Assembly: GCA_951406725.2 (NCBI GenBank)
Contig: OX597815.1
Location: 57,908,001-57,972,000 of the forward strand
Origin: Octopus vulgaris
Taxonomy: Eukaryota
Length of the DNA: 64,000 nucleotides
Reading direction: 5' to 3'
Shown here: in pieces, positions 1 to 64,000 of the stretch
Layout: every line of letters begins with the position of its first letter
Position numbering within the stretch: the first letter of the stretch is position 1
Position numbers and translations under genes: made by a program
Notes under the pieces: model-generated
Database searches by the model: none
What the model was told of the DNA's origin: nothing
Seen by the model: only the letters and a program-made list of their open reading frames with translations

Positions 1-15
1 GTGTTGAGTTTATAT

Positions 16-2022
16 CATCATCATCATCATCATCGTTTAGCGTCCGTTTTCCATGCTAGCATGGGTTGGACGGGTCAACTGGGGTCTGTGAAGCTGGAAG
101 GCTTCGTCAGGCCCAGTCAGATCTGGCAGTGTTTCTACGGCTGGATGCCCTTCCTAACGCCAACCACTCCGCGAGTGTAGTGGGTGTTTTTTACGTGCCA
201 CCTGCACAGGTGCCAGACAGAGCTGGTGAACGGCCACGAACGGATGGTGCTTTTACGTGTCACCGGCTCGGGGCCAGGCGATGCTGGCAACGGACACGAA
301 CGGATGGTGCTTTTACGTGCCACCGACATGGGGCCAGACAGAGCTGGCAACCGGCCACGAACGGACGGTGCTTTTACGTGTCACCGGCACGGGGGCCAGC
401 CGAGGCTGGCAACGGATGCGAATGGATGGTGCTTTTACGTGCCACCGACACGGTTGCCAGACAGAGCTGGCAAACGGCCACGAGCGGACGGTGCTTTTAC
501 GTGTCACCGGCACGGGGGCCAGCCGAGGCTGGCAACGGACGCGAACAGATGGTGCTTTTACGTGCCACCGACACGGTTGCCAGACAGAGCTGGCAAACGG
601 CCACGAGCGGACGGTGCTTTTACGTGTCACCGGCACGGGGCCCAGGCGAGGCTGGCAACGGACGCGAACAGATGGTGCTTTTACGTGCCACCGACACGGT
701 TGCCAGACAGAGCTGGCAAACGGCCACGAGCGGACGGTGCTTTTACGTGTCACCGGCACGGGGGCCAGCCGAGGCTGGCAACGGACACGGACGGATGGTG
801 CTTTTACGTGCCACCGACACGGTTGCCAGACAGAGCTGGCAAACGGCCACGAGCGGACGGTGCTTTTACGTGTCACCGGCACGGGGGCCAGCCGAGGCTG
901 GCAACGGACACGGACGGATGGTGCTTTTACGTGCCACCGACACGGGGCCAGACAGAGCTGGCAAATGGCCACGAACGGATGGTGCTTTTACGTGCCACCG
1001 ACACGGGGCCAGACAGAGCTGGCCCACGGCCACGAACGGACGGTGCTTTTACGTGTCACCGGCACGGGGCCAGGCGAGGCTGGCAACGAACACGAACGGA
1101 TGGTGCTTTTACATGACACCGACACGGGGCCAGGCAGAGCTGGCAAACGGCCATGAGCGAATGGTGCTTTTACGTATCACCGGCACGGGTGCCAGACGAG
1201 GCTGACAGCGGACACGAACAGATGGGTCACTTAACCCCTGCTTTCTGATATATGATTTGATTTTGATTGTTCTCACTGGTCTTGCCGGGTCTTCTCACGC
1301 ACAGCATACTTCCATAGGTCTCGGTCTCTGGTCATTTCCTTGGTGAGACCTAGAGTTCAAAGGTCGTGCTTCACCACCTCGACCCAGGTTTTCCTGGGTC
1401 TACCTCTTCCACAGGTCCCCTCAACTGCCAGGGTGTGGCACTTTTTCACACACCTATCTTCATCCATTCTCACCACATGACCATACCAGCGCAATCGTCT
1501 CTCTTGCACACAACATCTGATTCCTCTTAGGTCCAACTTTTCTCTCAAGGTACTTACACTCTGTCGACTATGAACACTGACATTACACATCCAACGGAGC
1601 ATACTAGCTTCATTTCTCGCGAGCTTACGCATGTCCTCAGCAGTCACGGCCCATATTTCACTGCCATGTAGCATGGCTGTTCATACACATGCATCATACA
1701 GTCTGCCTTTTACTCTGAGCGAGAGGCCTTTAGTCACCAACAGAGGTAAGAGCTCCCTAAACTTTGCCCAGGCTATTCTTACTCTAGCCGTTACACTTTC
1801 AGCACACCCACCCCCACTACTGACTTGGTCACCAAGATAACGGAAGCTATCAACCACTTCTAGTTTTTCCCCCTGGAAAGTGACGGAAGTTGTTTTCTGC
1901 AGATTTTCAGAGGTTAATGCTCCCGAGCATCTGCCACATACAAAAACCATCTTCCTAGTTAGCCTTCCTATGACATTGCTGCACCTCTTATGTGTCCATA
2001 GCTTACACTTGGTGCATCTTAT
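16..2022 (-). mobile_element. RTE-clade LINE, 5'-truncated 3' portion (family A, (ATG)n tail)
   Basis: (CAT)n tail at 16-33; minus-strand ORF pieces with RTE C-terminal motifs (VDSFRYLG, MLHGSEIW, RRLRWYGHV, GRGRPRKTW); same 3' UTR as the other family A copies. Confidence 0.9.
190..1225. repeat. Tandem array of ~61-bp units (about 17) arranged as a ~123-bp A/B dimer inside the RTE 3' UTR
   Basis: Recurrent core GGTGCTTTTACGTG(T/C)CACCG(G/A)CACG; the 41-aa periodicity of the overlapping ORFs equals 123 bp. Confidence 0.95.
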
Positions 2023-2933
2023 ATCCCTCTTATAAATTTTATCTGAATATTTTCCAACCTTTGCCTTTTATTAACCCTTATGTTTTTCTAACCTTTTAGG
2101 CCCCTCTTTTTTGTATATTACGAATTACCCTTCCAACCCCTTTCATTGTATTAACAATTAGTATTATCTTAATTTTAATGATTCTTAATATTATTTTAGT
2201 TAACAGTATGTATGTGTATGTATATATATACATATATGTGTGCATGGTTGCTTTTGGGTATATGTATTTGTTTTTATATATGTATATATGGATATATACG
2301 TATGCAGTTATGTATGTAAGCATGTCTGTGTGTATGTAAGCTTGTATTTTCTGTACTTTGGTTTATCTATGTGTACATGTGTAAGCGCGCATATACATGT
2401 GTATGTATGTAAGTGTATCTTAATAAACCAGCCGTAACTAAAACAATTGAAATTAAAATGTGCCAGCCAATCGTATTGAGCTTTCAATCTTAAATTATTT
2501 CTAAACCTACTACTAAATATCCATCACCGTCAAAACTCTGATTTGTATGCATTTATATGCATGTACACTTCTGGATTTTTCTATGATGTAAATTAATATT
2601 TTTCATTTTATATGTGTTTGTGGATCTATAATGTTTTGTATTGTATTGTATTTTTATTATTATTATGTTACTATTTCACTATATTATGATGTTGATGTAT
2701 TCTATGGGATTTTTTCCACCTAATATATACTGTGAATGGCATGATGCACATATTATTTTACTGGTATTATTATTATTAATAATAGTAATATTATTATACT
2801 AATAATAATAGTAATAATAATAATAATAATAATATTAATGGCATTTTGTAACTTAATATAATGAACTCTTGACTTTGTATATGTACATTTTCATGTGGAT
2901 ATGTGTATGTTTGTATATTCTAATATTCTAATA

Positions 2934-3074
2934 TTAGGTTGTCTCAAAAGTTCGTAAACACTGGCGAAAATTGAATTTTTACTCGCCAAGTACTAACAAA
3001 AACAACAAAAACTATTCCTCAAAATAAAGACCATTATTTTCCAAGACTTTCTACGAACTTTTGGGACAACCTTA
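2934..3074. mobile_element. Tc1/mariner-derived MITE
   Basis: TIRs AGGTTGTCTCAAAAGTTCGTA / TACGAACTTTTGGGACAACCT, flanked by TA on both sides. Confidence 0.8.
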
Positions 3075-3268
3075 TATATTGATTTGACTAACTGTAACCT
3101 TATATATATGTATGTATATTATTATATATTATTATGTATATACGTATATATATATAGGTGCATGTGTATATACACTTATATGTATGTGTATATTATATAT
3201 TATGTATATGTACTCATTCTTCTATAGGTGTACCTTCTCTGATATTCATATTTGGATTGTACTTTATA

Positions 3269-3391
3269 ATCTCTAAAGAGGCCTTGGGATATATTTGTGT
3301 CTCATTTATAACCACATATTAACTTATCACACCTGACTAATATGAGCATAATGAGATACTCATATCTACATGGCTGAAACAGCTGTAAGAT
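3269..3391 (+). ncRNA. Minimal type I hammerhead ribozyme with long stem II, probably inactivated (G5A)
   Basis: ATCT-CTAAAGA-GGCC..GGATAT..TGTCTCATT...AATGAGATA..ATATCT..GGCT-GAAA-CAGCTG-TA-AGAT; palindromic stem III. Confidence 0.7.
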
Positions 3392-3770
3392 GTAGTTTAT
3401 ATTTATATTTATATATATTTATACATATTGTATTTATTGTATCATATTACTCATTGATGTGCACTGTTTTGTTCTGTACTGTTATGTTTGACCTTGATGT
3501 TCATATGTAGTTGGTTAATGAATTATGTGAAGAGGTATTATCTGGTAGTTGATTATTGATTAAGGTGTATTTCTCCATTTTCTTATTTTGTATTATGAAT
3601 TTGTGGTAAAACATTTTACCTTCGCCCATATAATACAATAAATGAATTAATTGCATCACAATTTTTAACATTTATGGGTGCTTTGTTGGGTGCTTTACTG
3701 GCAGTATATTGGATATATGTTATCCCATGGTGGGTTGCACTCACAACCCCTATCTCAATTTATGTAAACT

Positions 3771-3926
3771 TATATATATATATCTATATATCTATATGTA
3801 TATATATATATATATATCTATATATCTATATGTATATATATATATATCTATATATCTATATGTATATATATATATATATCTATATATCTATATGTATATA
3901 TATATATATATCTATATATCTATATG

Positions 3927-3962
<36 letters not shown>
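3771..3962. repeat. Interrupted (TA)n microsatellite
   Basis: Direct reading. Confidence 0.95.
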
Positions 3963-3968
<6 letters not shown>

Positions 3969-4479
3969 TTCAAGCATTTAGGCATGCTTAGGTTGTGGTT
4001 CCTGCTGTAAGCAGGAGCTGGTGTTAGCAGCGTTGTAAGCATAACCATTAAGGTCATCGATGATATAGATGTAAGCTGTGTGGCAGAAATACTGATATTC
4101 CAGGTGTTAGTAGCATTCTAAGCAAACATTATGGTCATTGAGTGACATACTTTTAAGCAGCATAGCAGAAACATGGATATTCCAGTGTTGGGTTGGGAGG
4201 GGGGTTCTAGCTGAAAACTGGTTGCATTGCGGCAGGGAAGGGTTCCGGCAGAAAGAGAGATAAAGAGAGGGAGAGAAAGTGGGGGAGGAATGGAGAGAGT
4301 GCAGGGAAGAGAAGCAAGGGTAATACATAGTGAAATAGCATATTGAGGAGGAGAGGTTGGAAGAATAGACACACATAATGGTGGTGGGAGAAGGGATATC
4401 CGGTGTAGGTGGTGTAAACACAGTGTTATCCGGTATTGGTGGTGGGGGTGGGAAAAGGCAGGCGCACCGCGAATGGCGA

Positions 4480-4599
4480 AGTTTTGATTGGGGACAGAGC
4501 GGCAGAGATATGGAACTAGGAATGAGAAGAATTAAGCAAAGTTTTGATTGGGGACAGAGCGGCAGAGATATGGAACAAGGAATGAGAAGAATTAAGCAA
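4480..4599. repeat. 60-bp tandem duplication
   Basis: AGTTTTGATTGGGACAGAGCGGCAGAGATATGGAAC..GGAATGAGAAGAATTAAGCAA occurs twice. Confidence 0.9.
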
Positions 4600-4785
4600 T
4601 CGGGGTTTGATAGGGGACAGTACAAATTATGGGAAATAAGAATGTGAGCTGAACGAGGAGGAGCGAATAATATAGAAACAATATCATAGAGAAACGAACA
4701 AATTATCATCATACAGAGACAAATAATTATCATAATAAGCTTTACAAGATAGGACTAAAATTAAAAAATTATATTTTGGGGGACC

Positions 4786-4817
<32 letters not shown>

Positions 4818-4818
<1 letters not shown>

Positions 4819-5784
4819 CATCATCATCGGTTAGCGTCCGCTTTCCATGCTAGCATGGGTCGGACGGTTCAACAGGGGTCTGGGAAGCCAGAAGGCTGCA
4901 CCAGGCCCAGTCTGATCTGGCAATGTTTCAATGGCTGGATGCCCTTCCTAACGCCAACCACTCCATGAGTGTAGTGGGTGCTTTTTACGTGCCACCGGCA
5001 CGGGGGCCAGGCGAGATGGCAACGGCCATGAACGGATGGTGCTTTTTACGTGCCACCAGCACGAAGCCAGTATGGGCGGCGCTGGCAATGGCCATGTTCG
5101 GATGGTTCTCTTACGTGCCACCGGCACTGGTACAACAGTTGCAATTTCCATTGATGTTGATCGATTTTGTTTCTGACTTGCCTCAACAGGTCTTCACAAG
5201 TAGAGGTTTGTGTCCCCAGAAGGAAAGGTACGCATAAGTGGACTGGCACATCCCGGGTTATGGTCTCACTTGTCCTGCAGGGTCTTCTCACGCACAGTAC
5301 ACTTCCAAAGGTCTCGGTCTCTAGTCATGTCCTCAGTGAGACCTAAAGTTCGAAGGTCGTGCTTCACCACCTCGTCCCAGGTTTTCCTGGGTCTGCCTCT
5401 TCCACAGGATCCCTTAACCACTAGGGTATGGCACTTTTTCACACATCTATCTTCATTCGTTCTTGCCACATGACCATACCAGCGCAAACGTCTCTCTTGC
5501 ACACCACAACTGATGCTTCTTAGGTCCAGCTTTTCTCTCAAGGTACTTACACTCTGTCAAGTATGAACACTGACATTACACATCCATCGGAGCATACTGG
5601 CTTCATTTCTTGCAAGCTTACGCATATCCTCAGCAGTCACAGCCCATGTTTCACTGCCATGTAACATGGCTGTTCGTACACACGCGTCATACAGTCTGCC
5701 TTTTACTCTGAGCGAGAGGCCTTTTGACACCAGCAGAAGTAAGAGGTCTCTGAACTTTGCCCAAGCTATTCTTACTCTAGCAGT

Positions 5785-5787
<3 letters not shown>
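4818..5787 (-). mobile_element. RTE family A 3' fragment
   Basis: (CAT)n tail, 3 UTR repeat units, ORF end RRLRWYGHV...GRGRPRKTW. Confidence 0.9.
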
Positions 5788-5842
<55 letters not shown>

Positions 5843-5849
5843 TATAAGA

Positions 5850-5880
<31 letters not shown>

Positions 5881-5938
5881 AGAATATACATATATATATA
5901 TATATATATAAAATAAATACATATATAAGAATATAGAA

Positions 5939-5975
<37 letters not shown>

Positions 5976-6038
5976 AATATACATATATATATATAAAAAT
6001 ATATACATATATATATATAAAAATATATACATATATAA

Positions 6039-6083
<45 letters not shown>

Positions 6084-6128
6084 CACACACACACATAAAC
6101 ACACACACACATACATATATATATATAT
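5788..6128. repeat. Compound (TA)n/(CA)n microsatellite
   Basis: Direct reading. Confidence 0.95.
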
Positions 6129-8815
6129 CTGCCCACCGGATGCCCCAAATCACACAGGCATGTTTGAAGACTGCCTAACAAAAATAGAAGAAGTTCTCAC
6201 CAACCTGGAACAACACAACAGTGTATTCTTCATGGAAGACTTTAACTTCCCCAATGTGGAATGGCCTGGGGGGGGGGGGGCAGATGCTCCAAGGGATGAC
6301 ACACCATCAGCAGGCACAGGCAGAGTCCCTGCTCCATCTCACAAATGCCTCTTTCATGGAGCAAATAGTGCTGCAACCAACAAGGGCAAATAATATACTG
6401 GATCTCTGCTTCCCCAACAATATGGATATTATCCATAATGTTAAAGTGATCCCGACAATGATCTCGGATCACAACATAATAGAGCTGTCTATGTATGGAC
6501 GAAAAGCACCCGCAGACACACAGCCTATACGAAGCATCCACAATCTCTCCAAATTAAACTTTCATAAAGCAAATTGGAAGTTGATTGAGAAAGAGATCCT
6601 CAAACAGGATTGGCCTAAATGTCTCCCCACACCAGACATTGACATGAAACACAAACGCTTCATGTCCATAATACAAGCCATATGTGACAAATATGTCCCA
6701 GTGTGCAGGGCCAGCACACACAAAAACAGGATCCCTAGAGAGAGGAAGATTCTTATGAGATGACGGACAAGGATTGTTAACTGCCTGAGCAAGCACACTA
6801 AAAGTGGTGAGAAGTCTCGGCTCAAGAGAAAGCTAATGAAAATTGAGAAAAGTCTGCATCAGTCTCATGAAAAGGAGAGAGCAGATAAAGAAGCTTGGGT
6901 AATAGAAAATATAAAATCAAACCCTAAAGCTTTCTTTAAGTTTGCCATAGAGACAGCCACAGTAGACCAGAGAATAGCACCTCTCTTGTAAAAAGATGGC
7001 TCCCTCACAGGAAATCCCACGAGGATAAGTGAAATACTGAACGGACAGTTCCATAGTTTGTTCACTGCACCTCCAGGACACAGGCAAGTAAACAACCCAG
7101 AAGAATTCTTTGCCACTTTACCTGTGATCAAAGAGGCAAAAATTGATCACACTGGCCATAGATGAGATTGACACAAACTCAGCTGCTGGACCTGATGGAT
7201 TTCCAGCGATCCTTCTCAAATCATGCAAACGAACACTTGCAAAACAGCTACAGCTTCTTTTTCAGAGCTTTCTTGCAAGTGGTAAGCTCCCAGTCAAATT
7301 GAAAGAGGGAGTAATATGCCCTATCCATAAGGGAGGAAGCAGAGCAGATGCTAAAAATTATAGGCCTATCTCCCTGACCTCACACATCAGCAAGGTCATA
7401 GAACGAATAGTCCGCAAGAAACTAATCATGTTCCTTGAAGAAAATGACTTGCTGACTGACACCCAGCATGGATTTCAACCAGGTAGAAGCTGCCTAACAC
7501 AGCTCCTGCAACATTATGACTGGGTGTTAAAACAGCTACTAAATGGCTCAAATGTGGATGTGATATATCTCGACTTTGCAAAAGCCTTTGATAAAGTATG
7601 ATTTGTCACTAACTGCGTGGTCTCGGCATAGGCGGAAAACTTGGAGAGTGGCTGCACAACTTCCTAAAAGATAGAAGGCAGGCAGTTGTTGCCAATGCAG
7701 CCACCTCCAAGGAAACACAAATAACAAGCGGTGTTCCACAGGGAACTGTCTTGGGGCCACTGCTGTTCATAGTGGCCCTTTCAGACATGCCTTCAGTTGC
7801 TAAGATGGCCACCCTTGCTAGCTATGCAGATGACACAAAAGTCTCCCACACAATACAAAACCCTGGAAATATTGCACATCTGCAACAGGAGTTGGATACA
7901 ATATACAGGTGGGCTGAGGACAACAACATGCAGTTTCATGCAGGTAAGTTCCAGGCCCTGCGCTACCGGCACTCAAAGGTAAATGACATGCAGACTGGAT
8001 ACACTGGCCCAGGAAAAATTGTAATTCCTGAGTCAAAATCAGTGCGTGACCTGGGCATTGACATGAGCAATGATGCATCATTCCAAGTGCATATTACTAA
8101 TTTGGTAATAAAATGCAGACAGCTAGCTGGATGGATTCTCCGAACTTTCAGAACAACAAGGAGACACTGATGGTCCTGTGGAAAACTTTCGTCCTCAGCC
8201 GCTTGGACTACTGCTCCCAACTATGATCACCACACAATATAAAGCTAACAGCAGAACTCGAAGCAATTCAAAGAAGCTACACAAAGAAGATCGTCTCAAT
8301 GCAACATATCAGCTACTGGGAAAGACTGAAAGTATTAAAACTCTTCTACCTAGAGTGAAGGCGGGAGAGATATGCAGTGATATGCATCTGGAAAATCCTG
8401 GAGGGTCTTGTCCCAAACTCTGGCATTCAAAGTTACCCCAACCGCAGAACGGGGCGCCACTGCATGGTGCCAAAGATTCCAGCATCACCATCAATATACA
8501 GGACCAGATACTGCAACAGCTTGGGTTTCAGAGGACCACAGCTCTTCAACATCCTCCCTAAATGCCTGAGAGACTTGCATGGTGTGGATGTGGATTTCTT
8601 TAACACTAAACTGGATCTCTTCTTGTCAGGGGTCCCAGATGAACCTACCTCTCGACAGGAGACACAGATGTGGGCAGCGGCATCGAACTCCCTTGTTGAC
8701 CAAGTGCCACGTATCAGAGGTGGATTCACATACTAGTGTAGCTCATTCAGCAGTGGTGCTCCAGCATGGCCGCAGCCTTTGGGCTGAAACGTTTTTAAGG
8801 ATTTAAGGATTTATA
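6129..8815 (+). mobile_element. CR1/L2-group LINE, decayed ORF2 (APE endonuclease C-terminal part + RT)
   Basis: DFNFP, NILDL, SDHN (EN); YRPISLTS, QHGF, YLDFAKAFDKV, GVPQGTVLGPLLF, YADD; several stops and frameshifts; 3' tail CCAGCATGGCCGCAGCC..GGCTGAAAC. Confidence 0.9.
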
Positions 8816-8864
8816 AATATATATACAGAGATATATAAGAATATATGTACACACATATATAAGA

Positions 8865-8935
<71 letters not shown>

Positions 8936-9199
8936 TATCAATATCAATAATACAGTGATTGTTTCTTGTCAGGAACAGAAAAATTAATAGGACTGCTATA
9001 GAAGTGCTCTATTGAAAGAAACAAAATTTTTTTTTTCTCGCACCTTATTATTATTATTATATGCTTGTATGCTTGTACAGATGAATTATGTTCCATCTTG
9101 TGGGATGTTTATATGTATATTCTATGATTAAATGTTCGAATTATGAAATGCTATGCGGATGACCTTGCATTTGTTTGTTCAATAACTTTAGTTTGATAT

Positions 9200-9231
<32 letters not shown>

Positions 9232-10105
9232 TGTTGTGAGTTCAATTTAAGGACAGTTGGTTGCGACCTACTTTTGGAATAAACCCATTGTTCTGTCAGA
9301 TTCACAAAGGAGTAATGAGCTTTTAGGGGACCTTTGGCCTTGTGCCGGTTTAAGGAAACCCCTTAAAAAGCAAAGAGATGTGAGTCTGTTAGCCAGTCGA
9401 AGACTGAGCAAGTGAGTAACAGGTTGTTTCTGCTGTGACAGATGAAAGACAGGCAGAGGGGATTAAGGAACTGAGAGAGATTGCGGCGAGAGGGCTTGGC
9501 AATTACAGTAGTAATCGTCTGAAATTGTTGCAGACGGAAAGGAACGTCCGGTAAAGTTCTGTTTGTGTCTTTTGGCTGTTGTTGACGGTATATGTTTAAT
9601 TATGTTTTGATATGTGAAGAAAAAGAAGGAAAGAGTAAAAAGAAAGAACAATGCTAAAGGCTGAAATGCTAAAGAATTGAACAATGTGAATTGAGTAAAG
9701 GACTTGTTGATGTGTTATAAAGACAAGAAAAGAACTATGAACTGTATCGTTGTTTTGAATTGATCTGATTTGAACATTAGAGTGTTGTGACATGTACTGT
9801 TTAAATGCTGTTGTTTTATTGCATCTGCATGCTTTGATCTGTTGCATGTATTTTCTTTGATTTATTTGATTTGTTGTATACCTGTTGTTTTTTTTAAATG
9901 TATTTGATGTTGTAATGATTGTCATAAACTAGTGTTAAATGTAGCCAATTGCCTTCCGCCGTATCTCTGTATCTCTTCCTTCCTGTTTGTTGTTGTCGTC
10001 ATTCTCTCCGGTCGCCGGTTCAAGTTCGTCGCTGCCATTCCCCCACCGAGTCCTCTCTGTGTGGCGAATTCTCCGTTCGACTGAGCTAGGTGGGATTCCA
10101 TAACA
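9232..10105. mobile_element. Solo LTR
   Basis: TGTTG...TAACA termini, ATAT 4-bp TSD; reverse-complement homology to 14699-15698. Confidence 0.75.
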
Positions 10106-10149
10106 ATATATATATATATAAGAATATATATATATATATATATTCTTTT

Positions 10150-12390
10150 CTTGTTTCAGCTCAGAGCTGCGGCCATGCTGATGCACCGCCATTTTGTGCT
10201 ACACTGTTATTACGAAGAACCTCCTCTAATATGTGGCACTTGGTGAAGAATGGCGTTTGATATAGCTACTCTCATTTGCACCTCTTGCCGTGAGGTAGGT
10301 TCATCTGGGACTCTCGACAGGAAGATGTCCAGCTTTGATTAAAAAAGCGCTACATCTACTTTGTGCAAGTTCCTCAGACTCTTTGGGAAAATAATAAAAA
10401 GCTGTGGGCCCTTGAAACCCAGGCTGTTGCAGAAGCTGGTCCTGAAGCGTGATGGCATTGCTGGTATCTTTGGCACTATGCAGTGTCGTCCCGTTCTAGC
10501 ATTGGTGTAGCTTACAATGCCAAAATTTCGTAAAATTCCTTCCAGTATCTTCCAGACATATATCACTGCATACCTCTCCCATCTTCTTTCCAGGGAATAG
10601 AGTCTTAGCTGTTTCAACCTTTCCCAGTAGCTGAGCTGTTGCAAAGAGACGATCTTCTTTGTGAATCTTCTCTGGATTGCTTCAAGGTCCGCTGTTAATT
10701 TTACACTGGTGGGTGACCATAGCTGTGAGCAGTAATCCAGGTGGCTGAGGACGAATGTCTGCCAGAAGACCATCATGGTTTCTTTATCTCTGGCTCTGAA
10801 TGTTCTTAGGATCCATCCAGCCAGTCGTCTGCACTTTGTCGCCATCCTGGTAATGTGCACTTGGAAAGAGGTATCCTCACTCATGTCGATACCCAGGTCC
10901 CTCACAGATTTAGGCTCTAGGATTGAAATTCCCTCTGGAACGGTGTATCCTGCAAGTTTAATATTCAGTTTTGGATGCTGGTAGCACAGGGCCTGGAATT
11001 TTTCAGCATTAAACTGCATATTATTATCCTCAGCCCATCTGTAGATTGAGTCCAACTCCTGCTGCAGGTGTGCAACATCGCTGGGGTTCTATTTTCTGCG
11101 AGACTTTCGTATCATCTGGGCATTTAAGGGCATATCTGAGAGGGCCACTATAAAAAGCAGTGGTCCCAAGACAGTGCCCTGTGAAACACTGCTCACTATT
11201 TGTGTGTTCATAGAGGTGGCTCCATTAGCAACCACTGCCTGACTCCTATCTTTCAGGAAGTCATGTAACCACTCTAAGTTTTCCAGCTATGCCAAGGTCA
11301 TGCAGTTTGTGGCATATCATACCATGATCCACTTTGTCAAAAGCTTTTGAAAAATCAAGGTATATTACGTCCACATTTGATTTGTTGAGTAACTACCTCA
11401 ACACCCAGTCATAATGTTGTAAGAGCTGGGTCAGGCAGCTCCTACCTGGTTGAAAACCATGCTGGGTATTACTCAGCAAGTCATTTTCTTCAAGGAATGC
11501 GATTAGTTTCTTTCTGACTATCCGTTCCATGACTTTGCTGATGTATGAAGTCAGAGAGATAGGCCTATAGTTTTTGGCATCTGCTCTACTTCCCCCTTTA
11601 TATATTGGGCATATCTTGTAGTGTACTGAGACTGTTTCTTTTGCGTAATGAAAGAAGGCCTTTGGGTTTGATTTAATGTTTTTTATAACCCAGGCTTCTT
11701 TGTCTGCTTTCTCCCTCACATAGGATTGTTGCAGCCTTTTTTCGATCTCCATCAGTGTTGTTTTTAGGTGGGATGTTTCGCTACTTTTGGTTGAGACAAT
11801 TTGCAACCTTCGTCCGTCATCTCATGAGGATCTTCCTGTCTCTTGGAATCTTGCTCCTATTTGTTTTGGCCTTGTGCTCTGGGACATATTTCTGGCATAT
11901 GGCTTGCACAGAAGACATGAAACATTCTAGTTTCATGTCAATGTCTGGTGTGGAGAGACATTCCGGCCAGTCCTCTCTGAGGATCTCTTTTTGGATCGAT
12001 TTCCAATCTGCTTTGTGGAAGTTCAGATTGGAGAGATTTTGGGTGCTTCCTTTAGGCTGTATGTCTCTGGTTACTTTCGGCCCAAGCATAGACAGCTCTA
12101 TTATGTTGTGATCCGAGACTAATGTCGGTGTCACTTTCACATCATGAATGATGTCCATATTGTTCGTGAAGCAGAGATCCAGAATGTTATTCGCCTTAGT
12201 TAGCTGTCATTCCCCTTACTTAGCTGTCATTCTAATGACGTGACCATATTTCTGATGGGTGATTTCAACTTCCCCAACGTCAAATGGCCCGAAGGTCTCA
12301 TACTCTCAGGAATGAATCATTGCAAGCAAGTACAGGTGGAGTCCCTGCTCAACCTCACCAATTGCCTTATTCATGGAGCAAGTTGTCCTC
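10150..12390 (-). mobile_element. CR1/L2-group LINE with internal deletion and inverted 5' segment
   Basis: Minus-strand ORF2 pieces homologous to 6129-8815; the ~12235-12390 EN segment lies on the plus strand. Confidence 0.85.
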
Positions 12391-14698
12391 AAACAAAGCT
12401 TTAATTTTTGCTAGAAGATACCCCAACATTAGCATGAAAGAAATTAAGGTTATTTTGGCAGCAAGAAAAACGGTTATAGAATTCAATAATAAATTATGGG
12501 CTAGGAAGGATACGCCCCATTTATTTGACATTACAATGGGTTCACCGGATTCAGCAGAAACAACCGATTTAGTAGGGATTATTAGATAATCTAAGTAGAG
12601 AATTCCCTGAATTGAATGGCAGCCTCTATAGAGACAACACTTTGGTTTTAGTTAAGAATATATCTAGCAGAAGACTGGAAATACTTAAGAAACGACTGCA
12701 CAAATTTTTTAAGAGTTTCAGATTATCAATCACTATTGAAAATGAGAATTATTCTGTTAATTACTTAGATGTTAAATGTAACCTCAATTGTGGACTTCAT
12801 GAACCTTATGTAAAACAAAATTCTAATCTAGTATATATAAATAACTCTAGTAATCACCCCCCCCACACACACACAAATTAAAAGGTCACTATTGCTTAGC
12901 ATTAGTAAAAGAATTTCTAACCTTTCCTCGAATGAAGATATATTTAATAGACATAGTGAAAAGTATAACTCCGCATTACGTAGGATATAATGGTAAAATA
13001 AAATATATCCCTAATAATAGCCTCAACGATAGAAATAAGTTAACAACTACTAATAAACATGGGTTGGACAAGCTTAATGACAATTCAAATAAAAGGAACA
13101 ATAGCGAATATAATAATAATATGAATGGAAATAATACTAGTAATGGTATAAACAGGATCATATATTAAATGTTAATAATTACAATATTAATAATAATAAT
13201 AGAAATAGTAAAGCTTATTTGAACCATTGTAACAATAATAACTATGATAAGGCATTTAGTCATAATTTTAATAATATAAATTATAGAAAGTACAGGGGAA
13301 ATAAGAATAGGGTATTTGTTAATAATATGGATAAGGCGTGTAATCAATATAGCAGTACTGATACACTGTGGTTAATAATTCCATATGCTATGGAATTAAA
13401 ACTAACATAGTTGGAAATATTTTCAATTTAATAAACAAGCATTTTAGTAAGGGAAAGAACAAATATTGTGACATAATTAATAATAAAACAATTAGAATAG
13501 GATACAGCCTTACTCATAATTTGGCCACCATCATATCCTCAATTAATAATAGAAAACTTGATTATTTCTATCTAAATAGAAATAATAATTTAGGTAGCAG
13601 TAATGTGTCTCACTATCACTTAAGATTTAATAATTATAGCAGTGCGAGTAATAGTAATCTTAATGGAGGCAATAGTAGTAGTAATGCTGTAACGAATAAT
13701 AACACAGATAGTATTCATGGTATTAGTATTAATAACACTACTGATAATAATAATAATAATAATGTAAAATATAACCTGCCGTTGAATATGGGAATAATTA
13801 GTGATAATGATAATAATAATGTTGCTAGGAATGCAGCAGCTAGTGGTCATAATAAAGTTAAACATTTACAACTAGATAATAGATGCAATTGTAGAATAAA
13901 GGAAAATTGTGTGTTCAATAATGAATGCTTGAAAAAGGAGGCAGTTTACCAATGTATAGTAAGTACACAATATGATAATAGGGTATATATTGGTGCTACT
14001 AAGAATAATCTGAAACAGAGACTTAATTATCATAGATACACTTTTAAGAATAAGAATAGGATTAATTCTACAGGGTTAAGAGCATATATTTGGGAGCTTA
14101 AGGACAAAAATATCAATTATAACTTGCAATGGAAAATACTTACATCTGCACCAGCGTATAATAATAGGAATAGAAAATGCTCTTTATGCATTAATGAAAT
14201 TTTCTTTATAATTAAGGCTAATTTACCTATTATTAATAATCTTAAGGAACAAAATGTTTCATGCCTTCATAGACTAGCGTATACTTTCTCTGGATACAAA
14301 TAATACTTAGTTCTAAATACCATTCAAAATAGACATAAATAGTTGTTAAAGGCTTATTTACTTCATTTTTTTAAGGATACTAAATTGTAATGAGTTATGG
14401 GCATATTATTTTTGTATATCTATGTATAAGTGTATATGTATAACATAAGTATTTGAATATTTGTGCATGTATATATTTTGATATAAGGTTTTTTTTTGTG
14501 CATATTTGTATTTTTATACTGGCCTTTATTTTTATGTATATTGATATGTATTCACTTTTGAATTTCAGTATATTGTTATGTACATAGTATGAGTCAATGT
14601 ACTAAACATATAGTGGTCACTTTTGGATTTGTATATGTGTGGATACATGAGTATATGTACATATATATAATTATCTATTCATGTAGGTTTATTTGTAT
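12391..14698 (+). mobile_element. Penelope-like element, RT fragments + C-terminal GIY-YIG endonuclease (3' region probably resumes at 15699-17000)
   Basis: FDITMGSPDSAE, LYRD(N), NYLDV, SNHPP; CNC..C...C linker then AVYQC..VYIGAT..KQRLNYH; ORF 13368-14303. Confidence 0.85.
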
Positions 14699-15698
14699 TG
14701 TTACGAATACCTGCCGTCACTCGGGACCCTACCAAGTCGAGCGACGACGATCGACTGGCTCAATCGATCGGTGAATTCGCCACGGAAAGAGAGAATTCGG
14801 TGGGGGAAGGTGGCAGCGAACTCGGCAACCGGCGACCGGAGACAATAACAACAACAACAGGAAGAGATACGGAGAGACACGGCGGAAAGCAGATTGGCTT
14901 ACGTTTAACAACAGTTTATGACAATTACAACATCAAATACAATGTAAAATACATCAGGTACATCAAAGAGAATAACATGCAACAAAATTAACAAGATCAA
15001 AGCATGCAGGTACAATACAGTCCGGAGACAACAGTTCAGATCAAATTAAAACAAATAATGTTCACATTAACGATACAGTTCAAATTGATGCAATGTTCTA
15101 CATTAGAGTCTTTCTCTTTCTTTTTCAACAACTCTGCAACACAATTCACAATGTTCTTTATAATCTCATTTCTTTAATTCAGTACTTCTTCCTCCTTTTT
15201 TCCACATCAATCTTTTACATTTCAACAATTCTTTTTCCTTCTTTAACACATCAAAACATAAACAAACATACCGTTACGAGCTACTACAAATAGCCAATGC
15301 CTTCACGCCGTAATCTCCCTCACCTCCTCAATCCTCTGTGTATGTCTTTCTCAACGTTGTCGTTGCCTCTCGCTCTTCTTAATCCTATCTGCCTGTCTTC
15401 CTCTACGCTGTCATTCTCTCACTGTCTGTCTGTCTTTCGCCAACTGAACTCCTAAACTGCCCTGTTACCAATTCACTGTCTCCGGCCGAACTGTTTCACA
15501 AACTCCCAGCTCCCGCTTTTTAAAGGGTAGCTTCCTCGACCCTTCTTTGACCGGCACAGGGTCGAAGGTCTCTTCAAAAGTCATCACTCTCTCCAGAAAA
15601 TGGCAGAACAAAGGACAATAACTTTATATCCCAGACTTCAAGACTACAAACCAGCAAAAGTAGTTCATAGCACTGTTTCCGAATTGACCTCCATATCA
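14699..15698. mobile_element. Solo LTR inserted in the PLE 3' region
   Basis: TG...CA termini with GTAT TSD (14695-14698 / 15699-15702); same family as 9232-10105 in opposite orientation. Confidence 0.8.
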
Positions 15699-15917
15699 GT
15701 ATGAATGAATGCGGTGGTCTTTAGTATTATTGTGTTTTTTCTGTATGTACATATTTCTATTTTTTATATACTGATACTTGTTCATATTTATACCTTTATA
15801 TTTATGTTTATTGTTAAGTATTCAATTTTGGTTTTCAGTATATGGTTATGCACTTAGTATGAGTCAATGTACTAAACATATTGTGGTCACTAATAGATTT
15901 ACATATGTGTGGATGCA

Positions 15918-15952
<35 letters not shown>

Positions 15953-17017
15953 TATATTTATTTTTTATATTTATTTATATTTTTTTTACATATTCATGCT
16001 TGTCTATTTGTGTACATGCATGTGATAGTTTTAAGTATTATTTTATGTTATCTTCTTGTATATTAGATATTATATATGGACTTCAGTACACATTTGTATA
16101 GGTGATGTTTGTACTGGTCTGTAAGTATGTAGGAATATATGTGTGTATATATCGATGTATATATGTATGTATGAGTGTTTATATGTAAGTGTATATATGT
16201 ATGTGTGTATATATATGTATAGGTGTATTGTATGGCAATGTATATGGGTGCATATTGACACATATGTTTTTGCATGTAGTAGGACTTTTACTAGCACTGC
16301 TATTTATTTTTTTTCACATTTAACTATGCTGTGTAATTGTTTTGTGATTATTACATGTGTGTGTATTAGTATATACTCCTACATGCTTGAACTGGTTTGT
16401 GTATTTTTCTATGTATATATACCCCTTTCATTGATACTAATCGGATTGAACTTCTAATGTTTGCCTTTTGTATCTATCTATTCTTGTTTAATTGTAGGCA
16501 TACCTATTGGGGTTAATTTTTACAGGCATCCATATATTTATTGAGGCAGAAATGGAGATGTATCAATATACGTGTTTGGATTAGTGTGCTTGTAGGAATA
16601 AGTATGCATTGTATATGTATAGCTGGTTTTGTTTATATGATGCATAAATAATGTAAGGCTGTGTTGTCCATCGAATGATTTTGGGTTTAAATTTACTTAT
16701 ATGTGCATGTATGTATAAATGCAAGTCGTGGGTGGAAAATAATTCGGTGGACTTTGTTGTTTATTTACGTATTGCATAATGATATGTAAGCTTGTATTTT
16801 CAATCATTTACTTTTTGGTGTTAGTATACCTTGATGTGTATGTATGTATAAATGTAATTTGTAAGTGTAAGATAAGATAATAGATATATAATTATTTTTT
16901 TGTTTACTTAACACGTAACCATACGACCGTATGTAAGTTTGCGTCATCAATCGTTTAATTTTTTTGGTTTTAATATACTTTGATGTGTATGTATGTATGA
17001 ATGCATTTCCATATATG

Positions 17018-19052
17018 TAACATACCCAATGACTGGTGTAGCAGCATAATAGTCAACTGCTACAAAGGTAAAGGTGATGCCCTAGATACAAATAATTACA
17101 GAGGTATCAAGCTGTTGGATCAGGTAATGAAGGTTACGGAGAGGGTCATGGCCCAACTAATAAGAGAGAGAGTTAGTTTAGATGAGATGCAGTTTGGATT
17201 CGTGCCAGGGAAAAGCACACTGATGCTATATTCCTGGTAAGACAGCTGCAGGAGAAATATCTAGCCAAAGATAAGCCCCTGTACCTGGCTTTTGTTGACA
17301 TGGAGAAAGCCTTTGACAGGGTCCCCCGATCCCTTATCTGGTGGTCAATGAGGAAACTAGGGATAGATGAATGGTTAGTGAGAGCTGTGTGAGCCATGTA
17401 CAGGGAAGCTGCTAGAAAGGTGAGGGTTGGCAACGAGTACAGTGAAGAATTCCGGGTAGAGGTCCACCAAGGTTCAGTACTCAGCCCCCTCCTATTTATC
17501 GTAGTCCTCTAGGCAATAACGGAGGAATTCAAGACAGGATGCCCCTGGGAGCTCATCTATGCTGATGACCTTGCTCTAATTGCTGAGTCACTATCAGAAC
17601 TGGAGGAGAAGTTTCAGGTGTGGAAGCAAGGATTAGAATCGAACGGCCTTAGAGTCAACCTAGCTAAAACCAAAATCCTAATAAGTAGGAAGATAGACAA
17701 GTCACAAACACATTCAGGTAGATGGCCTTGCTCGATCTGTAAGAAAGGCGTAGGTAGAAACTCTATAAGATGCACCAAGTGTAAGCTATGGACACATAAG
17801 AGGTGCAGCAACGTCAAGGGAAGGCTAACTAGGAAGATAGTTTTTGTATGTGGCAGATGCTCAGGAGCAATAAACACTGAAAATGTGCAGAGACCAATTT
17901 CCGCCACATTCCAGGGAGAAAAACTAGAAGTAGTTGATAGCTTCCGTTACCTAGGTGACCAAGTCAGTAGTAGGGGTGGGTGTGTTGAAAGTGTAACTGC
18001 TAGAGTAAGAATAGCTTGGGCAAAGTTCAGAGAGCTCTTACCTCTGCTAGGGACAAAAGGCCTCTCGCTCAGAGTAAAAGGCAGACTGTATGATGCATGT
18101 GTACGAACAGCCATGCTACATGTCAGTGAAACATGGGCCGTGACTGCTGAGGATATGCGTAAGCTCGCAAGAAATGAAGCCAGTATGCTCTGATGGATGT
18201 GCAATGTCAACATTCATACTCGACAGAGTGTAAGTACCTTGAGAGAGAAGTTGGACCTGAGAAGCATCAGTTGCGGTGTGCAAGAGAGAAGTTTGCGCTG
18301 GTATGGCCATGTGGCGAGAATGGACGAAGATAGTTGTGTGAAAAAGTGCCACACCCTAGCTGTTGAGGGAACCTGTGGAAGAGGCAAACCCTGGGATGAG
18401 GTGGTGAAGCACGACCTTCGAACTTTAGGTCTCACCCAGGAAATGACTAGAGACCGAGACCTTTGGAAGTATGCTGTGCGTGAGAAGACTCGGCAGGACA
18501 AGTGAGACCATAACCTATGGCCTCAGTCCACTTATGCATACCTTTCCTTCTTGGGACACAAAACTCTACTTGTGAAGACCTGTTGAGGCAAGTGAAAATC
18601 AAAATCAAAATCAAAATCAAAAATCAAAATCGATTGACCAACATGAATGGAAATTGTAGCTGTGATACCAGTGCTGGTGGTACAAAAGAGAACCATCCGA
18701 ACGTGGTCGTTGCCAGTGCCGACCCCGACTGGCTTCCGTGCCGGTGGCACGTAAAAAGCACCATCCGATTGTGGTCGTTTGCCAGTCTCACCTGGCCTCC
18801 ATGCCGGTGGTACGTAAAAAGCACCATCTGATCATATCCGTTTGCCAGCATCGTCTGGTACCTGTGCCGGTGGCACGTAAAAAGCACCCACTACACTCAT
18901 GGAGTGGTTGGCGTTAGGAAGGGCATCCAGCCGTAGAAACATTGCCAGATCAGACTGGGCCTGGTGCAGCCTTCTGGCTTCCCAGAACCCAGTTGCACCG
19001 TCCAACCCATGCCAGCATGGAAAGCGGACGCTAAACGATGATGATGATGATG
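17018..19052 (+). mobile_element. RTE family A copy (RT with PHD insertion, 3' UTR, (ATG)n tail)
   Basis: NYRGIKLL, QFGF, FVDMEKAFDRV, QGSVLSPLLF, YADD, CSIC..CTKC..HKRC..CGRC, FRYLG; several stops. Confidence 0.92.
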
Positions 19053-19739
19053 TAAAATAAGATAATAGATATAATTATTATTTTTTATTTTTATTTTGGT
19101 TAGTTTTGATAAACTATTATGATCTGTTTAATTAACTTTCTGACCCCATATCGTTTTGAAACAGGCCTAACGGATGCGTTTAAAAGAATTAGCCAATTGG
19201 AAATAGATCAAGAGTTTACATGACCGCTCCCTGAACTTTAATATATTTTAAATATTTAATATGCATAGGTTAAATAGCCAATATCTTAAATGACTGCTCC
19301 CTAACCCCCAGTATAATTTTAAACATTGTTATATATTTAATATCCATACTTTAACGCAAACCTCGGACTAAATTTAACTTGGACATGGAGTTTAGTTACT
19401 ACTATTTTTTTTTAAACTAAATTTATTTGATTTTGTGGATATATACTTTAATATCCATACAACAGGAATGTAAACACGGTGAAATTTAATATGCATATAA
19501 CAGGGACTTATATTTTGTGGAACGGACCTTACCTGGACTCGTAATTCGGACTGAATGTTTTGGATGCTTGAATTTAGCCTATTCGTGTTAGCGGATGCAT
19601 TATAAGCATTTATGTATTTAGTATTTGGGTACTTTACCAGCAATATATTGGATAACTGATATCGCATAGTGGGTTACCTTCATAACCACTTTCTTACTTT
19701 GTACTATATATATATATATGCATGTATGTATGTATATAT

Positions 19740-19925
19740 GTTTGTCTGTATTTGTCCACCTACAATCACTTGACAACTGATGTTGATGTGTTTGTGTCCC
19801 TTAGCAGTTCAGCAAAAGTGACCGATAGAATAAGTACCGGGCTTACAAAATATAAGTACTGGGGTTGATTTGTTTGACTAAAGGTGATGCTCCAGCATGG
19901 CCGCAGACAAACGACTGAAACAAAT
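19740..19925 (+). mobile_element. SINE 3' half with CR1-like tail
   Basis: GATAGAATAAGTACC..AAGTACTGGGG..GACTAAAGG..CTCCAGCATGGCCGCAG..CTGAAAC; reverse homolog at 25925-26100. Confidence 0.6.
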
Positions 19926-19927
19926 AG

Positions 19928-21070
19928 CGGAATGATTCCGAGATGGGAGGGGGGTCCGGTTTTCCAAACACCCCCTTTTTTCCGAACAAAAATAAGGGGT
20001 TTGTAGCATATTAGAAGGTCAGGGTACTTGATTCCACGCAAAAAATTCTGAGTTTTTTTTTCTTAGTGAAAATCATGCAGGTGAAAGTATCAAAATTCAC
20101 TGAAAATGCTGGGTCGTGTGAATTTTCTGAAACTCCTCTCTCCAACCCCTCGGAAAAATTTTTTCCAACAAAAAAGGTTCATAAGTGCACCCTACCCCAC
20201 CTCCTCCGTTTTCCACAGAAAAAATGCATTAACTATGATCACAAAAAAACGTTGAAAAAATCAGGACCGGAGGATTTCCAAGGGTGCACCCCAACTCACT
20301 CCCTCCGTTTTCCACAGAAGTAATGCATTTGCGGTATAAAAGGAGGTCAACTAAGATGATAATGTAACAAAATTTTTCCCAGTGAAATCGGGGCCAGAAA
20401 AGGGAATTTCCGAGGTTCCGTCCCACACCTTCCGTTTTCCATGGACAAAATGCATTTCCTACACATTATGAGGTCAATTAAGACAATTGCAATGAAAAAA
20501 CGCAGGAGACAGTCCCGGAAAGGAGAATTTCCAAAATCCACCCCACCCCCTCCGTTTTCCACAGAAAAAATGCATTTCCAACAGCTTACGAGGTCAATTA
20601 AGATGGTTGTACTACACCCTCCCCCATAAAAAAATGCAGGAAAAAAGCTTATTTACTACCAAAATCGGTTAATATAAAGATCTTCAACTGTTAACAAAAG
20701 CAAAAAAGACCCAGCCTGCTGAGTGTTAACAACTGTGTAGAAAACGAATATGACAAAAAAAATTTGTGCAAACGCACCCAAGGGAGAGAACTTTCGGAAA
20801 ATTCACAAGATCCAATATTTCAGTCATAACTTTCGGGAAAATGGATATTGATTTTTTTTTTTTAACAGAATCCCACGTTTTTGGTTATGGAGGATCCAAT
20901 TCCCAAAAAAATTTCAAAAATCGCATTTTCAGAAGTGAAAATTGAAGTGGGGTGGACCCACTTCAATTTTCACTTTTTCCAGAAATTTTTTTTTTTTTTT
21001 TTTTTTTGCAAAATACGTAGATTAGGATTCTGAAAAATAATTGTTTGTAAAATTTCAAATTTTCAACAAA
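19928..21070. mobile_element. Non-autonomous DNA-transposon-like repeat with internal motif repeats
   Basis: Four copies of a TCCGTTTTCCA..AATGCAT motif at 20200-20580; 20680-20935 recurs inverted at 23855-24133. Confidence 0.45.
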
Positions 21071-21084
21071 AATATATATATTAT

Positions 21085-22615
21085 TGTCCCCTAATGAGTT
21101 TTTGTTCCATCTTTATATTTATATATATACATATAGCGACATACGTACTTGTGCTCACCTTATAATAGGTATCTAAATTTTGTACAACTCTTACTCTATC
21201 TTTTAGTACCCCTCTTACTTTCTTCCTTTTTTTCTTTTTCTTGCACCTCTTCTCTCTCACATTTCTTGGCCCTCTCTTTAACTCCCACTATTTCCCACTT
21301 GTTTATCTCCCCTGTACCTTTCTCTTTATCTGATTATTTTCTAATCCTTCAATCCCGCTGCCCTCTATGTATCTCTCCTCCTTCCACATGACTGGTGTCT
21401 GGCCATCCATGATCTTTCTTTCTTGGCCTGACTGCCGACTGCCAACACCTCTTATGTCCATCTGCTATGTTCCTGCAGGGTTTCACTTCATACACACCAG
21501 CTCAATTGGATCCATTCTCAGTTGAAAGACACCTGTTGTTTTTTTCTTGTTTGTATTCATAATTGTAAACCATGTTTTCTGTTTTTTGTCTTTGTTGCTA
21601 TACACATTTGCTAACTTTCTTACAAAGGAGTCTAATGCTCTTACCTTAGACTTTTTTGAGGGCAACCAGATCGAACCGTATCAAGTGTAACTGCCAGAAA
21701 CGGTTGTGACTTCTGGTACTTGACTGAGGAAAGGCCACAAATGACCCATATTTTTTGCCTGTTCTTCTAATGTTGTTTCTCTTGTCTGCCTGTGTATCGA
21801 CTATCTGTCTGAATGTTTTATTGCATTTTTGTTCCGTATATATATTTATATATACAAATAGCAGCATACATACACACTTGTGCTCACCTTATAATAGGTA
21901 TCTAAATTTTGTACAACTCTTACTATATCTTTTAGTCCCCCTCTTACTTTCTTACTTTTTTTTTCTTTTTCTCACTCCCCCCTCTCTCTCACATTTCTTG
22001 GCCCTCTCTTTAACTCCCACTATTTCCCACTCGTTTATCTCCCCTGTACCTTTCTCTTTGTCTCTGATTTTTTCTAATCCTTCAATCCTGCTGCCCCCTA
22101 TCCATCTCTCCTCCTTCCACATGACCAGTGTCCAGCCAGCCATGATGATCTTTCTTTCTTGGCCTGACTGCTGACCGCCAACACTTCTTATATCCACTTC
22201 CTATGTTCCTGCCTTTAGGCTTTCACTTCATACATGCCAACTCAATTGGATCCATTCTCAGTTGAAAGACACCTGCTGTTATTTTCTTGTTGTTTGTATT
22301 TGCAATTGTGTACCATGCTTTCCGTTTTTTGTCTTTGTTGCTGTAAACATTCACTAGCTTTCTTACAAAGGGGTCTAATGCTCTTAGCTTAGACTTTTTG
22401 GGGGGCAACCAGATCGCACCATCTCAAGTGTAACTGCCAGAAACGGTTGTGACTTCTGGTACTTGACTGAGGAAAGAAGGCCACGAATGACCCATATTCT
22501 TTTGCTTATCCTTCTAATTGTTGTTTCTCTTGTGCGTCTTTGTATTATCTATCTGTCCGATTGTTTTATTGTCCTCTATTGCGTTTTTGTTCCATTTTTA
22601 TATTTAAATATATAT
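21085..22615. repeat. Diverged ~740-bp tandem duplication (about 2.05 units)
   Basis: CTTGTGCTCACCTTATAATAGGTATCTAAATTTTG and GCCAGAAACGGTTGTGACTTCTGGTACTTGACTGAGG each occur twice; paralogous short minus ORFs 21483-21665 and 22223-22408. Confidence 0.9.
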
Positions 22616-23245
22616 GTGGTGGATCTTGCATGCATGAAGTGGATTCGATCCATCATATCCAAATTTGAATTAACACTGCAACAGAACTTTTCCCACAGTG
22701 GAACAATGGCCTTTCTCTGACAGCAGTTTTACATTTTCCAGATGCCTTTAGCTAGGCTGAAATAATGTCTTCACCACTTGACCCTTTCTAACCTCTTCTA
22801 CTCCACCAAAAGCTAGAATAGAGATAACAAGACCACCAACTAAATCTAGTGTTCTCAATGATATATCTATCCTTCTGGATAGTTATATAAGCCAGCACAA
22901 CCCAAGCAAAAATCAGTTTGTCACAGTCGTGACGACTTAACGGAGTTAGTCACAATCGGTGACGACTCAACAAGGTCTGGCTGACCAACCTTGGTCAGAG
23001 GGAGAAAGCAACTGTGAGACAACATCCTACAATTCATTCTAGCTCTAATTCTGTCCCTTACAACATCATTCTATCTCTCTCTGTAATTACTACTACTAAA
23101 CAATGAAAACTTCATGCATTGTTCATCTTACAACTTGCTGTCCTAACAACAACTTTTTATCATTGCATCTGCTGACCTGCACTTTGTAAGAAACGACCAC
23201 AATCGGATGGTGCTTAATATTGAGTAACTAATCAATTTCTACCGT

Positions 23246-23283
<38 letters not shown>

Positions 23284-23302
23284 CCCAACACTCTTCCCTC
23301 CC

Positions 23303-23849
23303 AATTCTACAGCCTTGGCCTTCAGGCAGGCTATCCACATGCTAGAAATGACAGCCAAATCTCACAAAACTGCGATAATATAATGAACACTTATTAGACT
23401 GATTTTTTTTTGTTTTCGCTTTAGTGACCGAGTGCTGCCGTGATCCTTTTACTGTTTCACAATAACGCATGCAGAAACAGACAAAACACCCGTTCATTTA
23501 CACTTTTAGACAGTGAGATGGAGGGGAGGGGGATTTGTTTCGGAGTTTTCCATGAAAAATTTGAAATTAAAATTTTAATTTGTGTTTATTTTTTCCATAT
23601 TCTTCATCTCCGTATTTTCCCACGTAGATTGATTGAAAAAAAAATTCGAAAAATGTTTTTTAAAATATTTTAATTTCACGTGAATTACTTTGTCATACTA
23701 CTGCGGGAAATTACTCTGAAACAAATATTTGCAGAAAGGTGAGTAGATTGATTACATATTTTTTTCATTATGCTATCGCAGTTTTGTGAGATTTTGGCTG
23801 TCATTTCTAGCATGTGGATAGCCTGCTTGAAGGCCAAGGCCCGAGAATT
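23303..23849. mobile_element. MITE-like element with ~75-bp terminal inverted repeats
   Basis: GCCTTGGCCTTCAGGCAGGCTATCCACATGCTAGAAATGACAGCCAAATCTCACAAAACTGCGATA and its reverse complement at ~23775-23840. Confidence 0.7.
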
Positions 23850-23854
23850 GAAAT

Positions 23855-24133
23855 TTTGAAAATGCGATTTATTATTATTTTTTTTTTTTGAGAATCAGAT
23901 CCTCCATAACCAAAAACGTGGGATTCCGTAAAAAAAAAATCTATATATATATATATATATCCATTTTCCTGAAAGTTATGATGGAAAAATCGGATCTTGT
24001 GAATTTTCCGAAAGTTCTCTCCCCACCCCTCAGGTTCGTTTGCGCAAATTTTTTTTTTTTGTCATATTCGTTTTCTACACAGTTGTTAAGACCCAGCAGA
24101 CTGGGTTTATTTGTTTTTGTTAATGGGTGAAGA
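23855..24133. repeat. Inverted copy of 20680-20935
   Basis: Reverse-complement match (e.g. GATCCTCCATAACCAAAAACGTGGGATTC). Confidence 0.85.
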
Positions 24134-25185
24134 TAGGTCAAACTAAAGGGTCTGAGCCGGGCATTAAAAAACAAACAAAAAACAAAACACGGAATCAAGT
24201 CTGGTGCGAAACTATAAATTTACTCAAATCTTTACATACGCTCTACAGGATTTAAGCGATTATTTGTTGAAAGCTTCGTCAAAAAGTATCCATTTTCTGG
24301 AAGTTAAGAGGCAACAAGGTCGAGGGGTATACATTTGTGGTTATGCCTAAAATCTTAATTTTTATGACACCATATATGTACACAAACCAACACAGCGGTA
24401 TATAAACGGAAACAAAGAATATTTCGTAGTTTCCGTTATCTTCCCGATAGATTCAACGTGCTAAGACTTACATGCACAACTTACTGGAGTTATTTATTTT
24501 GTACACATTACTATCAGCGGTAATGTATTCGTATTCAACAAGAAGATGCAGCTTCTGCACTACTTGTCAACAGCATATAGTGTTAAAGATTTTCATACGT
24601 TGCAAAATGATATCCATCAAAAGAGCAAACTTCACCACCACCACCCTTTTTTTTCTGATTCGTGGTTTTAAAATACGGACAGTCCGAATCTACCATTCGT
24701 TTCTCTTTATAAGCTCCAATTTTTTAAATACTTCAAAATCAAAAATGCGGGCGGAGGTAAAGAATACGTACACCACCAGTTTTCGGCGTAACAAAAACCC
24801 TAACCACTACGTGCACGTATTCTTTACTCTTGCCAATATGCGTAAATTCGTAAACATAAAAAAGTTATGAGGAGTTTTAGCACATGCTTACATCATAATA
24901 CCGCCAAATCGTCAATTTCCATAAATACTTTCTTCTTCCAATCCTTACGTATAAAATAAGCGACAGTCATCTCGGGAAATCATGCTCGGGGGCTGGTGCG
25001 ATTCTGCATTATCCCCGTTGCTAGTATCTTTAGAATTTATCACTCAAACCAAATGTAACTAAATGGTAATGTTGTTGTCCGGCAACATTTTGTCGTTTGA
25101 GTCCGCAACGTTAGGGTACGTAAAGAAGAAATGTTTATATTGATAGTAAAGATGTTAATGAGATTATTTTAATCCATGAACTTAC

Positions 25186-25238
25186 CTCCCTATAATAGCG
25201 ACCTTCTCTTCTTTAAGCTGTGTCTTTTCAGAAGCCAT
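25186..25238 (-). CDS. CRYL1: First coding exon of a Rossmann-fold dehydrogenase, most likely lambda-crystallin homolog / L-gulonate 3-dehydrogenase
   Basis: ATG 25238-25236 gives MASEKTQLKEEKVAIIG + AG, then a GTAAGT donor at 25185-25180 (phase 2 inside the S of GSG). From memory this matches the first-intron position of vertebrate CRYL1 (VVIVGS). Exon 2 was not found in the window. Confidence 0.65.
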
Positions 25239-25479
25239 CACGAAGAAACTTAGCAATTATTAAACAATGTGATTAACTACTATGAAAATGCTATTTAGTA
25301 AATTTTAACAGTGACAACTAAAAATATCTCAATATACTCCAAGCAAAATAACCCTCGAATGGATGTTCTTAATATCCCGCTACACAATAGAATGTAATGT
25401 ACTTTTTATGCGAGATAATTCATTCATCCACTATAGTTTGTGTTTTTAATGTATTGTTATCTGATTTCCGACTTTAGTC

Positions 25480-25600
25480 GTTCTCTCGCGTCCCAGTTAT
25501 CTATTACCTTTCCCTCTTATCTGTTCTTGAAACGTTTACTTGGTAAACTTGTAGAACACGTACGTAATGAAAATCCGTCCAGTATGAAACGGAAGTGACA
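25480..25600. promoter_or_regulatory. Candidate proximal promoter of the minus-strand gene
   Basis: CpG-retaining unique sequence with TCTCGCG (25484-25490), palindromic X-box-like GTTTACTTGGTAAAC (25534-25548) and ETS-like CGGAAGTG (25590-25597). Confidence 0.4.
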
Positions 25601-25924
25601 TAGAGAATGGAAGCGTGTTAGCAGCCGATACACAGTATTTAATTCTTAATATTGTTACTAATATATTTAATTATTAATATTGTTATTAATATGATGGCTA
25701 CTAAAATTAATTAAAATTACCTAATTCACTGTTTTAACGTATATTTTATAAACACAACACCAAAGCCTAACTTACAATTGTTGCAATTTGTAAATCAAAT
25801 AATTCACCATGTGTAACATATTTGGTCATGATTAGCTGGCAAATATTCTCTACGTTACTTCTCTTCCATTCAGTACCAGGGGTCATGGTTGGCATAGTCA
25901 ACTTTTCATTTACTTTTATTTTAT

Positions 25925-26100
25925 ACTTATTTCAGTCATTGGACTGCAGTCATGTTAGACACCTCCTTGAAGGATTTAGTCGAACAAATCAAGTCGAGTA
26001 CTTACTTTTAAAGTCTGGTACTTATTCTATCATTCTTTTTTTTTTTTGTTGTTGTTGTTGAATTGCTAACTTACAGGGATATAAATAAAACATAATGGAG
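25925..26100 (-). mobile_element. SINE fragment (same family as 19740-19925)
   Basis: TTTCAGTCATT..GACTGCAGTCATG..TTAGTCGAACAAATC..AGTACTTA..GGTACTTATTCTATC. Confidence 0.6.
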
Positions 26101-27290
26101 GATACAAAAACACTTGCACACACTGTGGAGGAAGGATGAGTGACTGGAAGGGAGAGGTGGGAAGGGATTGGAAGGAGGAGAGTATGTGAGCAAGATTAGA
26201 AGGTTGGCAGGCTTAGCAAGGTTTACTGGAGCAGCGATGGAGTGGGTGGTGAAGCTGGCTTTTGTGACCAGAAAGTGGAGATACCATAGGCACAATTGAA
26301 GATGAGGGCTTCCATGCTGAATTTGGCGAAAGATGAACTATGAAGTACTATTAGACAGAAGACACCCCCCCCCCCACTGCACTGAGAAACAGGGTGAGTT
26401 GTTATGAGCTCACCCTGAAAGGAGAAGCTAGGTTTGAGTTCAAGAGAGAGGTGAACAGATGGATAGAGGAGGGCATTTTGATACCATGGAGAGAAGATGC
26501 AGTGTACTGCTGTTGATGGCTGTAGTTCAGCCAACAAAGAATAAAGTTCAACCAGTGCTGGACTTCAGGGAATTGATGAGCACATGTCTTATCATATTGG
26601 TGGTGAGGCAGTGGATGTGTGGAGGTGAGTGAGGGCAGCGACTATGATTGTTAACTTCAAGTCAGTTTGTTTGCAGCTCCACATGTCAGAGAAGTTGTGG
26701 AGGTACCATCTAGTGAGGTACATGGGCAGAACATACTGTCTAACTTGACTGAGTTCAGCACCAAATATCATGATAAAGGTCCTCAAGGTGGTTTTGGGAA
26801 AAGTAGCCAAAATGGAGCAGGCTACCAATTCATAAATTGATGACATCCTGGTAGATGAGAGTGTGGCATTGGCGGAGGAAATTGTGAATCATTTTAATTG
26901 GTTTGGATTGACAGCAAAAAAAAAAAACAGAGGCTATAGAAGGGGGTATAGTGCTGGGGTTCAGGCTCAAAAGATATAAAATGGGTAAGCTTGTGTTTCA
27001 CAGAGGAAATGAGATCCCAAACCTAAATCAGGATATGAATAGGTGAGGACTATTCTCAATGTGTGAGAAGCTGGGGGATCACTAACCTATTACAGGATCA
27101 CTCCAAAAAGCATGTAGCTACATCAAAAGGCAAACAGAGGGAGTGAACTGAGGTGATAAAGTGGGAGAGAAGACAATTGCAATGATGCAGGATGTCTTGG
27201 AGAGAGAGTGCGAGTTGAAGACAGCCTCTTTCTTAAAGTATGTTCTGACCCTGTACCTCACTAGATGGTACCTCCACAACTTCTCTGTGG
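26100..27290 (+). pseudogene. Heavily degenerate LTR-retrotransposon-type pol (RT/RNase H) remnant
   Basis: Broken motifs KVQPVLDFREL, LQLHMSEKLWRY..RTYCLT, IDDILVDE; short inverted duplicate of 26688-26725 at ~27250-27290. Confidence 0.6.
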
Positions 27291-27472
27291 TGAAGTCAAG
27301 TCATGTGCTGGGTGTGGTTGTAGTGTAGGTGTCCTTGCTGGCAAGTGGTTGGGAGAGCTTACACATGGTTACAACTGTGAGGTCTGGCTGGTTTACTGGT
27401 AAGGATTGTCGCAGATTGCAACTCAAAGTAAGAGCAACTTTATTTCATGCCTTACAACAGCAACACACACAC

Positions 27473-29400
27473 ATCATCATCATCATCATTTAACATTCGT
27501 TGTCCATGCCAGCATGATTTGGATGGTTTGACTGCGCTGGCATGCTGGAAGGCTGCACCAGATTCTAGTCTGATTTGGCATGGTTTTCTATGGCTGGATG
27601 CCCTTCCTAATGCCAACCACTCCAAGAGTATAATGGGTGCTTTTACGTGCCATCGGTACAGGTGCCCTTTGCATGATACCAGGGTGTGTTTACGTTCCAC
27701 TGGCACAGGTGCCAATATGTGTGACACCAGTATCTGCCATGATTGTGATATTGCTCAGCTTGATGGGTCTTCCCAAGTGTGACATAATGCCAAATCTCTT
27801 GGTCATTGTCTCCGTGAGGCCCAACACTCAAAAGGAACTCAGCCACTTTGCCTCTGTCAGGCCCAACATTCAAAAGATGTTCTTTATGTGCCACTAGCAT
27901 GGGTCCACTTGGCCTGATGGATCCTCTAAAGCACAGAACATTGTCAAAGGTTTCAGTCACCAGTCATTGCCCCTGTGAGGCTCAAAGTTCGAAAATCATG
28001 CTTCACCATCTCATCCCATGTCTTCCACAGTCTGCCTCTACCACAGGTACCCTCCATAGTTAAAGATTGGCACTTCTTTACACAATTGTCCTCATCCATA
28101 CACTTCACATGACCATACCAGTGCAGTTATCTCTCTTGCATACCACATCTAATTCCTCTTATGACCAACTTTTCTCTCAAGATGCTTACACTCTGTCAAA
28201 CATGCACACTGACATTGCACATCCAGCGAAGCATACTAGCTTCATTTCTCTCAAGCCTACACATAGCACATGTTTCACTGCCATGCAGCATAGCAGTTCA
28301 CACACAGGCATCAAACAATCTGCCTTTCACTCTGAGAGAGAAGCCCTCTGTTGCCAGCGGGGGTAGGAGCTCTCTGAACTTTGCCCAGTCTAATCTTACT
28401 CTCACAGCTACACTCTCGGAGCATCCACCTCCACTACTAACTTGGTCACCTAGATAATAGAAGCTATCTACTACCTCTGGCTTGCAACCCCCCCCCTGGC
28501 AGTTGATGGAGTCTATTTTCTGTCTATTTTCAGTGTTTATTGTACCTGTGCACCTTCCACATACAAAAGTTAGTTTCCCTGTTAACCTTCCTTTGATGTT
28601 GCTGCACCTTTCATGTATCCAAAGCTTACACTGGGTGCATCATATGGAGTATCTACCCACACCTTTTCTACAGATTAAGCAGGGCCATTTACCTGAAGTG
28701 ATTTGTGATTTGTCTGCCTTCCTACTTACTAAGACTTTCATTTTCGCTAGCTTCTCCTTGGCTAGATATACCTGTCTCCTAGCTTCCCTTCTGGCTATCT
28801 GATACAGTTCCCTGCTACCTGCACTCTTCCAGGCCTATTTCTTTGCTCTAATGGCCCTGTCTACAGTATTGTTCCACCACCACATTACCCTAAGTCTGGA
28901 AGGGATTTTGCACCAGCTACAGATTTGGTCTGTGACACTCTGCAAGCTGTCTTGCAGAAATTCCCAGTTGCCCTCTATGTCAAAAGTTTGTAGTTCCCCT
29001 CCCTCTCATCAAATTTCTCAATTAGGATGTCCCTAAATCTCTGACCATATGAAGGGTCCTTAAGCTTCCAAATCCTTCTTTTCCAGGTTGGTCTGCTTCT
29101 TGGCATCCTTCTGGCCTGGAGTCTAGAGTTACTAATGACTAGTCTATGTTGGGGGGGGGGGGCACATTCTTCACCAGGGAAGGTTTTTGTATCTCAGAGC
29201 AACCATGCATCCTGCTTCCTGGTGAGAATGAAATCGATCTGGCTAGCAGAGTCACCTGATTGATAGGTTATCAGGTGGCTGGCTGGCTTCCTGAAGTTGG
29301 TGTTGCAGATCAGTAGGTTATTTGCATCACAGAACTCCAGTAACTTTGTTCTCTCTTTGTTATGGGAACCAATTCCATGAACACCATGGAAGATATCCAT
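27473..29400 (-). mobile_element. Diverged RTE family A relative with a large internal deletion
   Basis: (CAT)n tail; PHD-like CLIC..CTQC..HERC..CGRC; EN remnant LLEFCDANNLLICNT..SQIDFIL; RT core missing at the ~28740 junction. Confidence 0.85.
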
Positions 29401-30745
29401 GTTGTTTGTGATGTCCTCTTTGATCCTTTACAGTTTGAAACTCTCTCCACAGGTGTAGTTTTTTCTGTGAATTATGAAAATTGCAAACTACTTTTTAATA
29501 TTTTTTATTTGTTTTTTGAGGGATGGACATTTTGTAATTGATACCATCTGTATTTAGGTTTAGTGTTTGGACTTCATCACAAAAATTTCAATGTAAATGT
29601 TAATTTCTGTTTCCATGAAATATTTTCAACTTTAAAGCTTTTGTAATGTTTTTTATAATTAATTTATGAAAAAATAAGTTGTTTTAATTTTCACAACTTT
29701 GCTACTGCATGCTATGGAAAGTGCTTTGAGAAAATGGATGAATCTGATGTAGATATCTTCTAATGTAGATATTTTCAATAAAATTAGAACAAGTGTGTCA
29801 AACAAATAACATCCCATTCTTTACTTTCTTCAACCTCAAAACTTATCAAATAAATAAATGTTTCTGTTGCTCAGTGGAATGTTATGTGCATTTTGTATGA
29901 GAGATCAATCACTCATCCTTTCTGGTTAGTATTTTTATTGTTTTTTGTTAATCTATCTCTAGTTTTCATTTCCTATTATCTCTTCCAAGGAGATATTTAT
30001 CTCTCTAGCTTTATCTCTGACTCATTCTTCTTACCTATTTCTTTTTCTCTAATTTGAAAGAAACTAATTAATAGAAACAATGAAGAAAAGATAAAAGAAA
30101 TGTAAAGTACAATATAGATAAAATTAACATACATAAGTAATTCAAACATTTGATGCTTTACATGATAATATTGCATATAGGTAGTATTGAATGTGTAGTC
30201 TTATAAGACAACATTTCTGAAAGCTACAATTTTTATTATACACTTGTCACTTTTTCTACCTTAAGAGTTGTTATCTACTATATTTCACTCTTGGTAAAGA
30301 ACTAAACAATCCTAACTATGGAATGGATGACATACTCTTATTATTGTATAACTGTACAGTTATTGTAGTTAAGCTTTAACAGATCTTAATATGCTGTATT
30401 TCATTCTCATTTTCATACGGGAAAAAAGTTCATATAGCTAGGGTGAATCCCTAGTCCCAATGGATGAAGCATAGTAGCTACCCCACTGACCTGTGGATTT
30501 TAGAAAATATATCAGCAATATATAGCTGTATGGTAAAAAAAAAAGGTCACTTCGTAATAATATGATTCTGGATTTGTTTTCTCTGCATTGTATCTTGGGC
30601 AAATGTCTTTTATTATAAGTTCAAGTGAAATTTGGTAGACACACACACATACAAAATGGACTTCATAACAGAAGAAAGGATGAATAGGCAGACAACAGGT
30701 GTCATGATATGTTTAAACTTATACAACAAATAGAGAAAAACAAAT

Positions 30746-31575
30746 ACAAGTCCTCGTTTTGGCACTTTAAATTACCAGAAAATAATACTGCAGAAAATAA
30801 TTTATTGCAGTGGCTTTTGCCGGTGTTTGCTAAATTTTTCTTGAGAACATTTCTTAGTGGTCAGAACATTTCTTAGTGGTAAGACCATAGTAGATCTACT
30901 TCTAGCATAAGTAGCATAAGGGTTGTCCACATAGTGGTCATCCATCTCATATGTCTATAATACAATTTACTGAACCATCAGACTTTAATATGCTAGACCA
31001 CTGGTTTTAAATTGATGTTAATTAAATTAATATCCAATTTCTCACCCTCATTTTAAATTTAAATTAATATGTTCTCTAACCAGCAAAAGCCACTGCAGTA
31101 AATTATATTCTGCAGTATTATTTTCCAGTAATTTAGCATGCCAAAACGAGGACTTTTGAAAAATAACTGCAAGTGTAATAGGTAGAACTATATACAGGTC
31201 TGGCCTTGTGTGGATGTCCCTTTATATAGTTCTGCAAATTATATTTGTATGGACGTTCACACTGAAGATCTACGGACATATTGCATAAGTAAAATTACAC
31301 AATTCTATTAATAGTGAAACATATATGTCACTAATCTATATTTATGTTACTTTTCATTTGTCTTGGTGTTCTGGTGTTTGGTAAATTTTTCTTGAGAACA
31401 TTTCTTAGTGGATCTACTTCTAGCATAAGGGTTATCCACATAGTGGTCATTCCTCTCATATGTATATAATACAATTTACTGAACCTTCAGACTTTAATAT
31501 GCTAGACCACTGGTGTTAAATTGATGTTAACTAAATTGATATCCAATTTCTCACACTCATTTTAAATTTAAATTT
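30746..31575. repeat. ~80-bp inverted repeat plus ~200-bp direct duplication (pseudo-LTR-like rearrangement)
   Basis: 30746-30825 is inverted at 31079-31156; 30826-31060 is repeated at 31372-31575. Confidence 0.8.
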
Positions 31576-31660
31576 ATATATACATGTCATGTGTGTGTAT
31601 ATATTCCCATATATATATATTCCCATATATATATATATATTCCCATATATATATATATTC

Positions 31661-31723
<63 letters not shown>

Positions 31724-31842
31724 TTCATATGTATATATATAAAATATAAATTAGAGATAAAAACCACTATTATACAACTCAAACAGTGATAGACATAAAC
31801 CAAAACATAAATAACAAATAAAATATATTTTTATAAAACATA

Positions 31843-32750
31843 CAGGGTGTCCATAAAGTCTCTTTGCAATTTTAAAATTTTATTACAAAGGTAATTGACA
31901 AGATATCTTAACCAGATTTATTTTATTGTAATAATTGTTTATTAAAGTTTTTCAACTGTTATTCAATAGACCTCAATATGGGCACCATTAGTTGCCTGAA
32001 GCACATCAAGACAGTACTCGATTTCTTGCCATGTTCGCTGTAGGATAGCCTCATCAACGGTGGTAATGGCATTACGAATCCTTTGCTTTAAGTCAGCAAT
32101 ATCCCGTATCTTTGTTTGATACATGATATCTTTTACATAACCCCATAAAAAGAAGTCCAATGGAGTGATATCTGGCGAATGCGGTGGCCATGGAATTGGC
32201 CCATACCTTCCAATCCATCGGTCTAAAAATGTTTGATTGAGGAACTGACGAACATGCCGTCCCCAATGTGGTGGTGCACCATCTTGCTGGAAAATAATGG
32301 TTGATTGTAAATCAATCAGTTGTGGTGCCACATATTCAGTCAGAAGGTCAAGGTAAACATCTGCAGTAATTGTTGCCTCGTTCAAGAAAAATGGACCAAT
32401 TATTCAATTGCACATGATTCCACACCACACATTCATTTTTGGACTATCCCGTTGAAGCTCTCTAGTCACATGGGGGTGTTCTGATCCCCAGATTCTCACA
32501 TTGTGTCTGTTTAATTTCCCTGAAACATGAAAGTCACCTCATCACTAAAACAAACTCGCTTGAGGAATGCTTCATCCTCATTTTATAGGGTTTCAGTGAA
32601 TCAGTTCCCTTCCATCAACAGAGTAAGTGAAACACAAAGATTTAATATCAATAAAAACTTATTAAAATAAAACAAATCTGGTTAAAATATCTCATAAACT
32701 GCCTTTGTAATAATTTTTTTAAATTGTAAAGAGACTTTATGGACACCCTG
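31843..32750 (-). mobile_element. Internally deleted DD41D (rosa/VS-type) mariner-like transposon
   Basis: TIRs CAGGGTGTCCATAAAGTCTCTTT.. with TA TSD; FSDE, FQQDGAPPH, WPPHSPDITPLDFFLWG; 41 residues counted between the second and third Asp. Confidence 0.9.
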
Positions 32751-32837
32751 TATAACTAGATCTCAAAAGTATAAAAATGAATAATCAGTATATAATAAGT
32801 AAAAAAGAATGAATTATCAATATATAATAAGTAAAAA

Positions 32838-32937
32838 AACTACATATGTTTCATGGCTGCAATTAAATTCGAATTACAATTAAATTTAAATTTAATTGAA
32901 ATGAATTCAATTTAAAATTATAATCATTCTTCAGGTT
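32838..32937 (-). ncRNA. Minimal type I hammerhead ribozyme with intact core and long AU-rich stem II
   Basis: Minus strand: AAC-CTGAAGA-ATGATTATAATT...AATTGCAGCCAT-GAAA-CATATG-TA-GTT; stem I only ~3 bp. Confidence 0.65.
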
Positions 32938-34007
32938 AAAAATAATAGTTAAATAAATAAGCAAATAGAGTTAAACAATATTTATTTAAAAATAAATAAA
33001 ATAATAATTTTTCTTATAGAAGAAACTCCATTAACTAAATTTGAAACTTAAAACATTAGGATTAGTTTCCATCAACACATTTATTATTTTAAATATTTAA
33101 TATTTAAGGTAAAAAAAAAAGTACAGTAAATAGATAGAAATATGTATTTATCTGCAAAGATATAATTTAGCTTAAAAAAACATTAATAAACTATAGAATA
33201 TCTTTAACCCAATTATACTCCAATATTTAATTACCAAATTATTTAACAAACTAATCACTATTAATATTTTTAGATTTTAGTTCGCATATAATAATTATAA
33301 AATAATAAATACATAAAAATAAGTATCTAAAATATAATCAACAAATATAGTAATTAAAAATCTAAATTTTTTCTATCAATAACCGTATAAACATATAACC
33401 AAAAATAAATTAGTCCATTATTACTTACATAAATATTACTGATATCTATAGAAAATATCTATGAAATACAAAAATTGAAAAATTCAAATTAAAAATATAT
33501 AACCTATCTTTATAAAATACTTATTATTACTACTATCAAAAACATTTTTATGATCTGTATCGCAAAGTTACTAACTAATATCTTAAAATTTACGTTCGGA
33601 TATAATAATTATAAACTAATAATAATTAAATAAATGTACATATCTAAATTATCATTAACAAATAAAAAAAATTATAAATTCAAATTTAACAATCAATAAT
33701 ATTTCTTAAATAAAAAAGTTTACTTATCTCTCAAAAAGCGTGTCATTAACTAAAAAACTTCAAAACGGAAAATGTCTTAAGTGTTTATAAAAACTCGTGG
33801 AATTACATTATTAACAGAAATAGAACAAACAGATGGAAATATACATTTTATCAATGAAAACTACGAATATATTTTAGCTTTAATGGATAAAGAGAATAAA
33901 GTCACTAATAGAGAATAGAATCACTCTACACTATAATGTCTTTCACTATAAAACTAAAATTTAGAATTAACTACGATAAATTATACTCAAAACTCTATAA
34001 ATTGAAA

Positions 34008-34503
34008 TCTATATATATAAAACTGTAGTTGTGTGAGTGTCTGTCCCCTTCGATTTAGATTCCTAACTACTCCCACATTTTGCGGTGCAGTTTAACCAAA
34101 TTTGGGTATCTTATAGTCATGATTCATATCGAGCCCGTCTGGGTATTAGTGCACGTCTACGATGAGTCTACGATTTTAAAAATAATTTAACATCATTTTT
34201 TATTCCATTTTAATGCATAATTTTTCGTGTGTCGATGGCGGCGGAGTTGGCGTCCATGGTCACACCTGCACCTGTTTGCTTCTCCCCCTTCTTCCCTCCC
34301 TCGTGAAGCTGTGGGGAAGGGAGTGTAAGGAAATCAACGTCGTAAAGCGTTGTCAAGGAGACCAGCGTTCTTTTAGAACAACGACTTCATGGCTTGAAGA
34401 CACCAAAACGGAAATGGCTAAGAAAGCCCGAATTGGCATCTATAAAAATGCTTATATAGTTATTTCCCTTACAAACCCGAGCAACGCCGGGCGATACTGC
34501 TAG
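34008..34503 (+). mobile_element. Non-autonomous Helitron
   Basis: 5' TC, 3' CTAG preceded by hairpin CCCGAGCAACGCCGGG, inserted between A and T, no TSD. Confidence 0.8.
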
Positions 34504-35279
34504 TAATTTATATAACTACTATTTACTGTATATTCTCTAATAATCTTATACAAATTAATTTATTTCATATATATAAATATGATTATGTTGGAGCCAAATC
34601 TTTATTTAAAGAAAACAACTTTTACACACATTCTATATTAACTCAGTGCTAATTCAATCAGTATCTATATTATAGCTACTAATTAATAAACTTAAGTTAA
34701 TTTAAAAACTATAATGTAATTAATATTCATTAATAAATAATATTAATTAATTAAATAAACATCTAAATAAATCTAATTTGAAATATATAATATAAATACA
34801 TTTTGATTAATATATAAAAAAAGTTATTACAAACTATATATTACAAACTGTCATTTATAACAAATATATATTATATATCATATTAATCTTCAAAACAAAT
34901 GCTAAAATAATAAATTAAACTTATATAAGTAAAGTAATTTATATTTAAATCAAATACTTCGCTCATTAATTGAATAAATAAAGTACATATTATCATTATA
35001 AATAAATAGTTCATAAAGAAAATATTTTTTTACTACATATTCAAAATTATTTATTTAACATTACTAAAACTATTACCATAAAATATATATATACTTAATA
35101 CTATTAATGTTAATTGTTATCGCCATATTAATATGGCATTCTTATAGATATAAGAATAATCGCTGCCGCTGGTCAGCTCCATGAGGCCACCGCCATCAAG
35201 ATAGCTATTGATACACGATCTGTATCCATTATAACCTTCGAACAAGGGAGGTCAGCCGCTTCACACTGCCAGTCCGACA

Positions 35280-35321
35280 GCTACAGACGCGTTTTGGGGT
35301 ATTGCCCCTTGTTAATGTAGC
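35280..35321 (-). ncRNA. Hammerhead copy in the inverted unit (G5A and G12A, probably dead)
   Basis: Minus: GCTACA-TTAACAA-GGGG-CAATA-CCCC-AAAA-CGCG-TC-TGTAGC. Confidence 0.7.
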
Positions 35322-35479
35322 GCAGTCAGACACGCAGGTATCGCCACTGACGTCTCTGTTCGAAGGTTTCTATTTACCTAGTTTCTATTATTGAAAACAA
35401 GTGGATGCATTTCACTGAAACTAGGTAAATAGAAATCTTTGAACAGAGATGTCAGTGGGACACCTGCGGGTCTGACTGC

Positions 35480-35521
35480 GCTACATTGACAAGGGGCAAT
35501 ACCCCAAAACGCGTCTGTAGC
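35480..35521 (+). ncRNA. Hammerhead copy 1 (G12A)
   Basis: GCTACA-TTGACAA-GGGG-CAATA-CCCC-AAAA-CGCG-TC-TGTAGC. Confidence 0.75.
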
Positions 35522-35844
35522 TGTTGGACTGGCAGTGTGAAGCGGCTGACCTCCCTTGTTCGAAGGTTATAATGGATACAGATCGTGTGTCAATTGCTAT
35601 CTTGATGGCGGTGGCCTCATGGAGCTGACCAGCGGCAGCGATTATTCTTATATCTATAAGAATGCCATATTAATATGGCGATAACAATTAATTTTCAGTA
35701 AACGCTGACGTAATCTCTTTTATAGAGACTTAGTAATTTTAATATTTCTATTATTGAAAACAAGTGGATGTATTCCACTGAAACTAGGTAAATAGAAACC
35801 TTCGAACAGAGACGTCAGTGGCGACACCTGCGGGGTCTGACTGC

Positions 35845-35886
35845 GCTACATTGACAAGGGGCAATACCCCGAAACACGTCTGTAGC
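35845..35886 (+). ncRNA. Type I hammerhead ribozyme, U3-A8 core variant, copy 2
   Basis: GCTACA-TTGACAA-GGGG-CAATA-CCCC-GAAA-CACG-TC-TGTAGC; predicted cleavage after C35880. Confidence 0.85.
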
Positions 35887-36209
35887 TGTCGGACTGGCAG
35901 TGTAAAGTGGCTGACCTCCCTTGTTCGAAGGTTATAATGGATACAGATCGTGTATCAATAGCTATCTTGATGGCGGTGGCCTCATGGAGCTGACCAGCGG
36001 CAGCGATTATTCTTATATCTATAAGAATGCCATATTAATATGGCGATAACAATTAATTTCCAGTAAACGCTGCCGTAATCTCTTTTATAGAGACTTAGTA
36101 ATTTTAATATTTCTATTATTGAAAACAAGTGGATGTATTCCACTGAAACTAGGTAAATAGAAACCTTCGAACAGAGACGTCAGTGGCGACACCTGCGGGG
36201 TCTGACTGC

Positions 36210-36251
36210 GATACATTGACAAGGGGCAATACCCCGAAACGCGTCTGTAGC
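36210..36251 (+). ncRNA. Type I hammerhead ribozyme, U3-A8 core variant, copy 3
   Basis: GATACA-TTGACAA-GGGG-CAATA-CCCC-GAAA-CGCG-TC-TGTAGC; predicted cleavage after C36245. Confidence 0.85.
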
Positions 36252-36290
36252 TGTCGGACTGGCAGTGTGAAGCGGCTGATCTCCCTTGTT

Positions 36291-37075
36291 CATCATCATC
36301 ATCATCATCATCGTTTAGCGTCCGCTTTCCATGCTAGCATGGGTTGGACGGGTCAACTGGGGTCTGTGAAGCTGGAAGGCTTCGTCAGGCCCAGTCAGAT
36401 CTGGCAGTGTTTCTACGGCTGGATGACCTTCCTAACGCCAACCACTCCGCGAGTGTAGTGGGTGTTTTTTACGTGCCACCTGCACAGGTGCCAGACAGAG
36501 CTGGCGAACGGCCATGAACGGATGGTGCTTTTACGTGTCACCGGCACGGGGCCAGGCGATGCTGGCAACGGACACGAACGGATGGTGCTTTTACGTGCCA
36601 CCGACACGGGGCCAGACAGAGCTGGCAAACGGCCACGAATGGACGGTACTTTTACGTGTCACCGGCACGGGGGCCAGCCGAGGCTGGCAACGGACGCGAA
36701 CGGATGGTGCTTTTACATGCCACCGACACGGTTGCCAGACAGAGCTGGCAAACAGCCACGAGCGGACGGTGCTTTTACGTGTCACCGGCACGGGAGCCAG
36801 CCGAGGCTGGCAACGGACACGATCGGATGGTGCTTTTACGTGCCACCGACACGGGGCCAGACAGAGCTGGCAAACGGCCACGAACGGATGGTGCTTTTAC
36901 GTGCCACCGACACGGGGCCAGACAGAGCTGGCAAACGGCCACGAACGGACGGTGCTTTTACGTGTCACCGGCACGGGGTCAGGCGAGGCTGGCAACGAAC
37001 ATGAACGGATGGTGCTTTTACGTGCCACCGACACAGGGCCAGGCTGAGCTGGCAAACGGCCACGAGCGAATGGTG
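36291..37075 (-). mobile_element. RTE family A 3' UTR-only insertion (~10 repeat units) inside retrozyme unit 3
   Basis: Near-identical to the 3' UTR at 16-1170; splits CCCTTGTTC|GAAGGTTAT with a short (TG)TTC duplication. Confidence 0.92.
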
Positions 37076-38384
37076 TTCGAAGGTTATAATGGATACAGAT
37101 CGTGTATCAATAGCTATCTTGATGGCGGTGGCCTCATGGAGCTGACCAGTGGCAGCGATTATTCTTATATCTATAAGAATGCCATATTAATATGGCGATA
37201 ACAATTAATTTCCAGTAAACGCTGCCGTAATCTCTTTTATAGAGATTTAGTAATTTTAATATTTCTACTATTAATGTTGGTAGGCATATAATAAGCATAA
37301 TAGTAATAACAATATCAATCACAAAAATTAAAAAAAAAATGAAATAACTATCTTTTAATCTATATTCATTAAATAAATTATATATTTAGTAATTAAATAA
37401 ACATCTAAATATAACCTAACTCTATTTAAAAAAACCTTTACTAACTCTTATTGACTTATATTCAAATCACCTACAGAAGTGCAATCACAACACTACTATA
37501 ATTAATTAATTAATTTAATAACAAATATTAATTTAGACTTATTAAATTATGTAATATACAATATATAATCACATGCTAAATTATAGAATAAATACTAGTA
37601 CAAAATATAACTACAAATAAGAAACAAAAATAGGGTTTAAATATAGTCACTATTTATCTAAAAATTTATTATATAAGTAAAGTAATTTGTGTCTACATTT
37701 AATTTTACACTCATCCAATGAATTAACTAATTTATGATTATTAAATAATATTTCTTTAAATTCACTAATACATAAAAAGTATAGGAATTACTACCTATAC
37801 TATATGATTTCACCTTGCAAATTATCTCCCATTTTAAATTATGCTTAATTCGTTGAGATTTAAGTTCCCATATGTATTTGCTAAGCCCAGTAGAGTTAAT
37901 AAGATTTCTATTCTTAAAGGAATGTATATGCTGAGCTACTCTTAATTTAATTTTAGAGGAAGTAGACCCTATATAGATAGCATTTAAGTTATTATTATTC
38001 CTATTATTCACATTAATTAAAGCTACCATAACATTTATAAACAACATCATGTAAATTACATTTATTATTAAATTACTATTACTTTTATCTGTACATGTAC
38101 AATCTATCAGTATGTTATCTTTATTATTGTTGGTATGATTATAAAATTTCGTTTTATAAAAATTATTCAACTTAAATTTGTCAAAAGAAGAAATAATGTT
38201 AGTTACATTATTAGTGGTAGAATAACCAACTCCAAAATTATTACTAGAGAAAATTTTTTTATAGTTACGATTATTATGAATGAATTCTTCGATAATATTT
38301 AAAATCTCTTTAATAATATTAGTTTTAACTTGAGCCCCATAAGGAACAATTAACCAAATTTTATTCATATTAGTTATATTTTTA

Positions 38385-38422
<38 letters not shown>

Positions 38423-38954
38423 ATTAACACTACTATTATTAATATTATTATTATTATTATTATTATTATTACTACTATTTTATTATTATTATCATAATTA
38501 TATTTCTTTTTAATGTTATTAAAATTATTATCATTTATTGAATTAAAATTAAAATTATCATCATTTATTGAAATAAATTCAAATTAAAATTAGTCTTATT
38601 TCTATTTTTATTTATATTTATATTTATGTTTTATTATTATTATTATCATCATCAATACTGTTATTATTATTATTATTATTATTACTACTACTATTACTAC
38701 TATTATTGTTATTATAATTATTATAATTGTTATTAATATTATTATTGTATCCTGCCTCTCGCAGGGCTTCATTATAATAAGGTGCATGTTTATTGAAAAT
38801 CTCTAAATCATAACAAAATAATGATATTCGTTTACTAGTATTATTTAGCAACGATTTTTTACTTGATGGTGGGTGATTACTATTAGCATTTATATATCTA
38901 AGGTTTTCATTAAATTTATATGGTTGGGTTTTACCTGTTGATATATATATATAT

Positions 38955-41941
38955 TCAATGGTCACGTTGGATGACATACTGGGGCTTCCATGGTGTACAT
39001 GGAGGCTATGGCTATGGTTCCCGCAATGAGGAGGGAACCAGGCTGCTGGAGTTCTGCGATGCAAATGATCTTATGGTTTGCAACACTAACTTCAGGAAAC
39101 CAACCAGCCACCTAGTCACCTACTGATCGGGCCAACATACCAGCCAAATTGACTACATACTTGCCACGAAAAGGGAAAGCTGGCTGCTTATAAATGCCAA
39201 AACCTTCCCAGGCGAAGACTGTACCCCGCGACATAGACTGGTAGTTAGTGAATTTAGGATCAGGACTAAGAGGACAACCAGAAGACGACCAACATGGAGA
39301 AGAAGGATCTGGAAGCTTAAAGATCCTGCGAATGGACAGAGATTTAGGGACATGTTACTTGAAGCCTTTGACAAAGTAGAAGGGGACAGAGTATCACATG
39401 GGATAGAAGGCAACTGGACGTTTCTAAGGGACAACCTGCTGAGAGCCACTGGCCAGATCTGTGGATGGTACAAAGTCCCCTCTCGTCCCAAGGTAACATG
39501 GTGGTAGAACAATGTTGTAGACAGGGCTATTAGAGAAAAGAGACAGGCTTGGAAGGACTGGAAGAATGCTGGTAGCAAGGAATTGTATCAGACTGCCAAA
39601 GGGAAGCTAGGAGACAGGTCTATCTAGCCAGAGGGGAAGCAGATAAGAAAATATTTGCCAATGTTCTGCGCCGTGAGGACCAAAGACTGGAGGTGTTTCG
39701 TGTTGCAAGACAGTGTGTGAGAGAGAATCGTGATGTGGTAGGAGAGAAATGCGTTCGCATGGAAGATGGTTCACTTGCGCTAAATGAGGATGCAAAGACA
39801 GAGGTTTGGAGACGCCACTATGAAAGGTTGCTGAATAAAGAAAATGAATGGGATAAAGAGAGTCTGCCGAATGTCGACCCAACAGAGGGACCAGCTATCC
39901 GAGTTGACAGTTCCTTGGTAGTTAAGGCAATTAGAAGCATGAAGACAAGGAAAGCCCCAGGCCCATCAGGAATCACTGCAGAGATGCTCAAAATATCTAG
40001 TAGTGTTGGCTATAGCCTAGTCACCCGTATAGTTAATCAGGTGATACACGAAGGAGTCATACCCAATGACTGGTGTAGCAGCATAATAGTCAACTGCTAC
40101 AAAGGTAAAGGTGACGCCCTAGATACAAATAATTACAGAGGTATCAAGCTGTTGGATCAGGTAATGAAGGTTACAGAGAGGGTCATAGCCCAACTAATTA
40201 GAGAGGGAGTTAGTTTAGATGAGATGCAGTTTGGGTTCGTGGTAAGGCAGCTGCAGGAGAAATACCTAGCCAAAGATAAGCCCCTGTACCTGGCTTTTGT
40301 TGACATGGAGAAAGCCGTCGACAGGGTCCCCCGATCCCTTATCTGGTGGTCAATGAGGAAACTAGGGATAGATGAATGGTTAGTGAGAGCTGTGCGAGCC
40401 ATGTACAGGGACGCTGCTAGTAAGTTGAGGGTTGGCAACGAGTACAGTGAAGAATTCCAGGTAGAGGTAGGGGTCCACTAAGGCTCAGTCCTCAGCCCCC
40501 TCGTATTTATCATAGTCCTCCAGGCAATAACGGAGGAATTCAAGACAGGATGCCCATGGGAGCTCATCTATGCTGATGACCTTGCTCTAATTGCTGAGTC
40601 ACTATCAGAACTGGAGGAGAAGTTTCAGGTGTGGAAGCAAGGATTAGAATCGAACGGCCTTAGAGTCAATCTAGCTAAAACCAAAGTCCTAATAAGTAGG
40701 AAGGTAGACAAATCACAAACGCCTTCAGGTAGATGGCCCTGCTCGATCTGTAGAAAAGGTGTAGGTAGAAACTCTATAAGATGCACCAAGTGTAAGCTAT
40801 GGACACATAAGAGGTGCAGCAATGTCAAAGGAAGGCTAACTAGGAAGATAGTTTTCGTATGTGGCAGATGCTCAGGAGCAATAAACACTGAAAATGCTCA
40901 GAGACCAACTTCTGCCACATTCCAGGGAGAAAAACTTGAAATAGTTGATAGCTTCCGTTACCTAGGTGACCAAGTCACCTAGGTAGCGGGGGCGGGTGTG
41001 CTGAAAGTGTAACTGCTAGAGTAAGAATAGCTTGGGCAAAGTTCAGAGAGCTCTTACCTCTGCTGATGACAAAAGGCCTCTCGCTCAGAGTAAAAGGCAG
41101 ACTGTATGACGCATGTGTACGAACAACCATGCTACATGTCAGTGAAACATGGGCCGTGACTGCTGAGGATATGCGTAAGCTTGCAAGAAATGAAGCCAGT
41201 ATGCTCCGATGGATGTGCAATGTCAGTGTTCAAACTCGACAGAGTGTAAGTACCTTGAGAGAAAAGCTGGACCTAAGAAGCATCAGTTGTGGTGTGCAAG
41301 AGAGACGTTTGCGATGGTATGGTCATGTGGCAAGAATGGATGAAGATAGATGTGTGAAAAAGTGCCACACCCTAGCGGTTGAGGGAACCTGTGAAAGAGG
41401 CAGACCCAGGAAAACCTGGGACGAGGTGGTGAAGCATGACCTTCGAACTTTAGGTCTCACTGAGGAAATGACTAGAGATCGAGACCTTTGGAAGTATGCT
41501 GTGTGTGAGAAGACCCAGCAGGACAAGTGAGATCATAACCCCTGTGGCCTCTACACGGGATGTAGCCAGTCCACTTATGCATACCTTTCCTTCTTGGGAC
41601 ACAAAACTCTCCTTGTGAAGACCTGTTGAGACATGTGAGAATCGAAATCGATCAACATCAATGGAAATTGCAGCTGTGATACTAGTGCCGGTGGCACGTA
41701 AGAAAACCATATGAACGTGGCCATTGCCAGCGCCGCCCCAACTGGCCTCGTGTCGGTGGCACGTAAAAAGCACCCACTACACTCGCAAAGTGGTTGGCAT
41801 TAGGAAGGGCATCCAGCCGTAAAAACATTGCCAGATCCTACTGGGCCCGGTGCAGCCTTCTGGCTTCCCAGACCCCAGTTGAACCGTCCAACCCATGCTA
41901 GCATGGAAAGCGGACGCTAAACAATGATGATGATGATGATT
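38955..41941 (+). mobile_element. Longest RTE family A copy (EN C-terminal part, RT, PHD insertion, 3' UTR, tail)
   Basis: RNEEGTRLLEFC, SQIDYIL, KAPGPSGI, NYRGIKLL, YADD, PHD, RRLRWYGHV; stops and small indels. Confidence 0.92.
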
Positions 41942-41942
41942 C

Positions 41943-41955
41943 CTATATATATATG

Positions 41956-42006
<51 letters not shown>

Positions 42007-42021
42007 ATGTATATATCTATC

Positions 42022-42099
<78 letters not shown>

Positions 42100-42106
42100 T
42101 AGATAT

Positions 42107-42182
<76 letters not shown>
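41943..42182. repeat. (TA)n/(CA)n microsatellite forming the centre of an inverted duplication
   Basis: Direct reading; (GT) run on the left, (AC) run on the right. Confidence 0.9.
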
Positions 42183-42183
<1 letters not shown>

Positions 42184-42390
42184 GGAATCATCATCATCAT
42201 CATTGTTTAGCGTCCGCTTTCCATGCTAGCATGGGTTGGACGGTTCAACTGGGGTCAACTTGGGACACAAAACTCTCCTTGTGAAGACCTGTTGAGACAA
42301 GTGAGAATCGAAATCGATCAACATCAATGGAAATTGCAGCTGTGATACTAGTGCCGGTGGCACGTAAGAAAACCATCCGAACGTGGCCAT
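42183..42390. repeat. Local rearranged duplicate of the adjacent RTE 3' end
   Basis: 42183-42257 inverts 41872-41945; 42258-42390 directly repeats ~41593-41724. Confidence 0.85.
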
Positions 42391-42407
42391 ATATATATAT
42401 ACATATA

Positions 42408-42429
<22 letters not shown>

Positions 42430-42448
<19 letters not shown>

Positions 42449-43137
42449 CTGAGAATGTGTGTCTGTCTGTCTGTGTGTTTCCCTAAAACTTGAGAACCAC
42501 ACAACCAATTTCATTCAAATTTTACACATGCCTTACTTAGGGTCCGGGGAGTGTCATTTAATTTTTTGCCTAGGGCGAGCCCACAGCAATATCATATCTT
42601 CTCCACTACGATTCCCTAAAACTCGAGAACTACACAACCAATTTCATTCAAATTTTACACATACCTTACTTAGGGTCCATGTAGTTTCATGGGCAAAAAA
42701 ATGTTCAACTTCTTGCCTAGGGTGAGCCCATAGCAATATCATATCTTCTCCACTATTTCAGTATTACGTGTTAAAAGTGAAACAAAAACGTTTCTCTATT
42801 TTATGTCAGATACTTTCACTTTAACAATAAAAATAATAATAACAATTGAATAATATGTAGTAAGTAATAATTAAAATCAAACTAAAGTATAATATAATCG
42901 TAACATAACAAAAGTAAAAATAGCTATTGGTATAAAATTGCATCAATGACTTGAACTTGAATAAGTGGTTTCACATGAATGGGAATAAATTAAAAATAAA
43001 ATTCGTGTGCAGAAATGGAATAGTCCAGATGGATAATAAAAAATTAAATTAAAGAAAAGACTATTGTCTATAAAGTATACAATGTAGAGAAAAAAGATTA
43101 GAACACATGGAGGAAAGCTATTTTTGCGTCTGTTAGT
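42430..43137 (+). mobile_element. Possible Helitron-like non-autonomous repeat with internal ~135-bp duplication
   Basis: TATATAAAGCTG..GTCTGTCTGTCTG start; TTCCCTAAAACT..CAATATCATATCTTCTCCACTA occurs twice; 3' end unclear. Confidence 0.35.
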
Positions 43138-43224
43138 AAGTTTATATATTTTGCTCTCATAGTATTATCTCTGTTTTTCTATATTGTCTGTATACCTGTT
43201 TGTTTATTGTTGTTTAACTGAAGA

Positions 43225-46200
43225 AGTCAGCCTTCACGCGAGGACTTCGCGTTGGTGTTCCCCCCTCCGTGGGGGAAAACTACAATTATTTTGGAATCTC
43301 CAAAGGCTTGTTAAAGCCATTTGTTTAAGATGGAATCCCCCATCTCCTATTCGCCCGTGACGAGCGAGGACGAATACCCGAAAAAATTCGCTGAAGTAGC
43401 TGGGAAAAAAATTAAAACAATAACCGTTGAAAATCTAGAAAAATTTGCAGACAGTGTAAAGAAAGAGGGCACGGAAGTGACTGTGGTCGCAGATGTACAG
43501 AAACATGAAGATATAGAGAGGAAAAGAATTATTTACAAAACGTACAACACAGCTACAAGAATGATTCAGAAAATCGAGGAGAAAAAAATAGAGTTATGTT
43601 TGAAACCAATAATGGACAAAATAACATATATAAACAGAGGTAAAAGATACGGCACAGTGGAAGTGCGTTTTACCTCTGAAGAGATAGCGAAAAAACTATC
43701 AATGGAGACTTTCAAAGCAGAAAACATCATTCTATTACCATTATATAGAGGAAAGCGGACATCAAAAATCACAATGAACAACATTCCCCCAGAGGCAGAG
43801 GCAGAATGTCTGGTGGCAGCAGTGATGGTAGGCCTGGAGGAAAAAATAAACATCCTCCAGGCCACAGTGGAAGAAGAAGAGTTCTGGAAAGGACAAAAGA
43901 TAATGATAGCCATTCAGGCGGAGACACAAACACTGGAAGAAATTCCAGAAACAGTAAAAATTAGCGAAGAGGAAAAAATAACTGTTTTCGTTGAGGGCAG
44001 GAGGCCGAGGTGCTTCGGCTGCGGCAAGAAGGGTCATGTAAGGGCGGAATGCCAACCCCAACCCAAACCGCAGGAAGCACCGAAGCCAAGAGAAAAAGAA
44101 GTGTCACCAGAAGCAACGTCGGACGGCCCAGAAGGGAAGATCGAAGGTGTGGAGGTGACGGTGACAGCAGAACCAGCGGCGGAGGAGAACAAGAGTGAGG
44201 AAAAGATAAATGAGGAGGGGTGGAAAAAAATTACCGAAAAAAAAAAAGAAAAACGGATACCACCCCTCCCAGAATAATTTTAAAAAAAGAAGAGAGAGAC
44301 AATGGACTCATATATGGCCGTAAAGGCAGCGAATAGCAGACTAGGAAACGTGTTGGCTGCTATGGCCAAGGTGGAGAAAGTGGAAAAGAAAAATGACTTT
44401 GTGATCTACAGAATAGGCCGGAAGGATTACGGGCGGATAAAATCTGAATTCTTCCACGACGTAGGCCCACTTAGATTGGAGGTGACATCTCCACATATAT
44501 TCGAGGGCCTACGTCAGACTCCCCCACGAGGCCCAGAAAAAGAGTTGGAAGAACGAGAGAAAACCGAACCACTGATATAAAGGTAAGTAATGGATTGCAT
44601 TTATGTTGGTTGTTTGAATGTGCGCGGCCTGGGAACAGGCTGGAAGCAAGGTCGCTTCCTGCATGATATCAGATCGCGTAATTTAGATGTTATTGTTGCT
44701 ACAGAAACCCGGTTAGAGGGGCCAAGAGGTCTGCTCCCGCTGTTTGACGGCTACGAGAGTTTTTTCTCTCCTGGCAGTCCTACTGGCGGAAGTGGGGTGT
44801 TGGTCCTAATAAAAAGAAACCGGGTTTCTGAGAAAAAGTTAATTTTTGCAGATCCAGAAGGTAGGCTGGTCGTCATGGATTTGACGTTCAGTAATGGTAA
44901 AGTTATCAGACTGGTTGCAATTTACGCACCCAACCATACAGGGCAAAGTGATTATTTTCGTGAACTAGAAAACTTTCTTGGTACTTCGCATTCATTAGTT
45001 GTGCTAGGAGACTTTAACACAATTTGCAAAGTGGATGTAGATTGTGTTGGCTCGCGTCCAGATAGAAAAGGTAACAGTGGTTTCATGGAACTGCTAAGCC
45101 GCTTTGAGCTAGCAGATCCTTATAGGCTGGAATTTCCGAACGCTCCATTGTGGACATGGTCAAACAGCGACGGATCTTCCAGGTCATATTTAGATAGAAT
45201 ACTAATTAGAAAAGTAGACAGTAAAATAGCTAAGTGTCCACAGTTTTACCCGATCAGCTACAGTGATCATAAAATGGTCACTTGTAAGCTTGACATAGAT
45301 AAGGTTAAAAATAGAGGATCCGGTTACTGGAAACTTAATACGTCCCTTTTGGCGATTAAGGAGTACAAAGACCGGATTAGGGATATAATTCAGAGGGCAC
45401 TATCTGGTACCATCATTAATAACAAATGGTGGTACGCCCTCAAACGAGCCATCAAGTTTGAGTCTATTAGATATAGCATAGGAGTAGTGGCTAGAGAGGC
45501 TAGAAGGGAAACTACTCTAGTTAAGGAATTAGAGGAAGCCATGAAAACTGGCTCTGCGGCTCAGGTGGCGTCCAAGAGACTGGTGTTAAACCAGCACCTC
45601 GAGGCCAAACATATGGGCTGCATTGTCAGGGCTAGAATCCGCCATATGGAATGTGAAGGAATCAACACCGTGAGATGGGCCTGAGTGGTGGAAGCACAGC
45701 ATGGTAACGATGCCACGATTCGATCTTTGACGAACCAACAAGGTGAGTTGATAAACGAACCCGAGGAGATGTGTGAGGCCTTTCAGGAGCACTTCGCTCA
45801 GCTTTTCGGTGAGTGCGGCGGACTGGATAGGAGGAGGGCCTTTACGGACCTACTCGACGGGCTGCCGCGCTTATCGGGGTGAGATGCAGAGGGCTGTGAA
45901 GGGCCAATCACGCCTGAGGAGGTGGTTGAGGCAATGGCGGACTGCGGCGCGGGCAAGGCGCCGGATTTGGATGGTCTACCCTATGAGTTATATAAGAGTA
46001 TGCCAGACTTGTTCGGGCACCTACTGGCGGAGGTCTATGTGAACTGGCAGCAGAACGGGCTTATACCCAGATCTGTGCGCCGGGGAGTAGTGACTCTCGT
46101 CAGAAAGGACCCGAGCAAGGGGGAGTGCATTGATAATTTCAGGCCCATCACTCTGCTAAACACAGAGTTGAAGATTTTGGCCAAAGTGTTATCGAAAAGA

Positions 46201-46870
46201 TTGGCGTGTGTCACGGATGGTCTGATCGGAGGGGCACAGACATGTGCCGTTCCGGGCAGATCCATTCAGGATAATCTCCATCTAATGCGGTACACTATAG
46301 AGGGGTTTAATAGTGATTCTGGCAAGGGTGGGGCACTGGTCCATTTAGACCAATCTAAAGCTTTTGATAGGGTTGACCATCGTTACCTGGTATCTGCCCT
46401 GGCACAGTTCGGGCTGAGCCTTGGCTTCCTCAGGTGGATTATCCAAATTTATGATAACATCGACTCGGTAGTTCGGGTGAACGGCTTCTTGTCGAAGCCG
46501 TTCAAAATCAAACGCTCGGTTCGTCAAGGATGTCCGCTCTCCCCGCTTTTGTACGTGATGTCTAGAGCCATTTCTGCGAAAACTGAGCGGCATCCCGAGA
46601 CAGCCAGGTAATGGAAAATCAGTGTCAGCGTACGCGGATGACATCACCATCATCGTAACCGAAATGGACCACCTATGTAAAGTAGGCAAGGCCATAGAGG
46701 TTTACGAGACGGTGACAGGAGCAAAAGTCGCGAAAAGTCAGTCGGCTTGCAACTCAGCACCTGGAGAGGCAAGTCGATGCCTCCTGACAGCGTCGTGGGA
46801 CGTTGGACGGAGGGTCCGATTAAATTGCTAGGGGTCTGGTTCGGTCCAGACCTCCAAATAGAGAAGAATT
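43225..46870 (+). mobile_element. Tx1/L1-clade LINE, 3'-truncated
   Basis: ORF1 with CCHC knuckle; ORF2 LNVRGL, ETRL, IYAPN, GDFN, YLDRI, SDH, GYWKLN, FRPITLLNT, LDQSKAFDRV, VRQGCPLSPLLY, YADD; in-frame stops. Confidence 0.9.
43321..44277 (+). CDS. Tx1-like ORF1 (Gag-like, zinc knuckle)
   Basis: CFGCGKKGHVRAEC (CX2CX4HX4C) directly upstream of the APE-RT ORF; likely ATG at 43330. Confidence 0.8.
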   Translation: MFKMESPISYSPVTSEDEYPKKFAEVAGKKIKTITVENLEKFADSVKKEGTEVTVVADVQKHEDIERKRIIYKTYNTATRMIQKIEEKKIELCLKPIMDKITYINRGKRYGTVEVRFTSEEIAKKLSMETFKAENIILLPLYRGKRTSKITMNNIPPEAEAECLVAAVMVGLEEKINILQATVEEEEFWKGQKIMIAIQAETQTLEEIPETVKISEEEKITVFVEGRRPRCFGCGKKGHVRAECQPQPKPQEAPKPREKEVSPEATSDGPEGKIEGVEVTVTAEPAAEENKSEEKINEEGWKKITEKKKEKRIPPLPE

Positions 46871-47093
46871 TAATGCTAGTATATATATATAGATAAAACT
46901 TACTTTGAAGAGGATGCGTGGCATTTCGGCAGTCCGTTTCCACGGTTCTGTTTTTATGATTTTGTTTCTCATTGTGTTCAACGTTTTTTTTGGTGTCCTG
47001 TACTATATATGCATGTATATATACATATAGATGTAGGTACATACATATATGTATGTATATATGCATGTTTTACTTATTATTTTGTTATATATA

Positions 47094-47164
<71 letters not shown>

Positions 47165-47184
47165 GTGTGTGTATATATATATGT

Positions 47185-50100
47185 AGGAAGACAGCAGTCA
47201 TCAACACCGAATTGAAAAGGCTGAACATCGACATAGCGGCGCTGCAAGAGACCAGGCTCGCCGCAGACGGCATGCTACGGGAGAAGGACTACACCTTCTA
47301 CTGGCAGGGGAGACCCGTTGAGGAGGCCCGCCAGCATGGCGTGGGGTTTGCTGTGAGGAACAGCTTGCTCCCCATGGTGATCCCTCCTTCAAATGGCTCA
47401 GAGCGCATCCTCACTCTTAACCTTGCAACATCAATGGGGAAGGCAAGCATAATTAGTGCTTATGCCCCAACACTCCACTCTCCTCAGGAAATAAAAGACC
47501 GGTTCTATGAGGAGCTCGACGCCACCATCAGCCAGATACCAGGGTCGGAGCCCATCTTCCTTCTGGGCGACTTCAATGCAAGGGTGGGATCCGATCATGG
47601 GGCATGGCCAGATTGCCTTGGACGCTTTGGCATGGGGAAGGTGAATGAGAATGGCCAGAGACTGTTGGAGCTTTGCTCTTACCGGAAACTCTGCGTTTCC
47701 AACACATTCTTCATGACTAAGCCGCATCACCAGGTCTCATGGAGGCACCCAAGGTCCGGACACTGGCACCAACTGGACATGGTCATCACCCGGCGAGCCC
47801 ACCTCGGCAGTGTGCTTCTCACATGCAGCTACCATGGTGCTGACTGTGATACAGACCATTCTTTGGTGTGCAGCAGGGTCCGATTGGCCCCAAAGAAAAT
47901 CAACCGTCCCGTAGGGAAAAGCCGACCACGCATCAACACCGCCAGGACAACCAACCCCGACCTCCGCTCGGAATTCACCAACCGCATGGAGGAGGCCCTT
48001 AAAGATCACGCAGCCACGTCCATCGAGGAGAGATGGCAGATTATTCGCGACACCACTTGCAGAATAGCCATGTCATCCCTAGGAAAGAGGGAGCGGAGAA
48101 ATCAAGACTGGTTTGAAGCTCACCTGCCTGAGATGGAGCCTGTCATTGCTGCCAAGAGGGAAGCACTGGTCAACTATAAGTGCGACCCATCAGAAAAGAA
48201 CCTGGCTACTCTGAGAACAGCCAGAAGCGACGCCCAGAGGACGGCCAGACGTTGCGCCAACATCTACTGGCAGAACTTATGCCAGAACATCCAGTGCTGT
48301 GCTGACAGTGGTAACGTGAAAGAGATGTACGAGGGGATGAAGAAAGCATTCGGGCCCACTGTCAGAAAGGTTGCTCCACTGAAGTCCAGAGATGGCGAGG
48401 TCATCAAGGACCAAGCGAAGCAGATGGAGAGGTGGGTCGAGCATTACCAGAACCTCTACTCCACTGAGAATGTGGTCACCAGGTCTGCCCTCGCCGGCAT
48501 TCCTGCTCTGCCTGTCATGGAGGAGCTTGACCTGCCTCCAACAAAGGAAGAACTGAGCAAAGCAATTGACTCACTTGCTCGGGGCAAGGCACCAGGGCAA
48601 GACGGCATCCCCACAGAAGTCATCCAGTGTGGGAAGCCAGCCCTTCTGGGCTATCTCCACGAGCTGCTCTGTCAGTGCTGGGAGGAGGGCTCTGTCCCTA
48701 AGGATATGCGTGACGCAAACATCATCACACTGTATAAAAACAAAGGGGACAGAAGCGACTGCAATAATTACAGGGGCATATCACTGCTCAGTACTGTCGA
48801 TAAGGCATTTGCCAGGGTGGTCCTGAAGAGGTTGCAAATACTTGCAGAGCGTGTGTACCCCGAGTCTCAGTCTGGCTTTAGGGCAGAGAGGTCTACAATT
48901 GACATGATCTTCTCACTCAGGCAGCTTCAAGAAAAGAGTCGAGAACAGAGACAGCCCCTATACGTGGCCTTCATCGACCTGGCTAAGGCGTTCGACTCAG
49001 TCAGCAGGGAGGGGCTGTTTGCGCTCCTGGGTAGGATAGGTTGCCCTCCCAGACTGCTGAAACTCATCACCTCCTTTCACGACGGTATGCAGTGCAGTTT
49101 GACGGATCGCCCTCGGCGTCATTCCCCATCCAGAGTGGAGTGAAACAGGGTTGCGTTCTGGCGCCGACGCTCTTCGGAATTTTCTTCTCCCTTGTCCTGT
49201 CCTATGCCTTCAGAACGTCCGACGACAGAGTGTTCCTCCACACCAGGGCTGATGGTGGATTGTTCAATCTTGCGCGCCTCAGAGCTAAGACCAAAGTCCG
49301 TCAGGTGCTGATCAGAGAGATCCTCTTTGCTGACGATGCCGCCCTAACATCACACAACCAACCGGGTCTCCAGAGGCTGGTCAGCTCCCTGGCGGATGCC
49401 TGCCAAGAGTTCGGCCTTACCATCAGCCTGAAAAAGACAGAGATCATGGGCCAGGACGTCGGAGGGGTCCCCAGCATCAGTGTCGGCGACCACAGCTTGC
49501 AGGTGGTGAACGAGTTCACTTACCTGGGATCGACGGTCTCCAGCAGCCTGTCCCTCGAGCCGGAGCTGAACAGACGGATTGGGAAGGCTGCTGCTGCCAT
49601 GGCTAAGCTCTCTAGGAGAGTGTGGGAAAACAACATGCTCACAATAACCACCAAGATCGCAGTGTACCGAGCCTGCGTGCTGAGCACCCTACTCTACGGC
49701 AGCGAGAGCTGGACAACATACACCCCGCAGGAATGCCGCCTCAGCGGCTTCCACATGCGGTGTCTTCGACGGATCCTTGGCATCTCCTGGAAGGACCGAG
49801 TACCAAACGGAGTCATACTGGAGCAGACTAATATGCCAAGCATGTATGCCCTCCTCGTGCGGAGACAACTGCGCTGGCTCGGACACGTCTGCCGCATGCA
49901 GGATGGTCGCATGCCTAAAGACATCCTGTACAGCGAACTCACCATGGGATCCCGACCCAAGGGATGTCCACAGCTACGATACAGGGACGTGTGCAAGTGC
50001 GACCTGAGGACTGCCAACATCTGTGTGGACACGTGGGAGGAAACAGCTGCTGACCGCTCTGCCTGGCGTCGGACGGTGAGGAAAGGCGTTTCCATGGCTG

Positions 50101-50311
50101 AGGAGAGGAGAGCACAGCTGTGGTTGGACAGGCGGGACAGGAGGAGGACAACTGCAGCAACACCCCACACGTACCCATCGATGTTCGTGTGCAGCAAGGA
50201 CTGCCACTCTAGAATTGGACTGTTCAGTCACAGCAGACGCTGCACATCATCAAAGTAGGCCCCACCCTTGGTGCAACCCATTGTCTATCAAGACAGATGG
50301 GAATAAAGAAA

Positions 50312-50312
<1 letters not shown>
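47185..50312 (+). mobile_element. RTE-BovB-like LINE, nearly complete ORF with one frameshift (~49095)
   Basis: IAALQETR, GVGF, AYAPT, GDFNA, TDH, NYRGISLL, QSGFR, GVKQGCVLAPTLF, FADD, FTYLGS, C-terminal HSRIGLFSH..C; 5' start lost in a microsatellite. Confidence 0.92.
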
Positions 50313-50367
<55 letters not shown>

Positions 50368-50379
50368 TCTTTTTTCTGT

Positions 50380-51090
50380 AGTTTTAGCTCAGAGCTGCGG
50401 CCATGCTGATGCACCGCCATTTTGCTACACTGTTATTACTGTGAGCCTCTACATGTTCTTTGTGCAGGTTCCTCAGGCTCTTTGGGAGAATATTAAAAAG
50501 CTGTGGGCCTCTGAAACCCAGGCTATGGTCACCCAACAGTATAAAATTAACATCGGTCCTTAAAGCAATCCAGTCAATCTTCACAAAGAAGATCGACTCT
50601 TTGCAACAGCTCAGCTAATGGGAAAGGTTGAAATAGCTAAGACTCTACTCCCTAGAGCAAAGGCAGGAGAGATATGCAGTAATACACATCTGGAAAATCC
50701 TGGAAGGAACTGGTAAAAATTTTGGTATTGAAAGCTACACCAATGTCAGAAGAGCTGGACAGTGCCAAATATCTCAGCAATGCCATCACACTTCAGGACC
50801 AGTTACAGCAACAGCGTGGGTTTTAGGGGACCACAGCTTTTTAATATTCTCCCAAAGAGCCTGAGGAACCTGCACAAAGTAGATGTAGGCATTTTTAAAT
50901 CACAGCTGAACCTCTTCCTGTTGAGAGTCGCAGACGAACCAACCTCACAGAAAAAGGTGCAAATGAGAGTAGATACATCAAACTCCATTCTACACCAAGT
51001 GCCACAAATTAGAGGAGGATCTCAGGAATAGCACTGCAGCAAAACAGTGGTGCTCCAGCATGGCCACAGCCCTGAGCTGAAACAGCAAAA
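50380..51090. mobile_element. CR1/L2-group 3' fragments in back-to-back orientation
   Basis: GFRGPQLFNILPKSLRNLH on both strands; tails at ~50385 (minus) and ~51060 (plus). Confidence 0.8.
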
Positions 51091-51109
51091 AATATATATG
51101 TAATATATA

Positions 51110-52005
51110 TAATCAAACATAAGCAACAAGAATATCCTCGGTAATTTGGTACGATCGTTTCACGCTACATCATTTTATTAAATATTGCAGGTATTACAAC
51201 AGTTTTTAAATATTGAACAATCATCAGCCACTTACAGAGGTTTTCCATTAATACATATTTTCATATTAATTGATAACATTATAGAGAAGGTAGATATATA
51301 GACAAAGATGTCGATTTGAATTTTAAGAATATTAAGGTAGTAGAGTTTATCTTCTGACTGAAGAATATTCTTAAAGTTGTTTTGAACTGCTAGAAGGTTG
51401 GGAAGTATAATCAGTTGAAAGGAGACAAAAGAGATTTTCTATTTATAGAAATAGGGGTGAAATAAATGTCAGAAGCTATTCATAAACAAATTAAAGTAGA
51501 GAGGGGGTTATAATGCCCTAGAAGCTGTTTACTACTATAAAGTTATTGGTATAAACTTTTTGGTATATAGGTGGTCATTGTGACCATCTGACATTGACCT
51601 AGTTTTCTTGATACAAAATCTGTTTGCCAAATAGTAGTAAAACAGCTTCTAGGGTATTATAACCCCCTCTCTACTTTGATTTCTTTATGAATAACTTCTG
51701 ACGTTTTTTTGGTGTCCTGTACCCATATATGCATGTATATATACATATAGATGTAGGTACGTACATATATGTATGTATATATGCATATGTTTTATTTATG
51801 GATTTGTTATTATATGACGGAACGCAGGCATTCATTTCTAAGTAGGTTTTATCTCAATATATATATGTATATATTATATATATTACATATATATATATTA
51901 AATTAGAGATAAAACCACTATCATGCAAGTCATACTATAAAATTAAATTTAATCCTAAATCTAATTTTTCCCTGTAAGTTTGGATTTACTCCCAAATATT
52001 ATTAT
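51110..52005. mobile_element. PLE pseudo-LTR-like fragments with ~75-bp inverted repeat
   Basis: 51462-51537 is inverted at 51632-51705; 51701-51790 matches 46981-47070; TTAGAGATAAAACCACTA terminus as at 31751. Confidence 0.45.
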
Positions 52006-52008
52006 TAT

Positions 52009-52009
<1 letters not shown>

Positions 52010-52097
<88 letters not shown>
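52010..52097. repeat. Pure (TA)n microsatellite
   Basis: Direct reading. Confidence 0.97.
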
Positions 52098-52099
<2 letters not shown>

Positions 52100-52103
<4 letters not shown>

Positions 52104-54120
52104 CTTAGATATGTTTCGACCAGAGATTGGTCCAGGCCATGTCTAACTTAATAGCACCACCTGATAGGATTATTCGAATCCTGTTTAAGTCAAGTTTTGT
52201 TCAAGTAGTGAGTTCTTGTTGGGTGAGTTGTATCCAATTATGGGTGGCTTATCTGGTATTCTTTGAAGGAATCTATCCAGACTCTGTTTAAAGTTGATGG
52301 GATCCTTTTCCTCTTTGATCTCACTCGGGACAATGTTAAATAGGGCAGGGCCTGTTGAGGAAAAGAAATTATGTTGCAGTGTACATGTATGTTGTGATCT
52401 TGAATTTGGCAGGGGACATATAGCCCGTGGTCCAAGTCTTGGATGAACCTTGAAGCTAATGTTTAGGTCGTTTGGGCAAAGTTGGCGGTATATTTTCCAC
52501 ATCGTACAAATGATGTACCGCTCATGGCGACGCTGGAGGGAGTAAAGTTTCAAGGCTTTAAGGCGATCCCAATAATCGAGAGCAGCCATGCCTTCAATTT
52601 GTTTAGTGAGAGCCCTCTGGGGTGACTCAATTCTGGAGATGTTTTGTCTTGTGTGAGGAGACCACAGTGGGCAGCAGTATTCAAGGTGTGGCCGTACAAA
52701 GGAGGAAAAAGTGGTATGATGACACCTTGTTCTCTGGACGGGAAAGTTCTTAAGATCCAGGAACTCATCCTACGAGCTATATCGACCTTCTTGTTGATGT
52801 GTGCACTCCAACTGAGATCATCATCAACAATTACACCCAGGTCTCTGATATTGTTAGAGGCTGTGAGCGGTTCCCCTGAAGGAAGAGAGTATGGTTGTTT
52901 TAGTGAGGAATTTCTTCCAAAATGCATCAGCTCAAATTTTCCCTCATTCAGTTGCATTTTGTTTCTGTCTGCCCATTGACTCACAGCATATAGATCAGAC
53001 TGGAGTTGAGTTCGGTCTGCTTCTTCATTGACGATTTGCTGGAGCTTAGTGTCATCAGCGAATATTTTCACTTTGCAGTGATGTACGACACTGGAAAGGT
53101 CGTTTACGTAAATTATGAAGAGTAGCGGACCCAAAACAGTTCCCTGGGGAACACCGCTGGTGACTTTTGCTGGGTTTGAGCGGACTCCATCAACTACAAC
53201 ATGTTGTGTTCTATTCGCCAGGAAATACTGAATCCAGTGTAGAACTTTTCCACGGATTCCAACATTTGCCAATTTTGAGAGAAGGATGTTATGGTCTACC
53301 CTGTCGAATGCTTTACTGAAGTCAAGATATATGACGTCAGAGTTCGAACCTGTTCCCAAGGCTTTGAGTACATCTTCAATGTGGTGTAAGAGCTGTGTTA
53401 GACAGTCCCTGCCACAGCGAAAGCCATGCTGATTTGAATTTAGGAGTTTGTGGTTCACCAGGAAGTCAGCTATCCTTGATCTTAACACTCTTTCAAACAC
53501 TTTAATGATGTGGGAGGTGAGTGAGATTGGGCGATAGTTGACTGCGAGGGATCTGTTTCCCTGTTTGAAAACCGGGATGACCGACTGGGATAGAAACTGT
53601 TTCGGTATATAACCTGCGTCTAACGAGTTTCTCCAGAGGTTGGTCAGAGGGACTGCAAGTTGATATCTACATTCCTTCAGGAGACTAGCGGGAAATCTAT
53701 CAGGGCCTACAGCAGAGTAATGTTTGACCTCATTTATTGCTGCTATGATGTCAGTGGCAGTGAAGGTTATGTCTGCGATTTTGTGTTGGGAGTCAACTTC
53801 GTTCGTTTCCCTCACGTCAATATCAGTGGGAACACTGAAGACAGAGCAGTATTGTTTCTGCAGTATTTCTGCCATTTCTTTAACATCGTGTTGGGGAATG
53901 CCGTTATCATCAATGAATGGCCCAATGGGTGAGACAGTGGTTCTATGCTTATTTGCATAAGAATAGAACACTTTTGGGTTCTGTTTGATGTTTTTGATTA
54001 CCCATTGTTCCTCCACAGCTCTTTGATTTTCAATGGAGGTTTTCATGTTAGTCTGCAGATGAAGTTTTTCCAGCTCTAGTCTTTTCATTGTTGTTGAATG
54101 TGGATGTTGTGTGTGGGAAT
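52100..54120 (-). mobile_element. Second CR1/L2-group family, RT region nearly intact
   Basis: ORF 52550-54088 with YRPISLTS, QHGF, YLDFSKAFDRV, SGVPQGTVLGPLLF, FADDTK, RDLGV; frameshifted C-terminus; hairpin tail ending GAAAC. Confidence 0.92.
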
Positions 54121-54219
54121 ATTTTAATTGGTTGATTTTTTTTTTTTTAATAATATATATATATTATATATATATATTACATATATATTAAATATATATA
54201 TATCAAAATAAAATAAAAT

Positions 54220-54756
54220 TCGATGACTGGCATCCATGCTAGCAAGGTGCAAAAAGCACCATACGAGTGTGATTGTTGAGAGAGCAGCTAGCCAGCTTCC
54301 GTGCCAGTGGCACATAAAAGGCACCATTTGAGTGCGATCGTTACCAGCCTCGCCTTACTGGCACTTGAGCCTCATGCTAGTAGGGTACAAAGAGCACCAT
54401 CCGAGTTTGATCGTTGCCAGAGTGGCTAATTGGCTTCCATGCTGGTGGCACATAAAAGGCACCATCCGAGCATGATCGTTACCAGCATCGCCTTACTGGC
54501 ACCTGTGTCGGTGGCATGTGTAAAAAGATTCGAGCGAGGTCCTTGCCAGTACCGCCTGACTGGCACCCGTGCCGGTGGCATGTAAAAGCACCCACTACAT
54601 TTTCGAGGTGGTTGGCGTTTGGAAGGGCATTCAGCTGTAGAAACTCTGTCAGATGAAGATTGGAGCCTGGTGCAGCCATCTGGTTCGCCAGCCCTCAGTC
54701 AAATCATCCAACCCATGCTAGCATGGAAAGTGGATGTTAAACGATGATGATGATGA

Positions 54757-54759
<3 letters not shown>
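54220..54759 (+). mobile_element. RTE-type 3' UTR/tail of a sister subfamily with ~6 degenerate repeat units
   Basis: Repeated GGTGGCA..TAAAAGGCACCAT; TCCAACCCATGCTAGCATGGAAAG..(ATG)n. Confidence 0.8.
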
Positions 54760-54796
<37 letters not shown>

Positions 54797-55662
54797 CTTT
54801 GCCTCCTTTTGTGTGCATGTCTATGAGTGTTTTGCATCTATGTACCATGTTTGTATGTATGGATGTGCATCTCGATACATGTCTCCATATGTGTAGGAAC
54901 ATCTTTGTTGGATGCTTGGAAATTGTGTGCTGTCCTCTTTATAGGTTGGAGTATGTTGCACCACAATCCCATGTGTGCATTTGAGGAGTTTTTTCCACTC
55001 TTTCATGTTTCTGTGGTGTAACTTCTCTCATGCTACTGATGTGTTGTTGCATGGTCTGGACATAGTTCTGTGGGCTGTCTTTTGACAGTCTGCCAGACTT
55101 GTCCGTAGGGAGGCACACTAATTCTCTGTTCCTAATCTGCTGTTTTAGTTTTTGTAGGCCTTTGTCAACAGATGAGCTGAGTTGGTGGGACCCCTCCTCA
55201 CTATGTTTTTTAGTGGATTTGTTGTATCAGTCTAAGATATGTTGGAGTCTATTTCTAGCTAAGGTGATCTTTGCTTCTATTTCACTGTCAATTTGGGGTG
55301 GGATACATACCCTTTTGTTTAAGGGTCAGTCTGTGGGGTAGATCCTTGTCATGTCATAAGTTTTGTTGTTAGGGTTATAGAAGACAGACTGTAGAGTCTT
55401 ATTATCGTTGTGGTATTGTTGTTGTTGTTGCTGGTGGTAGTAGTGCTTGTGTTGTGCCTATTGCTATTATTGTGGGTGGTATTGTTGGTAGTGGTGTGGA
55501 TGATGTGGTTATTGTTATCTGTGTGTTGGAAGCTGTTGTTGTTTTTGTTGCTATCATCATCGTTACTGTTGTTGTTATTATAATAGTTGCTTCTGTTTCA
55601 TATGCTTGTGTTGTTGTTGTTATAGTTGTCTGAGTGATGAACGCTGTAGTTGTTATTGCCAC

Positions 55663-56144
55663 TGTAGAACGACCATGTGAAAGGAGAGGTGACGAATGAA
55701 TGACTCCTTTAATACACCGCATGATCGCTTACAATAAAAGCAAAAATGGATAAACGTGTATGAGTGCCAGCAGGAAAAGAAAGACGACACAACCGTAGAA
55801 TGTTAAGAGAAAGATTTTTATTTAGGTGTTAACATGTGTGTGTCTGTGTGTGCAACATAAGTACATATACAATAATAATAATAGACAGGCTGCCATGCAT
55901 ACATAATGTGTATGTGTGTACAAACAAGGATGTATGCATGTGAGATAAAATATAGAGCAATAGAAAGAGTCTATAACAGGACGCTAGAAGTTCAGACACA
56001 CTGAAGATATATACCAGTTAGTAGTAAGGTACACAATTGTGTGGACACAACAGGGTCCAAACAGCCGAAGGCTAGCTGTTATCTGCTACGTCCGTATTTA
56101 TGTTATATATAAGAGAGAGAGAATTTCACTAAGCGTATGCTACA
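55663..56144. mobile_element. Solo LTR
   Basis: TGTAG...CTACA termini; 4-bp flanks CCAC/TCAC (one mismatch); interrupts a (GTT)n tract. Confidence 0.7.
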
Positions 56145-56415
56145 TCACTATTGTTGTTGTCATCAACACTGTTATTGTTATTGTTGTTGTTGTATTTTCG
56201 ATCAATAATAAATCTCTGAATGAGATGTAAACAGTAACCGCTCGACAACGTAAAGTATACTAGCCATCTCAACATGGCTAACTACTAAGGACGGGTGTTA
56301 CTGTAGATTTTAGCCCCAAGGAAATCATTGTCTCCAGCTGGCTTTAGGCACACTTTCTGTGCCCTTATGGTATTTGCAAAGGGAGGTCATCCCTCTCTTG
56401 TAAACCTAAGTGATA

Positions 56416-56460
56416 CGCATGGACTGCAGTTTCTAGGTATTTGTCTGTCTTCGGTGTATG
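56416..56460 (-). ncRNA. Variant type I hammerhead, copy with CpG-decayed stem I
   Basis: Minus: CATACA-CCGAAGA-CAGA-CAAATA-CCTA-GAAA-CTGCAG-TC-CATGCG. Confidence 0.55.
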
Positions 56461-56768
56461 GCAATCACCGGTTTACGACGAAGGGAGACCTATTTGCAAA
56501 TACTTATTGTTTTTCTAGTAACTTCCGTCACTGATTTCGAAAAACTGTCTGCAAACAATAATAAATCTCTGAACGAGATGTAAACAGTAACCGCTTGACA
56601 ACGTAAAGTATACTAGCCATCTCAACATGGCTAACTACTAAGGGCGGGTGTTACTGTAGCTTTTAGCCCCAAGGAAATCATCGTATCCAGCTGGCTTTAG
56701 GCACACTTTCTGTGCCCCTATGGTATTTGCAAAGGGATGTCATCCCTCTCTCGTAAACCTAAGTGATA

Positions 56769-56813
56769 TGCACGGACTGCAGTTTCTAGGTATTTGTCTG
56801 TCTTCGGCGTACG
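56769..56813 (-). ncRNA. Variant type I hammerhead (U4C core, mismatched stem II)
   Basis: Minus: CGTACG-CCGAAGA-CAGA-CAAATA-CCTA-GAAA-CTGCAG-TC-CGTGCA. Confidence 0.65.
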
Positions 56814-58439
56814 GCAATCACCGGTTTACGATGAACAGATAAAATAATCAATTTTTCTTAACTTTTTATATGTAGTAAATTTTGGTGGTAACTCTAAAGC
56901 ATGCATTTCATCTGTATCTAGCGGCACTGCACCATATATGCCAGAGGTGTATTTGTTGTTGTTGTTGATTGTGGTATTGTTTACATTCTGACATGACAAT
57001 CCTGTTGATATTGTTTGGGTATTTGTATTGATTCTTACTATGCTGGGATTGTTGTTTTTGCTGTTTAATCCACTTGAGTTTATTGTTGAAGTGTTTGTTG
57101 CAGGCATGGTTAACTCAGTGGTATTCTTGTTGGATGTTTGTCATGAATCTGTCTCTTTCATGTGGAGTAGTGGTGTCTTTTAATTCATGCAGCAGGACTC
57201 TCTTTCGTTTTTAGTGCTGGTTGATTTCTGTGTATATTTTCTTTCTGATGTTTTGTAACATCGTATGTTTTACTTTTCTTTCTTGATGTTCTGTGGGTCC
57301 TGACTGCTTGGCAGCTGAATTGACAGACTTTGTGTATAGCTTGGAGAAGATGCATGTTTTAATGAAGTGGAGCTGTCGGGTAGCTATCTTGATTTTTAGA
57401 TAGCAGAACATGGTGTTTTTCAGCATCTTGCTAGCTTGGCTAAAGCTTATTATATTTCGCTTTTGGATTTGGTTTGCAAGATTCTTTATGTGAGTTCGTG
57501 TGTTGAAGCATATTCTGTCATATCTGGGAAGAGTCATTTTCTTTTTGTGCCTTATTATTTAACACACTCACCGGTAAAATTTCCACTTATTCCTTATTTT
57601 TATTTTCCTAAAATTTTCATTGCGTCTTGCAACCTTTTCAATAATCTTGACTCTGTCCGTTATATACACTGCATTCCTTTTTGTTTGTTTGTGCGCATGT
57701 GTGTGGGTCAGTGTGTGTGTGCCTACACATGCATGCATGTGTGTGTATGTATATATGTGTGTATATGCATATGTATATATGTATGTATGTGTGTGCATCT
57801 GTATGTATGTATTCTGCATATTCATGTGCTTGCATGTCCATGTTTGTGTATTTTTTATGTATGTGTGTGTGTGAGCGTGTGTTTGTATATTTATGCACCT
57901 CTGTCTCCTTGTGTGTGTGTGTGTGTTTTGCAACTATGTACCATGTTTGTATGTATGGATGTGCATCTCGATGTGTGTGGACACATGTCTCCATATGTGT
58001 CCTTATGTGAAGTAAAGTGTGTATGTATATATGGTCATGTGTTTCAGTTTCCATTTGTGTATGTGTGCTTGTCTGTTCATATAACCTATGTACCTATCCA
58101 TCTGTATGTTGATCTGTTTATTTTCATATCCATATGTTTACATACATGTGCATATACACATATATACCCACACACTCACATACATATATCTATCTACATA
58201 ACAGCCCACTAACTATTCTACTCTACCTGTGTAAACTGTGGGTATGAAGGTATGATATCTACTATGTATATTTCCTATTTAGTATTGGGGAGGTTTCATT
58301 TATAAGGACGTACTCTTGTATTTGTCTGAGTGTTGGGTCTTTTGGGTGCTTGGATAAGATGCAGATGTCAAGTTGACCCAAGTTGCCTCCATGGTGGTCT
58401 TTGGCATGTTGGTAGAGTATGGAGGACTGTTTTTTGTTA

Positions 58440-59720
58440 TCAAATTGTCTCAGATGTTCATTTAGTCATTCTGCAATGCTCCTAGATATCTCCCCTATGT
58501 ACATCATGTTTATGTCTTTACAAGACCTTCTATGCATCTTATGCTGTAAACTACATTTTGAGTTCTAGTTAAAGCCAGGGCTAACCCTACATGCCATGCA
58601 GTTATCATTGATGCATATGGTATTCTCAAAGGGGTACGTCCTACATAGTTGTGATCTGATAGAGTTTCCTAGCCTTTCAACAATCTTAATGTTGAGTTTG
58701 GTTTCTTTCAGAGCTTTTCTAAATCTACGGGCTAGTTCTCCATGGGCTGTGGCCTCTACAAACATCACTCCTTGATATCTGTTGGTTTTATACCACATGT
58801 TTGTCCTGTTTGCTTTGTCACAAGTTCTTTGTATCCTATTCCATTCTTTGTTTCTATATCTAGGGCAGGTACCACTGGTATCATTATATATAATGTTGTC
58901 TAATTTCTTTCTAGCCCCCGTATATACTTGAACCCTATCTTTCTGATCATATCCGGAGTACTGCATGTGGTGCATGAAGTTCTGTATATGTTTTTTCATT
59001 TCATAGGGTTCGCATAGTGGGGACACATTGTTCATTATTCTAACCAAGTCCGCTTTCAGTATATTAATTTTCATATTGTGTGACAAAGCTGAGTTCTTGC
59101 GAACAATATATTTTGAAATTATGGGTTTTATATAATAGGAGTGGAAGAGCTGCACTCTATTGTTCACAGTCTCTAACCAAAGTTCAGTATCAAGTACAGG
59201 GAGTCTATTGTTGGAATGCTAGTGGGGTAATCTGTAGTTACCTTGATTTCTTTGGTGGATGGAGTTAGCTATTAGCTGGATGCTCTCCATTACGTTCATC
59301 TCAGTTTCTTCATCACCATCACTAGAGTTGGTCCTAACTATGATATTAATGTCATCTACATATCTGCTATAGAGTAGAAGTTTTGTGGACTGTTCTGCTA
59401 ACACTTGTTTAAGTTTTCTGTCCCACCATGTCATGAAGAGGCCAGTCACATCTCCAGCTATACTGACACCGATGGCTGCACCTTGAGCCTGCACATATAG
59501 TTTTTTGTTAAACTTTACTATGTGGTTCTTCAAGGTGATTTTCACACTGGCCCCTATTGCATGTGCAATCATTTCTTTCACCTGATAGTTGTTCTCAGGG
59601 TTTTGGGTGGGTGCAGTCCAGCCACTCCAGCGCTTTGTGGTGCTTTTCTTCACTGCTGAAGTGATGGTGGGTGGTCTTCCCCTCTGTGACCTGGTGGGAC
59701 AGAATCTACGGAGGTCATAT
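58440..59720 (-). mobile_element. Penelope-like element, RT + GIY-YIG, frameshifted
   Basis: LYVQAQGAAIG, LYSRYVDD, SALSHNMK, MQYSGY; then NVVYSIRC..MYIGEISRS...NEHL. Confidence 0.85.
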
Positions 59721-59879
59721 TTATATATACATATGTACACCTATCTACTTATGTATATATACATACACACACATAAAGACTGTCAGATATCCATTTTTGA
59801 TGATGTGAGCTTTGTGAGAAAGTGTCAAGTTTTTTTTAGAAATGCATATGGTCTTCCATAGCATACTACATCAATCGAG

Positions 59880-60657
59880 CGCTTAAATACTGTCTCTAAG
59901 CTCCTCAATGTATCCAACAACATTAATTCTAACTCCCTCTGGAAAGAAAGATGTGAGGTGGTATGACATGATTTTGTTTTTACTCACCACTCCAAAACAG
60001 AGTTGTAGGAAACTTAGTGGGACATCAGAAGAATGTGTATGTAACCATCTTTCAGTTCTACATTTAAAATTTTGGTTTTGCACAAAGTTTTTCTCATCAG
60101 AGAAAAACCAAAGCATTCCAAGTTCAGGAGAGTTTTTAAACTTGTTATGTAACAACTTGGAATAGATCAAATGGGTTTACTGTGTCTTTGCAGATTGACT
60201 AGATTTCCCTCAACACATAAAGCTTGTTTCAAATGTCCTCATGCACTACAGTTTTAACAGTCATTCACTCTAACACCTGAAGCTCTTTAGTGATGACCCT
60301 CATTGATTTTCTGGGATCATTATTGATAATGTTTTGAACCTGCTGGACGAATTGTTGTTAGCCTTAAAGTGTACAAATGACTAAAATGTTTTTCTCTTTG
60401 ATTCAATCAAAATATTTTTGACAGAGGCTTCCAATTCCATCTGGACTTTGTGAACAAATGATCTTACAACATTTAGAAAATTGGCAATTTCTAACTTGCT
60501 GTGTCCTGCATATCTGACAACATTGACTGCATGATTTTTTTATTTCTGGTGTTATCATTTTATCTGCTATGGGGTATGTGAAATAAATAAAATACCTTTT
60601 AATTGGTTTAAAGAGAGTAAATATTATTAATTATCCTAAAATATCCATCACACCCTG
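59880..60657 (-). mobile_element. Degenerate mariner-like transposon 5' portion
   Basis: TA-CAGGGTG terminus at ~60657; WFFSDEKNF..Q..RWL motif. Confidence 0.65.
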
Positions 60658-61259
60658 TACATATATGATGTATGATTGACAGTATCTGTCTCATCCTATT
60701 AACATCTTTTTGCTTGGTTATACCTTCTCAGTCAATTCTGCAAAGCATGATATTGAATTAGGATAAATTAGTCTTGCTAAAAACAAGAAATTGGAAATTG
60801 TGTTAAAAAAAAACTTTAGTCCATATTAACAGAATAAAAGAATGTAAAATGTTTTATACATAAAGCTTCTTATTCATGTACAATGCCTGAGACTGATATT
60901 CACGAGTTTTTCTCAAAGATGCTACTAATATAAATAAAAATGATTGATAGTTTGAATTTACATCTCCAGTCAGTAAACATTATTTTTAATAAACAGTAAA
61001 ATAAGGAAAAGATTTTTAAAAGGTTTAGTTGATTTTATTCATTAGCACATAAAACTTCCTTATAAGTTGTTTTAAATTAACAAAAGCAATTCAAAAATAA
61101 ATTCAAGTGGATTTAAAATTGGAGAAATATAAAAAATTATTTTAGCTAAATCAAAGGTTGCTCAGGAATATAGAATCCTCAAAGATTTATTAGAATCATC
61201 TAATATCAAAATTGAAATTTACAATACTGATTTTATAATATATAGCGTTGCACATCTTT

Positions 61260-61751
61260 TCATTTTGCACTTTCGACAGTAAAAGTCATCTTGACAAGAT
61301 TTCCAATACCTGCTTCAATGATATCTCCATTCTCAACAGAACCAACTCCAGATGGTGTTCCTGTGAGGATAATATCACCAGGTTCCAAAGTAAAATATTT
61401 GCTTATATATGAAATAAGATGAGAGATATTAAAAATCATATCTTTTGTATTACCAGCTTGACGCAGCTGTCCATTTACTTTTAACCACAAATCTACACAG
61501 GATGAATCTTTAATTTCTTTTGTACTAATGAAACGACTCAGAGGACAAGAAGTATCAAAACCTTTTGAAATAGTCCATGGTTGTTGCTTTGATTTAGCTT
61601 CCTCTTGTAAATCTCGTGCAGTCATATCCAAAGCCAAAAAATAGCCATCAACATAAGAATTACTTTTCCCTTCTGGTATATTTTTGCCTTTTGAACCAAT
61701 TACAACAGCCAGTTCTACTTCATGATGCAGAGATTTGCAGTTATAAGGTAT
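61260..61751 (-). CDS. FAHD1: Terminal coding exon of fumarylacetoacetate hydrolase domain-containing protein 1 (acylpyruvase / oxaloacetate decarboxylase-tautomerase)
   Basis: Polypyrimidine tract and AG acceptor at 61753-61752; in-frame IPYNCKSLHHEVELAVVIG..YFLALDMTARDLQ..PWTISKGFDTSCP..TLEPGDIILTGTPSGVG, then TGA; upstream exon(s) not found in the window. Confidence 0.93.
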   Translation of the reverse strand: MPYNCKSLHHEVELAVVIGSKGKNIPEGKSNSYVDGYFLALDMTARDLQEEAKSKQQPWTISKGFDTSCPLSRFISTKEIKDSSCVDLWLKVNGQLRQAGNTKDMIFNISHLISYISKYFTLEPGDIILTGTPSGVGSVENGDIIEAGIGNLVKMTFTVESAK

Positions 61752-64000
61752 CTATAAAAATAGAAAAGAAAAACAAATTCATGATTACTGCTGATAGATA
61801 AAAGTTAAGCATTTCATTAAACTCAGGAATCTTAAAGAATCTTTTAGAGCTTTTGAGGGCTGGTGCTTAGCTTCCGTTTGCATGGAAATAAGAAAATGAA
61901 AAAGAAGCATTTCATACTGAACACTATTTGAGAACATTTTAAAATGATCTGGTGCATATTCTTGACAGTAATGTGTGCAGGGTTATGTTAGAGCTTATAT
62001 ATAATTTAAGTAAAAATCCACAAGTTGTTTGCATGACTGCATATTCATTTAGGCAATTTTATTTCTACATAACTTTCTAAAGGTGTTAAGTAGACAAAAG
62101 AAATATCCTTCTGGGCCGGACGTTAAGATACTACAGCTAATTTTTAAAAGAAATTCTGGTACCAACTCCCAACAGTTAGATAAATTGTGAGATGTAAATA
62201 GTGTTCTGCTCAAATACAACAAAACACTTACAGTAAATATGAACTATAACCAGAGCCTTTGAGAAAAATTTGGAAAGGTAGAAAAGCCTTTCAAAATTCA
62301 AAGGAGGCTGTGATAAGTCATAAGCCTCTCCAGGCCCTGGACTGGTGTATCAACTGAGCCCAACACTTAAAGGATCTGACATGTACTGATCTACTGTGGT
62401 ATACATATATTCATTTTTACCTACAAAACAAACTGTTTAAGTTAAAATGCCTTACTAAAAAAACTCATTAAAAAAAAAAACATTTCTCTCTGAGTTGTTA
62501 AAATAAAAATCATTAACATTAGGTAGTTTTGAAACTATTCAAATCTAACTTCTACTGTACTTTTTCTTGGAGAGTATTCAAAAAGAAACATTTTGATACC
62601 TTATTTGTGAAATTTGCATGAATAATTTAGGAAAAATAACAATTTGAATGGTCAGTGGATTGGTTGAAATCTTGCCTAATTTAGCCATCATTTGTGATCA
62701 CAGCTTAGAAATTGAGGCAATAATCATCTTCAAATTACTTAAATTAATAGTCTCCATGGGATAGCAGTGGCCTATTTCTTTTAGGTTCTTGAAAATGAAA
62801 CTTTTTTTGGCAATTAAGCCTATTTTGTTGCATGCAACAAACAGTTGATTTTGCAACGTGAGCATAAGCTTTTCATGTGTTTTCAAGCCTAGCTAAATCC
62901 AAAAGTGCAAACCACAGGGACTTGGCTTTGGCATATTTGTAGTAGGTATAGAACTAAATAAATCCTGGGACTTTGGGACATGATACCATTTCAATAAAAT
63001 TTTAATGGACTATGAAAAATGGCTATAAACAAGTAACCGGTGAAGTTTTGGATCAGGACACCCATATAAGTTGAATTTTCATGTTGATGGTGATTTTTGT
63101 AGTTTTTTTCACTGTGGATAAATCCAAGGAAATAGTGGAAGGAAGCTTTTTATGACAAAAACTTTTGAAAATTCGATTTTTTTTTTACACCCTGAACTGA
63201 TTTTGGCCAATTTTGTTAGCACTATGCACTTAAAAACAACAGAAGCCTTTTCAGTAAAAAAAAAGAAAAGTTTGAAAATATTTCAGATGTAAAAGTGTGT
63301 GATTTAAGGGAGATTTAACTGTTGTTTCTAGCATTTCCCACAACTACCTGGTACTGTCCTTGTTTCTTTGTCACTCTGACATGTACTGATGTTTATCAAT
63401 ATTTTTCTCTCCATAAACACATTTTATGGAATGATGATGCAGAAGTAACCCATGAGTTTTGTTTAGGCCAAGTGTGGTCTATTGTTGAAATTTATGCAAC
63501 AAAAAAAATTTTGTACTTTTAAATTTTTAACCCACACTAAGTAAATCTGTGTGTATGTAAGAAAAACATATTTACTAACAGAAAAGTATGCTTTTAAAAT
63601 AAATTATCTTTCACACACCTCTTTCAGATCACTGTGGATAAATCCTAGCAGTGACCTTCTCAGTTGCTCCAGTATTTTTAAATTATAAACAGATACAAAG
63701 GAAATGAGGAGGGGTGAAAAAAAATCATAAATTTTTAAACAACTTTTTCTTGAATAGCATACTTTTCTGTTTGTAAATATGCTTTTTCTTACACACACAC
63801 ACACACACAAGGATTTGCTGGGTGCCGGTGGATGAGGAACAAGGAAGGTACCAGGTGTCATAGGATGTGCTACAAACAACAGCTAATTCTCCTTTAAATC
63901 ACATTGATCCATCTGAAAATATTTTCAAAAATATTTTTTTTACTAAAAATGACTCTCCCATCATTTTGAAGTATACAAAAAAAAAAAAAATTGGTCGAAA

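Follow-up and report, generated by a model that had tools for sequence, protein, structure and literature searches.

A tandem block inside a Penelope-like relic

Positions 35112 to 37265 of the window (the whole 64,000-nt stretch of octopus DNA that was analyzed) are occupied by a block of three head-to-tail units, preceded, as the initial annotation had stated, by a partial unit in inverted orientation. The parts of the block are given in Table 1, in which positions within a unit (q1-365) are numbered according to unit 2 of the window. The same 13-mer, TACTATTAATGTT, is found at both sides of the block and had been taken to be a target-site duplication (TSD). It is a true duplication, arising from insertion of the element into the surrounding sequence, because three paralogues of that sequence (L303, L313, and L299) agree with it in both the left and the right flank and have the 13-mer once, i.e., as an empty site. 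The sequence that hosts the block is an old Penelope-like element (PLE) relic of the Hydra clade, lying on the minus strand. Both flanks belong to the one relic, which resumes to the left of the element at 34500-35098.

Table 1. Features of the block and of the sequence around it. Positions are those of the window; q refers to positions within the reference unit.
Feature	Positions	Strand	Remarks
TSD, left copy	35099-35111	+	Single-copy empty site in L303, L313, L299
Inverted arm, q~32-306; outer end is fixed site B; core with G5>A and G12>A	35112-35385	-	
Unit 1, 363 bp; hammerhead core 35486-35515 with G12>A	35386-35748	+	
Unit 2, 365 bp; site B near 36057, site A at 36113	35749-36113	+	
Type I hammerhead of unit 2; helix III palindrome broken; predicted cut after 35880	35846-35885	+	
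Unit 3, 5' part, q1-178; core 36216-36245, ACGCGT intact, one helix I mismatch; predicted cut after 36245	36114-36291	+	
Later foreign insertion: LINE/SINE 3' end, (GAT)n tail, 61-bp repeats, 3-5 bases duplicated	36292-37078	-	Not element
Unit 3, 3' part; ends at fixed site A (..TAATATTTC)	37079-37265	+	
TSD, right copy	37266-37278	+	
Host site: broken Hydra-clade PLE relic, GIY-YIG region about 37730-38000	37279-38980	-	Not element

The lengths of 363, 365, and 365 bp initially ascribed to the three units hold for the first two. The third is interrupted at q178 by a foreign repeat of 787 bp, which had escaped mention, and it measures 365 bp only on paper, with the foreign sequence discounted. 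The foreign repeat consists of (CAT)n and ten 61-bp repeats, derives from an abundant LINE/SINE, and is 92% identical to positions 14-800 of the window. Related sequence lies behind a LINE open reading frame (RT and PHD) at 17513-18193.

Each unit had also been described as carrying a hammerhead. The stems and hairpins then listed are present, as are C17 cut sites after 35880 and 36245, but an intact ribozyme is not to be found in every unit. Judged from its sequence, the window copy is a decayed member of its family, because unit 1 and the inverted arm have mutated cores, the palindrome of unit 2 is broken (it reads ACACGT), and helix I of unit 3 contains a mismatch. Cuts at the two predicted positions would release a 365-nt monomer, as had been supposed, but such release is doubtful from a copy so degenerate. 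The inverted arm and unit 1 have two variants in common that are missing from units 2 and 3, and these discordant variants may come from conversion between neighbors or from a second template.

A dispersed non-coding family and its hammerhead

The genome assembly that was searched contains 2.8 Gb in 227 contigs. An exact 24-mer from the unit (q4-27) matches it at 1,555 places (its reversed control at none), and for 1,401 of these matches (90%) the sequence ahead of the match is the 3' end of the unit itself. A 29-mer of the window's subfamily has 562 matches, and ribozyme cores with U3·A8 number 1,462. A core pattern one position longer, representing a loop-length subfamily, has 37. The matches include many scattered tandem copies, from dimers to five or more units, with TSDs of their own, which bears out the proposal that the element is independent. 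By these counts the family is dispersed, and it is young as well, since an array of five units shows one difference.

The unit itself (365 nt, 42% GC) is non-coding, the longest ATG frame on its sense strand encoding 21 amino acids. No extension common to the 49 5' flanks and gaps was found, except for abundant host repeats. The initial annotation had raised the prospect that the monomer might always be attached to a coding PLE; the sampled copies, compared with four PLE families, stand without a coding parent. Contigs from four sequencing runs of presumed RNA type cover 22-26 of 29 bins and are silent on strand, ends, and circles. The element is likely a family of non-LTR retrozymes, mobilized in the Penelope-like manner.

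The hammerhead of the unit is of type I, with helix I (CTACA/TGTAG) atop a long stem, the core TTGACAA, helix II (GGGG/CCCC), GAAA, ACGCGT, and C17. The core (UUGACAA...GAAA) has U3·A8 in place of C3·G8, and helix III consists of two base pairs plus the palindrome ACGCGU, as in hammerheads of the dimer type. The same exchange, together with a short palindromic helix III that acts in dimers, is described for the hammerheads of Schistosoma PLEs (PMC4209133). Rfam gave no family at the gathering score anywhere in the 64-kb window and no hammerhead family within 35100-36300 even at E<=10. Its hairpin matches in the latter interval arise from the inverted junction and were set aside.

Across the family, 169 of the 185 segments that span the motif have an intact core, and position N7 varies among the 185 (C in 124, A in 52, T in 6, a gap in 3). 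Folding of the monomer had been suggested as a check, and from cut to cut it folds at -131.5 kcal/mol (z -7.35), far better than its shuffles, none of 100 being as good. A predicted co-fold of two copies forms a double hammerhead with a helix III of six pairs, and neighboring hammerheads are predicted to pair in this way, via the palindrome, and to cleave as dimers. Covariation was examined in 13 units from subfamilies that are 82-100% alike. Double changes occur at 8 of 96 predicted pairs, as compared to 0-2 in slid controls, and none of 500 shuffles reached so high a number. Helix I appears in the different subfamilies as CTACA/TGTAG, CTGCA/TGTAG, and CTGCA/TGCAG, and the oldest subfamily has ACATGT as its palindrome instead of ACGCGT. 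Compensatory change thus looks to have kept the long stem as well as helices I and III, suggestive of selection on the RNA, with the covariation to be taken as support and not as proof, because these 13 related sequences also served to derive the structure.

Insertion anatomy and the nature of the template

From 220 fetched loci I obtained 163 unique blocks that are not cut by the edge of a locus, a block split by a later insertion being counted twice. Long arms are overrepresented, since part of the sample was picked by similarity to the window unit. The blocks comprise 268 arms, and their 3' ends fall mostly at two places about 55 nt apart: 130 at site A (q360-365, with TATTAT often coming next) and 113 at site B (q298-320, centered near q309), leaving 25 that end elsewhere. 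Of the 80 simple blocks that have two arms and an assigned type at either end, 78 consist of an A arm and a B arm head to head, and two are A+A, as compared to the 50% A+B expected if the arms chose their ends independently (p 2e-21). Typing by the outermost ends gives 80 A+B, 2 A+A, 1 B+B, and 17 with an untyped end, young and older subfamilies behaving alike. The least biased subset, consisting of blocks fetched by position, contains 23 A+B and 1 A+A among 51.

A majority of the copies are short, at a median of 463 bp, and consist of two arms, which are joined mostly by overlaps of a few bases. The longest arm extends for 2,015 nt and contains nothing but repeats of the unit. TSDs of 12-15 bp were found in all 15 two-armed insertions whose site is complex enough to be read, and 215 of 263 outer 3' ends lie at TA or TAA repeats, as compared to 109 of 1,027 background 40-mers. 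In the PLE signature described by Craig et al. (2021, PMC8557442), the tandems are partial, one copy is inverted and 5'-truncated, the tail is often present at a single end, and the targets are (TA)n. The octopus unit shares this architecture, in that it has a partial tandem, an inverted 5'-truncated arm, a tail at one end, and an AT-rich or microsatellite target. The insertion had been attributed from the start to a Penelope-type process, and the two fixed 3' ends, the head-to-head arms, the TSDs, and the targets agree with this.

What was copied to make these arms can be approached through the predicted cut site. It is passed by 153 of the 243 typed arms (130 once, 18 twice, and 5 three to five times) and by 32 of 76 arms in the least biased subset. 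Nowhere in 118 segments is there an insertion or deletion in the region of the cut (q125-146). If reverse transcription stopped at the cut site, 5' ends should accumulate there, but the excess proved weak: 15 ends at q130-145, as compared to 9.4 expected (p 0.05), with stronger hot spots at q161-180, q256-270, and q331-340. Owing to this excess, some templates may be cleaved linear RNA.

Segments of the same insertion diverge by 1.8-2.1% and those of different insertions by 3.0%. At six polymorphic sites, haplotypes agree in 232 of 241 comparisons within an insertion (96%), as compared to 58% between insertions. Opposite arms agree in 149 of 152 comparisons and tandem units do likewise, the window copy being an exception. 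Private variants were found that are carried by all covering segments of one insertion (12 variants) or by one segment only (112 variants), and six of the former 12 involve tandem units of a single arm. Because haplotypes and private variants are shared in this way, both arms stem from one haplotype, with one unit apparently read repeatedly. A circle explains such repeated reading most simply, and I consider a circular template a reasonably good bet. Reverse transcription around a circle, as the initial annotation had it, is thereby favored, both by the scar-free passage of the cut site and by the sharing of haplotypes, but an uncleaved multimer, made from a homogeneous source array, could also be passed without a scar and is weighed below.

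Candidate helpers, mechanism, and relation to known systems

PLEs that might serve the unit were sought in the same genome. A search for GIY-YIG sequences, in which 150 of 6,136 candidates were scored, led to three families, A, B, and C. Family A has a Neptune-like open reading frame of 781 amino acids with RVT_1 and GIY-YIG domains and the Neptune-type C-x-C Zn-linker, open in 16 of 148 matches. A second search, with the PLE relic adjacent to the block (150 of 15,863 candidates scored), led to a Hydra-like family, E, with open frames of 822-862 amino acids in 9 of 150, assignable to the Hydra clade by its motifs (DKT, CxCx5C). Further families may exist, since only 150 candidates were scored in each search. 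Both the intact Neptune-like and the intact Hydra-like PLEs are candidate helpers.

Families A, B, and E all have a hammerhead and, downstream of it, two alternative 3' ends, located at (TA)n. Alignments of the unit and its termini with families A, B, C, and E did not rise above those with shuffled sequences. The oldest subfamily and the ribozyme of family A have in common the core words TTGATAAGG...GAAACATGT, and the cores of families B and E use C3·G8. The link between the unit and family A is suggestive only, because much of the hammerhead core is fixed. Some other resemblances did not survive scrutiny. The termini of family E look by eye like sites A and B, a likeness equaled by 36-124 of 300 shuffles, and a 20-nt AT-rich antisense match within the family E frame (E 0.025-0.3) was treated as chance. 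In one locus (L050), a 221-nt fragment of family E lies between the two arms, as if synthesis had switched templates to the mRNA of a helper. The best match of the fragment (96%), however, is a relic 1.3 kb away, which makes capture from nearby equally likely. Finally, the proteins of families A and B matched 13 of 256 element loci by tblastn (about 10 places), one of which (L183) was judged from its sequence and the others from their coordinates.

That the element is non-autonomous and mobilized by a PLE I regard as very probable. The fuller reading that I prefer, and consider probable, is that of a non-LTR retrozyme with two fixed 3' ends, for which a PLE primes synthesis on both nicked strands, the template probably being a circular RNA monomer. 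A tandem copy would be transcribed, neighboring units would form the double hammerhead predicted from fold and covariation and cut out an RNA of unit length, and a host ligase would close it to a circle, by analogy with published retrozymes. Presumably it is a PLE protein with RT and GIY-YIG activities that would then nick both strands of AT-rich or (TA)n DNA with a stagger of 12-15 bp, the spacing and preference being those seen in the TSDs and the target bias. Priming on a single template would take place at site A (q365, plus TATTAT) from one DNA end and at site B (q~309) from the second, consistent with the observed one-A-one-B rule and the shared haplotype. The cDNAs would be of variable length, often longer than one unit, and would be joined head to head by short overlaps like those observed. 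A more specific version I put forward only tentatively: a PLE dimer carrying out rolling-circle, target-primed reverse transcription on one ribozyme-made circle, with strictly one of two different fixed sites for each strand, the Neptune-like family being both the helper and the source of the U3·A8 core. Each insertion would then be a pair of cDNAs from a single circle, fused head to head.

The unit may instead be a PLE passenger copied from an uncleaved linear multimer, transcribed from tandem sources, with no circle at all and with the hammerhead kept for some other step, e.g., 5' trimming or a late cleavage assisted by protein. This I think rather unlikely, but it has points in its favor. 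Uncleaved RNA is the dominant substrate of a studied Poseidon enzyme, PAc (PMC11167929), arrays of at least five units are available as sources, and both the scar-free passage of the cut site and the discordant units of the window would be accounted for. It fits less well with the six private variants common to tandem units of one arm or with the several haplotypes, each uniform within its insertions, because of which repeated copying of one unit is needed at some stage. Moreover, arrays copied from linear sources could only shorten, and compensatory change preserves the long stem along with helices I and III. Should the enzyme copy cleaved linear monomers and make tandems by jumping from 5' to 3' end, on the same RNA or another, the slight excess of 5' ends near the cut and the 9 discordant comparisons of the 241 within insertions would find an explanation. 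None of 118 segments has an indel at the cut site, however, and jumps between molecules would mix haplotypes that are in fact 96% concordant, and so I give this scheme very little weight.

I judge equally improbable the reading in which a coding PLE has the unit as its ordinary pseudo-LTR and its 5'-truncated insertions make up the dispersed copies. It is true that coding PLEs have the same two-site ends and targets, that the oldest subfamily shares its core words with the intact family A, and that a fraction of PLE copies was scored in each search. Nine-tenths of unit heads, however, follow the unit's own tail, even the longest arm holds unit repeats only, the 5' flanks and gaps have no extension in common beyond host repeats, and no homology of the unit to the pLTRs of the four families was found. 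The adjacent PLE, furthermore, is a relic interrupted by the element, and its paralogues have the empty site.

The preferred reading, a PLE-primed retrozyme with a probably circular template, adds to what has been suggested already. Retrozymes have been proposed as passengers of PLEs (PMC7229834, PMC7761336; bioRxiv 10.64898/2026.07.22.740005), and the making of circular templates by PLE hammerheads has been proposed as well; no direct demonstration of either was found in the accessible portions of that literature. The class is thus known. As far as the literature searched is concerned, which covered few subscription papers, no description was found of the octopus family or of a strict one-site-per-strand rule in a retrozyme. 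The family is young and large, in a genome with intact candidate helpers, and a small in vitro test is well defined, since its ends give exact priming sites. The one-A-one-B rule is a clean genomic constraint on second-strand synthesis by PLEs. If the rolling-circle version with a Neptune-like helper were true, it would provide a defined pair of helper and passenger bearing on the role of PLE hammerheads and on the movement of retrozymes.

At the level of its DNA, by which it is known here, the unit would qualify by its features as a metazoan non-LTR retrozyme (PMC7229834, PMC7761336). Like those of coral, mussel, and axolotl (Cervera and de la Peña 2020, PMC7229834), it is a tandem non-coding unit in the range of 150-450 bp (350-390 bp in mussel), with one type I hammerhead per unit, GC below 50%, TSDs longer than 4 bp, a highly self-paired monomer, and PLEs in the genome. 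Unlike them, it has the U3·A8 core and a palindromic helix III of two base pairs, closer to PLE-type than to canonical invertebrate motifs, and it occurs mostly as short two-armed insertions with two fixed ends. Neither such end anatomy nor a motif linking unit to helper was found in the retrozyme descriptions accessible in PMC7229834 and PMC7761336. The vertebrate retrozymes of Li, Clavereau, and Pollet (2026, 10.64898/2026.07.22.740005) are of the same proposed class, tandem hammerhead repeats moved by PLEs. In Xenopus the evidence is co-occurrence and pLTR homology, whereas in octopus it is insertion anatomy, no pLTR homology to a coding PLE having been found. Eight of nine Xenopus retrozyme dimers did not cleave in vitro.

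A coding PLE for comparison is PAc, a Poseidon element of the green anole (Frangieh et al. 2024, PMC11167929). On AT-rich DNA its purified enzyme makes nicks in both strands and extends each of them. It begins reverse transcription at two internal sites downstream of the hammerhead, which define a "tail" of 30-40 nt, and the ribozyme is dispensable in vitro. The octopus unit likewise has two sites downstream of its hammerhead and an AT-rich target, but it is non-coding, its sites are about 55 nt apart, and they are used one per strand. Non-autonomous, multicopy, head-to-tail elements related to Chlamys PLEs exist as well, e.g., MRC1 (PMC8557442). These have a helper-like 3' end and no canonical hammerhead, the reverse of the octopus unit, which has a hammerhead and no detectable homology to a helper's 3' end. 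The Cercyon PLEs of Schistosoma (Cervera and de la Peña 2014, PMC4209133) share with it the core swap, the dimer palindrome, and the model of a circle, but their hammerheads are mostly single motifs in truncated coding PLEs, whereas the octopus unit stands alone, non-coding, with a long covarying stem.

Layout of Hydra-like and Neptune-like insertions

The layout of the retrozyme, in which one arm ends at one fixed site and the opposite arm at another, is common to it and two autonomous Hydra-like insertions (L329 and L337), where the inverted arm stops at an upstream site and the forward arm about 85 nt beyond. The Hydra-clade Penelope-like (PLE) relic in the window is disrupted by stops and several younger insertions. 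A genome search for its family returned 15,863 first-look candidates, and some copies have open frames of 822–862 aa, which Pfam did not recognize. Hydra-like sequence also occurs within a retrozyme locus: at L050, the two arms are separated by 221 nt of GIY-YIG sequence (L050:847-1067), which best matches a relic located 1.3 kb from it in the opposite orientation.

The Neptune-like PLE at L111 encodes an RT/GIY-YIG protein of 781 aa, with an ORF1 of about 350 aa upstream. Its hammerhead is of the U3·A8 form, and its alternative 3' ends lie about 36 nt apart. At L072, a PLE of the Neptune-like family A and a retrozyme occupy a single (TA)n tract, tail to tail.

Features in the window and at the Neptune-like locus
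Feature	Position	Strand	Remarks
Old PLE relic	33000-38980	minus	Hydra-clade, AT-rich
Several broken LINE ORFs	39576-54163		endonuclease + RT; PHD finger in some
Transposase-like fragment	31963-32403		weak DDE_3 match
Abundant repeat	36292-37078, 14-1225, 18668-19052		(GAT)n tail, 61-bp tandem units
Young Neptune-like PLE	L111:430-5700		ORF1, RT/GIY-YIG ORF, hammerhead, two 3' ends

Units of the window copy

Unit 1 (35386-35748), the partner of the inverted arm, carries 12 differences from its neighbors, as compared to 3–4 for the other units. Half of the 12 are C>T, several of them outside CpG. Unit 3 was the target of an insertion by the (GAT)n/61-bp repeat. Since this repeat also follows a LINE ORF with RT and PHD finger (17513-18193), it probably represents either the 3' end of the corresponding LINE family or the SINE of that family.

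Unit sequence in runs of four organism labels

Words of the retrozyme unit were found in runs of four organism labels (up to 0.70, 0.28, 0.63, and 0.60 of the words), which suggests that related species may carry the family.
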